DNA from: Gammaproteobacteria bacterium
GTDB taxonomy: Bacteria; Pseudomonadota; Gammaproteobacteria; GCA-001735895
Length of the DNA: 53,603 nucleotides
Assembly: GCA_050298595.1 (NCBI GenBank)
Contig: JBNKUM010000033.1
Coordinates: forward strand, 1-53,603
Reading direction: 5' to 3'
Within the stretch, counting starts at the first letter, position 1; each line of letters starts with the position of its first letter. Under the pieces are notes generated by a model, which was not told the origin of the DNA, did not search any database, and was given only the letters and a program-made list of their open reading frames with translations. The position numbers were made by a program, and so were the translations under genes. Below, one piece after another: positions 1 to 53,603 of the stretch.

Positions 1-641
1 TGCGAAGGCATGCCCATTTCTATCGGATTGAGAATAGGCCCTTTAGCCTGTTCTTCTAACGACCCAGCGCGACCATCCCAGAAAAAGACGCGTTGAAATG
101 CAGCGTTAAAAACCGTAGGAACATTTCTTGATCCCACCTGACCACCAATACCTATCGCCTGAGGCCGACCATCGGAGCCACCTTTTTCAAGGCTTTGTTC
201 ATGACAGGATGCACAGGAAAGGGTGTCATCTCTGGAAAGGCGTTTGTCAAAAAATAGTTTCCTGCCTAATTTTATTTTATTTTCTGTAGATGGGTTATCT
301 ATAGGTGAAGGTGCCTGCAAGGGTAATGCCTGCCACTGATAAGAAGCAATTTTTATATCCAGTTCCACATTGTCCATTGCATTAGCTGATTGATCCTGTA
401 AAGCACTTAATGGAATAGAATCTGGCACCATACTGAGTAAGGTTCGTGGAAATGAACTGAACACTATGATCATGCCAATCTTAAAACTAAATGCCATTAC
501 GCCAGCTCCCAGACTGCAGAAAACCAACCATTTTCGCTGGACTGCTGTAGCTATTTCTCCAATCAGATTAAACAGAATAAAAATGAATACCACTATAACT
601 ACTAAACTTAATGCCAGAAGTTGTGAAGATGAAGGATCCAT
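1..641 (-). CDS. Cytochrome c peroxidase / MauG-family di-heme protein with two predicted N-terminal transmembrane helices (3' end outside window)
   Basis: Not in ORF track (runs off the edge). Manual translation: MDPSSSQLLALSLVVIVVFIFILFNLIG...DNPSTENKIKLGRKLFFDKRLSRDDTLSCASCH...RNVPTVFNAAFQRVFFWDGRAGSLEEQAKGPILNPIEMG, which gives CxxCH plus CCP_MauG signature motifs. ATG at 641 preceded by GAGGA. Confidence 0.9.
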   Translation of the reverse strand, partial: MDPSSSQLLALSLVVIVVFIFILFNLIGEIATAVQRKWLVFCSLGAGVMAFSFKIGMIIVFSSFPRTLLSMVPDSIPLSALQDQSANAMDNVELDIKIASYQWQALPLQAPSPIDNPSTENKIKLGRKLFFDKRLSRDDTLSCASCHEQSLEKGGSDGRPQAIGIGGQVGSRNVPTVFNAAFQRVFFWDGRAGSLEEQAKGPILNPIEMGMPS

Positions 642-707
642 GACAGTTTCCTCTACATGTAAAAAGCCAGTTGTAGTAAATACAACTGGCAGCAAACTCC
701 TGATGAT

Positions 708-887
708 CTATTTCAGACCCATTTTTTGATACAGCATCAATCCAGGGCAGATACCCGTTATGCCAGCAAACACTAACATAACCGTCGGCAGGTATAGAAA
801 CCAGTGCACCTGTTGCCATCCGCTTAAAAATATTCCAACACCATATAAAACTGCTACCGTTAAAAACAACATACGTTGAGCTGACAT
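708..887 (-). CDS. Small two-TM membrane protein, YgaP/DUF2892-like (59 aa)
   Basis: Below ORF-track cutoff. MSAQRMLFLTVAVLYGVGIFLSGWQQVHWFLYLPTVMLVFAGITGICPGLMLYQKMGLK; GGAGG RBS; C-terminal G-x-C-P motif typical of DUF2892. Confidence 0.8.
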   Translation of the reverse strand: MSAQRMLFLTVAVLYGVGIFLSGWQQVHWFLYLPTVMLVFAGITGICPGLMLYQKMGLK

Positions 888-993
888 AATATTCCTCCAC
901 TTTCCAGTTAAAAAAAAACACCAACAAACTTTGCTCTGACTCCTTTTAATTATTGATACTAACCTCTACTATGCTGGTTAAAATAAAAGTTTG

Positions 994-1008
994 ATAAGAG
1001 CTGCTTAT
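994..1008. promoter_or_regulatory. Putative LysR-type operator (T-N11-A dyad)
   Basis: ATAAG-AGCTG-CTTAT perfect dyad with T995-N11-A1007, between the divergent LysR and DUF2892-CCP genes. Confidence 0.55.
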
Positions 1009-1083
1009 GATGTTAGTTTAGCTTTCAATTATTTATAAATTTTATTTATGAATAACATTCATTCAAATTTCGAATAAATCAAA

Positions 1084-2007
1084 ATGAACTTAAAACAAAT
1101 CCATTTTGTACTCTCGGTAGCTGAAACCTCTTCCTTTAGTAAAGCGGCTAAACTCTGTCATGCCACCCAACCCACGCTTTCCAATGCAATTTCTCAAGTG
1201 GAAGATGAGCTGGGCAGCAAACTATTTGTCAGAACAACACGAAAGGTTTCGCTTACGGCTTTTGGTGAATACATGCTGCCTTATTTTAATCAGCTATCAA
1301 GCAGTCAACAGGAACTAAAAGACGCTGCTTATTCCTTTCACCACCCGGAACACAGCTTGTTGAGAATTGGATTATCACCACTGGTGGATATGAAACTGGT
1401 GAATCAGATATTACTGCCTTATCGACGAGCCAATCCCGATATCAATATATTTTTCAAAGAATGTCTGATGGATGAGATGACTGAGCGTATGCAAAATCAG
1501 CAAATTGACTTTGCCATCGTGCCTCAGAGCATTCAAATTGCAGATACTGAGTCGACCTTTTTTTATCAGGAACCGCTATTCTACCTGCCGCAGGAAAACG
1601 CTAGCAAAATTAAAAAACAACATTCAATTGAAATTACCTCAATACCTCCTGACCCTGTCATACTGACCGGTGGTGGTTGTGGATTAAATGGTTCTCTGGA
1701 AAATTTATTCAAACAACATCATTCAAGTTTTAATTCTTATCCTGGTCAGGCACTGAGTTACAGAGTAATAGAAGAATGGGCTTCTCTGGGAATCGGAGCG
1801 GGTATATTGCCCAAAGCTAAACTGTCAGAGAATAATAAATCACTGATCCCGTTGTTACTTGAAAACGGAGAAGCAGCAATGTTTTCGTATTATTGGTTAT
1901 GGGGTGAAAAGGCGCTTAACAATTCAGATCTGTCGACGTTCATTGAATTCTTAAATATCCAGCTGCCTTCGCTAGTAAAAGGGAAATCTTTAATTTCGGC
2001 GGCTTGA
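1084..2007 (+). CDS. LysR-family transcriptional regulator, OxyR-like
   Basis: N-terminal HTH SFSKAAKLCHATQPTLSNAISQVEDELG; Cys at residue 199 (GGGCG) in the effector domain. Confidence 0.92.
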   Translation: MNLKQIHFVLSVAETSSFSKAAKLCHATQPTLSNAISQVEDELGSKLFVRTTRKVSLTAFGEYMLPYFNQLSSSQQELKDAAYSFHHPEHSLLRIGLSPLVDMKLVNQILLPYRRANPDINIFFKECLMDEMTERMQNQQIDFAIVPQSIQIADTESTFFYQEPLFYLPQENASKIKKQHSIEITSIPPDPVILTGGGCGLNGSLENLFKQHHSSFNSYPGQALSYRVIEEWASLGIGAGILPKAKLSENNKSLIPLLLENGEAAMFSYYWLWGEKALNNSDLSTFIEFLNIQLPSLVKGKSLISAA

Positions 2008-2192
2008 TTGTGACAAAATTCCATTCGATTTTTCTCTTCTAGTTGAGCGATATCAATAACACCCGGCCTTCCCAACTTTTATTTTCTTTTTTTATTGTAG
2101 AAATAAATACCTTTGTTAGTATCGCCATTCATCCGAAAAAGACATCGCGCAATTGCCCGAATGTACCTGAGCATTAACAATTGGGAAGTAAT

Positions 2193-2849
2193 ATGAAAAA
2201 AATCAGTTCTGTAGCTATTTTGCTCGTTGGCTACCTGTTCTCCTCTACAACACTACTCGCCAGTAACACACCCTCATACTCTTACATCCAGGCCTCAGCC
2301 CAGTCCTGGGAAATACAGGATTTAAAAAAAATCAGTGGTCCTGGGGGCATGATTTCAATAGAGCTCGGTGATACCTTATTTATGACTGCCGAGGCATTCC
2401 AGATTTCAAAAGAAGATAGAGATGGCACTTATACAAAAAAGGATGAATTTGATGCCGGCAGCATTGGAATAGGCATCAGATCACGCACCATAAACAATAC
2501 CTCCTGGTTTCTTTCACTTACATTTGAAAAGTGGACCTGGGATATCATCGAAACCTATTCTGATTCGACTGATATCGATACTACAAAACCAGAGCGTATT
2601 GCTCTAATCATGGGCTTTCGCTCTCAACTCTCAAAAACTGTTGAACTCAATGGCAGCATACAACGCTACGATCTTGACTATAAAAATGGAGATGAGTTTG
2701 ACCCTTCCGACACTGAAGTAGGTAGCGCGATCCAACTGGGGTTAAATTATCAATTCATCGAAGATATTCATCTAGTATTTGATTACTCCAGGTCAGAGTC
2801 AGGTCTGGAGTATGACCGTGTCGGTTTAGGTTTACGCTATAGCTTTTAA
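2193..2849 (+). CDS. Outer-membrane beta-barrel protein
   Basis: Signal peptide MKKISSVAILL...LLA; alternating beta-strand pattern; C-terminal GLGLRYSF with terminal Phe. ATG 2193 preferred to TTG 2181. Confidence 0.8.
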   Translation: MKKISSVAILLVGYLFSSTTLLASNTPSYSYIQASAQSWEIQDLKKISGPGGMISIELGDTLFMTAEAFQISKEDRDGTYTKKDEFDAGSIGIGIRSRTINNTSWFLSLTFEKWTWDIIETYSDSTDIDTTKPERIALIMGFRSQLSKTVELNGSIQRYDLDYKNGDEFDPSDTEVGSAIQLGLNYQFIEDIHLVFDYSRSESGLEYDRVGLGLRYSF

Positions 2850-2868
2850 TCGTCGCTGAAGTCACAGG

Positions 2869-3252
2869 TCAAAGACTGGCTGCAACACTTTGTAGTTTTT
2901 CCCTGACCAGTGGTGCTACCTCTGCTATGTGGTCATTTTCAACCATGCCCAGCACTGCAACAGGATCCATAAAGCCGATATAAATCTGACCATTGCCTTC
3001 ATCGCGTACTAACACATTACAGGGCAATAACAGGCCAATATCGGGATCGGCTTCTATTGCCTGGTGAGCCAGATTTGGGTTACAGGCACCCAGAATTTTA
3101 TAACCTCTTCGATCGACATTCAGCTTTGCTTTCATAACTTTTTGAACATCAATCTCGGTTAACACACCAAAACCCTCATCCATTAAAGCTGCACGAACTT
3201 TATCTTCAGCCTGTTGCATAGTTGCAGTTATGGTTTTACTAAAACTGTACAT
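2869..3252 (-). CDS. DUF302 domain protein
   Basis: GFGVLTEIDV...YKILGACNP...IGLLLPCNVLV motifs. Confidence 0.9.
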   Translation of the reverse strand: MYSFSKTITATMQQAEDKVRAALMDEGFGVLTEIDVQKVMKAKLNVDRRGYKILGACNPNLAHQAIEADPDIGLLLPCNVLVRDEGNGQIYIGFMDPVAVLGMVENDHIAEVAPLVREKLQSVAASL

Positions 3253-3447
3253 GATTAAAACTCCTCAGATTTTTTGTGCGTATTCACAATACGGTGTTAG
3301 ATTTAAACACAGCTCAGCCAATAAAATACTACACACCATATAGGGTCAGCATACCTGCAAAAATAGCCCTGATATAACGCAAAGAGAAATGAAGAGAATA
3401 TGCGAGTGAAGCTCTGCCCTGTTACAGAACTTCATCGCTTTGATAAA

Positions 3448-3642
3448 TTATCCTTGATAGGTCATATCCTGACCGCAACACATGGGAGACTTAATCATGC
3501 CATGACCATCCGGACATTTTGAAACATCCACGGTACCACCATCATCAGTTTCGACCGTATCATGATCCAACTCTTTATTGCAGGTTCCACAGGTCATAGA
3601 ACCCACTTTCATACCACAGACTTCACATACATATGCGCCCAT
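3448..3642 (-). CDS. Small Cys-rich putative metal-binding protein (64 aa)
   Basis: CxxC-x8-CxxC...CxxxH...CCG pattern; AGGAG RBS. Confidence 0.75.
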   Translation of the reverse strand: MGAYVCEVCGMKVGSMTCGTCNKELDHDTVETDDGGTVDVSKCPDGHGMIKSPMCCGQDMTYQG

Positions 3643-3766
3643 TTTTTTCTCCTGTTTAAGTTATTGAGGATTGAACAGAATTAGTCTGTACAACCAACGG
3701 TTCACAATAGTAATGGAAATACCTCTGCGTTAAAACCACATAACACCACAGGGTAATTTAATCACT

Positions 3767-4561
3767 TCAATCAGCAATCATCAGCTGATTAGAATGTCGC
3801 TTCAAGAGTTCAAGCTTATCACTTCGTTGCTGAACATCTTTCACTGCTTTCTTATAAAAACCACGTAAATGGCTTTTCAACTGCCTGCTTACCGTGGCAT
3901 AAGGTATGCCTTTTAAGACCGAAAATATAGCCAGCGCATAAGTCGATTGCTGTTCGGTCAGGTAGGCATCGCGGTTCGCATGCGGGTTATAGCAGCTACC
4001 GCAACCGCCGCGAAAGGTATAAGCGCTATTGGCAAACATCAGTCCGAAACCCAGAAATATCGCCGTTATTTCAGTAGCTTGCGGCCATAGCTCTTCGCCT
4101 CCGGGTGCAGGCTGTTTAGCCATTTGCCCCATATAATGCGCGATGATATGTGCAAAGGTGGCAATCATCCCCTCAGGATTATTGATCTGCTGAGGATTAA
4201 AAGGGATTAGCAATCGCTCTGATTCAGGCGTAGTCATATCCCGTCGCTCACCGACTTCTCGCATATCGCCAATTATTTTAATAGCCGGTACATCAGGTAC
4301 GGTACAACTATTCTGATCAACAACCAACGTTGGCCAATGAGCAATACCCGCATAGCGACTAACCTGACTGAATATTAATTCTGCCATACCCTGAACACTA
4401 TCTACCCGTCCTGGAAAAAAATCATTATTCGGTAAAACCAGAACCGTATGCCGATAAAAAAAATCAGCGCCAAAATTTTGTAGCGACCAGTCAAACACAT
4501 CGAACATCCATTGAATGGATGACTCTTCCAGCAGCGGTTTCTTTTCAAACAGGCTAAACAC
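3767..4561 (-). CDS. Hypothetical protein with zincin-like HxxxH helix lacking the catalytic Glu
   Basis: 264-aa ORF, GTG start; IATFAHIIAHY, downstream E (QATEITAIFLGFG) and GGCGSC. Confidence 0.75.
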   Translation of the reverse strand: MFSLFEKKPLLEESSIQWMFDVFDWSLQNFGADFFYRHTVLVLPNNDFFPGRVDSVQGMAELIFSQVSRYAGIAHWPTLVVDQNSCTVPDVPAIKIIGDMREVGERRDMTTPESERLLIPFNPQQINNPEGMIATFAHIIAHYMGQMAKQPAPGGEELWPQATEITAIFLGFGLMFANSAYTFRGGCGSCYNPHANRDAYLTEQQSTYALAIFSVLKGIPYATVSRQLKSHLRGFYKKAVKDVQQRSDKLELLKRHSNQLMIAD

Positions 4562-4776
4562 AAAAATATCTCAATCAATAATTCAAATTAGACGCCTAGT
4601 GTAAACAAAAAACCGTCTTACTCACGCTCAAAATCAACTTAAGGAACCTCAGAAACTCACTCTCATGGTTGCAAAACAGACCCAGGCACGGCACAGTAGC
4701 CAGCCGTAGTACGATTTCGCTTACCTCTATCCTATCTACGTAATCTCTTTTTTTAAATTAATCTTGGAAATTTTTA

Positions 4777-5394
4777 ATGTCAGATAATCAATTCTCCACC
4801 GTTGAGGAGCAAGCCTCTTACGGTATCGGTATGCAAATGGGCCAGCAAATGCAGGGCGCATTCCCCGGTGTTTCCATTGAGGCCGCTATGGCAGGTCTAC
4901 AGGATGCTCTGGATGGCAATAAGCCTCAGATCAACCCTGCAGATATCAATGCTGCTTTTCAGGCTATGCAACAGAAACTTCAGGCAGAAGAGTCTCAAAA
5001 AGCTGAGAAATATGCTGCCGAAGGTACTGCATTCCTGGAGCAGAATGCGACACGTGATGGCGTCATTGTCACCGAAAGCGGATTGCAATACGAAGTGATC
5101 ACTGAAGGTGATGGTGAAAAACCTGCAGCCAGCAGCACTGTGCGTACCCACTATCGTGGCACCTTAATCAACGGTAATGAGTTTGATAGCTCATACAGCC
5201 GTAATCAACCGACTGAATTTCCAGTAAACGGTGTTATCGCTGGCTGGACAGAAGCATTACAACTGATGCCTGTTGGCTCCAAATGGAAGCTGTATATTCC
5301 ATACCACCTGGCCTATGGTGAACAGGGTGCTGGTGGTGCTATCGGCCCTTACCAGGCTTTAATCTTCGAAATCGAACTGTTAGCCATTGTTTAA
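4777..5394 (+). CDS. fklB: FKBP-type peptidyl-prolyl cis-trans isomerase
   Basis: FKBP_N region (ASYGIGMQMG) plus FKBP_C (HYRGTLINGNEFDSS, VIAGWTEAL, LAYGEQG); no signal peptide. Confidence 0.93.
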   Translation: MSDNQFSTVEEQASYGIGMQMGQQMQGAFPGVSIEAAMAGLQDALDGNKPQINPADINAAFQAMQQKLQAEESQKAEKYAAEGTAFLEQNATRDGVIVTESGLQYEVITEGDGEKPAASSTVRTHYRGTLINGNEFDSSYSRNQPTEFPVNGVIAGWTEALQLMPVGSKWKLYIPYHLAYGEQGAGGAIGPYQALIFEIELLAIV

Positions 5395-5410
5395 TAGCTT
5401 TTAGTTCTAG

Positions 5411-5448
5411 CTGCTGATGAGGCGAGCCCCTCAAATCATCAGCAGTTT
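5411..5448 (+). terminator. Probable intrinsic terminator hairpin after fklB
   Basis: CTGCTGATGA/TCATCAGCAG perfect 10-bp stem; only a short T tail. Confidence 0.5.
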
Positions 5449-5652
5449 CCGCCCCCTGAAATCAGATCAGATTGTTTGCGCAAAATCTGTTATACTCCCG
5501 CGCAGAATACAGGTACTTCTCGGTCAGTACCTACATTAATACGGTTATCCATCCTGGTTTCCTCTTAATTTTTTATACATTATCCGCCTGGACCGTCCCA
5601 AGCCCGTAGATACACGGAAGCTGGAAGGCCGATTTCTGGAGAACAACAATAC

Positions 5653-6945
5653 ATGTCATTTGAATCTCTTGGCCTCAAAGCCGAGCTAGTACGCGCAGTT
5701 TCTGAAAAAGGTTATAACACCCCAACTCCGATACAAAAACAGGCCATCCCTCTAATCCTCGAAGGTCGAGACATCATGGGTGCGGCGCAAACCGGTACTG
5801 GTAAAACCGCTGGTTTTACCCTGCCCTTATTACAGCGCCTTATCGAGAGTGAAAAGCCACGCCAGGGCCGCCGCCCCATTCGCGCACTGGTATTAACCCC
5901 AACACGCGAGCTGGCGGCACAGGTAGCCGAAAGTATCGATATCTATGGTCGACATCTGCCGCTCAAATCCACCGTGATTTTCGGCGGTGTCAGCATTAAC
6001 CCACAAAAGCAGAAGCTCATTCGTGGAGTGGATATACTCACCGCTACACCAGGTCGTTTGCTGGATCACGTGGGTCAACGCTCCGCCGATTTATCCGGCG
6101 TTGAAATCCTGGTATTAGACGAAGCCGACCGTATGCTTGATATGGGATTTATCCATGACATTAAAAAAGTCCTGGCTCTATTACCCAAACATAAGCAAAC
6201 CCTGCTATTTTCCGCCACCTTTTCAGATGATATAAAAAGGCTTGCGAATGGTTTACTGAATAAACCTTCACTAGTCGAGGTAGCGCAAAGCAACACTGCC
6301 ACAGAAACCGTAACGCAAGTTGTGCACCCTGTAGACAAGGAGCGCAAGCGTGAGCTTCTATCGTTCCTGATTGGTTCCAACAACTGGCAACAGGTACTGG
6401 TTTTTAACCGCACCAAACATGGCTCTAATCGTTTGGCCGAACAGTTGAACAAAGATGGTATTACCGCTGCGGCAATTCATGGCAACAAAAGTCAGGGCGC
6501 ACGTACCCGTGCACTGGCAGATTTCAAGACCGGTAACGTGCGTGTACTCGTAGCCACCGATATCGCCGCACGTGGACTCGACATTGACCAGCTACCGCAT
6601 GTAGTCAATTTCGAACTGCCTAATGTTGCAGAAGATTATGTACACAGAATTGGCCGTACCGGACGTGCAGGTCGCGAAGGCGAAGCAATGTCTCTGGTTT
6701 GTGTCGATGAGCTTAAACTGCTGAGAGACATCGAAAAGCTGATTAAACGCGAGATACCTAAAACAGTGATCGATGGTTATCAGCCCGACCCTTCTATCAA
6801 GGCTGAACCTATCCAGAATGGTCGCTCCGGAAATCCACGTAATAACAACCGCAAACCACAGGGCCGACGTGGTAATAATGCGAATTTCCCTCCAGCACAG
6901 AATAAATCCAGAAACCAGCAACGCGGCCGCAGAAACGCAGCCTAA
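5653..6945 (+). CDS. rhlE: DEAD-box ATP-dependent RNA helicase RhlE
   Basis: Q motif, [29 protein letters not shown]; basic low-complexity C-terminal tail. Confidence 0.93.
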
Positions 6946-6968
6946 CATCGAAACAGGAATCAAGACTC

Positions 6969-7265
6969 ATGAGCGAACAAGCAAAACAGGACGATCGTAA
7001 GTACCATATTCACAGTATCGAAGAAATTGATGCTCCTACAGGTATGGAAACAGACCAGCAGTGGTATCAATACGTGATCAGCCATGGCCCTTCTCGCATA
7101 GAAGGCAAACGTCCAGGCACACTGGAATCCGTTAAACAGCATGCTGAGGAATATACTGAAAATCTGAATCAGCGAGCTACACTAGGCTACTCAGCCTATG
7201 CAACGCGTAAACCCAAGCAATCCGATAAAACACCTGCAAACCCGCCTGCAAAGGCTGCAGAGTAA
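6969..7265 (+). CDS. Hypothetical protein
   Basis: 98-aa ORF with AGGA RBS, in line between rhlE and yjdM. Confidence 0.65.
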   Translation: MSEQAKQDDRKYHIHSIEEIDAPTGMETDQQWYQYVISHGPSRIEGKRPGTLESVKQHAEEYTENLNQRATLGYSAYATRKPKQSDKTPANPPAKAAE

Positions 7266-7309
7266 TTCGTATATCTTTTTATTAACCTTTTTTAATCTTT
7301 ATAACCGTT

Positions 7310-7645
7310 ATGACCGATTTACCCCATTGCCCAAAATGCGATTCACCCTACACCTATCAGGACAGAGACATGCTGGTTTGCCCGGAATGTGCTCACGAAT
7401 GGTCAGCATCTGACAGTGACGCACCCGAAGGCCTGCAGATTAAAGACTCCAATGGTAATCTGCTACAGGATGGAGATAGCGTCACCGTAATCAAGGACCT
7501 CAAGGTGAAAGGTACCTCCTCCACCGTTAAGGTCGGCACCAAGGTTAAAAACATCCGACTGGTAGAAGGTGACCATGATATCGACTGCAAAATCGATGGT
7601 ATTGGCCCCATGAAACTCAAATCGGAATTCGTTAAGAAAGCATAA
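7310..7645 (+). CDS. yjdM: Zinc-ribbon protein YjdM (PhnA family)
   Basis: CPKCDS...[39 protein letters not shown]. Confidence 0.93.
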
Positions 7646-7650
7646 GCACA

Positions 7651-7687
7651 TGCAGCCTCTGTGTTGGTCACAGACACAGAGGCTGCA
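7651..7687. terminator. Terminator-like hairpin after yjdM
   Basis: TGCAGCCTCTGTGT/ACACAGAGGCTGCA perfect 14-bp stem; no clean U-tract. Confidence 0.5.
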
Positions 7688-7753
7688 AAATTTATCTGGC
7701 TACTTGCGTTGTGTATAATGCGCACGCGATTAACCCTGTAAACACCTCTCAGT

Positions 7754-8494
7754 ATGACTCAATCGAAACCTTTGTTGATCCTGCAACTCAGGCCGGAGGA
7801 CGACACCTCTGACAATGAGTTTCAGGCCATACTCAAATATGGCGGGCTCAAACCCGAACAAACTCAGCGTTTGCGTATTGAAAAAAATGGCATCCCTGAA
7901 GATCTTTCACTGGATGATTATTGCGCCATCATCGTCGGCGGTAGCCCATTTGATATCAGCACACCTCTAACCGACAAGTCTGACATTCAAATAAAGATCG
8001 AAGCCGATTTCAGGCACCTGCTGGACGAGGTTGTGCGTCTGGATTTTCCTTTTCTTGGTGCCTGTTCCGGCAATGGTCTATTGGGGGCTTATCTCGGAAC
8101 CTCTATCTCAAAGCGTTATGGTGAAGCCGTCGGCTGTGTGTCACTGGAGCTCACCGCAGATGGCAAAAACGATCCCTTGCTACAGGGCTTCCCAGATAGC
8201 ATCAAGGTATTACTTGGGCATAAAGAAGCCTGCGATTGTGTACCACAAGGTGCCACACTGCTAATCACTGGCTCTGCCTGCCCGGTGCAGATGTTCCGCA
8301 TTGGACAAAACGTGTATGCCACCCAGTTTCATCCGGAAGGCGATAGCGCTGGGTTTATAGTACGTATCCATGCCTACAAGCATCATGGCTATTTCAAACC
8401 TCACGAAGCCGAGCAGCTTATCGAAGCAGTAAGCCAGCACGAAACACCTTTTGCGCAAAAAATACTTGCGCGCTTTGTTCAGCGATATCGATAA
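7754..8494 (+). CDS. Class I glutamine amidotransferase
   Basis: GGSP, nucleophile FLGACSG, YATQFHPE catalytic His-Glu. Confidence 0.9.
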   Translation: MTQSKPLLILQLRPEDDTSDNEFQAILKYGGLKPEQTQRLRIEKNGIPEDLSLDDYCAIIVGGSPFDISTPLTDKSDIQIKIEADFRHLLDEVVRLDFPFLGACSGNGLLGAYLGTSISKRYGEAVGCVSLELTADGKNDPLLQGFPDSIKVLLGHKEACDCVPQGATLLITGSACPVQMFRIGQNVYATQFHPEGDSAGFIVRIHAYKHHGYFKPHEAEQLIEAVSQHETPFAQKILARFVQRYR

Positions 8495-8496
8495 AT

Positions 8497-8964
8497 ATGA
8501 TTCCAGATAAAGTTAAGTCAGTTCTCGACACACATCAGCTCAATGTCTTGTTATTTGAACCCGGCAGCACCCCGACATCGGAACTTGCTGCTGCACAAAT
8601 TAACTGTGCCGTCGGCCAGATTGCGAAATCCATGCTGTTCAAGGGTAAGGACGGTGTATTCCGATTATTTGTCTGTCCCGGCGACAGACGTATTGATAAC
8701 AAAAAACTGAAAAATACGATAGGCGTTAAGGCGCGAATGGCGACAGCAGATGAAACCTTTGACATTACCGGATTCAAGCCCGGCGGTGTTTGCCCTTTTG
8801 GTATAGAAGCTATCGAAATCTTTATTGATGTGGGCTTAAGTGCCTATTCGACTATCTACCCGGCTGCGGGTACCGACGCTTCGGGCGTACCCGTGAGCTT
8901 TGACCAGCTCAAGCAGGTTATCCAGGCCAGTGAATGCGATGTAATGATGGACTTAAACATTTAA
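8497..8964 (+). CDS. YbaK/EbsC aminoacyl-tRNA deacylase family protein
   Basis: QIAKS, TGFKPGGVCPFG, YPAAG motifs. Confidence 0.9.
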   Translation: MIPDKVKSVLDTHQLNVLLFEPGSTPTSELAAAQINCAVGQIAKSMLFKGKDGVFRLFVCPGDRRIDNKKLKNTIGVKARMATADETFDITGFKPGGVCPFGIEAIEIFIDVGLSAYSTIYPAAGTDASGVPVSFDQLKQVIQASECDVMMDLNI

Positions 8965-10271
8965 ATCTCTATCCGCTGATTGCGCTTTATTTCAGTCGCC
9001 AGACTGTCAAAAACACCAGCTGTATTCGCATAATCCGGCCAGCGACTTACAACTTCCTGAACCTGATCGATAATCTGCCTTGCCTGTTGTTTAAAATTAC
9101 CGATCAGAGCTGCTACCGCCAGCAGATCGGCACGACTAAAACCATCACGTTTTCCATTCAGGCTCATCTGATGCGCATTCACCCAGGGAGAATCCTTTTT
9201 ATAGCTATAGGCTAGATCAAAGGCCGGTGCCAATCGCCAGGAACCCTGCATGGAATCGAGCACAAAACCAATGTTTTTACTGTGATCATCATGGTTACGT
9301 GCAATCACGTTAAATACCATTCGCCGAAAAATTTCCACCGCATCCTGACGCGGTAATCTTAACCGGCGTGCAACAGCGAGTAATTGTTCATAACTGTAAC
9401 TACCCGGCCTCTTATAATCCGCATGATCCATCGCACAAAAAGAGGCATAGTGCAGTTTACGGTTGCCCTCACGATCAAAACGTCTGGTCATAAAATGCGC
9501 ACGCTGACCATCGATTAGCAATTCACTGGGTGAGATATTGATATCACAATCCCGCGCCATCAGATAGTAAGCATATTCCATACGCCCAAACCCCTGCGGA
9601 TCACCAAACACCTCGCTATTGATTTTATGCTCTTCTACCCCATCAAACTTGAGCAGAAAATGTTCAAAACCCTCTGGTGCATCTACCTGCCCGGAACGAA
9701 TTTCTGTACGCTGTTGATTCACTGCCACCAGCGCCTTGGCGCGTGCACCACCTGCTGAAGTACCCACCTGAAATAGCGCGCTCATGGCCTCATCATTTTC
9801 CTGCTGTAGATCCACTGACTGCCTGAGATCGGCTCGTTGATCAAGTATCTGCTGGGCCATAGCAACCAGAGATTCCAGTTCTATCTGTTGATTTAGTGGT
9901 GAGCTATCACGAATAGCAGGCTGGAACTCCAGCGCCCCCATCCCTCGATTACCGCTGTACAACAGGCGCTCAATGGCATTCAATGAATTAGCATCGCGTC
10001 CATTTCTGATCAGCCAGGCATTAATCACTGAATTACCAAAATCATCGGGCAAGGTATCGCTAAAAACCGCCGGCAGGCCACGATAGGTTTGCGGGTTTAA
10101 ATCGTTGAACTGGTATATTTTTGTTGATCGCGGCATATGCAACGGTGCGATTTCTGTTCCAGTAGCAAGCCACTGTGGCGCATATTCAAATCGGCTGATC
10201 CGGGTTTCCTCATCATAGGCCAGGGCCCCAACCAGATGCCCCCATAGATGAACTTCTGCCAGGTTCTGCAT
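8961..10271 (-). CDS. hipA: HipA-family Ser/Thr kinase toxin
   Basis: Couple_hipA N-terminus, SAGGARAK, LLKFD, RRFDR, NHDDHSKN, LAPAFD. Confidence 0.93.
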   Translation of the reverse strand: MQNLAEVHLWGHLVGALAYDEETRISRFEYAPQWLATGTEIAPLHMPRSTKIYQFNDLNPQTYRGLPAVFSDTLPDDFGNSVINAWLIRNGRDANSLNAIERLLYSGNRGMGALEFQPAIRDSSPLNQQIELESLVAMAQQILDQRADLRQSVDLQQENDEAMSALFQVGTSAGGARAKALVAVNQQRTEIRSGQVDAPEGFEHFLLKFDGVEEHKINSEVFGDPQGFGRMEYAYYLMARDCDINISPSELLIDGQRAHFMTRRFDREGNRKLHYASFCAMDHADYKRPGSYSYEQLLAVARRLRLPRQDAVEIFRRMVFNVIARNHDDHSKNIGFVLDSMQGSWRLAPAFDLAYSYKKDSPWVNAHQMSLNGKRDGFSRADLLAVAALIGNFKQQARQIIDQVQEVVSRWPDYANTAGVFDSLATEIKRNQRIEI

Positions 10272-10633
10272 TACCAGTCCAGCCCTGAGTCTTCATCACT
10301 TTTATCTGTTAACTCAGAATTTGCGGCCTTATCGTGCTTTGAGCCGCTCGCACGTTGCCTTTGTCGCCCTTTCATTTTTAGCTGATGCATGGGACTTGAT
10401 GTTACCTCGGGAACAAACCCTGTCACCAGATCAAGACGCCCCAGCACTCTGAGCACCGCGATAACATTTTCAAACTTGCCCGCACCTTCGACCAGTTTGC
10501 GGTAACTGAGCCGGGAAAGGCCAATCTCATCAGCCACGTATTGCTGTGTCAGGTTCTGTTCCAGACGCATCTGCTCGATACGCTGACCTATTTCCTGCGC
10601 AATGGCTTGATCTGTCATTGATTCAAATTTCAT
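10271..10633 (-). CDS. XRE-family HTH protein, HipB-like antitoxin
   Basis: IGQRIEQMRLEQNLTQQYVADEIGLSR HTH; stop overlaps the hipA start (TAATG). Confidence 0.85.
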   Translation of the reverse strand: MKFESMTDQAIAQEIGQRIEQMRLEQNLTQQYVADEIGLSRLSYRKLVEGAGKFENVIAVLRVLGRLDLVTGFVPEVTSSPMHQLKMKGRQRQRASGSKHDKAANSELTDKSDEDSGLDW

Positions 10634-10786
10634 AGTGGTAACTTTTCTATAGATTAAAAAGAAAAACCCATGTTAATGTATACTTTTATTAACAATATGC
10701 ATATATACAGGCATAAACATTAATGTCAACTTTTATTACCACAAAATCAAAAATAACGACTTAATGCAAAGAATATAAATCATTAA
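10632..10786 (-). promoter_or_regulatory. hipBA-like promoter with four imperfect TTAATG-N14-CATTAA boxes
   Basis: Boxes begin at 10632, 10673, 10720 and 10761; TTGACA on the minus strand at 10724-10729. Confidence 0.55.
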
Positions 10787-10798
10787 ATGAGAATCGTA

Positions 10799-11164
10799 AT
10801 GAACCCAGAAATCAAAAACCACTCTCAGAGTAATGAATTTTATACACAGGAAGCCTGCTATATACGCGAACTCTCCAACTCAAGCAGCGACCCTGAGCTG
10901 TCGATAGCCCAGGCCAGGGTAAAACCCGGTGTCACTACGCGTTGGCACAGTCTGGATGGCATTACAGAGCGCTACTACATCCTGCAGGGTGAAGGTATTG
11001 TTGAAATTGCTGAGCTGGAACCTCAAAGAGCAGGTTGTGGGGACATAGTGATTATTCCTGCCTCCTGCCGCCAACGTATTCACAACCCAGGGCAGGAGGA
11101 TTTAATATTTCTGGCGATATGTTCACCTCGCTTCACCAGTGCTGCCTACCAGCAATTAGAATAA
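10799..11164 (+). CDS. Cupin domain protein
   Basis: PGVTTRWHSL...ERYYILQGEG...GDIVIIP; start 10799 or 10787. Confidence 0.88.
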   Translation: MNPEIKNHSQSNEFYTQEACYIRELSNSSSDPELSIAQARVKPGVTTRWHSLDGITERYYILQGEGIVEIAELEPQRAGCGDIVIIPASCRQRIHNPGQEDLIFLAICSPRFTSAAYQQLE

Positions 11165-11201
11165 TACCCCGCCATCCCTGGCATGTTCAGTGAGGGCTGT
11201 T

Positions 11202-11597
11202 TTATTGGGCCATAGCTCCGTGTAAAGTGACCTCATGATCACACTCAATGACCGCATGCTTCGGTAAAGTATTTTTAACGCGTAAAGCTGCCTGCTCCTG
11301 CTGTACAGCCAATATCCCTGCCTGGCCCAGTTTAATCCGCTCAAGATCATTTCGTGTAAGGCCAATATCGCGCAACTGATGTCTATCCATCGCGAAAAGC
11401 TGTTTATAAATCTGACGAGTAGAGTGGTAATCAATAAAACGCTTTGGCAAATTGACTACAAACTTCACCAGCTTAGTTACAAAATCCCCAATAGCTCTGC
11501 TACGTAAACAATGCGCTTTAGCATGAAAATTCCTGATCTGAGACGGAGGAATAGCTGAGTTCTGGTGTATATGAACAATATTCTGATCAACTTTCAC
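11202..11597 (-). CDS. DUF1127 (YjiS-like) domain protein
   Basis: TRQIYKQLFAMDRHQLRDIGLTRND motif; GTG start with AGGAG RBS; divergent from a LysR. Confidence 0.8.
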   Translation of the reverse strand: MKVDQNIVHIHQNSAIPPSQIRNFHAKAHCLRSRAIGDFVTKLVKFVVNLPKRFIDYHSTRQIYKQLFAMDRHQLRDIGLTRNDLERIKLGQAGILAVQQEQAALRVKNTLPKHAVIECDHEVTLHGAMAQ

Positions 11598-11696
11598 AAT
11601 AGTTCTCCTTAATAAGATAACTTGCGGTTTCAGAATATAGCCCTTATTATCCAGCTAAACAAATCATCATAACTTAAATAAAGTTTAGTTTTTCTA

Positions 11697-12608
11697 ATGT
11701 ATAAAAGATTACCCCCCTTAAATTCAATGCGCGCTTTTGAATCTGCAGCACGTCACCAGAGCATCAGCCTTGCAGCCAGTGAATTGAATGTCACCCCAGC
11801 GGCTATCAGCCAGCAGATCAAGTTACTGGAACAGGTGCTGGACGTTCAGTTATTTATAAGACAAAACCGGCAAATCGACCTCACCGAAGAAGGTCAGTTA
11901 CTCAAACCCTTACTGGGTGAAGCCTTCGAGCAGATGTACCGGGCACTACAAACGCTGCGCGCACATCAGCAGGGGCATCCTTTAACCATTACCGCCCCTC
12001 ACACATTCGTAGCTAAGTGGCTCATTCCAAGACTTGATGATTTTAATCAACAGTATCCTCAGATTAGCGTCAGAATTGATGCATCGACACGACTGGTAGA
12101 TTTTGAACAGGAAGCAATCGATGTCGGTATTCGCTTCAGCATGCAACAGGACCCAGATCTGGTATCAACTCATCTAATGACATTGCAGGTGATCCCAGTC
12201 TGCAGCCCTGAGTTCATTCAAAAGCAGAACCGGCTAAAAACTCCAGCAGACTTAAGCAATCAGACATTGCTACATTATGAACATAAAACCGACGAACCCA
12301 GCTGGCCTGACTGGAACATGTGGCTCACCACAGTGGGATACCCAGAGGTCGATAGTAAAAGTGGAATTTCTTTCGCCCAACCAGAAATGCTAATTCAAGC
12401 CGCTATCGAAGGACAGGGCATTGCATTGGTGGCAACAATATTTGCAGAAAAGGATATTCAGGCTGGTCGGCTAGTTCAGCCTTTTTCGATGTCCATGCCT
12501 ATCGATTTTTCATACTACCTGGTCACCACGCCTAAGCGGGCGAATCTACCGAGAGTAGCAGCATTTAAGCAGTGGATTTTACAGCAGCTAGGAGCCTGCG
12601 GGGTTTAG
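11697..12608 (+). CDS. LysR-family regulator, GcvA-like
   Basis: RLPPLNSMRAFESAARH, KWLIPRL, AAIEGQGIAL motifs of the GcvA subfamily. Confidence 0.92.
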   Translation: MYKRLPPLNSMRAFESAARHQSISLAASELNVTPAAISQQIKLLEQVLDVQLFIRQNRQIDLTEEGQLLKPLLGEAFEQMYRALQTLRAHQQGHPLTITAPHTFVAKWLIPRLDDFNQQYPQISVRIDASTRLVDFEQEAIDVGIRFSMQQDPDLVSTHLMTLQVIPVCSPEFIQKQNRLKTPADLSNQTLLHYEHKTDEPSWPDWNMWLTTVGYPEVDSKSGISFAQPEMLIQAAIEGQGIALVATIFAEKDIQAGRLVQPFSMSMPIDFSYYLVTTPKRANLPRVAAFKQWILQQLGACGV

Positions 12609-12753
12609 ATGATCGTAGCGAGGAAATGGCATTTTGAGTCAAATATTTCGATCACTTGAGGCCAATAGTGAGCCTATTTAACGAAAATAATCGAATTGTT
12701 GGCCAAAATGCTTTTTCAGTAGTAGATTCATCATCCTAAATCCGACAGCCTCC
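12591..12753. mobile_element. MITE-like palindromic element (~163 bp)
   Basis: Imperfect terminal IRs GGAGCCTGCGGGGTTTAG / CTAAATCCGACAGCCTCC; nested IRs GCATTTTG...CAAAATGC and AATAG-N5-CTATT. Confidence 0.7.
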
Positions 12754-12841
12754 TGGCTATGTAGAAATAAGTAATACCCTATTTGTAAAAAAATGATTCA
12801 AATGCTATAGCTTGTTTATAACTACCACGCACAGGACATAT

Positions 12842-13045
12842 ATGCCATACGTAAACATTAAAATTACTAACGAAGGGGCAAACCCTGAACAAAAAGCTCA
12901 GTTAATAGATGGTGTCACAAGGTTATTAAAAGATGTTTTAGGGAAAAATCCGGCAACCACAGTAGTCGTAATAGACGAAGTTGATACCGACAACTGGGGC
13001 ATTGCGGGTGAAAGCATTACACTACGCAGAAAAAAAGGGCTATAG
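12842..13045 (+). CDS. 4-oxalocrotonate tautomerase family protein
   Basis: M-P-Y-V-N-I start (catalytic Pro1) with AGGA RBS; QKAQLI...VVIDEVDTDNWGIAG. Confidence 0.92.
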   Translation: MPYVNIKITNEGANPEQKAQLIDGVTRLLKDVLGKNPATTVVVIDEVDTDNWGIAGESITLRRKKGL

Positions 13046-13212
13046 TCATCCTTATCACGCATATCCCATACCAACCTTGATGATTTATAACCACGTAAAC
13101 AGCATGTCAGATTATATGAGGAAACCTTTATAAAACGGCAATAAATATTTGTCATCTCTTTAAAATTAGGGTGCGACCTTTTTCAAAATAACAGGGGGTT
13201 ATTGAAAACACG

Positions 13213-13593
13213 ATGAAAACCAGCGAACTAATTTGGCAAGACGCACAGCATCAGGACTTACTGGCGATGGTGGAATCTTTAAAAAATTCACCGGATACCG
13301 GTGTCGAAATTCTGGATAAGTTAACCGACTATGTTACTTACCACTTTTCTATGGAAGAGCGCTATATGAGAGCCACAAACTTTCCGGATTCTGATGCACA
13401 TATTCGTGCACACAGGAATTTTGAGGATAAGGTAAAAATCATGAAGTCCAGCCCCCATATTGTCGAACACGGCTTAAGGAATAATTCTTTTCGTAATGAA
13501 ATTATCGGTTTTTTAAACGACTGGTTGGTAAAACATGTCTTAGGTCTGGATAAAAAGCTGGAACAACATATCCTGAATTCCGATATCAAATAA
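13213..13593 (+). CDS. Single-domain bacteriohemerythrin
   Basis: Di-iron ligand pattern H...HFxxEE...HxxxH...HxxxxD complete. Confidence 0.9.
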   Translation: MKTSELIWQDAQHQDLLAMVESLKNSPDTGVEILDKLTDYVTYHFSMEERYMRATNFPDSDAHIRAHRNFEDKVKIMKSSPHIVEHGLRNNSFRNEIIGFLNDWLVKHVLGLDKKLEQHILNSDIK

Positions 13594-13716
13594 TTCAAAT
13601 ATATCCCGCTGCAACTTTCGAAAAGTTGCAAAAAAAAACATAAAGACCTCACATTAATTCTGTGACTAAAGCACATTCCTATCTCATCAAAAGTTATTAC
13701 AATCTAACTACTTTCA

Positions 13717-13905
13717 ATGCAATTTATAGAAAACGCCATGAATGAAGATAACGAAGTAATACTAATCGATGAAGATGATGACGATAGCGAGGAGTCACAC
13801 CAGGGGACTCTTGGCGACGAGGACGATACCATCGTTGATACCACTTGCGCACTAAATATGATCCATTCAAACAAATCATTCCACTGGCAACAGTTTTTCG
13901 GTTAA
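13717..13905 (+). CDS. Possible small acidic protein
   Basis: 55-62 aa D/E-rich ORF; no clear RBS and no recognised family. Confidence 0.3.
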   Translation: MQFIENAMNEDNEVILIDEDDDDSEESHQGTLGDEDDTIVDTTCALNMIHSNKSFHWQQFFG

Positions 13906-13910
13906 GTTAA

Positions 13911-14064
13911 GACGCCTCTGATCTGCATAATATGTCTCTGTAAGACCTGGAGCATACAGATTCAAGGCGCGCTTGCAGATAAGGGTGGTCCCTTTTCAAG
14001 GAGTACAACGCAGAGTGCGCTTCATCCTGTGTGCCAGAGATATAATATACAGATCGGGTGTGTC
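13911..14064. repeat. Long imperfect palindrome, MITE/ERIC-like element (~154 bp)
   Basis: 30-bp arms 13911-13940 and 14035-14064 match at 23/30 positions; four of the seven mismatches are G:U-compatible on the plus strand. Confidence 0.6.
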
Positions 14065-14065
14065 C

Positions 14066-14104
14066 AAAAAATGCCGATCTGATGATACAACCTCAGACCG
14101 GCAT
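14066..14104 (-). terminator. Intrinsic terminator of the Hsp20 gene
   Basis: ATGCCGATCTGA/TCAGACCGGCAT stem with an adjacent A-run (T-tract on the minus strand). Confidence 0.65.
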
Positions 14105-14115
14105 ATTTCATCAAA

Positions 14116-14544
14116 TCACTTAATATCCACCTGAATTTTTTTAGCTTTTTCGACAGCCGACTTCGGCAGGTGTAGATAAAGCATACCTTCCTTGCTTTCA
14201 GCTTTTATTTCATCGACTTTCACATTTTCCGGCAAAGTAAAACTGCGTGAGAACTTGCCATAAAAGCGCTCAAGACGATGTTCCTTTTCATCACGCTTTT
14301 CATATTTACGTTCTCCACTGAGCGTAACTACACCTTGATTAACATCAACACTAATATCTTCCTTTTTAACCTCAGGCAGCTCTGCCTTGATTAAAAACTC
14401 CTTATCATCTTCGGTGATATCTACCGAAGGGCTCCAGTCAGCGTTCAACAAACCATCCTGAGACGGATGCCTGGTCATAGCGCGCTGATAAGGCTTGAAA
14501 AACTCATCCAATTCATTAAAAGGATTCCAACGTATCATGTTCAT
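14116..14544 (-). CDS. Hsp20/alpha-crystallin small heat-shock protein
   Basis: WSPSVDITE, AELPEVKKEDI, ERFYGKFSRSFTLP, GMLYLHLPK, C-terminal IxV/I motif. Confidence 0.95.
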   Translation of the reverse strand: MNMIRWNPFNELDEFFKPYQRAMTRHPSQDGLLNADWSPSVDITEDDKEFLIKAELPEVKKEDISVDVNQGVVTLSGERKYEKRDEKEHRLERFYGKFSRSFTLPENVKVDEIKAESKEGMLYLHLPKSAVEKAKKIQVDIK

Positions 14545-14563
14545 CTTTTTTCTCCTGGTTTAG

Positions 14564-14632
14564 TTGACATTGATACTACTCATTGATATTGATACCACTC
14601 ATTAATATTGATACTACTCTTTGATTCTGATA
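14564..14632. repeat. Three tandem 19-bp direct repeats plus a partial fourth
   Basis: TTGACATTGATACTACTCA / TTGATATTGATACCACTCA / TTAATATTGATACTACTCT / TTGATTCTGATA. Confidence 0.85.
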
Positions 14633-14657
14633 GGTACAAGTTAAACAACTTCAACCC
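14628..14657 (-). promoter_or_regulatory. Possible sigma32-type promoter for hsp20
   Basis: Minus strand GGTTGAAG-N13-ACCTATCA, a partial match to CTTGAAA-N13/14-CCCCATNT. Confidence 0.35.
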
Positions 14658-14672
14658 CATAAAACCTGTAAC

Positions 14673-14686
14673 TTGACAAGGATCAG
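14673..14686. promoter_or_regulatory. Possible FNR/Crp-family box
   Basis: TTGAC-AAGG-ATCAG, 8/10 match to TTGAT-N4-ATCAA. Confidence 0.35.
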
Positions 14687-14817
14687 GGTATGTAAAAACA
14701 GTTGGCTTAGTAGGCTTGAAACACGTAAATCCGGCACTATTTATAGATATTAAGTGCTGATTTTTAACTGCGGTTTTTTACTACTAAATTATACCGACAA
14801 CTTAATCGAGACAGGCT

Positions 14818-15645
14818 TTGAATAAGAACTCATTTATCATTCTTTTGCAGTTCGTATTAATTTTGATCCTGATCTGGTTTTTATGGCGCCCAGCTGATAA
14901 CAATACCGCAGATAAGGTCGCTCCTGAATCCAGCAAGTATCTTAACGAAGGTCAATACAACCAGGTGCTTGATCGTCTGGATAAACTGGAAAACGAGCTT
15001 TTACAGCATACATCTGATCGCCAACAACTAGAAGATAGAATCACCCAACTGGAAAACCACAACAGCCCCTCTACACTACAGGAATATTCCACAAAAACAT
15101 CCGATACTGATATGCAGTCCACACAGGACGAACCTGACACTGTTGATCTCCCTATCCAGCAAAAATTAATCAATCAGGGGCTAGCGGTTGAGACGGTTAA
15201 TATGCTGCAGAAGTATGTAGATGATAAACGCCTGCAAAGGCTAAACTTAAGGGATCAGGCAATTCGGGAAGGATGGCAGAACAGTGACCAGTACGTGGAA
15301 AAAATGCATGCTCTGGGTGATGCGGCATACGGACTCAAACAGGAGTTTGGGGAAGAAGTTTATGATCAGTACCTGTACGCTTCAGGTCGTCCTAATCGGG
15401 TTGTTGTTCGAGAGGTTATTAACGGATCTGTCGCACAAAGTGCAGGGTTAAAGCCTGGTGATATTATTCTCCGCTACGCCGAAGAATCAATCTATAACAT
15501 GGATGAATTACGTGAAGCGACCACTAAAGGAAATTCAGGAGAAAGCATTCTGCTTGAGTTTATGCGTGATAAACAATCCTATTCTGCCACTATAGTTCGA
15601 GGACCGTTGGGCATCTCAATGGACTTTGCTCGCATAGCTCCCTAG
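14818..15645 (+). CDS. Membrane-anchored coiled-coil protein with C-terminal PDZ domain
   Basis: N-terminal hydrophobic anchor, heptad region, VREVINGSVAQSAGLKPGDIILRY PDZ motif; TTG start. Confidence 0.82.
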   Translation: MNKNSFIILLQFVLILILIWFLWRPADNNTADKVAPESSKYLNEGQYNQVLDRLDKLENELLQHTSDRQQLEDRITQLENHNSPSTLQEYSTKTSDTDMQSTQDEPDTVDLPIQQKLINQGLAVETVNMLQKYVDDKRLQRLNLRDQAIREGWQNSDQYVEKMHALGDAAYGLKQEFGEEVYDQYLYASGRPNRVVVREVINGSVAQSAGLKPGDIILRYAEESIYNMDELREATTKGNSGESILLEFMRDKQSYSATIVRGPLGISMDFARIAP

Positions 15646-15687
15646 TTGCCGCTAATTATCCCCGTTCAGGAAATCAGCAGTCATGGT

Positions 15688-15882
15688 TCACTCCGAAGTT
15701 GCACGGCCTATATGATAGCCCTGCGATTGTGCAATGCCCAAAGATCTTACAATTTTCAAAACCTGTTTACTAGAGACAAATTCCGCCGGAATCGTTTGTA
15801 TGCCCAGATGCTGAAGGTTAGAATAATAGGTACCATAGTCATCTGTCGCTATCTTGCAGCCGCAAAATTTAACCCTTTCAAT
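15688..15882 (-). pseudogene. Internally deleted EAL phosphodiesterase remnant
   Basis: Manual translation IERVKFCGCKIATDDYGTYYSNLQHLGIQTIPAEFVSSKQVLKIVRSLGIAQSQGYHIGRATSE*: DDFGTGYS-like, AEFV and QGY motifs with the intervening KID segment missing; no start codon. Confidence 0.8.
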
Positions 15883-16080
15883 TTAACGCTCCCTACCTGG
15901 CATAGACGCCTGTGGATACGGGACGGAGGTCAGCTCCTCCCGACTCAAAACTGTGGCAGGAATGACAGGAGATAGTCCCATCTCTGGACAAGCGAGGATC
16001 GGTGAATAACCTTTTCCCCAGAAAGCCCTGGGCTGGTCATAATCAACATGCCGGGGAATGGGTATAATCGGCTCAAAAGC
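15881..16080 (-). pseudogene. Cytochrome c peroxidase-family N-terminal remnant
   Basis: AFEPIIPIPRHVDYDQPRA [frameshift near 16021] LGKRLFTDPRLSRDGTISCHSCHSFESGGADLRPVSTGVYAR*; CxxCH at 15953-15967; internal stop. Confidence 0.85.
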
Positions 16081-16186
16081 TTAAGCCGTCATACCAGTTA
16101 ATTAAATAACTCCAGAGAGCAGGTTGATTAAACCGTATAGATCACCTTACAAATGGGCAGCGGTTGCTCAAATGAAAGGATATTTA

Positions 16187-17395
16187 TCATTCCTGCCGAT
16201 TACCATAGCTGTACCAGAGCTGGCTCGGTGAGTTGCTATCTGCACGCTCAATCCACAAAAGATGTAAGCCGCCCAGGTCATCAAGTGCTACAGCAGCATG
16301 CGTCTGCTCACCCGTTCCTGATGCCGTAACAGGAGAAAAGTCACTACTCCATTCACTATCTTCGTTATAGAAGCTTAGCCAGATATCGGAATCACCCAGC
16401 CTGAAATCGTCCCAAACCACAACAAAATCTCCATTTTGATTACCAGTTACGGATGGATTGTAATGGGGAAGCTGGTCACCCTGCTTGCTATGTACCTGTT
16501 CATTTGGACCAAAGTCAGCGCCACCGTCAGAGCCCAGCGCAGCGTAAATACCATATCCTTTGCCGCCTGTACGTTTATCCATCCAGGCTGCAAGTACTTC
16601 ACCATCACCAAAACCGGTAATAGATACTCGAGTCACACCATTCCCTTTATCATACTCATTGCGGTTTGAATAAAATTCGTTGAGATAGGATGGTACTGAG
16701 AAGTTGATATCAACCGAGTCTGAAACACTGTACATCAGACGGGTATGCCCGGCCCGTCGATCTTCCCAGGCTACGCAAACGGTTGATTGATTAATGGTAA
16801 TACTGGGCATCAGCATAGGCGTGTCCACCAGCTCAGGCTCTACCTGATAACCGACCACCTGCTTTAATGCACTCGAATTATCTACCTTTAAACGAGCAAC
16901 TTTCAAAGCATAACGATGTTGTTTCTTTTCACGCCATACCGCCATCATATCATCGCCATAGGCTGCGACACTGGGATGAGCTGCCACATTGTCTGATAAC
17001 AAGAGTGCATCACTCACCCCCTGCCTGGTCTGTAAACGCGCATACACCGCACCATCCTGCTCATAAACTACCAGGAAGCGACCTCCAGTTATAGGTGCTA
17101 TTGCCGGCTCATAAGCTTCCTGCCCACTGCTAATCCGAATCGCTTTGCCAAATTGATGCTGTGAAGTGGATTTTTGAGCCAGATATATTTGTGGACTGCC
17201 ACTGGAGTTATCCTCCCACACCAAAGCAATCTGATCACCAGAGAGCGCAATATGCTTGCGTCCAGCGCCTTCCAGGTGATGAAAAACGCCAGACCTGGGA
17301 GCATCAGTCAGCGCGACTTTTTGCGAAAACGACCATCCCGCTGCCTGACAGACAGAAGCCATCAGAAACAGCGCAAAACTAGGTAAAATTTTCAT
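16187..17395 (-). CDS. Secreted BNR/sialidase-like beta-propeller protein
   Basis: Signal peptide; about six repeats of P-x-I/V...VW-E/D-D-x-R...IY; Asp-box-like SDGGADF. Confidence 0.75.
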   Translation of the reverse strand: MKILPSFALFLMASVCQAAGWSFSQKVALTDAPRSGVFHHLEGAGRKHIALSGDQIALVWEDNSSGSPQIYLAQKSTSQHQFGKAIRISSGQEAYEPAIAPITGGRFLVVYEQDGAVYARLQTRQGVSDALLLSDNVAAHPSVAAYGDDMMAVWREKKQHRYALKVARLKVDNSSALKQVVGYQVEPELVDTPMLMPSITINQSTVCVAWEDRRAGHTRLMYSVSDSVDINFSVPSYLNEFYSNRNEYDKGNGVTRVSITGFGDGEVLAAWMDKRTGGKGYGIYAALGSDGGADFGPNEQVHSKQGDQLPHYNPSVTGNQNGDFVVVWDDFRLGDSDIWLSFYNEDSEWSSDFSPVTASGTGEQTHAAVALDDLGGLHLLWIERADSNSPSQLWYSYGNRQE

Positions 17396-17904
17396 TATCT
17401 AGCCGCCAGATATTCTTTCAGTGTAGTTTTCAGGTAATGCCCCTCAGCAACAAAGGTATTGAAATCAGACATTTGCTTGACCGTCTGAAAGCCAGCCTTT
17501 TTGAATAAAGGCTTTTGATCTGCTGAGTAATAGATAAAAGTGGGCGTACCCTGAATCCGGCTTCGCGCAGTGAACTGCATCTCGGTAGTTCTTTCACCAT
17601 TAGGTAATCGAATACGCGCATCACTTTCAGTATCTACATAGGCCAGGATAAAGTTATCCTGAAACTGCTTGCTCAGACTGGCGTCGCTAAATACTTCTTT
17701 ATGCATCTTGCGGCAGGTACTACATCCATAGCGACCAAAATATAGAAACATGGGTTTGTTAGCTTCGCGGGATTGCTTCATCGCCTCACTGAGATTGTAA
17801 AATTGATAACCTTCAGGGGGCGCCGACAAAGCAACAGGTTGATAACTAAGTGCCAATAACAGTAATAGATGTAAACAGTAACGGGCAATTTTCTTATTAT
17901 TCAT
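17395..17904 (-). CDS. Periplasmic thioredoxin-fold protein, SoxW-like
   Basis: Signal peptide; KPMFLYFGRYGCSTC (CxxC); GTPTFIY cis-Pro motif; stop overlaps the next start. Confidence 0.85.
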   Translation of the reverse strand: MNNKKIARYCLHLLLLLALSYQPVALSAPPEGYQFYNLSEAMKQSREANKPMFLYFGRYGCSTCRKMHKEVFSDASLSKQFQDNFILAYVDTESDARIRLPNGERTTEMQFTARSRIQGTPTFIYYSADQKPLFKKAGFQTVKQMSDFNTFVAEGHYLKTTLKEYLAAR

Positions 17905-17997
17905 TTTCTGGACACCAATGTTTTTTGAACTCTGAAAATCTACGTCAGCCTCATGAACAGGTCAAGCGACAACTCTAAACGCCAACAATAAAAGCAA

Positions 17998-18026
17998 TTG
18001 ACAGTCTTTTCGATTGCGGCGACTAT
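17998..18026 (+). promoter_or_regulatory. Sigma70-type promoter for the leader-DMT transcript
   Basis: Perfect TTGACA (17998-18003), 17 bp spacer, GACTAT; the predicted start falls at or next to ATG 18034. Confidence 0.55.
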
Positions 18027-18033
18027 AAGTAGC

Positions 18034-18123
18034 ATGAAAAAAACCTATCCGACTTCTCTCGTTCTCCGTCTGCGCAAGATTAACTTTGCATGGCTTACGA
18101 GCTTGCGGCTGGGAATATTCTGA
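18034..18123 (+). CDS. Putative attenuator leader peptide (29 aa)
   Basis: MKKTYPTSLVLRLRKINFAWLTSLRLGIF*; its 3' end overlaps a predicted antiterminator arm. Confidence 0.6.
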   Translation: MKKTYPTSLVLRLRKINFAWLTSLRLGIF

Positions 18124-18143
18124 ATCAAATGAATTCAATATCA

Positions 18144-18171
18144 GGCCGCTCTCAATGAGCGGTTTTTTTTT
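18144..18171 (+). terminator. Attenuator terminator in the 5' leader of the DMT gene
   Basis: GGCCGCTC-TCAAT-GAGCGG followed by 9 T, ending 16 nt before the DMT ATG. Confidence 0.8.
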
Positions 18172-18187
18172 GGCTTAAGGAAAATAT

Positions 18188-19087
18188 ATGAAAGTTTTAA
18201 GCGCCTATTTAACGGTGATCATTATCTGGAGCACCACCCCATTGGGTATTCAATGGAGTGGAAACGAGGTTGGTTTCGCTTTTGGTGTAGCTGCTCGTAT
18301 GGTCATAGGGTTAATCGCCCTTTTGCTTATCAGCCTTGTGTGGCGCATATCTCTGCCCTGGGACAGGCACAGTCGTCTGGTGTATCTGGCTGGAGGCATC
18401 CCTTTATTCCTCGCTATGTCTCTTGTTTACTGGGCTGCACAATACATTCCTTCGGGATGGATATCAGTGATCTTCGGTCTATCGCCTTTTATCACCAGCC
18501 TGTTTGCCAGAATGATACTGGGAGACAAATCTTTCAGCGTGGCAAAAACTAGCGGGATGTTGCTGGGATTAATCGGCCTGATGATTGTATTTGTAGAGAG
18601 TATCGATATCAGGCAACAGGCCTGGTTAGGTGTAGTTGGGGTCTGCCTGTCTGCCAGTGTACATTCATTGAGCTCGGTGCTGATTAAAAAGCTCAACCCG
18701 ATAATTCATCCTGTTTCTATTACCACCGGTAGCCTGCTGATGGCAACACCCCTGTTTGTAGCCAATGCATTGTATGCAGGCTTACCTGAACATATTCCCA
18801 TGCAATCGATGATGGCTATTTTTTACCTCGCAATTATGGGGTCTGCACTTGGTTTCCCGCTGTATTTTTATTGTTTAAAACAGTTGCACGCTCAGCGTGT
18901 GGCGCTCATTACCCTGATCACTCCTGTAATGGCGCTGATACTGGGCAGTGCGTTAAACCACGAAATCATCAGCCCTCGCATTGGCTATGGTACGCTATGT
19001 ATCCTGACGGGATTAGCGGTTTATGAATATGGGCATTTTTTACCACTAAAAAAGTTCTACTTGCGCTGGATTCGTTATCCGCTATAA
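18188..19087 (+). CDS. EamA/DMT-family transporter
   Basis: About 10 TM helices in two EamA repeats; IIWSTTPLGIQW, YIPSGWISVIFGLSP, ITPVMAL. Confidence 0.92.
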   Translation: MKVLSAYLTVIIIWSTTPLGIQWSGNEVGFAFGVAARMVIGLIALLLISLVWRISLPWDRHSRLVYLAGGIPLFLAMSLVYWAAQYIPSGWISVIFGLSPFITSLFARMILGDKSFSVAKTSGMLLGLIGLMIVFVESIDIRQQAWLGVVGVCLSASVHSLSSVLIKKLNPIIHPVSITTGSLLMATPLFVANALYAGLPEHIPMQSMMAIFYLAIMGSALGFPLYFYCLKQLHAQRVALITLITPVMALILGSALNHEIISPRIGYGTLCILTGLAVYEYGHFLPLKKFYLRWIRYPL

Positions 19088-19237
19088 AGAACAGCATACA
19101 ATAGTTTTATTAAACAGTATGATAAGTGGAGGTGCATTCTGCAATTCCTGATATTCCATTCCAGGAATTGCCAACTCTTAGTCCTTATTCAGGTTTAAAT
19201 AGACGAAAACTATCTGCATACAGCGCAAGGAACAAGA

Positions 19238-22200
19238 ATGGCATCAGCAGGTAACAAAAGGGCATCTACTATCAGCAACATCCTCTGTTCTGTGCTTAGT
19301 GCAGTGCTACTGCTGTTTGCGTTGAATCAGGCGGTGCAGGCTCAAGCTGTAAGGTTTAACCAGCTGGAGCTAGACTGGATAGGGAAACATCCTCAAATCA
19401 GCGTCGGCATGGATGACAGATGGCCTCCGATTGATTTTATTAACAGCGATGGTCAGCGCCAGGGAATAAGTTACGATATCCTTCAACTGATAGCTGCTCA
19501 GACCGGAATCCATTTTATACCCATCGCAGCTAATGGCTGGAATGATATGCTGAATAAGGCTGCAGCTAGAGAAATCGACATAGTTGCAACCCTGGCTAAA
19601 AATAGCGAGCGCGAAAAATCCTGGAACTTCAGCCAACCTTATTTTCAATACCCCTATGTCATAACCACTCGTAAACAGGAAAACTCACTAAACAATCTGA
19701 AATCACTGGAAGGAAAAACTGTAGCCATTGAAAAAGGATATTTTCTTCACCAGGAACTCATCAAGAATCACCCGCTTATAAATCTTCTGGTAGTAGACAA
19801 TTCGACACAGGCTTTACAGGCCGTGTCACGCGAACAGGCAGATGCCTATGTGGGCAATCAGACGGTCATTTTTTACCTGATTGAACAGCTCCGCCTGACG
19901 AACCTGAAGGTAGCAGCCGATGCTGGATATCCAGGTGGCAAGCTACACTTCGCTGTGCGTAAGGACTGGCCAGAACTGGTATCGATTATTAACAAGGTTC
20001 TGGCAAACACAGAAGAAAATCAAATAAAACAAATAGAGCGTCGATGGCTGGGACTCACTCAGAATGACTTACTCAGCCAAAACATGCCTTCCACTGTCAA
20101 ATTCACCCCTGAAGAAGAAACATGGCTGAAAAATAATAAACATCTATCAATAGGAGTGATGCAAAACTGGCCACCGATTAGCGAAGTTACCCCCACAGGG
20201 CAATTACAGGGTATAGATATAGATATTGTCAAACAACTTAACCGGCGGCTGAACAACCGAATCCATATCGTAGCTGGTCCCTGGGACAGCATATATCAGG
20301 ATATTAAAAATAAAAAACTGGACCTCATTATGGGGATTACCCCTCAACCATACCGCACCCCATTCATGGAGTTCTCAAATCCATACCTGAGTGTGCCGCA
20401 TGTCATTGTTGCGCGTCATGATATCAGCGAATTCTATGCAGACGAAAAAGCCCTGGCAGACAAGGTAATCGCACTGGAAAAAGATTTCGTCAATGTCAGC
20501 TATTTCAGGCAAAACTACCCTGATGTCATCATCCAGACCTATGAAAACACCCTGGCTGCACTAGAGGCGGTATCAAGAGGAGATGCCGATGCCTATGCAG
20601 GCAGTCGTGTTGTCGTGCTTTACCTGATTGAAAAGCAATTGCTAAGCAATCTAAAAATTCACGGTCGCCTGTCCAAACCCCCAACCGAACTGGCCATTGG
20701 AACTCGCAAGGACTACCCTATACTGGCATCGATTATTCAAAAAGTTCTGGGGGATATTTCTCCTTCAGGCGTACGTCAGATCGTCAATAAATGGATACCA
20801 TTGAATACACCTGCTGATATTGAATATAAGTTAAACCTGTCAACCGCAGAACAACAATGGTTAGATCAACACTCTGATCTAAAAGTCGGCATTATGGATA
20901 ACTGGCCGCCATTTAATTTCGTCAATGCAGCAGGAGAGCCGGAAGGAATTGGTGTCGATATTATTCATGAACTTAACCTCAGGCTGGACAATAAAATATC
21001 GATTGTTCCCGGTAAATGGAAACAGATATACAATCAGGTTAAAGATAAAAAACTCGACCTGATTCTTGATATTACCCCCAAACCAGAACGTGAAGCTTTT
21101 TTTAATTTCACAACCCCCTATCTAGACATACCACACGTCATCATCGCGCAACAAAAAAATATCTTCTATCGATCTGAGGATGATCTGGGCAATAAAATAC
21201 TCGCATTGGAAGAAGGTTTTGGAAACGTCAAATACTTCCAGCAAAAATACCCTGATGTTCATATCAAGCTTTACCCTGATACAGAACTGGCACTGGAAGC
21301 GGTTTCTCGTGACGAGGCAGATGCCTATGCCGGCAATCGGGTCGTGGCACTATACCTGATCGATAAACTGGCTCTGTCCAACCTCAAGGTACATGGAAGA
21401 TTGAATAAACCAGGCTCCATTCTGGCTATAGCTTCACGTAAGGATTACCCAATTTTACGTAATATCCTGCAAAAAGTGCTGGATAGCATAGGTGAAAATA
21501 AAATACGCGAAATAAAAAACAGATGGCTGGGACAGGGGGCTGATACTGATGCTATACCCGAATTAAAGCTAACGAATGAACAGAAGCTCTGGTTACAAAA
21601 ACACCCGGTTATCAGACCTGGTGTGGATGCGAAATGGAAACCGCTCGAATATATTGATGAACAGGGCAATTACCAGGGACTGTCTTCCGATTTTATAAAA
21701 TACTTTACCCGGCAAATTGGGGTTAGACTGGAAGAACCCGCAGAAATCACCTGGGCTGAAATATTAAAGGGTTTACGCGAAAAAAATATTGATCTTTCCC
21801 CCTTATTAATAAAAACAGCAGAGCGCAGTGAGTACCTTAACTTCACCAAGCCTTACCTCTCTTTCCCGGTGGTGATATTTAATCAACGCGGAACCACTCT
21901 GCTAGGAGGCCTGAGTGATCTTGACGAGAAAAAAGTAGGTATGGTCGAGGGCTACGCAATTGCCGAATTGATCCAGCAGGATCATCCAGAAATTCAACAG
22001 GTTAAATTTAATGATACGCTTGAAGGTTTGCAGGCGCTGGCAACCGGTAAGATAGATGCCTACATAGATGTGCTGTCAGTGGGTGCTTACCTGATCGCTT
22101 CAAATGGAATGTCCAATCTACAGGTGGCCGCCTCTACGCCCTATCAACATGATTTTTCAATCGGGGTGCGCAAAGACTGGCCTGAATTGATCCCTATTCT

Positions 22201-24994
22201 CAACCAGGCAATAGATCAATTACCGCCAGTAACCAAGAATCAATTTCTTAAAAAATGGCTGGTAGTCAAGTATCAGAAAGAAATTGATTACACCCTGCTC
22301 TTCTGGGTGGTTGCAGTCGCAGTATTGATATTCATCATTCTATCGCTGAGAGCACGCGAAATGACGCGTATAAACGCCCAGCTCACCGAAGGCCGTGAAC
22401 GACTGGCTCTGACGCTGGAATCTGCCGAGTTAGGCACATTTGAAATAAAATTCCACAAAAATTCAAACACACAGTTCAATTACGATGAAGCTTTCGCTGC
22501 ACATCACCATCTTGAGCAACAACTCGAATTTAAAGACACCAGCGAATTCTTTCAACATATATCCCCTGATCAGGCTCAGATGGTGCGCGATCGACTAATA
22601 CAATATGTAAAAGGAGAAACAGATCAATTCAAGGTGGAATATCAAATCGCAGCAAATCAGCACTGGATATCCACTCAGGGTCGAATTTTTGAGCGTGATA
22701 ATAAAGGTTGGGCTCACAGGATAATAGGTATTAGTCAGGATATAAACGAACGCAAGCAAGCCCAGATAGCCATGGAAAGATCCAGTCAGTTCAAAAGCCA
22801 GTTTCTGGCTAACATGAGTCATGAAATCAGAACACCGATGAATGCTATTGTTGGTCTGGGACATCTACTACTCAGAAGTGGCTTAAATAAAAAACAGTCC
22901 GAATACCTGACTAATCTGCAAAAATCCGCCAAAATTCTGTTGGGGCTAATAGATGATATTCTTGATTTTTCGAAGATTGAGGCCGGTCACCTTAGAATCG
23001 AATATATCACATTCAATCTTGAAGAATTGCTGATCGATCTTTCTGAAATGACCGCTTTACGCATGACTCAGGAGAATGTGGAATTTATCATCGATATAGG
23101 TCCCAAAGTGCCTAAAAATCTGATTGGTGACTCCTTCCGGCTTAATCAGGTACTGACTAATCTGGTATCCAATGCGATCAAATTTACTGAGGCTGGAGAT
23201 ATTGTACTGAAGGTTAGCCTGGTAAATCACACTCATCAAAAAGTAACGCTGTTGTTTTCAGTCAGCGACACGGGTATAGGTATTGATAAAAATAACCTCG
23301 CCACCTTATTTGACCCCTTCATTCAGGAGGATGGTTCTACTACCCGCAAGTATGGCGGCACAGGTCTTGGCTTATCAATCAGCAAACAGCTCACTCAGCT
23401 AATGGGTGGGGAGCTAAAAGCCGAAAGTGAAAAAGGCAAAGGCAGTCGATTTTACTTCAGCCTGCCATTCAAACTCGCCAAACATGATGGCAATAAACGT
23501 TTACTCACCCCACCAAGCACTGACCTACGTGGCATGCATGTACTCATCGCAGATGACAACCCAACGTCCTTACAGATTCTTACCGATACTCTGGGTTCAC
23601 TTAACTTCAAGGTCAGCAGTGTTAATTCAGGCGATCAGGCAATTCAGATGTTGAAGCAAACTTCCCACAAGTTTGATCTGTTACTGATAGACTGGCGTAT
23701 GCCTGACAAGGATGGCATAGACACAGCAAGTGAAATAAAGCAAAGCCTCAGTATTGAAAAAATGCCACTCATTATTCTAATGACGGCTTATGGTAAAGAT
23801 CTCATTGAAATAGATAGCGACAAATTTCTTCTCGATGGAATATTAATTAAACCAATCACGCCTTCTTCGCTATTTAATGCCATTATTCAGGCGAAAAACA
23901 ACACAGCCGACCACCAACTATCCATCAAATCTGACGAAGTATCCCCAAAAGAGATTAAAGGTCTGGTCGGAGAGGTTATTCTGGCAGAAGATAACCTGAT
24001 AAATCAGCAGGTCGCGCTGGAAATTTTACAGCAAATGGGCGTCGATGTTCTTGTTTGTTCAAATGGTATCGAAGTACTCGATTTACTGAAAACTACGACC
24101 CCGGACATGATTCTAATGGATATTCAGATGCCGGAGATGGATGGCTACGAAACCACAAAAATAATCAGAAGCGATGCACAATTCGATGATCTCCCCATCA
24201 TTGCCATGACCGCCAATGCAATGAAAGAAGATATTCAGAAATCCAGAGATGTTGGTATGCAAGGACATATCAGCAAACCGGTAGATCCAGAAATTCTGTA
24301 TCAAACATTGTGTCAATACCTGGATTTTACAGATAGCAACAAGCTACACGGTCAAGCTGCTGAGGAAAAACATCAGCCAATATCTGCTGTACAAAGCTGG
24401 CCTGATTCGATAGCAGGATTAAATATCAAGCAGGGTATACAACAGGTAGGTGGCAATGAGCAACTTTACCAGAAGCTGTTGAAAGATTTTTTGCATAATC
24501 ACGAGCATCTGGGAGAGGATCTGGAAAAATATATTCAGCAAAATAATCAGCAACAGGCCACTCGCTCAGCCCATACCTTAAAAGGTGTATCTGGAAATAT
24601 TGGCGCAGAAAGACTGTATCAGGTATCCAGTGAAATTGATCAGAAACTTAAGCAGGGATTGCCGATAGAAAGCGCACTTCTGGATGAATTTTCCAGCGCC
24701 TTTAATGAGTTAAGCGAGGGTATACATCAACTACAATTAAAGCAGAATGATGAACCGAATGTTGAAGCAAAAGCAAGCAGTGAAGTCGGGCTGCAGAAGC
24801 TACTACAAAGTCTACACAACAGCGACGCTAACTCAGGCCTGTTACTGGATAATTTAACACCTGAACTCATACCCCTTATTGGAGCAGAGGCTATGGAACG
24901 TATATCCCAACTGGTAGCTGATTTCGAATTCGAACAGGCTACAGATATTCTCACCCAAAATTTGCAAGAGAAGCGTAATGAACACCGAAAATAA
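19238..24994 (+). CDS. Hybrid sensor histidine kinase: 4x periplasmic SBP (BvgS/EvgS-like), TM, PAS, HisKA, HATPase, 2x REC, Hpt
   Basis: Four repeats of W-P/K-P...G..G...DAY...RKD; FLANMSHEIRTPMN; NLVSNAIKFT; DTGIGI; GGTGLGL; two receiver domains (DWRMP, DIQMP); AHTLKGVSGNIGA. Confidence 0.95.
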   Translation: MASAGNKRASTISNILCSVLSAVLLLFALNQAVQAQAVRFNQLELDWIGKHPQISVGMDDRWPPIDFINSDGQRQGISYDILQLIAAQTGIHFIPIAANGWNDMLNKAAAREIDIVATLAKNSEREKSWNFSQPYFQYPYVITTRKQENSLNNLKSLEGKTVAIEKGYFLHQELIKNHPLINLLVVDNSTQALQAVSREQADAYVGNQTVIFYLIEQLRLTNLKVAADAGYPGGKLHFAVRKDWPELVSIINKVLANTEENQIKQIERRWLGLTQNDLLSQNMPSTVKFTPEEETWLKNNKHLSIGVMQNWPPISEVTPTGQLQGIDIDIVKQLNRRLNNRIHIVAGPWDSIYQDIKNKKLDLIMGITPQPYRTPFMEFSNPYLSVPHVIVARHDISEFYADEKALADKVIALEKDFVNVSYFRQNYPDVIIQTYENTLAALEAVSRGDADAYAGSRVVVLYLIEKQLLSNLKIHGRLSKPPTELAIGTRKDYPILASIIQKVLGDISPSGVRQIVNKWIPLNTPADIEYKLNLSTAEQQWLDQHSDLKVGIMDNWPPFNFVNAAGEPEGIGVDIIHELNLRLDNKISIVPGKWKQIYNQVKDKKLDLILDITPKPEREAFFNFTTPYLDIPHVIIAQQKNIFYRSEDDLGNKILALEEGFGNVKYFQQKYPDVHIKLYPDTELALEAVSRDEADAYAGNRVVALYLIDKLALSNLKVHGRLNKPGSILAIASRKDYPILRNILQKVLDSIGENKIREIKNRWLGQGADTDAIPELKLTNEQKLWLQKHPVIRPGVDAKWKPLEYIDEQGNYQGLSSDFIKYFTRQIGVRLEEPAEITWAEILKGLREKNIDLSPLLIKTAERSEYLNFTKPYLSFPVVIFNQRGTTLLGGLSDLDEKKVGMVEGYAIAELIQQDHPEIQQVKFNDTLEGLQALATGKIDAYIDVLSVGAYLIASNGMSNLQVAASTPYQHDFSIGVRKDWPELIPILNQAIDQLPPVTKNQFLKKWLVVKYQKEIDYTLLFWVVAVAVLIFIILSLRAREMTRINAQLTEGRERLALTLESAELGTFEIKFHKNSNTQFNYDEAFAAHHHLEQQLEFKDTSEFFQHISPDQAQMVRDRLIQYVKGETDQFKVEYQIAANQHWISTQGRIFERDNKGWAHRIIGISQDINERKQAQIAMERSSQFKSQFLANMSHEIRTPMNAIVGLGHLLLRSGLNKKQSEYLTNLQKSAKILLGLIDDILDFSKIEAGHLRIEYITFNLEELLIDLSEMTALRMTQENVEFIIDIGPKVPKNLIGDSFRLNQVLTNLVSNAIKFTEAGDIVLKVSLVNHTHQKVTLLFSVSDTGIGIDKNNLATLFDPFIQEDGSTTRKYGGTGLGLSISKQLTQLMGGELKAESEKGKGSRFYFSLPFKLAKHDGNKRLLTPPSTDLRGMHVLIADDNPTSLQILTDTLGSLNFKVSSVNSGDQAIQMLKQTSHKFDLLLIDWRMPDKDGIDTASEIKQSLSIEKMPLIILMTAYGKDLIEIDSDKFLLDGILIKPITPSSLFNAIIQAKNNTADHQLSIKSDEVSPKEIKGLVGEVILAEDNLINQQVALEILQQMGVDVLVCSNGIEVLDLLKTTTPDMILMDIQMPEMDGYETTKIIRSDAQFDDLPIIAMTANAMKEDIQKSRDVGMQGHISKPVDPEILYQTLCQYLDFTDSNKLHGQAAEEKHQPISAVQSWPDSIAGLNIKQGIQQVGGNEQLYQKLLKDFLHNHEHLGEDLEKYIQQNNQQQATRSAHTLKGVSGNIGAERLYQVSSEIDQKLKQGLPIESALLDEFSSAFNELSEGIHQLQLKQNDEPNVEAKASSEVGLQKLLQSLHNSDANSGLLLDNLTPELIPLIGAEAMERISQLVADFEFEQATDILTQNLQEKRNEHRK

Positions 24995-26096
24995 TAGCCA
25001 TACACGTATTCTTGTTATTGATGATGAACCTTTTTTTCTAGGATTGTTAAGCGATGCTCTAACACCGCACTTTCAGGTTTCACTGGCTAAAAATGGTGAA
25101 TATGGAATAAATCTGGCACAGGGAGCAAGCCCCCCTGATCTGATCCTTTTAGATATTTTGATGCCCAATATGGACGGCTATGAAACCTGTCGCAGGCTCA
25201 AGCAGAATCCACTCACTAGCGAAATCCCAGTCATTTTCCTGACCGCCAAGCAGGAAATAGAAGATGAACTAAAGGGCTTCCAACTGGGTGCACTAGACTA
25301 TATTACCAAGCCCATAAGCATCCCCCTGTTACTCGCCAGGGTAAAAACTCAACTGACAGCAGCAGAGCATCGTCTGGCGCTGGAACAACTTGTTCAGGAG
25401 CGCACCAGGGAACTGGAACGTACAAAAGATGCCATTGTTTACAGCATGGGAGAAATGGCTGAAATGCGCGATAAAGAAACGGGTAATCACCTGTTGCGCA
25501 CTAGCGAATATGTTTATGCTCTTGCTAAACAAATGGCTACCCTGCCACGTTATCAATCTACCTTAAGCCCTCGCATGATAACAGCCTATGCACGTGCAGC
25601 ACCGTTGCATGATGTTGGCAAAATAGCAGTGCCAGATAGTATTTTGCAGAAACCAGAAAAACTCGACCCGGAAGAATGGGAAGTTATGAAAAAGCACCCA
25701 GTGTATGGCAAACAAATAATAGAGAGTGCGGAGAGAAAAATTGGCACGACTCTATTCATACAGGTTGCCAAGGACATCGCCTACTGCCACCACGAAAAAT
25801 GGGATGGTAGCGGTTATCCGCAGGGTCTGAAAAAGGAACAGACCCCGTTATCGGCCAGATTGATGGCACTAGCGGATGTGTATGATGCATTGTCCACCGG
25901 ACGCCCATATAAAAAGATTTTTAGTCACGAAACTGCAACAGATATGATCATGCAACAACGCGGTATGCATTTCGACCCACTGGTGACAGACTGTTTTGAA
26001 CAACTCAATGAAGAGTTCCAGTTAATTTCACGCAGAAACAATCACCATATACACATAAATAAGCCCAATAACAACAGCAAGGTAACAAGCCATTGA
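24978..26096 (+). CDS. Response regulator with HD-GYP c-di-GMP phosphodiesterase domain (RpfG-like)
   Basis: REC (DILMP) plus ETGNH, LHDVGK, HHEKWDGSGYP, ADVYDAL, RPYK. Confidence 0.94.
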   Translation: MNTENNSHTRILVIDDEPFFLGLLSDALTPHFQVSLAKNGEYGINLAQGASPPDLILLDILMPNMDGYETCRRLKQNPLTSEIPVIFLTAKQEIEDELKGFQLGALDYITKPISIPLLLARVKTQLTAAEHRLALEQLVQERTRELERTKDAIVYSMGEMAEMRDKETGNHLLRTSEYVYALAKQMATLPRYQSTLSPRMITAYARAAPLHDVGKIAVPDSILQKPEKLDPEEWEVMKKHPVYGKQIIESAERKIGTTLFIQVAKDIAYCHHEKWDGSGYPQGLKKEQTPLSARLMALADVYDALSTGRPYKKIFSHETATDMIMQQRGMHFDPLVTDCFEQLNEEFQLISRRNNHHIHINKPNNNSKVTSH

Positions 26097-26192
26097 TCGA
26101 GATAATGAACCTTATAGTTATCAATAATGTAATTAATTAACTAAGCATTGTTATCGATCCTGGCTTATTATAATTCCAAAAGGATGAGTAAA

Positions 26193-26624
26193 ATGAAGAG
26201 CAATACAGTCCAAAAACCCAGATTATTAATCGTTGATGACGAAAGCTTTTATACTGAAGTACTGGATAATCTTCTGAATCAGGAATATGAGATAGATATC
26301 GTACACAATGGTGAAGACGCACTAAATCATGCTGCGAGCGATCCAGTACCCGATTTGATTCTGCTGGATATCATGATGCAGGATCTCGATGGCTATGAAG
26401 TCTGCAAATTGCTCAAGAAAAATCCTCAAACAAAAAATATTCCAGTGATTTTTCTGACTGTGCGTAGCGACGTTGACGATGAAGTACTGGGATTTAACCT
26501 GGGTGCTGTTGACTATATAACTAAACCCATGAGTCCTCCTATCGTTCGTGCCCGCATTCGTACTCATATCGAAATTCAACAATTACGCAAAAGACTGGAA
26601 AAGCTGTTAGTCGAGTGTAAATAA
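26193..26624 (+). CDS. Response regulator (receiver plus short coiled-coil)
   Basis: LLIVDD, LLDIMM, IFLT, DYITKP; start 26193 or 26184 more plausible than 26148. Confidence 0.9.
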   Translation: MKSNTVQKPRLLIVDDESFYTEVLDNLLNQEYEIDIVHNGEDALNHAASDPVPDLILLDIMMQDLDGYEVCKLLKKNPQTKNIPVIFLTVRSDVDDEVLGFNLGAVDYITKPMSPPIVRARIRTHIEIQQLRKRLEKLLVECK

Positions 26625-26724
26625 GCGGCCTACTCCTTGGTAATATTGACGATAGTCATATCGTAAAAACATAATACAGTTTCAGAATTTATCTTATTTT
26701 TTTAACTTTTTTATGGAGAAGACT

Positions 26725-27297
26725 ATGTCTTTAAATCGTCATTTTTTAACCGCCCTGACCGCAACCGCCCTGCTATCGGTTTCATCCTTGCAGGCTGAGC
26801 AAGTCAATCAGGGTGAATTAAAAAAAGAAGCCATCAACCTGGTTAAACAGTTCGGTGGTACGCTCAAACCAGAACTTAAAAAAGCTCTGAAAAGCGGTGG
26901 TCCTGCCCATGCCATTGGCATCTGTTCAGAGAAAGCACCCGAAATCGCTAAAAACCTGCGCGATTCAAGCGGCTGGTATATCAAGCGCGTCAGTCTGAAA
27001 GCTCGCAACAGTAGCTCTGCAACCCCTGATAGCTGGGAGCAAAAGGTACTAAAACAATTTGACGCACGTCAGGCCAAAGGCGAGTCAGCCGAAAAAATGG
27101 CCTATTCAGAAATTGTTGATGGCAAGTTCCGGTTTATGAAAGCCCAGGGTGCAGGAAAACTATGTCTGAACTGTCACGGGGCCGAAGTAACACCAGAAGT
27201 AGAAGCGGCTCTTAAGGAAAAATATCCAGACGATAAGGCACGTGGCTATAGCCTCGGTCAGATTCGCGGTGCCTTCAGCCTCGCTAAAGACCTGTAA
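26725..27297 (+). CDS. DUF3365 (Tll0287-like) periplasmic c-type heme protein
   Basis: Signal peptide; AIGIC, RVSLKARN, PDSWE, CLNCHG, YPDDKARGY, RGAFS; GGAG RBS before ATG 26725. Confidence 0.9.
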   Translation: MSLNRHFLTALTATALLSVSSLQAEQVNQGELKKEAINLVKQFGGTLKPELKKALKSGGPAHAIGICSEKAPEIAKNLRDSSGWYIKRVSLKARNSSSATPDSWEQKVLKQFDARQAKGESAEKMAYSEIVDGKFRFMKAQGAGKLCLNCHGAEVTPEVEAALKEKYPDDKARGYSLGQIRGAFSLAKDL

Positions 27298-27310
27298 AAC
27301 CTTCATCACT

Positions 27311-27346
27311 AATCCTGCGCCAGAAACCCTTCTGGTGCAGGATTTT
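27311..27346. terminator. Terminator between convergent genes
   Basis: AATCCTGCGCCAGAA/TTCTGGTGCAGGATT stem followed by T residues. Confidence 0.65.
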
Positions 27347-27361
27347 ATAACCCAAAATTTC

Positions 27362-27868
27362 TCACTTCTCAGCGATCACCACCGACCACCAGGGTCCTGC
27401 CGATTTACCTAGCAAAGCCGCCCAGTACCAGGCCGACACATCACTCCAGCTATTACCGGCATCATCATAGATGCGTTCATACACGCGCAATGAATCCTCA
27501 CCCCGGCTTGCCAGAAACTGACTCCATTTAGCCTCACCAGATCGCGTTGCCAGTGGCAATGGGCTAATCGAAAAACCCACCCCGCGTAGACAATCACTGG
27601 CCGGATGCAGTTTACGCGTAGGACTGAATACCCAGCGCAGGATATATTCACGCCGACCATCGCTAAAACGCTGAATACGTCCGGGAAAATCGCGTACAAA
27701 AAGACGCTCCTTTTCACTCAGTAGCAGCGGCTTGAGTAGTTGCCCCTCCAGCTGTGTTGGCCAGCCGGGAAAAGCCTGGGCACTGGACTCAAGCGCCGAG
27801 CTGCCAGCGAACAAGGGCAGCACTGCTGCACATATGCAAAGCAATAAATAGGGGATCAGGCGGGACAT
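27362..27868 (-). CDS. Exosortase-associated exported protein
   Basis: GAGG RBS and ATG at 27868; signal-like N-terminus; FPGWP, FPGRIQRF, RKLHPASDC, WSDVSAWYW. Confidence 0.75.
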   Translation of the reverse strand: MSRLIPYLLLCICAAVLPLFAGSSALESSAQAFPGWPTQLEGQLLKPLLLSEKERLFVRDFPGRIQRFSDGRREYILRWVFSPTRKLHPASDCLRGVGFSISPLPLATRSGEAKWSQFLASRGEDSLRVYERIYDDAGNSWSDVSAWYWAALLGKSAGPWWSVVIAEK

Positions 27869-28659
27869 AGTACAGACCTCGGAGCAAGCCTGTCGGCTAA
27901 CCACAGAATAGCCACTGCGGCAGCGATAAAAGTAACCATACCCACCCCATCGTGTGCCCAGGCAGGCATAGCAATCAGACCTGACTCAATATAAAACAGC
28001 GCCGTGGCGCGCAAGATATTGGCCGCGATAATAATTCCCAGTGTCATCGAGCTGAGTGCAACCAGTCTAGCCAGGTGCATACGGTACACACAGGCTAGAG
28101 TAAAACACAGATAAAAGCCAAACCACATCATCTTAATACCGCTACAGGGCGCATCAATCGATACCGCCCCTCCATCCCAGTTCAGTAACGTTCCAGTATG
28201 AGTTACCGCCAGTCCATTCAGTTGCAGCAAATGCGCCGCCAGATTACCCACCAGCCAGCGTAGTGGATAACCCAGAAAAAACTGTAAAGACGCCATCACC
28301 GGCAAAGACAACAGCAACAAACCCCACAGCGCCGGAGATAAACCCCTGCCCAGAAAATACTGCGAGCATAAAACCCCCAGCAGGGTAATAGCGATAGCAG
28401 CACGAAAGATGGGTGGCAGGAATACATAACTGCACAGATAAACCAGCATCAACAGGCTAAGCGTGAGCAATGGAATCCGTGCCTGCCTGTCATTAGCTCG
28501 CTGATTCAGCAGATAGCCAATGGCAGTAATCAATGCCAGCACACCAAATTTCTCATCCGAGCTATCCAGCAGACGACTCGTATACCATTCAAGCACAGGC
28601 CACAGTGCAAGCAGGCTGGCACTGAACAATAGTGTCATTTGATTTGGTTTTAAGTTCAT
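27856..28659 (-). CDS. Exosortase/archaeosortase-family transpeptidase (XrtQ-like)
   Basis: About 8 TM helices; Cys-Arg-His triad in IDAPCSG, ANILRA and HDGVG. Confidence 0.88.
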   Translation of the reverse strand: MNLKPNQMTLLFSASLLALWPVLEWYTSRLLDSSDEKFGVLALITAIGYLLNQRANDRQARIPLLTLSLLMLVYLCSYVFLPPIFRAAIAITLLGVLCSQYFLGRGLSPALWGLLLLSLPVMASLQFFLGYPLRWLVGNLAAHLLQLNGLAVTHTGTLLNWDGGAVSIDAPCSGIKMMWFGFYLCFTLACVYRMHLARLVALSSMTLGIIIAANILRATALFYIESGLIAMPAWAHDGVGMVTFIAAAVAILWLADRLAPRSVLCPA

Positions 28660-31106
28660 GCGCTAAAGCGCCCAGTATTTATAAGCATGTGTCGCCGCTT
28701 GAGCGCCCAGCCCAGCATCACCAGAGTAGCGATGATCAATAACCAGGTTTCTGGTTCCGGTATCGTCGGTACCGTGCCTTCCTCCACTGGCTGTAATCCA
28801 TTCGCATCATATTGCTGCTGATTCTCCAGTACGACCGCACCACTCACCGGGGTTACTAGTTGATAACGCGCCGCTATCTGGATCGCCCTTTTTCTCTGTT
28901 CGATAGTGCCTGCAGCAATCAACGCCTGAATACGATCATAGGCCCACAGACGCAGCAGATGATCCGAGATTAGCTGGCCAGAAAATTTAAAATCACTGCC
29001 TGCAATCTCGTCGCGTATCGTATTCCATTGCTGATGCTGACCGCTCCACAGAGCAAATTGATAGGATAAATCCTGTTGCAGATTAGCAATACGCGCAACT
29101 GGCTTAAACTGAACCTTCTCATCCAGCGCTTCAGCAATTCGGTTCACCTTGCTAGCGACTGGAAAATCATATATCTCTGGCCCCTTTGGTCGACGTTGCC
29201 AGTTTTGGCGCAGATTATCGACTGTCGTCAACATCACAGGCTGTGGACCATGTATCCACAACAGAGCCGAGTTTTGATACCGTGACGCCACTGACCAGGC
29301 GTATTCAAGTGCAGGCGTATTATCGACCCCACCGACAAAATCGAAATCCCTCAAACGCTGTGCAAGCTGCCTTGGCAGAGAAAAATTGGCAGCATCAATC
29401 CCTGCGCTCAATTCACTGATTTCATCGCCCGCAACAATCACAGTCAGTCCGAAAGACTCCGGCAGCTTCAGGATAGCATCGGCAATCTGATCGCTATAAT
29501 CCTGCATGGATTGAGAGCCATCGATCACCATCACCAGATGATCAATCTTCACACTGCGCTTAACCAGGCGTTGCCTCACCACGGATTCTGCTTTGATCCG
29601 ATTATTCAATGTATGAACCTCTGTCACTTGACTATCACGCGAAACCAGCACCGCATTAGACGGACTTTTTAATCCTGCATCATCCAGCTTACCGCGTAGT
29701 GTGGCAGCGCCCGAGTTTCCTGATTCAAGTATCAGGTGGGTTCGCTCACTGCGCATGGTGGCTTTAGAATCCAGCCACAGCGAATGCTGAAAATCATCGG
29801 CAATACTAAAATTTTGCTGTTTGAAAAACGGCAGGCGCAAAATCCCCTCGCTTGCATCCCTGATCACCAGCGGCGCAGTCATTCCAATGCGAGCCTTGAT
29901 CTTGCCGCCAACAGGAACCGGGAACAATTGCACCAGCACGGTATCAGGCCCTGCCGTGGTCACCAGAATCGGATCACGCTGTCGCCTCACTACCGACTGG
30001 TAAGCCTGACGCGCCTGCCCCTTAGCAGCAAAAGCTGCCTCGCGTTCTTCTCCATCAATCCACAGGGTAACCCTCGACACCACTGCACCTGGCGGTAATG
30101 CTATCTGAGCACGCGCCTCAGCCTGACGAAGCGATTGATTACTGAATTCGAAAGTCCACTGCAGATAGGCAAACGCAGCATCGCTATCTATGCTGCCATC
30201 GATCTGCGAGCTACTGAGTTGCACATACTGCAACTTTTTACCGACAGACGCCCCACCCTGATCAAAATCAAAATTGAAGCGGCGTGAATTTTCCATCAGG
30301 CCGAGTCTGCGATAGCTAGCAAACTCCTGCTCGTTGAACGCCTGTCCAGTAACCCGGTAATACACTTCACGCACCTTATCAGGGCCTACCCAAGGCTCAT
30401 TCCAGCTGTAAAGCATCGACAACAAATCGCGTGATCTCCTGCGTTGATCGTAGCAATAAGCCAATAGACGATCATGGTTAGCGAAGTTACGCAGCAAACG
30501 CACACCACGCAACTGATGTGCATGATCTTCTGATGTCGCCATGCGCAGACCGACCTCGGTGAGTGTCAGCGGAATTTCAGCAGCAATCAAAACGATTAAT
30601 CCCACCAGTATTCCCGCCGGATAAAAGCGTCCATCCTGAACCGTTAATGAAGGTATGGGATCTGTAATTGCGGGTGATGGTATGGCGCTGCGACACCTGA
30701 TCGCAGCAATCAGTGAAAGTATCGGAGCCAAAGGCAGAAAACCAATCAAAAAGATTATCCCAATCACAGCCATCGGCATAATCGGAATAAACAACACGCT
30801 GTAAAACGCGCTAACGACGATAGCGATACCATTCAGGAATAATATCCTGCGTCGGCTGGACTGAAAGCGCCCCCAGCTTGCCAGCAATGCAAGCAGATTG
30901 GCCAGAGGTACCACAGCTACCAACAGCCCATGCAGCAAGGTAGGTATAGGGTCGAAAAATGACTGTTCACACCAGGCAAACAACACTTCAATAGCTAACG
31001 CGACCAGTGGTAAAACAATACCAAAACTGATGACATAGAAAATCTCAACCGCACTCAATATTTTTCCACCGGTGCTCGGATTTTTTTGTATTTGCTCTGT
31101 GTTCAT
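28656..31106 (-). CDS. Integral-membrane VIT + vWA protein with C-terminal PEP-CTERM sorting signal
   Basis: About 5 N-terminal TM helices; VIT motifs EARAQIALPPGAVVSRVTLWIDGEEREAAF, RDPILV, FPVP; MIDAS DGSQS; C-terminal IPEPETWLLIIATLVMLGWALKRR. Start 31106 with GAGGA RBS. Confidence 0.9.
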   Translation of the reverse strand: MNTEQIQKNPSTGGKILSAVEIFYVISFGIVLPLVALAIEVLFAWCEQSFFDPIPTLLHGLLVAVVPLANLLALLASWGRFQSSRRRILFLNGIAIVVSAFYSVLFIPIMPMAVIGIIFLIGFLPLAPILSLIAAIRCRSAIPSPAITDPIPSLTVQDGRFYPAGILVGLIVLIAAEIPLTLTEVGLRMATSEDHAHQLRGVRLLRNFANHDRLLAYCYDQRRRSRDLLSMLYSWNEPWVGPDKVREVYYRVTGQAFNEQEFASYRRLGLMENSRRFNFDFDQGGASVGKKLQYVQLSSSQIDGSIDSDAAFAYLQWTFEFSNQSLRQAEARAQIALPPGAVVSRVTLWIDGEEREAAFAAKGQARQAYQSVVRRQRDPILVTTAGPDTVLVQLFPVPVGGKIKARIGMTAPLVIRDASEGILRLPFFKQQNFSIADDFQHSLWLDSKATMRSERTHLILESGNSGAATLRGKLDDAGLKSPSNAVLVSRDSQVTEVHTLNNRIKAESVVRQRLVKRSVKIDHLVMVIDGSQSMQDYSDQIADAILKLPESFGLTVIVAGDEISELSAGIDAANFSLPRQLAQRLRDFDFVGGVDNTPALEYAWSVASRYQNSALLWIHGPQPVMLTTVDNLRQNWQRRPKGPEIYDFPVASKVNRIAEALDEKVQFKPVARIANLQQDLSYQFALWSGQHQQWNTIRDEIAGSDFKFSGQLISDHLLRLWAYDRIQALIAAGTIEQRKRAIQIAARYQLVTPVSGAVVLENQQQYDANGLQPVEEGTVPTIPEPETWLLIIATLVMLGWALKRRHMLINTGRFSA

Positions 31107-31190
31107 AATGTTCTTCCTCTTGATAGACACATTATGCGTAAGCAATGTGCAGGACAAATGTCCGATATGCGCAGATTAAAAGGAAACTTT

Positions 31191-31208
31191 GTGCAAAAGT
31201 AGTGCAAA
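31191..31208 (-). promoter_or_regulatory. OmpR/CreB-type tandem direct repeat upstream of the VIT gene
   Basis: GTGCAAA at 31191 and 31202 (11-bp period); minus strand TTTGCAC-N4-TTTGCAC. Confidence 0.55.
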
Positions 31209-31479
31209 CAACAGAACTAACTACTTACATACGTTTAAGATTACCTGATTACACCTTAAACTCAGTTAATTTAACGAACTTAAAAAAAACTTACCACAGA
31301 GAAGATAAAGGAGGAAAAAGTTGGCCAGATTACTATCCTGCTCTAATACTTAAGAAAGCTTTGAAATCTAAAGGAAAATTTTTTTACCTCTGTGGTGAAA
31401 AAATTCTAAATATTGAATAACCTGCCTCTAACGATACAATTGTGCGCGAAATTGCAGAAGCCACTCTCAGGAGAGTCAA

Positions 31480-32250
31480 ATGGACAAAAACACAGAAAAT
31501 TTATGGTCTCGACATCCCTCACTTAAAGACCGCGTCGTATTCATCACGGGTGGTGCATCCGGTATCGGTGCTGACATGGTCAGGGCGTTTGTCGACCAGG
31601 GCGCTAAAGTTGGCTTTCTGGATAGAAACGTCGAGCTCGCCACTAAACTTGTCGATGAACTGGATGGCAACTGCCATTTCGTTGCAACCGATCTGTGCGA
31701 AATCGCCTCGCTCAAACAGTCTATATCTGAATTACAGGACAAGCTGGGGGCTGCCTTTGTGCTGGTCAATAACGCCGCTAATGATGACCGCCATGACTGG
31801 CAATCAGTGACCGCAGAGTACTGGGATGAAAGAATGGCGACCAATCTTCGACATCAGTTTTTTGCCATCCAGGCCGTGGCGCCGGGCATGATTGAACGAG
31901 GAGAAGGCTCGATCATCAACCTGGGGTCAAATTCCTGGTGGGAAGCCGGAGGAGGATTCCCTGCGTATGCCACAGCCAAGGCCGCAATACATGGCCTGAC
32001 CCGAACCATGGCCAGAGACCTGGGGCAGCATGGTATTCGCGTAAATACCGTAGTCCCCGGATGGATCATGACTGAGCGTCAAAAAGAACTCTGGGTCACT
32101 GATGAATCATTGGCTGCTCATCTCAAACGCCAGTGCCTGCATACCCCCATCGACCCCATATACATCGCCCGTATGGTGCTATTTCTAGCCTCCGATGATG
32201 CCCGCATGTGCAGCGCCAGTAATTTTATGGTAGATGCCGGTTCTATTTAA
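31480..32250 (+). CDS. SDR-family oxidoreductase, aldose (xylose/sulfoquinovose-type) 1-dehydrogenase-like
   Basis: TGGASGIG, NNAANDDRH, YATAK, PGWIMTERQ. Confidence 0.9.
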   Translation: MDKNTENLWSRHPSLKDRVVFITGGASGIGADMVRAFVDQGAKVGFLDRNVELATKLVDELDGNCHFVATDLCEIASLKQSISELQDKLGAAFVLVNNAANDDRHDWQSVTAEYWDERMATNLRHQFFAIQAVAPGMIERGEGSIINLGSNSWWEAGGGFPAYATAKAAIHGLTRTMARDLGQHGIRVNTVVPGWIMTERQKELWVTDESLAAHLKRQCLHTPIDPIYIARMVLFLASDDARMCSASNFMVDAGSI

Positions 32251-32324
32251 TCCACAGGCAGTACACTTGCACAGCGATGTCAGCATTGCCATTGATTCTT
32301 TAAAAATACCTTATAATCCAGCGC

Positions 32325-33017
32325 ATGAAAAAAATTCTGATTGTTGACGATGATGCCCATATCCGCGATGTATTAAGTTACGCGCTTAAGAATGAAGGCT
32401 TCACTATCGTCGAGGCGGAAAACGGACGTATTGCGCTGGAGAAATTTACCAGCGAGCAACCTGATCTGCTGATACTCGATATTATGATGCCAGAACTGGA
32501 TGGCATTAGCGTGTGCCGTGAACTGAGAAAATCCCATGCCACGCCGATCATCTTTCTGTCATCACGCGATGACGAAATCGACCGCGTGCTGGGGCTGGAG
32601 TTAGGCGGTGACGATTACATCAGCAAGCCCTTTAGTCCACGCGAACTTGTCGCCAGGGTACGGGCGGTACTGCGCCGTGTGAATCCCAGCGAATCCGCTG
32701 TGCCAGAACCAGACCGCCAGCTACAACAGGGTCAGTTAAAGATCGATCTTGATCAGTTCAAGGTTTTCTGGGGCGAGCAGGAACTCGTCTTTACCGTAAC
32801 CGAATTCGCATTATTACGCACACTGATCCAGCATCCGGGACGGGTATTCAGCCGTCAGGCGTTAATGGATGCCTCCTACGACTTTAACAATGTGGTCAGT
32901 GATCGAACAATCGACAGCCACATGCGCCGGGTACGCGCCAAACTCAGCCAGGCCGGTGCTAACCCGATTGAAACCGTACATGGTGTGGGTTACAAGCTGG
33001 ATGACTGTAAGGGCTGA
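32325..33017 (+). CDS. OmpR-family response regulator (CreB/ChvI-like)
   Basis: REC plus winged helix (RTIDSHMRRVRAKL, IETVHGVGY). Confidence 0.94.
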   Translation: MKKILIVDDDAHIRDVLSYALKNEGFTIVEAENGRIALEKFTSEQPDLLILDIMMPELDGISVCRELRKSHATPIIFLSSRDDEIDRVLGLELGGDDYISKPFSPRELVARVRAVLRRVNPSESAVPEPDRQLQQGQLKIDLDQFKVFWGEQELVFTVTEFALLRTLIQHPGRVFSRQALMDASYDFNNVVSDRTIDSHMRRVRAKLSQAGANPIETVHGVGYKLDDCKG

Positions 33018-33020
33018 TTA

Positions 33021-34613
33021 ATGAAATGGAAGCCACGTGTTCGTAGTATCTTATTACTGGTTAATCTCAGCATTCTGATCTTGCCATTGGCGGGCATTGG
33101 TATATTGCGCCTGTACGAAAACGCCCTGCTCCAGCAAACCGAATCCGAACTCAGCGCACAGGCCGCCTTCGTCGCCGCTGTCTATAAATCAGCCCTGTTG
33201 AGAAACTTTCAACAGTCAATTGAAGGCCCGACTATCGCAAACTATGGAATCCCCTTACCCGACGCTAAAAGCACAAAGCATGAACTGTGGCAGCCCCAGC
33301 CACCTCAACTCGATCTCGCTAGCGATGACATCCTGCCTCCACCGCCAGACCCTGAAATAACGACAGCGCGGATCCCTGCTGCAGTACTGCTAGCCGGTGA
33401 AGAAACCACCCGCATCATGAAAGATGCACAGCAAACCACGCTGGCAGCAATCCGTGTAGTGGATATTAGTGCATCAATCATTGCAACTACCGGCGACGAT
33501 AGGCACCAGTCGCTTGCTAACTGGCAGGAAGTGAACCGTGCGTTAAGCGGAGAGTTCTACTCCGTACTGCGCCAGAGAGTCTCTGATCAGCCAACGCCAG
33601 CGCTGACGTCTATCAGTCGAGGCACTCTGGTACGTATATTCCATACCACTCCGGTTATTCATCAGGGACGCATACTGGGCGCTGTCATCCTTTCGCGCAC
33701 GCCAACCAACATTGGGCAATCATTCTATAAACATCGCTTCGAACTGATGATAGCGGGGTTGATACTAATCGGCCTGGTGCTGGCATTCACTGTCATCACA
33801 GCACTCACTATCACCGCCCCGCTGGAAGCGGTAACCCGACAGGCTAATCACGTTGCTGGCGGTAATCCCGGCCCGGTCACAGCACTCAAACAACCGGTGA
33901 CTTACGAGGTTTCGCAATTGTCACAGGCCGTAGTGAAAATGGCCGAGCACCTGGATGCCCGTGCGCGCTATATACAGGATCTTGCCGCACAGGTATCGCA
34001 TGCCTTCAAGACACCACTGACCTCAATGCGCGGTGCCATTGAGTTATTGCAGGATCATGCGCAGAACATGTCAGAAACTGATCGCAATCGGTTTTTAGGC
34101 AATCTGGATAAGGACGCTGAACACCTGAATACACTGGTGCAACAATTACTGGAGCTAGCGCGTGCTGACACCATCCAGGCAGATCGATCCATCTCATCCG
34201 TACTACCCATTATCGAAAAGGTTTCAGAGAGATTTAGAAGCATGGGTCTTTTCGTAGAGATAACAGGGCGCAATAGCCAGGTAATGATCAACGAGGAAAT
34301 TCTGCAATCGACATTGGTCAACCTTTTTGACAACGCCCATTTACACGGCGGCAGCCACATTGCTGTCTCGCTCACTGAAATTAGCGCAGAAAAACTCTGC
34401 AGTATCAAAATAGCGGATAATGGGCCTGGCGTAACACCTGCCAATAGAGAGACTATCTTTGAACCTTTTTTCACCACCGCACGAGACCAGGGTGGATCAG
34501 GTTTAGGCCTGGCGGTAACCCGATCTTTACTCAAGGCTTATAGAGCGAGTATTGAATTGATTCCATCTGCTAATGGGGCTTTATTTGAGATCAAATTAAA
34601 GGTGGCGGATTAA
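33021..34613 (+). CDS. Two-TM HAMP sensor histidine kinase (CreC-like)
   Basis: H-box SHAFKTPLT, NLFDNA, DNGPG, FEPFFTT, GSGLGL. Confidence 0.92.
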   Translation: MKWKPRVRSILLLVNLSILILPLAGIGILRLYENALLQQTESELSAQAAFVAAVYKSALLRNFQQSIEGPTIANYGIPLPDAKSTKHELWQPQPPQLDLASDDILPPPPDPEITTARIPAAVLLAGEETTRIMKDAQQTTLAAIRVVDISASIIATTGDDRHQSLANWQEVNRALSGEFYSVLRQRVSDQPTPALTSISRGTLVRIFHTTPVIHQGRILGAVILSRTPTNIGQSFYKHRFELMIAGLILIGLVLAFTVITALTITAPLEAVTRQANHVAGGNPGPVTALKQPVTYEVSQLSQAVVKMAEHLDARARYIQDLAAQVSHAFKTPLTSMRGAIELLQDHAQNMSETDRNRFLGNLDKDAEHLNTLVQQLLELARADTIQADRSISSVLPIIEKVSERFRSMGLFVEITGRNSQVMINEEILQSTLVNLFDNAHLHGGSHIAVSLTEISAEKLCSIKIADNGPGVTPANRETIFEPFFTTARDQGGSGLGLAVTRSLLKAYRASIELIPSANGALFEIKLKVAD

Positions 34614-35131
34614 AAATAGTTATTCAGATGCCTCTGACATAAAAACAACTGCTTATCCAGGATGGAAAAATAGTGATAGTATTTAAACTATCGAAAAAAA
34701 TAAATATAAAGGCGTATGGCCATTTTTAACGGAAACAGCGAATTAAAATGGAACTAATCATTAATTTTTTCAAAGATTTACAAATCCAAAAAGTTACCGG
34801 GGGGAACAAAATGGCCAGCCCTCTAATATGTATTTAGAGACCAACTGCCTTTGAATTTTACTGTTAATGCGTATTCAGTGATGAAAATAACTTTATAGTA
34901 AAGCTACCACTTTTAAAGCAAGTGGTTTTGTTACAGATTTTTATAGTAGTAAATCAAAGGTCAGTAACAACCAACAAAAAGCGAAGTTTTTTTATAATCT
35001 GGAAATATAAGAATGAGAAGGAACGAAATTAACGGTTTAACACTTACCTCAAAAGCCTTGCAAGGCTTTCAAAATCAGGCTTCAAAAACCCTGCACTCCA
35101 TAATAAGTGAGCAGTGTTTAATCACTGTTCA

Positions 35132-35196
35132 CATTAACAACCTCCACTGGAAAAACAAAAGCATCGCTATGCTTTTTTCCCCTGTAGATGTTAGCG
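35132..35196 (+). other. Degenerate integron attC-like site 1
   Basis: CATTAAC start, inner IR GGAAAAA-C-AAAAGCAT-cgct-ATGCTTTTTTCC, ends GTTAGCG nine nt before an ATG. Confidence 0.55.
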
Positions 35197-35205
35197 CTTT
35201 AAGTC

Positions 35206-35578
35206 ATGAAACTATCAATACTATCGTTACTTCTCTGTTTCATTATTTTCCTGATTTTAGGGAAAAAGGGTCTTGAGGTTTATTTTCCTTTGGCTCAATA
35301 AATTACACTCACTGGTGATTGCATTTACGCTCTAAGTAATGACTCTTTGATATGTACTTCAGAAAACTGGCTAAAAGGTCATGTAAGTTATTTAGAAATT
35401 GATAAGGTTCAAAAGGAATATTTAAAAGTGCCAGATTCATCATAAATTCATGATGGCTATTTTTTAGTCACGAATAAATTTAACAAAAATATTGGAGATA
35501 GCAGTCACAACTGATAAAGAATTTAAAAAAACTGTTTTTCAAATTAGTCCGAGTCTTATAAGTAAGTATGAAAATTAA
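35206..35578 (+). pseudogene. Decayed AT-rich cassette-like gene (membrane/exported protein)
   Basis: MKLSILSLLLCFIIFLILGKKGLEVYFPLAQ*ITLTGDCIYALSNDSLICTSENWLKGHVSYLEIDKVQKEYLKVPDSS*IHDGYFLVTNKFNK, then a probable frameshift to ...FQISPSLISKYEN*; in-frame TAA at 35299 and 35443. Confidence 0.55.
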
Positions 35579-35584
35579 TATGAC

Positions 35585-35650
35585 TTATAACAATAAGTTT
35601 CAATGGATTTGCTCAGTTCGTTCGCTCTCCATTTAGCTTGGGCGATAGCG
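35585..35650 (+). other. Degenerate integron attC-like site 2
   Basis: TTATAAC-AATAA-GTTTCAATGGA...TCCATTTAGC-TTGGGC-GATAGCG; attC-like spacing with GAT in place of the core GTT. Confidence 0.5.
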
Positions 35651-35751
35651 CGATCAACCACGTGCTTACCCGAGGGATTGGTAAAAGTCGTATCAACTTG
35701 AAAACAATACTTTTTCTTTGCTGATAAACCCAAACAACTAGGAGGTCGACT

Positions 35752-38559
35752 ATGAAAGCACAAGAAATCATGAAAAATGCAAGAGTTCGCTATGATGAAA
35801 AAACAAGTATTCCCAGACGCATTGATTGCCGCGTGGCCGTATCGCCAGGGGACACACCAGAGAAGGCGTCGCTTGCCCTGCTCACTGAGTTAAGCGCCAC
35901 GTTGCGCCTGTCCACTGATAAAAAGGATCTGCAGATCAAACAGAGCAAGACCACCTCCACCGGCTCTTATGTCCGGTTTCAGCAGTACATCGATGGGGTG
36001 CAGGTAGTGGGTGGCGAGGTGGTGGTACACAGCGACCGGACTGGTTTTCTTCGGCGAATCAATGCCAACCATCAGCCCCGGGAGTCGGTGCTCACCACCG
36101 CCAAACAGGAGAAGATCTCGGCGGCCGAGGCGGAGAAGATCATGCGCCGCGCGGTGGGGGAGAATTTCACCATCCGGCCCAAGGGCAAGCTGAGCACCGA
36201 ACGCGTCTATTTCCGCACGGCGGCCGACCTGCGTCTGGCCTGGCTGGTGATTGCCAACACCCTGCAGCCACCCCATGACTGGTACGTCTACGTGGATGCG
36301 GAAAACGGCAGCGTGCTGGCCCTGGAGGACCACATTATGTTCGTTGACGGGCAGGGCATGGTGTTTAACCCCAACCCAGTTGTCACCCTGAACGACAATA
36401 CCATCCGGGAAGGCACCACCGCGGAGGCCACCCTAAATGGCGAACGGCAGACCGTGGTTCTTCGGGATATCACCGGACCGGTGGGCGGCAACTATACCTT
36501 GAGCGGCCCCTTCTGCAATATTGTCAATCTGGCCAACCCTAATATCGGCATTCCCCAGGAAAACAGCGCCACCGGCTTCAACTACACCCGGACGGATGAT
36601 AATTTCGAGGCGGTCAATGTCTATTATCATATCGATTCCCTGCAGCGTTACATCCAGGACACCCTGGGCATCAATGATGCCAACAACCGGGCCATCGACG
36701 CCGACCCCCATGACAACCACATGAACGCTGCCTGGTATTCGCCCTCCACCAAGGATCTGCATTTTTCCGATTCCGGACCAACCCAGCCGGACAGGGCCGA
36801 GGATTCGGACTGCATGGCCCATGAGTACCTCCATGCCATCCAGGATGATATGGTGCCGGGCTGGGGGAATCCGGTGGCGGGGACGACCCGTTATGAGAGC
36901 CGGGCCATCGGCGAGGGCTTCGGCGATATGACGGCGGTACTTTATAATATCCTGCACGGCAACGGCTACCAGCGGCAGGTCATGGAGGACTGGGTTTTTG
37001 TCCATAATAACCTGGGGGACGGCCTGCGGGGTCTGCGGCGGGTCGACCATGACAAGCTCTATTCCGCTTTTGTAGCCGGTCAACTATTCCCAGGGACCAC
37101 TCAATATACCTATTATCCCAACAGCGAGATCTGGTCGGGCGCCCTGTGGAATATCTTTCTGGCCATGGGAGGGGATTCGCCCACCGTAACCGACTGGGAG
37201 GAGCCGAGGGATATCCTGCTCAAGGCCATGATCGCCAGCAACCGGCTGCTCACCACCAGCGCCTCCATGCCCGAGGCGGCCGAGGCGCTGATGAACACCC
37301 ATGAGGAACTGGAGGATCAATGCGGCCGTCAGCTTGTGCCGATGATCGACGAATTCCATGACCGGGAAATCCTCGAGTGCCAGGGCGGCTCCGATATCAG
37401 GCTAACCAGTCTATGGTCCCAGCAGGATAACAGCAGCATCAGAAGCTGGGAGCAGGTGGAGTTTGGTCAGGATAACTGGTTCTATGCGGTAATCACCAAC
37501 CAGGGCGCAATGGCCGCTCGCTCGCTAGTGGTGAACTTCAGCTTCAAGAGCCCCTTCTCCACCCCGGTCTACTCGGCAGATTTCCGTAACAACATCATCA
37601 GCGCCGTGGCCGAATTCGATCTGGCCCCCGGCGAGACGCGTACCATCTGGGGACGCTGGGACAAGGATCTGATCCCGGCCATCCCTGCCGGCCAAACGTC
37701 GCTACACGGCTGTATCCTGGCGGAGATCTATAATCCCGTTGACCATGTGCCAGCCGGGGTGACCAGCATCGGTGCCAGCAACGGCAAGCTGCGCCAGTGC
37801 AACACCGATGTCGTCGATCTGGTACCGGGTGATTCGGCTGATTTCCATTTCACCATCAGCAACTTTCATCTTAAATATGAGGAACTGGTGCGGCTTGAGG
37901 TAATCCGGCCCGACCGCTGGCCAGGGCTCGCAGTCTCCTTCTCCCACCATAATAAGTATGTCATTAGTGAGCTCCTGCAGCAGGCCAGAGAGCTGGCAGT
38001 GCAGCGGGTCAGCGTTCAGGAGGAGATGCTGGCAGTGCAGCAGCCGTCAGTACGTTTCCAGCAGGCGACACGTATCGAAGTGGCGAGCTCCACGCCGGGG
38101 GAACAGATTGTACTGGACCTTGCCCCGAATTCCTCCATGAGACTGAAAACAGCAGCTGTTTCCTCAAAGTCTGCCACATCCCTGGCCGAATTTTCCCGCT
38201 GCGATGCGGTAGCGGTGAAACAGGAGCTGGGCAGCGTCCTGATGCTGAAACCTGGCATCCGCACGGGTTTTGTCTATACCATGAAACCCCACCAGCGCCG
38301 GACGCTAAAGGTCTCGGTCCAGGCGCCGGCAGACGCCAAACCAGGTGATGAGTTCACCGTGGAATTCGTCCAGCGCAATGCCAAGGGTGAGTTCATCGGC
38401 GGCTTTGATGTGCTGGTCCGTGTGGTAGAGAAGAAAAAGACGCCGGTTATTATCAAACCACCGGTCATCCGGGAAAAGATCAATGTGAAAGCAAAGACTA
38501 CTTCCACAGTGAAGAAGACCAGAACCGCCAGGAAACAGGTGGCGCGTAAAAGGTCGTAA
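35752..38559 (+). CDS. M36/M4-like zinc metallopeptidase (FTP/PepSY-like propeptide, catalytic domain, C-terminal Ig/CARDB-like module, basic tail), no signal peptide
   Basis: YVRFQQYIDGVQVVG (FTP-like), VYVDAENGSVL (PepSY-like), HEYLH, GEGFGD, EIWSGALW; AGGAGG RBS. Confidence 0.88.
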   Translation: MKAQEIMKNARVRYDEKTSIPRRIDCRVAVSPGDTPEKASLALLTELSATLRLSTDKKDLQIKQSKTTSTGSYVRFQQYIDGVQVVGGEVVVHSDRTGFLRRINANHQPRESVLTTAKQEKISAAEAEKIMRRAVGENFTIRPKGKLSTERVYFRTAADLRLAWLVIANTLQPPHDWYVYVDAENGSVLALEDHIMFVDGQGMVFNPNPVVTLNDNTIREGTTAEATLNGERQTVVLRDITGPVGGNYTLSGPFCNIVNLANPNIGIPQENSATGFNYTRTDDNFEAVNVYYHIDSLQRYIQDTLGINDANNRAIDADPHDNHMNAAWYSPSTKDLHFSDSGPTQPDRAEDSDCMAHEYLHAIQDDMVPGWGNPVAGTTRYESRAIGEGFGDMTAVLYNILHGNGYQRQVMEDWVFVHNNLGDGLRGLRRVDHDKLYSAFVAGQLFPGTTQYTYYPNSEIWSGALWNIFLAMGGDSPTVTDWEEPRDILLKAMIASNRLLTTSASMPEAAEALMNTHEELEDQCGRQLVPMIDEFHDREILECQGGSDIRLTSLWSQQDNSSIRSWEQVEFGQDNWFYAVITNQGAMAARSLVVNFSFKSPFSTPVYSADFRNNIISAVAEFDLAPGETRTIWGRWDKDLIPAIPAGQTSLHGCILAEIYNPVDHVPAGVTSIGASNGKLRQCNTDVVDLVPGDSADFHFTISNFHLKYEELVRLEVIRPDRWPGLAVSFSHHNKYVISELLQQARELAVQRVSVQEEMLAVQQPSVRFQQATRIEVASSTPGEQIVLDLAPNSSMRLKTAAVSSKSATSLAEFSRCDAVAVKQELGSVLMLKPGIRTGFVYTMKPHQRRTLKVSVQAPADAKPGDEFTVEFVQRNAKGEFIGGFDVLVRVVEKKKTPVIIKPPVIREKINVKAKTTSTVKKTRTARKQVARKRS

Positions 38560-38672
38560 CGCAGCTACATAACAGCAAGGGGCTCGGCCGAACCGGCAGG
38601 GCCTCTGCCTGTTTCCAGGCGGAAAAAAACATGAGCAATACGTTATGAAATGATGAGAGAGAGGCGAAAATT

Positions 38673-41458
38673 ATGACAGATGCTGTTCCTTCCACCCTGT
38701 TTTTTGATCTGGGCGACACCCTGCTCTATTATCAAAACAATCAGGACCGTCTGTATGCTGATTGTCTTGATACCCTGCAGATTCTGCAGCAGAGGGGTTA
38801 CCGCCTGGGCCTTCTATCTAATCAGGCCGCCAGCACCACTGTAAACCAGGTTCTGAACCGGTTGAACAGCCTCGGCCTGCTTCAGTTTATTGAGCAGGAA
38901 CTGGTGACCATCTCCACCGAGATTGCTGGCAATGCAGGCAAGCCGGCTCAGCCTATTTTTGATCTGGCTCTGCAGAAGGCCGGCCACAGCCAGGCCAGTC
39001 AGCAGAGTATTTTTGTCACCGAAACCACAAGTCATATCGCTGCGGCGCGAAGCTATGGCTGGCGCGCCATCCTGAAATGCAACAGCGGTACCTGCCAGCC
39101 GGCTGACGGCGAATGCGCCGTGGGTCTGGCAGGACTGCTTGACCTACTGCCTGCCCTTGGTGATGCGTCCAACACCAATCTGCACCTGTCCCCACGGCCA
39201 AAGGTAGTTGATGGCCTTTGGGCCGTGCCTATAGACATCAGCCGCATTACGGCAAGCCTGACCTTTGACGCCGCCACCTCCACTGGAACCGGCAGCGCCC
39301 TGCTGGAGTTCAAGCTGGGTCGCCACAGCGGCAACCCCATCTTTGATCTGCGGCAGACCATCACCGGCATCTGGATGGAGAGGCAATCCCTGTTGACCAG
39401 GCCGCGCATCATGATTTCGGCGGCGGCACGAATGCCGAGTTGCGGGTTCTGGAGAGGGTGCTTGCGGCAGGCTCGTCCCATCAACTGCAGATAAACTACA
39501 GCCTGGGGGTGCCCCAGGCGCCAATGACTGGCTCCTACCTGCCACAGATCTCATGGTCCGCCGGGCCGCGGCTGATCTTTAATTTCGGCTTCACCGATCT
39601 GGCACCGGGCAGATATCTGGAGTCCTGGGTGCCGGCCAATCTGATTTTTGACCAGTTTGAGCTAATCCTTACCCTGCAGGTAAACAACACGTCCATTGCC
39701 CATAGCCTCATCACCAACGGCAGTGTCATCAGCCTTGGCACCAATCACTGGCAGGCCAGCTTTCCAGCCACTATCTCCGCCTTCTCGCCCCTGGTGGAAG
39801 TGCGGCCTGCCGATTCGGTGACATCACTGTCTGATACCGTGATACTGCCCGGCTCAGGGACCACAATCACCATCGATACCTGGAAAACCCTGGCCAACGC
39901 AGTAAATCTCGCCACCCAGATAAACTACCTCAAGACTTTTCTGGCAGATAATGAAACGGCTATCGGCCCCTATCTGCATGGAAACCGTTTTGTCGCCTTT
40001 ATTCACCAGGGTGGCATGGAATATGACGGCGCCACCACCACCGGCCAGGGACCGCTGCAGCACGAGACCTATCACAGTTGGTGGGGCCGCGGCCTGAAAC
40101 CAGCCAGCCAGCCGGATGCCTGGCTGGATGAGGCCTGGACCTCCTATCAGATCGATACCGGGCCGGTGAGTGTTCCTTTTGAATTTGCCGCAGCATCGGC
40201 GGAACTCTGCCCTCGGAATCCCTGGGTACGTAAGACCGCAGGACTGTCCTATTCCAGCGGTACTGCCTTCTGGCAGGGCATGGCCGGTTTTGCTGGCACT
40301 ACGGCTCTCGACGGCCTCATGAAGGATTTTTATGCCCAAAGGGATGGTAAACCGGTGCGGACCACCGACATTGAGGAATTTCTGCTGCGCCGGATGGGCG
40401 ATCCGCTCATCGTCGATGCCTTTCACCGCTTCGTCTACGGGTTTACCGATCCCTCGCCCGCTCCGGAGGTCTGGCTGCGCGACGATTTCAGTCATAGTGG
40501 CACGGAACAGTGGGAATCCGGTTCCTTCTGGAATTCTCCGGATCTGTGGGTGCGGAACAGCGATGACGATATGCTTACCCATCAGAGTCCCATAACTGGC
40601 TATGATAACTGGATCTATGCCCGGGTTCGCAATCTGAGCACCACCACCGCGGTGGCTCATTTTAGCGTGGCCTTTAACGTCAAACCCTATGCCGGGGTGG
40701 AGTTTGTCTATCCTCAGGATTTTTTACCGGCAACCGCAGCCGCCACCGGTTTTGATCTGGCCCCAGGTGCATCAGTCATCGTCAAGTCCCGCTGGCCCAA
40801 GGCACTGGTGCCGCCGGCCGGTACCCACTCCTGTCTGCTGGCCTCGGTTTTCTCCCGTTCAAATCATCCCCTGTCCAACAAGCATGTCTGGGAACAGAAT
40901 GCCCTGGCTCAGAAAAACCTGACCATCGTCGACGCCCAACCCGATACCTGGGTGGTTCTGCCCTTTGTGGTGGCCAACCGCTGGTCCAGAGCCAGCCTGA
41001 AATACACCCTGGAGTTAGTGCGCATGAAAAAATATGCGGACCTCAAGGCGGAACTCATTTACATCAGTTCACTGGACACCTCCAGGCATGCCCTGAAGAA
41101 GATCACCAGGACCCTGCCTGAGCCAGATATCCGAGAAGTGGAAGAGCTGCTTGCCAGCAGGTATACGGAAGCGGCAAAAAACATCACGCACCGTATCCAC
41201 CATGAGATTATTACGTCAGCGATCCCAGGGAAACTTGATGCGCTCTTCCCTGCCTATAAGGTCCAGTCATTTCCTGCCCGCAGTGATTCTTGCATCTCGC
41301 TTATCCTGGCCCCGCAGTACCATCGGCTCCTGGGGCTGCGCGTCTATGTGCCCAAGGATGCGAAAAAGGGTGATGACATCCATGTCAATCTGGTGAAACG
41401 CAGTGCTAAGACGAAAAAGGTCATGGGTGGCATCGCCATGACCATTCATGTTTCCTGA
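38673..41458 (+). pseudogene. HAD-like domain fused to M1-like zinc aminopeptidase with C-terminal Ig/CARDB-like module; one -1 frameshift near 39372 (real or sequencing error)
   Basis: FFDLGDTL / LLSN / AGKP HAD motifs; GGMEY, HETYH-x18-E, SYSSG. ORFs 38673..39494 and 39440..41458 join as ...TGIW-LDGEAIPVDQ... if one CTGG is restored. Confidence 0.82.
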
Positions 41459-41607
41459 GGGATGAGAGGGGATAGAAGTTATAAAAGTAAGAACTCCTGG
41501 TGTCGAAGCCTGATTTCAATAAGTTGAATGGCTATGAACGAAGCTCAGGCTCTCTTCTCTAACCTATTGATAACAATTTGGGACCCAGGTTTTTGAAAGA
41601 AAATTAA

Positions 41608-41909
41608 ACTAGAATCCTCAGTTGGACAAGTTGAAGTGCGTTTGTAGTGGTGTAGATCAAGGAGTTACAAGGCTTCCGCGTCCTGCTCTCGCCCCTTACC
41701 TATGTCCCTATAGGCAACGTAGAGATACGCCAGTCAAACGTGCAATTCAGCTCGTAGCGGGATTCACCTGTTGGGTTTTCAGCATGGGTACTGTTACTTC
41801 GCAAATACATGGACGCACAGGAGAGGGGCGTGAAAAGATACATCAACTTTAATGGTCGACGAAACCGTGAGTTACCCTCTGACACGAGCGGTCAACTGCG
41901 GAATCCAGG
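41608..41909. mobile_element. Non-autonomous IS1380-like miniature element (302 bp)
   Basis: Ends ACTAGAATCCTCAGTTG and (reverse complement) CCTGGATTCCGCAGTTG, resembling ISEcp1-type CCTAGATTC termini; flanked by ATTAA/TTTAA; no transposase. Confidence 0.6.
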
Positions 41910-41983
41910 TTTAACAGTTTGCTCTTCTGTTTTTCTGGAAGTTTATAAATCATTAAAAAACAAAATATTTCGTCAAGAAATTC

Positions 41984-42005
41984 AAACAGAACGAATGTTC
42001 ATTTT
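41984..42005. promoter_or_regulatory. Possible TetR operator
   Basis: AAACAGAAC-GAAT-GTTCATTTT imperfect dyad upstream of the TetR gene. Confidence 0.35.
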
Positions 42006-42079
42006 TTTCGAAAACTAATCTATACTGCCAAAAAATACAATGGAAATACAGCTTATGAAACTGGTGTGCGGCTAAAACT

Positions 42080-42682
42080 ATGCCTTTCCTGACACGTGAA
42101 GCGCCCAATCCTGAACCAATAGACTGCCGTGTTCTTACCTCAGCTCTAAAGCTATTTGTAAACGATGGTTATCACAAGGTCTCTATCCATGATGTGCAAA
42201 AGGATGCCAACGTCAGTATTGGCTCTATCTATAAACACTTTGGTGGAAAGGAAGGCATAGCCAAAGCCCTCTACCTGCACCTTCTTAATGAAATGAATGA
42301 AATGATGGATTCGGTACTGGAGCAGGATCTTCCCCCTATTGGAAAATGCAACCGTGTTATTCAACTTTTATTTGAATATACTGAAACTCGAACTGAAATT
42401 ATTGCTTTCGTACTTCACTCAAAACATACCGAATTTATCTCTGACCATGCTCCAATTTGTGATGCTGAACCCTTTCAAAAATTACGCTATATCGTGCAAG
42501 AAGGCATGGATTTGGGAGAGATCAAGACATTCGATACATGGGTTGCTACCTCGGCTATATTCGGTGGTGCAATCCGCATGATACATCTGCGCCTGGAAGG
42601 CGTGATTACACAACCTTTACCAGAGCTGTATGACCAGTTGATTCAGACTATCTGGAACGGCATGGCTCAATCAGCACAGTAA
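42080..42682 (+). CDS. TetR/AcrR-family transcriptional regulator
   Basis: ALKLFVNDGYHKVSIHDVQKDANVSIGSIYKHFGGKEGI HTH. Confidence 0.93.
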   Translation: MPFLTREAPNPEPIDCRVLTSALKLFVNDGYHKVSIHDVQKDANVSIGSIYKHFGGKEGIAKALYLHLLNEMNEMMDSVLEQDLPPIGKCNRVIQLLFEYTETRTEIIAFVLHSKHTEFISDHAPICDAEPFQKLRYIVQEGMDLGEIKTFDTWVATSAIFGGAIRMIHLRLEGVITQPLPELYDQLIQTIWNGMAQSAQ

Positions 42683-42712
42683 ACCTGCCTAGTGCCTGGA
42701 AAAAATTTGTAG

Positions 42713-43489
42713 ATGCCTGTGCAGTTAGCAGACAATACGCCATTGTTTTTCAACTTGCTTAGTAGACACTTGCCCCACGTACCCGAAACACAACAAATCA
42801 CTGGTAGCGCCTGGTCGCAGATGTTTCAGGGCGCGCTTATCATCCTGCCACTATCCATTGCAGTCATTCCCTGGGGCATACTCGCAGGCTCACTGGCGGT
42901 TGAGGCAGGGTTATTTGATGTAAAGGCGCAGGCTGTTTCCGCGATTATCTTTGCCGGCTCTGTACAACTGGTCGGCATGGGCCTGGTTAAGGCAGGCGCT
43001 TCTTTGTCCACCCTGTTACTGACCACCCTGTTTCTAACCACACGTCACCTGTTATACAGTGCCACTATGCGTACAAGAATTTCGCATATGCCGCTTACTC
43101 AACGTCTTATTCTGGGCTTTTTATTGACCGATGAGTTATTTGCAGCCTGTTCGCATAAGACCCGTAAGGATTTTCATTTCTGGTATGCCTTTGGTGCAGG
43201 ATTCAGTTTTTACCTGATCTGGCAAATCTCTTCATTAAGCGGCATTTTACTGGGACAGAATATTCCCGAGCTGGATCAGTATGGGCTGGATTTTGCAGTC
43301 GCGGCCACATTTATCGCCATCGTCATCCCCACCATCAAAAAGCTATCCTTTCTTATCACAGTACTGGTAGCTATGATTCTATCGGTGATATTCAGCATGC
43401 AGAATATTGAAGGCGGGATTATCTTCTCCAGTTTAATCGCCATGACGATCGGCTATATCGTTTCAATTATTCGAAAGGAACCTTTATGA
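42713..43489 (+). CDS. azlC: AzlC-family amino acid exporter, large subunit
   Basis: IFAGSVQ, RHLLYS, LLTDELFA, GLDFAVAATFIAI. Confidence 0.9.
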   Translation: MPVQLADNTPLFFNLLSRHLPHVPETQQITGSAWSQMFQGALIILPLSIAVIPWGILAGSLAVEAGLFDVKAQAVSAIIFAGSVQLVGMGLVKAGASLSTLLLTTLFLTTRHLLYSATMRTRISHMPLTQRLILGFLLTDELFAACSHKTRKDFHFWYAFGAGFSFYLIWQISSLSGILLGQNIPELDQYGLDFAVAATFIAIVIPTIKKLSFLITVLVAMILSVIFSMQNIEGGIIFSSLIAMTIGYIVSIIRKEPL

Positions 43490-43788
43490 GCTGGGGTACA
43501 TTGTTAGCGATGGCCTTACTGGTGTTCATCAGCCGCTATCTGTTTCTTGAGCCGCGTCTGCCGATACACCTTGGACCCAGAATACTCCACTTTTTACATT
43601 ATACGAGCGCTGCGGTATTAACAGCGATCTGGGCACCTATCGTTTTTCAACGCGATGGTGAATTAAATCTGGAAATGAGTAACCCGTACCTAATTGCCGC
43701 CTTAGTAGCGACTATACTCGCCATCACTACACGCAATGTTTTATTAACCACCGTGCTTAGCATGATATTATTTTTTGTGATCCAATGA
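43486..43788 (+). CDS. azlD: AzlD-family amino acid exporter, small subunit
   Basis: 100-aa hydrophobic ORF overlapping azlC (ATGA); SRYLFL, AVLTAIWAPIVF, NPYL. Confidence 0.88.
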   Translation: MSWGTLLAMALLVFISRYLFLEPRLPIHLGPRILHFLHYTSAAVLTAIWAPIVFQRDGELNLEMSNPYLIAALVATILAITTRNVLLTTVLSMILFFVIQ

Positions 43789-45203
43789 ATCTCCCCAACT
43801 ATCTACAAGCCTCAGAAATACGTGCGCAATTTACTACCGCAATGTCTCAAATGTATCGAAAAGAGGTACCCAGATACGGCACCTTGCTGGAAATAGTAAA
43901 CGATCTCAATTTGCAGCAACTGGAAACTAAAACAGGCTTTATCCAGCCACTGAAAAACACCAATAAGCTGCAACACTTAAGTGAAGAACGACATGGGGCA
44001 ATCCGTCTCGGTAGCGCAGAAGAGCTACATACGATGCGCCGACTTTTTGCGGTGATGGGCATGTATCCGGTGGGCTATTATGACCTGAGTGAAGCGGGTA
44101 TCCCGGTGCACTCTACCGCGTTTCGTCCGGTTCAGTTAATGCACCTGGAACAAAACCCTTTTCGCATGTTCACCTCGCTATTAAGGCTCGACCTGATACA
44201 GGATACCGAATTACGCGAGCAGGCTCGGGCTCTACTCGATCAACGTAAGATATTTACTCCAGGGGCTCTTGAGTTAATCGACCTGTTTGAAACACAACAT
44301 GGCCTGACTGCTGATCAGACTGATCGATTTATCAATGAAGTAGTGGAAACTTTTCGTTGGCAACATCAGGCTACAGTGGATAAGGAAACCTACCAGAAGC
44401 TGCTGGAAACCCATGCTCTACTGGCAGATATCGTGTGTTTTAAAGGTCCGCATATCAATCATCTGACCCCTCGCTCTCTCGATATTGACAGGGTACAGGA
44501 TCAGATGAAAGAGGTCGGCCTGGATGCCAAGGGTATAATCGAGGGCCCTCCCAGACGCCTCTACCCTATTCTGTTAAGACAAACCAGTTTTACCGCCCTG
44601 GATGAGAACGTTGAGTTTAAATCAGAAGTTGATCAAACCATTACAGGTAGCCATAGCGCAAGATTTGGAGAGGTCGAACAGCGAGGAATGGCTCTGACCC
44701 CAAAAGGCAGGGCTATGTACGATTCGCTGCTCAATAAAGTCCGTGCAGAGGTATCAGACCCTGATAATCAGGTCGAGCTTTACTATCAGAAGCTTGAAGC
44801 AATTTTTGATGCATTCCCGGATGATCTGGAACAATTGCGTGAGCAGGGACTTGGCTACTTCACCTATCAGGCACGCGAAGGCGCGATCGCTGATACAGAT
44901 AGCAGCCTGCAGGAATTGATCGATGTGGGGATGTTAAGGTACACCCCCATCACCTACGAAGACTTTTTGCCAGTCAGTGCAGCAGGCATCTTTAAATCTA
45001 ACCTGGGGGAAAATGCACGACAGCAGATCCAACGTTCACCAAATCAGCAGGATTTTGAACAGGCGCTAGGCTGCCCGGTTTTCAATGAATTTGAAATATA
45101 CCAGCGCATACAGTCAGACTCACTCAGACATGCGTTGCATCAACTCAGGCTGGAAGAAAGCCAACGTGACGCATTGATACAGCAGTTACTTGTCGATCAA
45201 TAA
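43785..45203 (+). CDS. hglS: 2-oxoadipate dioxygenase/decarboxylase (hydroxyglutarate synthase, YdcJ/DUF1338)
   Basis: MYRKEVPRY, ERHGAIR, PVHSTAFRP, HINHLTPR, LLRQTSF, RFGEVEQRG, YEDFLPVSAAGIF. Confidence 0.9.
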   Translation: MNLPNYLQASEIRAQFTTAMSQMYRKEVPRYGTLLEIVNDLNLQQLETKTGFIQPLKNTNKLQHLSEERHGAIRLGSAEELHTMRRLFAVMGMYPVGYYDLSEAGIPVHSTAFRPVQLMHLEQNPFRMFTSLLRLDLIQDTELREQARALLDQRKIFTPGALELIDLFETQHGLTADQTDRFINEVVETFRWQHQATVDKETYQKLLETHALLADIVCFKGPHINHLTPRSLDIDRVQDQMKEVGLDAKGIIEGPPRRLYPILLRQTSFTALDENVEFKSEVDQTITGSHSARFGEVEQRGMALTPKGRAMYDSLLNKVRAEVSDPDNQVELYYQKLEAIFDAFPDDLEQLREQGLGYFTYQAREGAIADTDSSLQELIDVGMLRYTPITYEDFLPVSAAGIFKSNLGENARQQIQRSPNQQDFEQALGCPVFNEFEIYQRIQSDSLRHALHQLRLEESQRDALIQQLLVDQ

Positions 45204-45206
45204 CAG

Positions 45207-48110
45207 ATGCCGACTGTTGCCGAATTACAGAACCTGATACAAGACCTGAGACGTAGTGGTTTTCAGGGTGACATTGAAACCGATTATGCCACCCGCCTGG
45301 TTGCATCCACCGATAACAGCATATATCAACTTACCCCACAGGCTATTTTTTACCCTCGTGTTGAACAGGATATAAATCTTTTACTAGGTAGCGTATGTCG
45401 ACATCGAGCCGCCGAATTCTCGATCACTGCCAGAGGCGCTGGCACTGGTACCAATGGGCAATCTCTGGGCGAAAGTCTGATACTCGATTGTTCACGCCAT
45501 CTCAATAATATAATTGAATACGATGAACAGAAGCAGACCGTAACGGTACAACCCGGCGTGGTACTGGATCAATTAAATGCCTATCTCAAACCTTACGGCG
45601 TGTTCTTTCCGATAGATATCTCATCCTCTTCGCGCGCTACTATAGGAGGCATGGTAGCTACCGATGCTTCCGGCAAGGGCTCCTTAATCTATGGAAAAAC
45701 CTCGCGTTATATTGAATCTATGCAGCTTGCTCTGTTTGATGGCAGCAGTTATCTGGCCAGAGCCCACTCGCTGTCTGAACTGAGCCAGGACAGCTCAGAT
45801 ATTCCAGAATTTATATTGCCGATATTTTTACAACTGGCTGAATATGAACAGGAAATCAATGAAAAATTCTCCGGCATTGAGCGTGGTTTAACTGGCTACA
45901 ATCTACAGCAATGCATCGCTCAGGCGGATGTGTTTAACCCCTGTTACTTATTATCCGGGTCTGAAGGGACCCTGGCGATCACTAAGAGTATCACCTTAAA
46001 AGTGATACCGCGTCCAACCCACAGCATGCTGACGGTCATTTTCTATAGCGACTTTCAACAGGGCCTGGAGCATGTGCACGAATTATTACATAGTAAACCC
46101 GCAGCTATCGAAATGCTGGACGAAAAAACCCTGCAACAGGCACAGAAAGATAGCGTCTGGTTTAATGTGAAATCGATATTTGGCGATGTGATTGATACTG
46201 ATATAAAGGCATTAAATTATGTCGAGCATATTGCTGAATCAGAACAGCAGATTGAGCAACAGCAGCAACAGTTACAGGAAATTCTCGAGCAAACCTCACA
46301 ACAATACTCTGTAGTAACCAGTAAAATTGAACGTGAGCCAGACAATATCAGCGCCCTGTGGGAAGTGAGAAAACGCGCGGTGGGCCTGCTGGGTAAAAGT
46401 CAGAATGGAAAACGCGGTATTGCATTTGTAGAAGATACTGCTGTACCGGTAAAAAACCTTTCGCAATATATCAACGGATTCCGTGAAATACTGGATCAAC
46501 ATGGCCTGGAATACGGTATGTATGGTCACGCCGATGCAGGCGTGTTGCATGTACGTCCACTACTCGATCTGTTACAACAACAGGATCGCAAACTTATTCG
46601 AACCATTTCTGACCAGGTGGCCTTACTGGCAAAACAAAATAATGGCGTGTTATGGGGAGAACATGGGCGAGGTTTTCGTGGAGAATACACACCGCTGTTT
46701 TTTGGTGAATCACTTTACACAGTATTATGCGACATCAAAAATCACTTTGACCCTTTTGATCTGCTAAACAGGGGTAAACTGGTCAGACCCTCTGTCAACC
46801 AGCAGATCACCAGACTGGACGATATCAACTATAGAGCTGAATTTGATTGCCTGATTAGTCACGAGCTACAACAACAGTATCAAAGCAGCCTGTCCTGCAA
46901 CGGTAATGGCGCCTGCTTAAACTGGTCGTATGATGAAGCAATGTGCCCTTCTTATAAAGCCACACGCAACAAACTGTATTCACCCAAAGGTCGTGCAGCA
47001 CTCTTACGCGAATGGCTACGAAGACCACTGAACAAAATAAATGATGAAATAAGCCCGGCCATTGAACAGGCACTCTACGATAGTTTAAGCCTTTGTCTAT
47101 CCTGCAAATCCTGCACCTCTAGTTGTCCATTAAAGGTTGATATCCCAGAGATGAAATCTCAGTTTTTAGCGCACTGGCACAAACATCACTCCGCCCCTTT
47201 AAGCGATTTCTTTATACGCAACTTTGATTTATTGTCGCACTGGGGTTCAAAACTACCGGTATTAAGTAACTGGCTATTGCTCAACAGAATGACTGCTCAG
47301 CTATTTCAGCGATTTAGTGGACTCACTCGCCTGCCCCTATTTAGTAACATGGAGTACAGCGACGTTTCCAGATTGAATAAAAACACAGTTGCTAACACAC
47401 TAGCTGAAAACACAGTCATCATATTGTGTGACAATTATCTGGATTATTTTGACCGCCCTGTTTTGCAGTCCAGCTGTAAGTTGCTCACTAAGCTGGGTTA
47501 CCCGGTTTATCTCAGCCAGCCTATAGCCAATGGCAAGTTACTGCATGTAAAGGGATATCGCGAACTATTCAAACGACAGGCACGGCAAGTGCTTTTAGAT
47601 GTCTCATCGCTTGCACAATCTGGCGCTACTCTAATCAGCATTGAAACCGTTAGCCGTCTCATGTTCGATATGGAATTTCCGTTGATTTCAGGTCAGGAAA
47701 ATAAACTGAATATACTGAGCATTGAATCCTTTCTGGTTAAGAATTTTAAGGATAGCGACTCACTGCCAAAATTAAATGTAACCGAGCAAGTCACGCTTTT
47801 ACCGCATTGTTTAGAACAGACAAGCGCCAAAGAATCTTCTGGTCATTGGCAACAGATCTTTTCCAGACTGGGGGTACGGCTTGAAGTGATTAACGCGGGC
47901 TGTTGCGGTATGTCTGGCATTTTCGGTCATGAAGTCATGCAACAAAAACTATCTCATGACATCTTCAGCCTTAACTGGCAACCGAAGCTTCAGCGTATGA
48001 AGAATGATCATACTATTATGCTGGCTACAGGTTTTTCATGCCGCTGCCAGTCAAAGCAGCACGACTTCCCGAGCATACACCCGGTCCAGTATCTGGAGCA
48101 GCTTTTATAG
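45207..48110 (+). CDS. ydiJ: FAD- and Fe-S-binding oxidoreductase, D-2-hydroxyglutarate dehydrogenase YdiJ-like
   Basis: TDNSIYQ, RGAGTGTNGQS, GSEGTL, FVEDTAVP, WGEHG, CNGNGAC, CLSCKSCTSSCP, CCGMSG, GFSCRCQ. Confidence 0.88.
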   Translation: MPTVAELQNLIQDLRRSGFQGDIETDYATRLVASTDNSIYQLTPQAIFYPRVEQDINLLLGSVCRHRAAEFSITARGAGTGTNGQSLGESLILDCSRHLNNIIEYDEQKQTVTVQPGVVLDQLNAYLKPYGVFFPIDISSSSRATIGGMVATDASGKGSLIYGKTSRYIESMQLALFDGSSYLARAHSLSELSQDSSDIPEFILPIFLQLAEYEQEINEKFSGIERGLTGYNLQQCIAQADVFNPCYLLSGSEGTLAITKSITLKVIPRPTHSMLTVIFYSDFQQGLEHVHELLHSKPAAIEMLDEKTLQQAQKDSVWFNVKSIFGDVIDTDIKALNYVEHIAESEQQIEQQQQQLQEILEQTSQQYSVVTSKIEREPDNISALWEVRKRAVGLLGKSQNGKRGIAFVEDTAVPVKNLSQYINGFREILDQHGLEYGMYGHADAGVLHVRPLLDLLQQQDRKLIRTISDQVALLAKQNNGVLWGEHGRGFRGEYTPLFFGESLYTVLCDIKNHFDPFDLLNRGKLVRPSVNQQITRLDDINYRAEFDCLISHELQQQYQSSLSCNGNGACLNWSYDEAMCPSYKATRNKLYSPKGRAALLREWLRRPLNKINDEISPAIEQALYDSLSLCLSCKSCTSSCPLKVDIPEMKSQFLAHWHKHHSAPLSDFFIRNFDLLSHWGSKLPVLSNWLLLNRMTAQLFQRFSGLTRLPLFSNMEYSDVSRLNKNTVANTLAENTVIILCDNYLDYFDRPVLQSSCKLLTKLGYPVYLSQPIANGKLLHVKGYRELFKRQARQVLLDVSSLAQSGATLISIETVSRLMFDMEFPLISGQENKLNILSIESFLVKNFKDSDSLPKLNVTEQVTLLPHCLEQTSAKESSGHWQQIFSRLGVRLEVINAGCCGMSGIFGHEVMQQKLSHDIFSLNWQPKLQRMKNDHTIMLATGFSCRCQSKQHDFPSIHPVQYLEQLL

Positions 48111-48155
48111 TCCTTGAGTCAACAGGCTTTATACAAGGTAAATATGATTAACATA

Positions 48156-48434
48156 CTAAGACAGAGGGTGGTCTGCTCCTTTATCTGTTATCTGGATAGA
48201 AATATTCCCTATCTGTTCATTCCAGTGATAGATTTCCTGGCTTTGATTAGCAGTACAATGACAGCTTCCAGAGCAACTGGGTGCCTGGGTTTGTAGCTTT
48301 ATACGCCCCTTGCGCACCCAGAAATCCAGTATGCCGCGTATGGTTTCAGGTTCTTTATCAAAATGTACGGCAATATCCTGCAAACTGACCTGCTTACGTT
48401 TTTTTACGTATTGTTTAACTTCCTGCAGAATCAT
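48156..48434 (-). CDS. feoC: FeoC-like winged-helix protein
   Basis: Directly downstream of feoB (overlap); WVRKGRI and Cys cluster CSGSCHC. Confidence 0.82.
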   Translation of the reverse strand: MILQEVKQYVKKRKQVSLQDIAVHFDKEPETIRGILDFWVRKGRIKLQTQAPSCSGSCHCTANQSQEIYHWNEQIGNISIQITDKGADHPLS

Positions 48435-50734
48435 ACAGCTGCCCTCAGGGTACGCTGCCTTTTACCCGAGTAATTTCGCAATCCTAGCGAGATAAGCAGA
48501 GCATAGCCGATGATCGCGATAATGGTAATAATTGCAGTTTGCGGGTGCTCGGATAAACGCGCAAATTGATAAAACAGGGTTGCGGTAATATAGGCTACCG
48601 AGGTAGACCAGAAGGCAACAAAACCCGCCCATAGCCCACCTGACTCACGCACGATAGCACCCATGGTCGCGACACAGGGAAAGTACAGCAGTATGAATAA
48701 TAAATAGGCAAATGCTCCAGCCTGTCCATCGAAGCGTTTTACCATCTCACCAAATATGCCACCAGAAACCGCTAAATCACCGGCTGCCGAATCCTGATTT
48801 TCCAGATTACCTACATCAAGTCCCAGAGGGTCAAGAATCTGCTCAGAAATGGCAGCCAGGTTTTCAGGTATGGTCGCCATAGAATCTTTCACCGCATTCC
48901 ATAGATTGAACTCGACGGGCTGGATGCTTGAGTCCTTCTCGACCAGTTGACCATATACGGCATCCAGCGTGCCTACAACAGCTTCCTTTGCCATCACACC
49001 TGTCAGGATACCTACCGTGGCGGGCCAGTTATCCTGTTGTATACCCATCGGTTTAAACAATGGTGTAAAGGTTTTACCGATCAGACTTAACACCGAATGT
49101 TCGCTATTTTCATTACCGATACTGCCATCGGTACCAATAGAGTTCAGTACGTTCAATGCCAGTACCATGATAATGATGACCTTACCGGCATCGCGTACAA
49201 ACAGTTTGACACGGTCCCAGGTTCTCAGGGAAATACCTTTTAGCGTAGGAATATGATAGGTCGGCAGCTCCATGATAAAGCCACTGCTCTCACCCGATAA
49301 CAGCGAGTGCTTCATAATCATACCGGTCATGATCGCCATAATGATGCCGATTAGATACAGCGCGAAAACCAGATTCTGTCCATTGGCAGGGAAAAAAGCC
49401 GCTGCAAATAAAACGTAAACCGGCAGACGTGCACCACAGGACATGAATGGATTCATAAGAATAGTCAGCTTACGCTCACGCTGGCTTTCCAGGGTTCGGG
49501 TTGCCATGACGGCCGGGACGTTACAGCCAAAGCCCACAATCATAGGCACAAAGGCTTTACCCGGCAGTCCAATACTGCGCATGAACCTATCCATCACGAA
49601 GGCAGCACGTGCCATATAGCCACTATCTTCCAGCATCGACAGAAATAGATACAGACAGGTGATGATAGGAATAAAGGTTGCTACTACCCGAATACCACCA
49701 CCCAGCCCCTGTGCCAGCACCAGAACCAGCCAGTCGGGTAAATGCATAGAGCTTAGTAAGTCACTAGCACCATCGACAAAAAAAGCACCTGCTATACCAT
49801 CGAAGAAATCAATAAAAGCACCACCAAAATTAATGGTGAACATAAACATCAGGTACATCACCAGCAGGAACAGTGGCACCCCCAGATATCGATGCAACAC
49901 TACCTGGTCGATTCGATCTGACATATAGCGTTGCACCTTACCACGCACAGTCACCACCATCTGGGTAATGGCATGCGCATGACCGAAACGTGAGTCGGCG
50001 ATAAATACATCTGCAGTTTCACCCGTCATATTCAGCAAGTGCTGCCGCCAGTGATTAACAACCTTCTCTAACTCTTCGGGTAATGTCTTTTGCTGACAGA
50101 TACTGGTATCCCCTTCCAGCAATTTCAGTGCGATCCAGTAGCTGTTATAGACTTCACTTTCTGCTGGCAATATGTCTCTAATCTCAACTATGGCACTTTC
50201 AACCTCACTATCCATGGTGAGTTTGAAACCACTCTCTACCCTTCTTTCAAGGACATCCTGTAATGCGTGTTTTAATTCGTTAACACCTTTACCGTTAACC
50301 GCCACAATACTCACCACCGGGCAGCCAAGTTTTTTTGATAGCATTTCCTGGTCAATAGTGATACCGCGTTTATGGGCGATATCCATCATATTCAAAGCCA
50401 GCACGACCGGCACACCCATTTCCAGTAACTGCACGGTCAGATAAAGGTTACGTTCCATATTGCTGGCATCCAGCACATTAACCACTACCTCGGCTTCACG
50501 ACTCAGCAGATACTGTCGAGTAACCTGCTCATCCAGTGATAATGCATCAAGGCTGTAGATACCCGGCAGATCGATCAGGGTGATCGGTTGTTTCTCGGAG
50601 AGGTTGAACTTACCCTGTTTACGTTCGACAGTAACACCTGGCCAGTTGCCTGTGGTTTGGCGTATACCTGTCAGGTAATTGAAAAGAGCAGACTTACCAC
50701 AGTTAGGATTTCCAGCAATGGCTATAGTCGTCAT
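48431..50734 (-). CDS. feoB: Ferrous iron transporter FeoB
   Basis: GNPNCGKS, GNWPGVTVE, DLPG, NMMD; gate motifs GFGCNVPA and PFMSCGARLP. Confidence 0.97.
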   Translation of the reverse strand: MTTIAIAGNPNCGKSALFNYLTGIRQTTGNWPGVTVERKQGKFNLSEKQPITLIDLPGIYSLDALSLDEQVTRQYLLSREAEVVVNVLDASNMERNLYLTVQLLEMGVPVVLALNMMDIAHKRGITIDQEMLSKKLGCPVVSIVAVNGKGVNELKHALQDVLERRVESGFKLTMDSEVESAIVEIRDILPAESEVYNSYWIALKLLEGDTSICQQKTLPEELEKVVNHWRQHLLNMTGETADVFIADSRFGHAHAITQMVVTVRGKVQRYMSDRIDQVVLHRYLGVPLFLLVMYLMFMFTINFGGAFIDFFDGIAGAFFVDGASDLLSSMHLPDWLVLVLAQGLGGGIRVVATFIPIITCLYLFLSMLEDSGYMARAAFVMDRFMRSIGLPGKAFVPMIVGFGCNVPAVMATRTLESQRERKLTILMNPFMSCGARLPVYVLFAAAFFPANGQNLVFALYLIGIIMAIMTGMIMKHSLLSGESSGFIMELPTYHIPTLKGISLRTWDRVKLFVRDAGKVIIIMVLALNVLNSIGTDGSIGNENSEHSVLSLIGKTFTPLFKPMGIQQDNWPATVGILTGVMAKEAVVGTLDAVYGQLVEKDSSIQPVEFNLWNAVKDSMATIPENLAAISEQILDPLGLDVGNLENQDSAAGDLAVSGGIFGEMVKRFDGQAGAFAYLLFILLYFPCVATMGAIVRESGGLWAGFVAFWSTSVAYITATLFYQFARLSEHPQTAIITIIAIIGYALLISLGLRNYSGKRQRTLRAAV

Positions 50735-50745
50735 AACAGCGCCAC

Positions 50746-51000
50746 TTAATCCTGTTCAATATCAGAGGTTTGCAGCATCTGTAAAAAAACATGCTGCGCT
50801 ATGCTGGCCCCAAGGGCTACTCGGCTGCCATTACTCATGACTACTACGCCATTGCTGCGTTGCTGCAAAATTGAAACCAGCTGACCTTTGCGTAACCCAA
50901 GGCTCATGAGCTTTCTTTTCAGCTCATCATCGCCATCGATGCGGCTGATAATGCCTTGAAGCCCCTTGGCGGGCTGGTTGAGGGATACGGCTTGAGTCAT
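50746..51000 (-). CDS. feoA: FeoA SH3-like protein
   Basis: RKLMSLGLRKG, SRVALG; upstream of feoB. Confidence 0.9.
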   Translation of the reverse strand: MTQAVSLNQPAKGLQGIISRIDGDDELKRKLMSLGLRKGQLVSILQQRSNGVVVMSNGSRVALGASIAQHVFLQMLQTSDIEQD

Positions 51001-51010
51001 ATACTTACCA

Positions 51011-51029
51011 AATGAGAAGGATTCTCATT
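51011..51029. promoter_or_regulatory. Fur box
   Basis: AATGAGAA-GGA-TTCTCATT, a 19-bp dyad 10 nt upstream of feoA. Confidence 0.85.
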
Positions 51030-51065
51030 AATGTATTAAGAATTGCTAATGCTGTCAATGGAAAA

Positions 51066-51464
51066 TTAGTTATCACTTAGCGACTGACTCAGGTTAGCGT
51101 CTTCCGAGTGTAGAAAATCTAACAGCTCCATTAATCGATCTTCATCCACTAACATAAGATGCGGTGTTTGCTGGAATCGGGGGTTCATTCGACGTAACCA
51201 GTGTCGCATTGCTACTCCGTCACCATTTTTGTAGCGATAGAGCAAACGATAAAAACGAATCAATCTCTCAGCCTGAACCCAGGCGCTGGAATCAGCCTGC
51301 AGTAACTTCTGCGCATTCGCCAGTTCTCCGATATCGCCACACTGCAGACCTAAAATTCGGGCTAGCTCGGCTTGATACAGATCCAGCATATCGATGACCT
51401 GAAGCACTGCTTGAGTTCGTTGCCGAGGATCATCTGAAGGCGCAGATATCTCGATCGCCGTCAT
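51066..51464 (-). CDS. Xre/MbcA/ParS-like antitoxin-type protein (orphan)
   Basis: HTH-like LYQAELARILG plus C-terminal MRHWLRRMNPRFQQTP...LLDFL. Confidence 0.65.
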   Translation of the reverse strand: MTAIEISAPSDDPRQRTQAVLQVIDMLDLYQAELARILGLQCGDIGELANAQKLLQADSSAWVQAERLIRFYRLLYRYKNGDGVAMRHWLRRMNPRFQQTPHLMLVDEDRLMELLDFLHSEDANLSQSLSDN

Positions 51465-51491
51465 ACAAAGCGAACAGAGCTTACTACTGAT

Positions 51492-51734
51492 TTATCGAGG
51501 GGTTAATAGATTGACCAGCAAAGTAGCACTTTCTGAAGCCTCACGCCCGAGATCGGTCAGATAACCGCCGTCATACTCTGTAGTCAGTCCCTTATCAAAC
51601 AGACGTTGGGCTGCAGCAATCAACCTTGGATCAGCATCGTGGTGGACTTTCAATCCTTCCATCGAGGTATCGGGAAACTTTAGCAGCAGGTTAACTTCCT
51701 GCGCCATCAACTCTGTTAAGGAGCTATCTAACAT
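51492..51734 (-). CDS. TIGR02647-family small protein
   Basis: EGLKVHHDA...AAAQRLFDKGL...DGGYLTDLG. Confidence 0.85.
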   Translation of the reverse strand: MLDSSLTELMAQEVNLLLKFPDTSMEGLKVHHDADPRLIAAAQRLFDKGLTTEYDGGYLTDLGREASESATLLVNLLTPR

Positions 51735-51772
51735 GTGAATTTTCCAGTCGTAATATTTAAAGCTGATTGAGC

Positions 51773-52381
51773 TTACATGCCATTCCCAAACTTGTCATGA
51801 ACTATTTTGGTGTTCGCACGCATCGAGATCAATGCTTTGGTATATCCCTGTAAAATATCCAGCGTCCAGTCGATGCGTTCTCGATAATAGGCATCTGAGG
51901 CATGCTCATTATCGTCTGGATTTTCATTGAGAATAGATTCCACTTTACGCAGTATTAAATGTTCAGGGATATAACATAAGCGATTGTTTTTATAACTGCT
52001 CATGCGTAACTCAGCCACCGGATAGGCACCGCCATCGCCCGATGAAATGGCAGTAATCAATGCCGGTTTATGACCCAGCTCATACTTGCCAAATAACAGG
52101 AAAAAGTTTTTCAGCCCCGCTGGAACCTGACCATGCCATTCGGGGCTGATGATGATAAAACCATCACATTCACTAAGCTCGGCTCTTATCGGCGTTAGTC
52201 GAGCATCCCAGATATCAGTGTTATCCCAGACTTCCTGTTCCCACAGGGGTAATGGGTTACCTGCCAGGGTATACACCCAGGTATCAACACCTGATACCAG
52301 AAGGCGCTGCTGCATATAACCCGCTACTTTCTCGCTTTGTGATGCGCGGCGATGACTGCCGCTGATTATTCCAATTTTCAT
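51773..52381 (-). CDS. NADPH-dependent FMN reductase (flavodoxin-like)
   Basis: IISGSHRRASQS, SPEWHGQVPAGLKNFF, KPAL, GGAYP. Confidence 0.9.
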   Translation of the reverse strand: MKIGIISGSHRRASQSEKVAGYMQQRLLVSGVDTWVYTLAGNPLPLWEQEVWDNTDIWDARLTPIRAELSECDGFIIISPEWHGQVPAGLKNFFLLFGKYELGHKPALITAISSGDGGAYPVAELRMSSYKNNRLCYIPEHLILRKVESILNENPDDNEHASDAYYRERIDWTLDILQGYTKALISMRANTKIVHDKFGNGM

Positions 52382-52428
52382 TTTTCTTACCCGACAATGG
52401 ATCGATTTTTAAAATTAACATATCGGGC

Positions 52429-52460
52429 AAAAAAAAACCCTGTCGTAATGACAGGGTTTT
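52429..52460 (-). terminator. Intrinsic terminator after the EF-G gene
   Basis: AAAACCCTGTC/GACAGGGTTTT stem with a 9-A run (T-tract on the minus strand). Confidence 0.85.
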
Positions 52461-52489
52461 AAACTACTTAAGCGAGAACAGCTAAGGAC

Positions 52490-53603
52490 CTACTTGGCCG
52501 CCGCAGCCTTACGCTCTTTAACTTCTTTGATAACTTCTTCAGACACGTTCTTAGGACATGGCAGGTAATGAGAGAATTCCATAGAGAACTGTCCACGACC
52601 TGATGTCATAGTACGCAGATCACCGATGTAACCAAACATATCTGACAGAGGAGCTTCCGCCTTGATACGTACACCGGTTGGACCTGGTTCCTGTGACTTG
52701 ATCATGCCACGGCGACGATTAAGGTCACCGATAACATCACCCACGTGATCTTCTGGAGTGAACACATCGACTTTCATGATGGGTTCAATCAACTGAGGTG
52801 AAGCCTTAGGAATAGTCTGACGATAACCACCCTTAGCCGCAATTTCGAATGCAATTGCCGAGGAGTCAACCGCGTGGAATCCACCATCCATCAGGGTTAC
52901 CTTTACGTCCAGCAGAGGGAAGCCAGCGAGTACACCTTCTTCCATCATCATCTTGAAGCCTTTTTCTACTGCAGGCCAGTATTCACGAGGAACATTACCA
53001 CCAGTAACCTTGGATTCGAAGACATAACCAGAACCTGGTTCACCTGGCTCAACAACGTAGTCGATCTTACCAAACTGACCAGAACCACCAGACTGTTTCT
53101 TGTGAGTGTAACTGTCTTCAACGCGCTGTGTAATCGTTTCACGATAAGCAACCTGAGGCTTACCCACTTCAACATCAACATTATGCGTACGACGCAGGAT
53201 GTCCACCTTGATATCCAGGTGTAATTCACCCATACCCTTGATGATGGTTTCGCCAGAGTCTTCATCGGTCTCTACACGGAACGATGGATCTTCTGCGATC
53301 ATCTTGGCCAGAGCAATACCCATTTTTTCAGAGGCACTCTTATCTTTTGGCTTGATAGCAATCGAGATAACTGGATCCGGGAATATCATAGGTTCCAGAG
53401 TTGCAGGATTGTTAGGATCACATAGTGTGTGTCCTGTCTGAACATTTTTCAGACCAACAATCGCAATGATGTCACCAGCCTGAGCAGATGAAATTTCTTC
53501 ACGTGAATCGGCATGCATTTCAACCATACGGCCGATACGCTCGGTTTTACCCGTTGCTGTATTCAACACAGTTGAACCTTTTTCCAGCTTACCGGAGTAG
53601 ACA
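52490..53603 (-). CDS. fusA: Elongation factor G (5' part outside window), probable stand-alone paralogue
   Basis: [62 protein letters not shown]; the frame stays open to the window edge. Confidence 0.96.

Follow-up and report, generated by a model that had tools for sequence, protein, structure and literature searches.

A horizontally acquired pair of signal-less peptidase genes with homologous C-terminal modules in a gammaproteobacterium

Two zinc peptidase genes of different catalytic families lie side by side in a gammaproteobacterial contig (JBNKUM010000033.1), and their products end in similar C-terminal regions. How did the pair come to be there, in which compartment do the enzymes act, and does the common module bind them into one machine? 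We addressed these questions in the whole stretch of DNA available, 53,603 nucleotides, hereafter the window. A preliminary description had proposed a foreign, mobile and probably cytoplasmic pair held together by the module.

An imported gene pair with a polymorphic frameshift

Both genes are on the forward strand. Gene 1 (35752..38559) is an intact open reading frame of 935 aa with a Shine-Dalgarno sequence, AGGAGG (35741..35746), read in the sequence 6 nt ahead of its ATG. Gene 2 (38673-41458) is divided between two open reading frames in different frames, 38673..39494 (273 aa) and 39440..41458 (672 aa); the coordinates first given for the genes are exact. The end of gene 1 and the 113-nt intergenic spacer can form a stable RNA stem-loop (inverted repeat I12, 38525..38622, + strand; -53.9 kcal/mol, z -5.93, with 0 of 200 shuffles equally stable). 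Its reading as an intrinsic terminator on the + strand was ruled out, since the A-run comes after it.

The pair is GC-richer than its surroundings. The 1-kb windows between 36001 and 41000 have a GC content of 0.55-0.60 versus 0.38-0.47 in the adjoining ones, the pair as a whole reaches 0.57 versus 0.454 in the remaining window, and its GC3 values are 0.72 and 0.66, those of the flanking genes 0.48-0.57. The line counts originally used to make this point, 42/60 G+C in the line starting at 36121 and 20/60 in that starting at 19681, are correct. A full-length homologue of the pair was found in none of the 13 congeners searched, two of which (G010 and G001) carry other genes in the pair's slot. 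The closest relatives, 80-92% identical, are in Desulfobulbaceae-type MAGs, where the GC of the pair is close to that of its flanks. Because composition, absence from the congeners and a variable slot agree, the pair is a horizontally acquired, accessory cassette, and the foreign origin suggested at the outset holds. The label "mobile" finds no such support: no mobility gene is associated with the pair, and in 72,556 plasmid records neither gene has a full-length homologue. The ends show no convincing direct or inverted repeats, such as border mobile elements, and the window has no tRNA.

The pair stands alone between two spacers. The left one (34614..35751) is AT-rich (GC 0.33) and separates gene 1 from a conserved histidine-kinase flank; synteny of the window with G001 and G010 stops at about 34724, and short interspersed repeats with matches in several congeners occur at 34598-34866, 35134-35185 and 35571-35656. 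This junction is spanned by an independent run (X5, 34543-36112). The right spacer (41604..41917) has a highly repeated interspersed element, of which G000, G001, G011 and G012 hold dozens of copies and which reaches a contig depth of 50-200x baseline in four runs; congener synteny picks up again at about 41988. No Rfam family was found in 34000-42500 at E <= 0.1, and promoter- or terminator-like sites are no more frequent than in shuffled sequence.

Alignment with five intact relatives, which read CTGG(C/T)TGG, locates the lesion of gene 2 in a 4-nt deletion at 39370..39373 (+ strand) where one CTGG is gone. The frameshift is polymorphic: contigs of three of the four public runs (X3, X4 and X5) add CTGG behind 39370 and have the frame intact, while X1 does not. 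Furthermore, a near-identical protein (P0390) is an intact allele of 929 aa that reads GIWLDGEAIP across the deletion site, the length that had been predicted for the repaired gene. Gene 2 was inactivated recently in this strain, by losing one CTGG, and is dispensable in it.

Two catalytic families and one module

By its sequence, gene 1 is assigned to the M36 (fungalysin) family and is a putative zymogen-type endopeptidase. Its propeptide region (35926..36321) consists of an FTP domain (residues 59-104; PF07504, 36 bits vs a cut-off of 21, E 6.1e-9) and a weak PepSY match (residues 121-190; 15.6 bits, under the cut-off of 24, E 0.021). The M36 catalytic domain follows (36628..37314, residues 293-521; PF02128, 37.9 bits vs 23.3, E 1.6e-9), then the module (37348..38424, residues 533-891, delimited by BLASTP and module HMM) and, as seen in translation and alignment, a Lys/Arg-rich tail of 44 residues that gene 2 lacks (38425..38556). 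The zinc site HEYLH occupies 36820-36834 (residues 357-361), and H357, E358, H361 and the downstream Glu ligand E388 are invariant across 45 aligned relatives; 59 relatives among the matches listed are full-length. The NCBIfam M36 equivalogs score 21-32 bits on gene 1 vs cut-offs of 885-1700, and all the models matched are sorting-dependent (T9SS-, myxosortase- and rhombosortase-). No solved structure similar to gene 1 was found by phmmer.

Gene 2 is modelled as a HAD hydrolase fused to a two-domain M1-fold aminopeptidase. The 5′ piece holds the HAD domain (~38694-39107; PF00702, 28.3 bits vs a cut-off of 26.4; the best NCBIfam model, REG-2-like HAD-IA, stays under its cut-off) and the first part of the M1 N-domain (from ~39180), and ends at a stop after the frame change. 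The remaining N-domain, the M1 catalytic domain and the module (40481..41455, residues 348-672 of the piece) are in the 3′ piece. Its zinc site HETYH (~40061-40075) and zinc-ligand Glu (~40130) form an HExxH-X18-E motif, with the Glu 18 residues past the second His, and 66 relatives all keep H465, E466, H469 and E488. The exopeptidase motif of M1 enzymes is GxMEN. Gene 2 reads G-G-M-E-Y, where M450, E451 and Y452 are invariant in the same 66 relatives and Tyr takes the place of Asn.

The Pfam M1 model (PF01433, cut-off 27.7) recognizes the 3′ piece only faintly, at 12.9 bits, and a relative (P0315) at 24.6 bits. The fold was compared using the model of an orthologue (P0122; pLDDT 88.3, pTM 0.89), 89% identical over the window's 672-aa piece. 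Residues 170-594 of this model superpose on the N-domain plus catalytic domain of M1 enzymes (Z 28-30, rmsd 3.3-4.2 Å over 350-380 residues), and Foldseek ranks the two-domain M1 of Deinococcus radiodurans first (E 4e-18, probability 1.00). The helical C-terminal domain of the ERAP1_C / LTA4H_C type is absent from the model, whose remainder past residue ~594 is beta-sandwich. Equating the first sandwich with M1 domain III was ruled out, as all 50 listed alignments end at about residue 594. The early view that the two genes belong to distinct catalytic families, M36 for gene 1 and HAD plus M1-fold for gene 2, is borne out.

The HAD domain retains its nucleophile Asp, motif II Ser, motif III Lys and motif IV Glu in 45/45 sequences each. 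Canonical HAD phosphatases have a second Asp two positions after the motif I Asp. Here the motif reads D-L-G-D-T, with Gly at this position in 42/45, so that phosphatase chemistry is not assured. A search with the 3′ piece gives at least 809 relatives, nearly all annotated as "hypothetical", and about half of the relatives of gene 2 have the HAD fused (among the best 119, 51 reach 900 aa or more).

Sequence comparison shows that the C-terminal modules of the two proteins are homologous, far beyond chance. BLASTP pairs gene 1 residues 533-891 with residues 348-671 of the gene 2 piece over 368 columns (79 bits, E 4e-19, 26% identity); each of the seven motif pairs first aligned by eye is exact. 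An HMM built on the module matches both genes (2e-115 for gene 1, 1.8e-144 for gene 2; gene 1 profile match 2.2e-114). The module, about 330 aa long, is predicted by AF2 to form two beta-sandwiches and a disordered linker, and its invariant residues are D1, W23, N43-W44, N51, H116, C118, Q144, N146 and G316-G317. Foldseek retrieves Ig-like sandwiches (adhesin, integrin-leg and transglutaminase C-terminal; E ~1e-6), the two-domain unit reaching a TM of only 0.2-0.3, and the nearest atlas clusters are named CARDB/COG1470. Neither gene of the window matches CARDB (PF07705), and NPCBM_assoc scores 14.6 bits on gene 1, under its cut-off of 24.4; CARDB scores 21.7 bits vs a cut-off of 22.7 in one relative (P0316) and 70.8 bits in another with multiple copies (P0340). 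The module profile found nothing among solved structures beyond a chance hit at 0.22. Taken together, the models suggest that the module folds as a CARDB-like tandem beta-sandwich.

The catalogue of fused enzymes comprises S8, M14, C13, M12-like and HAD-only proteins besides the two types of the window, at least six unrelated hydrolase classes, while giant proteins with signal peptides and PA14/VWA domains carry partial copies. A quick module tree (75 rows, SH-aLRT only, rows not assignable to one enzyme type dropped beforehand) groups the copies mostly by enzyme type, not by locus, and places the window's two modules in separate groups. Gene conversion between paired modules was not seen on it. 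One HAD+M1-like protein (P0273) has an M36-type module, which hints at exchange.

Localization, pairing and the role of the module

Neither protein has a hydrophobic core at its N-terminus (gene 1 reaches a maximal 10-residue Kyte-Doolittle mean of 0.64, gene 2 one of 1.27), and a signal peptide is not hidden upstream of gene 1, because the open frame 5′ of its ATG adds only 8 codons (943 vs 935). With this hydrophobicity heuristic, used in place of SignalP, signal-like cores appear in 0/58 M36+module proteins versus 32/53 other M36 matches; the signal-less state, noted early on for the two genes, is family-wide for the M36+module relatives. Among gene-2-like proteins 18/112 are flagged, all marginally (2.0-2.23), and 14 of these flags among the matches listed fall on acidic beta-strands. 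Representatives with the full module give 3/36 marginal cases (2.05-2.08), those with partial or repeated copies 9/24 strong ones (2.5-3.7). The "GG + hydrophobic + basic" tail of gene 1 was considered as a GlyGly-CTERM-like sorting signal and rejected, because its hydrophobic part forms the last beta-strand, gene 2 stops directly past its own last beta-strand without any such tail, and the N-terminal signal is missing. Judging from these sequence features, both peptidases are most likely cytoplasmic.

Among 25 loci of gene 2 relatives, an M36 partner is present in 7 and another HExGH protein without the module (C1) in 7, so that 14/25 have an HExxH protein directly upstream; 5 have no peptidase neighbour, although at least 8 kb of upstream DNA is available. 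In all, 18 lack an M36+module neighbour, 4 of which are not assessable upstream. Conversely, gene 2 is adjacent to M36+module genes in 2/7 assessable loci, the other 5 being solo. The M36-then-gene-2 order nevertheless recurs in Desulfobulbaceae-type MAGs, Acidobacteriota and two metagenome contigs. As an operon arrangement the pairing recurs but is optional; of the earlier notion of a conserved unit, the recurrence in distant lineages stands and the constancy does not, as the genes often occur singly.

A functional link between gene 2 and an endopeptidase is suggested by the upstream HExxH proteins, by the spacing of 3-7 nt between the genes at loci L054 and L058 (ORF calls) and by 1214-aa fusions of a reprolysin-like region, an M1-like core and the module. 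A Rosetta-stone link was rejected, since the fused reprolysin-like regions have no BLASTP similarity (E <= 1e-3) to the separate C1 or C36 neighbours; the endopeptidase theme thus rests on HExxH-type chemistry, not on homology. Single-protein queries found neither C1 nor the C4 partner in the window's genome.

We see roughly even chances that the pair is an imported, accessory, cytoplasmic two-step cassette of an M36 endopeptidase and an M1-fold aminopeptidase, each module acting in cis. Gene 1 would be made in a latent form, its FTP/PepSY propeptide serving as built-in chaperone and inhibitor, and once self-processed would cut proteins or long peptides. The M1-fold aminopeptidase of gene 2 would trim these products from their N-termini, while its HAD domain probably takes a phosphate or similar group off substrates or products. 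The module would work within its own polypeptide as a stabilizing, substrate-binding or active-site-covering domain, located in gene 2 where four-domain M1 enzymes have later domains, and would not be a device joining the two proteins. Action in cis is most likely, given the high whole-chain pTM and the distribution: solo genomes (G042-G045) have one module gene each, the modules group by enzyme type and they occur on at least six hydrolase classes.

Alternatively, though we consider it unlikely, the pair could be exported nutrient-acquisition or surface proteases that leave by a signal-independent route (type I-like, vesicles or lysis), the CARDB-like module anchoring them to the cell surface or some polymeric substrate. 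It is among exported proteins that FTP/PepSY propeptides, M36 enzymes and CARDB-like domains typically occur elsewhere. Accordingly, most other M36 matches are signal-like, every NCBIfam M36 model matched is sorting-dependent and partial module copies are found in giant signal-peptide proteins. In the accessible portions of the published accounts, CARDB is a predicted cell-adhesion domain (PMC4631099) and is read as such on peptidases (PMC2605481, PMC4631099). Export is opposed by the lack of signals in gene-1-like and effectively all full-module proteins, and by the absence of a sorting-like tail from gene 2. HAD fusions, moreover, are typical of cytoplasmic enzymes, and the 25 most frequent Pfam families among 118 neighbours of 22 loci include no secretion or transporter family, and none is common to more than 3 neighbours. 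More speculatively, and in our opinion rather improbably, the module may mark an unrecognized class of signal-less hydrolases (M36, M1-like, S8, M14, C13, M12-like, HAD) whose common fate is an undescribed Sec-independent delivery or recruitment to one structure or substrate; the pair would then be an exchanged, self-contained protein-destroying cassette of two steps, possibly directed against other cells or phages.

In the preliminary description the module brings both enzymes together, by co-assembly or co-targeting, into one proteolytic machine. The same module is indeed on both proteins, in both pair-bearing genomes examined (the window's and G041) the module genes number exactly two and are neighbours, the pair recurs in distant lineages and P0273 hints at module exchange. 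However, the pairing counts given above, the solo genomes, the occurrence of the module on other hydrolases and its absence from C1, called the commoner partner, speak against this, as do modules only 26% identical and in separate enzyme-type groups. We found no support for hetero-assembly, and there is little likelihood that the module holds the pair together.

Smaller still is the likelihood of a conflict or defence cassette in which the two proteases stay latent until released upon infection or against competitors. An imported, patchily distributed pair in a variable slot would fit, and being made as a zymogen would be in keeping with an abortive effector. In three Smithella-type loci, gene 2 is immediately followed by the gene of a CAP12/Pycsar-type TIR protein (PADLOC PDC-S35), and a handful of neighbours match type I R-M, mad2 or PDC candidates; yet each defence match concerns only 1-2 of the 118 neighbours. 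PADLOC-DB 2.0 has no family for gene 1, gene 2, an intact orthologue or partners C1, C4, C5, C28 and C36. The secretion or defence context once envisaged does not recur. Domain searches found no sensor, NTPase or nucleic-acid domain in either gene, and the lack of plasmid copies and the dispensability of gene 2 in this strain also weigh against defence. Finally, ribosomal natural product maturation, where the endopeptidase removes most of the leader, the M1 enzyme trims the rest as EryP does and the HAD removes the phosphate of a kinase-type synthetase, is very hard to credit: the structural matches include EryP, a class III lanthipeptide M1 peptidase (Z 27.0; E 1.7e-16), the endo-plus-amino logic fits and radical SAM proteins are 2 of the 118 neighbours, but many housekeeping M1 enzymes score at least as well as EryP, the genes beside the pair include no recurrent precursor, synthetase or transporter, and in the window the pair is alone between its spacers.

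Relation to known systems

The catalytic families are well known; their architectures were not found described, and the accessible parts of the literature yielded no account of signal-less bacterial M36 enzymes, HAD-M1 fusions or the module. Gene 1 stands for an entire clade of M36 zymogens that lack export signals, and gene 2 a large family (at least 809) of mostly "hypothetical", apparently two-domain M1-fold peptidases, often HAD-fused. That the full module is found almost only on signal-less proteins, across unrelated hydrolase classes, asks for a common explanation, be it stability, substrate capture or localization. For this genome the conclusion is more modest: the cassette is imported and can be dispensed with, and the sequenced strain already has a broken copy of its second gene.

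The module resembles in its predicted beta-sandwich fold the CARDB/NEW3-type domains that follow peptidase or glycosidase domains, and peptidase-(CARDB)n architectures are published, as far as the accessible text shows (PMC2605481, PMC4631099). Unlike these, it is built as a fixed unit of two sandwiches, has invariant residues of its own and stays below the Pfam cut-offs in both proteins of the window; the full form sits on signal-less enzymes, whereas the described CARDB proteins read as surface or adhesion proteins. With fungalysin-type M36 enzymes gene 1 has in common the FTP propeptide, the catalytic domain and HExxH plus a downstream Glu; its clade differs from the sorting-dependent bacterial M36 enzymes in having no signal peptide in any of its 58 members, and its C-terminus is the tandem module and a basic tail where theirs is a sorting signal.

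The two-domain M1 of D. radiodurans (PDB 6A8Z, 6KOY and related entries, named as in the fold-search listings) combines, like gene 2, an N-terminal beta domain with a thermolysin-like catalytic domain and does not have the helical domain found at the C-terminus of PepN/ERAP; HExxH-X18-E is also part of the resemblance. The two compare with a TM of 0.63-0.66 on the target and Z 28 (rmsd 3.9-4.2 Å, ~370 residues) at only about 15-16% identity; gene 2 differs by its HAD in about half of the relatives, by the 330-aa tandem beta-sandwich module, always present, and by G-G-M-E-Y instead of G-x-M-E-N.

Tricorn with its factors F2 and F3, which are M1 aminopeptidases, is a cytoplasmic cascade of an endopeptidase and then aminopeptidases. 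The pair would differ from it in its endopeptidase, a zinc M36 zymogen, in being accessory and optionally paired, and in that a physical complex is unsupported here. The intracellular endopeptidase-then-M1 logic would be the same as the one proposed for the pair, and factor F3 matches the core of gene 2 with a Z of 29.1.

Two zinc peptidase genes with a common C-terminal module

Gene 1 (35752-38559) is an intact ORF of 935 aa, while gene 2 is split into a 5′ ORF of 273 aa (38673-39494) and a 3′ ORF of 672 aa in a different frame (39440-41458). The preliminary description of this DNA had placed the two co-oriented ORFs at exactly these positions; its per-line GC counts and all seven of its C-terminal motif pairs are likewise exact. 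Its proposal that the two proteins share a C-terminal module proves right beyond doubt: the C-termini align by BLASTP with an E-value of 4e-19 (26% identity across 368 columns), and with the module HMM both protein types score between 1e-115 and 1e-152. Modelled in isolation, the module consists of two beta-sandwiches and a disordered linker (pLDDT 70).

The catalytic parts are different. In gene 1, FTP and M36 exceed the Pfam cut-offs and the PepSY and NEW3-type matches are weak; the NCBIfam M36 models, all defined by sorting signals, are missed by a wide margin. The HEYLH motif and a downstream Glu are invariant in 45 relatives. In gene 2, HAD passes the Pfam cut-off in the first piece and the M1 match in the second is merely faint. 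The nearest intact orthologue, P0122, modelled with 66 relatives, forms a confident single body (pLDDT 88.3, pTM 0.89), whose residues 170-594 superpose on the M1 N-domain and catalytic domain (Z 28-30); the structural alignments end ahead of the module in 50 of the 50 listed. Across the 66 relatives the HExxH-X18-E and G-G-M-E-Y motifs are invariant, and every HAD core residue is retained in 45/45, with Gly at the Asp+2 position.

The module profile was searched against 1.84 billion representatives and retrieved 1703 proteins at E ≤ 0.001, 162 of them at ≤ 1e-30. Among the best 150 of the 1703, the module is preceded by M1-like domains with or without HAD, HAD alone, M36, S8 subtilase, M14 carboxypeptidase, C13 legumain-like, M12-like, fused M12-like and M1-like, and C1 papain-like domains (the last with a module that is only partial and a signal of lipoprotein type), as well as by two unknown groups. 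In long secreted PA14/VWA proteins it occurs as partial repeats only. In a quick tree the modules cluster mostly by enzyme type, and the window-type M36 module, which is also borne by one HAD+M1-like protein, sits on a long branch. That protein, P0273 (973 aa), has a module clustering with the window-type M36 modules, which suggests that modules may have been exchanged between the two enzyme families. Two further proteins, P0263 and P0315 (1214 aa), join a reprolysin-like HExxH region, an M1-like core and the module in one chain, a naturally occurring union of the gene 2 core and an endopeptidase-like part; by BLASTP they show no similarity to the separate C1 or C36 proteins encoded beside gene 2 homologues.

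Signal peptides were sought by scanning residues 1-45 for hydrophobicity, 10 residues at a time, a core being called at ≥ 2.0. The signal-less state noted earlier is held throughout the gene-1-like clade: none of its 58 full-length proteins has such a core, compared with 32 of the 53 other M36 matches of the same search. Gene-2-like proteins were flagged in 18 of 112 cases, all at just 2.0-2.23, and the 14 flagged cores examined all fall within acidic beta-strands of the HAD or N-domain. Among module-bearing representatives, a marginal core occurs in 3/36 with a full module and a strong one in 9/24 with partial or repeated copies. Export of the signal-less peptidases by an unknown route is possible at lower odds than activity inside the cell, and secretion families are absent from the 25 commonest Pfam families of 118 neighbouring proteins.

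Import into a variable slot and the break in gene 2

GC content reaches 0.55-0.60 at 36-41 kb, against 0.38-0.47 in the DNA alongside; the pair averages 0.57 versus 0.454 for the remainder of the window, and GC3 is 0.72 in gene 1 and 0.66 in gene 2 versus 0.48-0.57 in the flanking genes. Other GC-rich stretches lie at 27001-31000 and 32001-34000 (0.50-0.53 versus a background of about 0.44). Gene 1 has a strong ribosome-binding site, and the frame upstream of its ATG is open for only 8 codons. A very stable stem-loop at 38525-38622 (-53.9 kcal/mol, z -5.9) reaches from the last part of gene 1 into the spacer ahead of gene 2; an A-run and no U-run comes after it, and it may have a processing or stabilising role.

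No full-length gene 1 homologue was found in 13 genomes of the same genus or in 27 further relatives; the weak match in the congener G011 (1.1e-9) is to another M36-like gene. The window's own genome (G000) holds weak relatives of the FTP/M36 part at C119:3654-4721 (E 3e-8) and C15:11324-11779 (3e-7); the open frames around them measure 744 and 1136 aa. Both flanks, a response regulator and histidine kinase at the left and TetR and onward at the right, are kept on single contigs in the congeners G001 and G010, which carry 17.8 kb and 6.4 kb of different DNA between them. This variable slot runs from the histidine kinase to the TetR gene (34724-41988 in the window; loci L043 in G010:C89 and L044 in G001:C2), and in the two congeners it contains an ADH / ChrR-cupin / SCO1 / MauG-type / SBP56 cluster. 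Most of that cluster lies on another contig of the window's genome (L134 in G000:C99), as 4.8 kb that are 94% identical to the G010 copy and show no similarity to the window. For both genes the nearest relatives, at 80-92% identity, stand side by side in MAGs of Desulfobulbaceae, Thermodesulfobacteriota and 'Proteobacteria', and the GC of the pair there (0.58-0.63) differs little from its surroundings.

A search around the pair for an integrase, a tRNA or terminal repeats found none, and 72,556 plasmid records contain no full-length copy. The spacers on either side are AT-rich and rich in interspersed repeats. The repeat at 41604-41917 (about 50-300 nt) looks MITE-like: it is present dozens of times in the window's genome, G001, G011 and G012, with many internal variants and joints, and a contig depth 50-200 times baseline in four runs. 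Short repeats of the left spacer (34598-34866, 35134-35185 and 35571-35656) also occur on other G000 contigs and in several congeners (69-92% identity).

The break in gene 2 corresponds to a 4-nt loss at about 39370, where five intact relatives read CTGG(C/T)TGG and the window has a single CTGG. Contigs from four public runs were aligned to the region. The loss is very recent and at strain level, because X3, X4 and X5 (the last an independent salt-marsh run) carry the extra CTGG and only X1, which may be the window's own source, is without it. An intact 929-aa protein, P0390, is identical to the downstream piece over 672/672 residues. Three variants of the split products, slightly different in sequence, are found on contigs of 290722, 63216 and 18397 bases. 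Both an assembly artefact and an old pseudogene were rejected as explanations of the break.

Neighbours of the two genes

Pairing of the two genes recurs without being obligatory. An M36+module gene lies directly upstream of the gene 2 relative in 7 of 25 genome loci, five in close relatives and two in Acidobacteriota, the acidobacterial M36 catalytic part being only 38-42% identical. Elsewhere the partner differs or is absent: C1, a module-less protein of ~700 aa with HExGH, stands beside gene 2 in 7/25 loci, often with the small C5 protein, and a reprolysin-like partner with signal-like N-termini in 2/25; 5/25 have no peptidase neighbour despite at least 8 kb of upstream DNA, and in 4/25 the upstream partner was not assessable. 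Seen from gene 1, 80 loci were retained in a scan of metagenomes (12 M36+module, 68 catalytic part only), and gene 2 follows directly in two of the seven assessable M36+module loci, with a gap of 3-7 nt by ORF calls. The window's genome and the acidobacterial G041 each have exactly two module genes, adjacent, and four solo genomes have one each. Co-assembly of the two enzymes through the module, as first suggested, has lower odds than a module working within each protein.

For the recurrent partners C1, C5 and C4, no Pfam family exceeds its threshold. C1 (e.g. L018:6609-8735), signal-less, lies upstream of gene 2 homologues in seven loci of several phyla, C5 (99-149 aa; L018:8799-9095) between C1 and gene 2 homologues in four, and C4 (~300 aa; L011:12239-13120) downstream in four. 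In two loci a separate histidine-phosphatase (His_Phos_1) gene (L024:9092-9613, L022:3386-3922) adjoins a HAD-less gene 2 homologue, as if the phosphatase function could be supplied in trans.

A defence role is again the less probable reading. Defence-type matches are each limited to one or two of the 118 neighbours, the exception being a TIR protein (PDC-S35), and PADLOC models do not match the peptidases themselves. In Smithella-type loci this CAP12/Pycsar-type TIR gene immediately follows the gene 2 homologue (L013:12071-13225, with matching genes in L016 and L025; Pfam 9.3e-34, PADLOC PDC-S35 4.8e-38). Maturation of a peptide product by the two peptidases likewise has lower odds. No family has more than three members among the 118 neighbours of 22 loci, and solo M36+module genes have no neighbours in common.

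Interpretation and known relatives

The observations are best fitted by a cassette that was imported and is dispensable, made up of two zinc peptidases, latent or cytoplasmic, which would act one after the other, each module serving its own polypeptide. Those parts of the literature that our search brought up describe neither these architectures nor the range of the module across unrelated signal-less hydrolases. Foldseek ranks the two-domain M1 peptidase of Deinococcus radiodurans first among the matches to the P0122 model (E 4e-18). As for the module, its fold is likened to the sandwiches of adhesins, integrin legs and transglutaminase C-termini, and the nearest protein-atlas clusters are named CARDB/COG1470.
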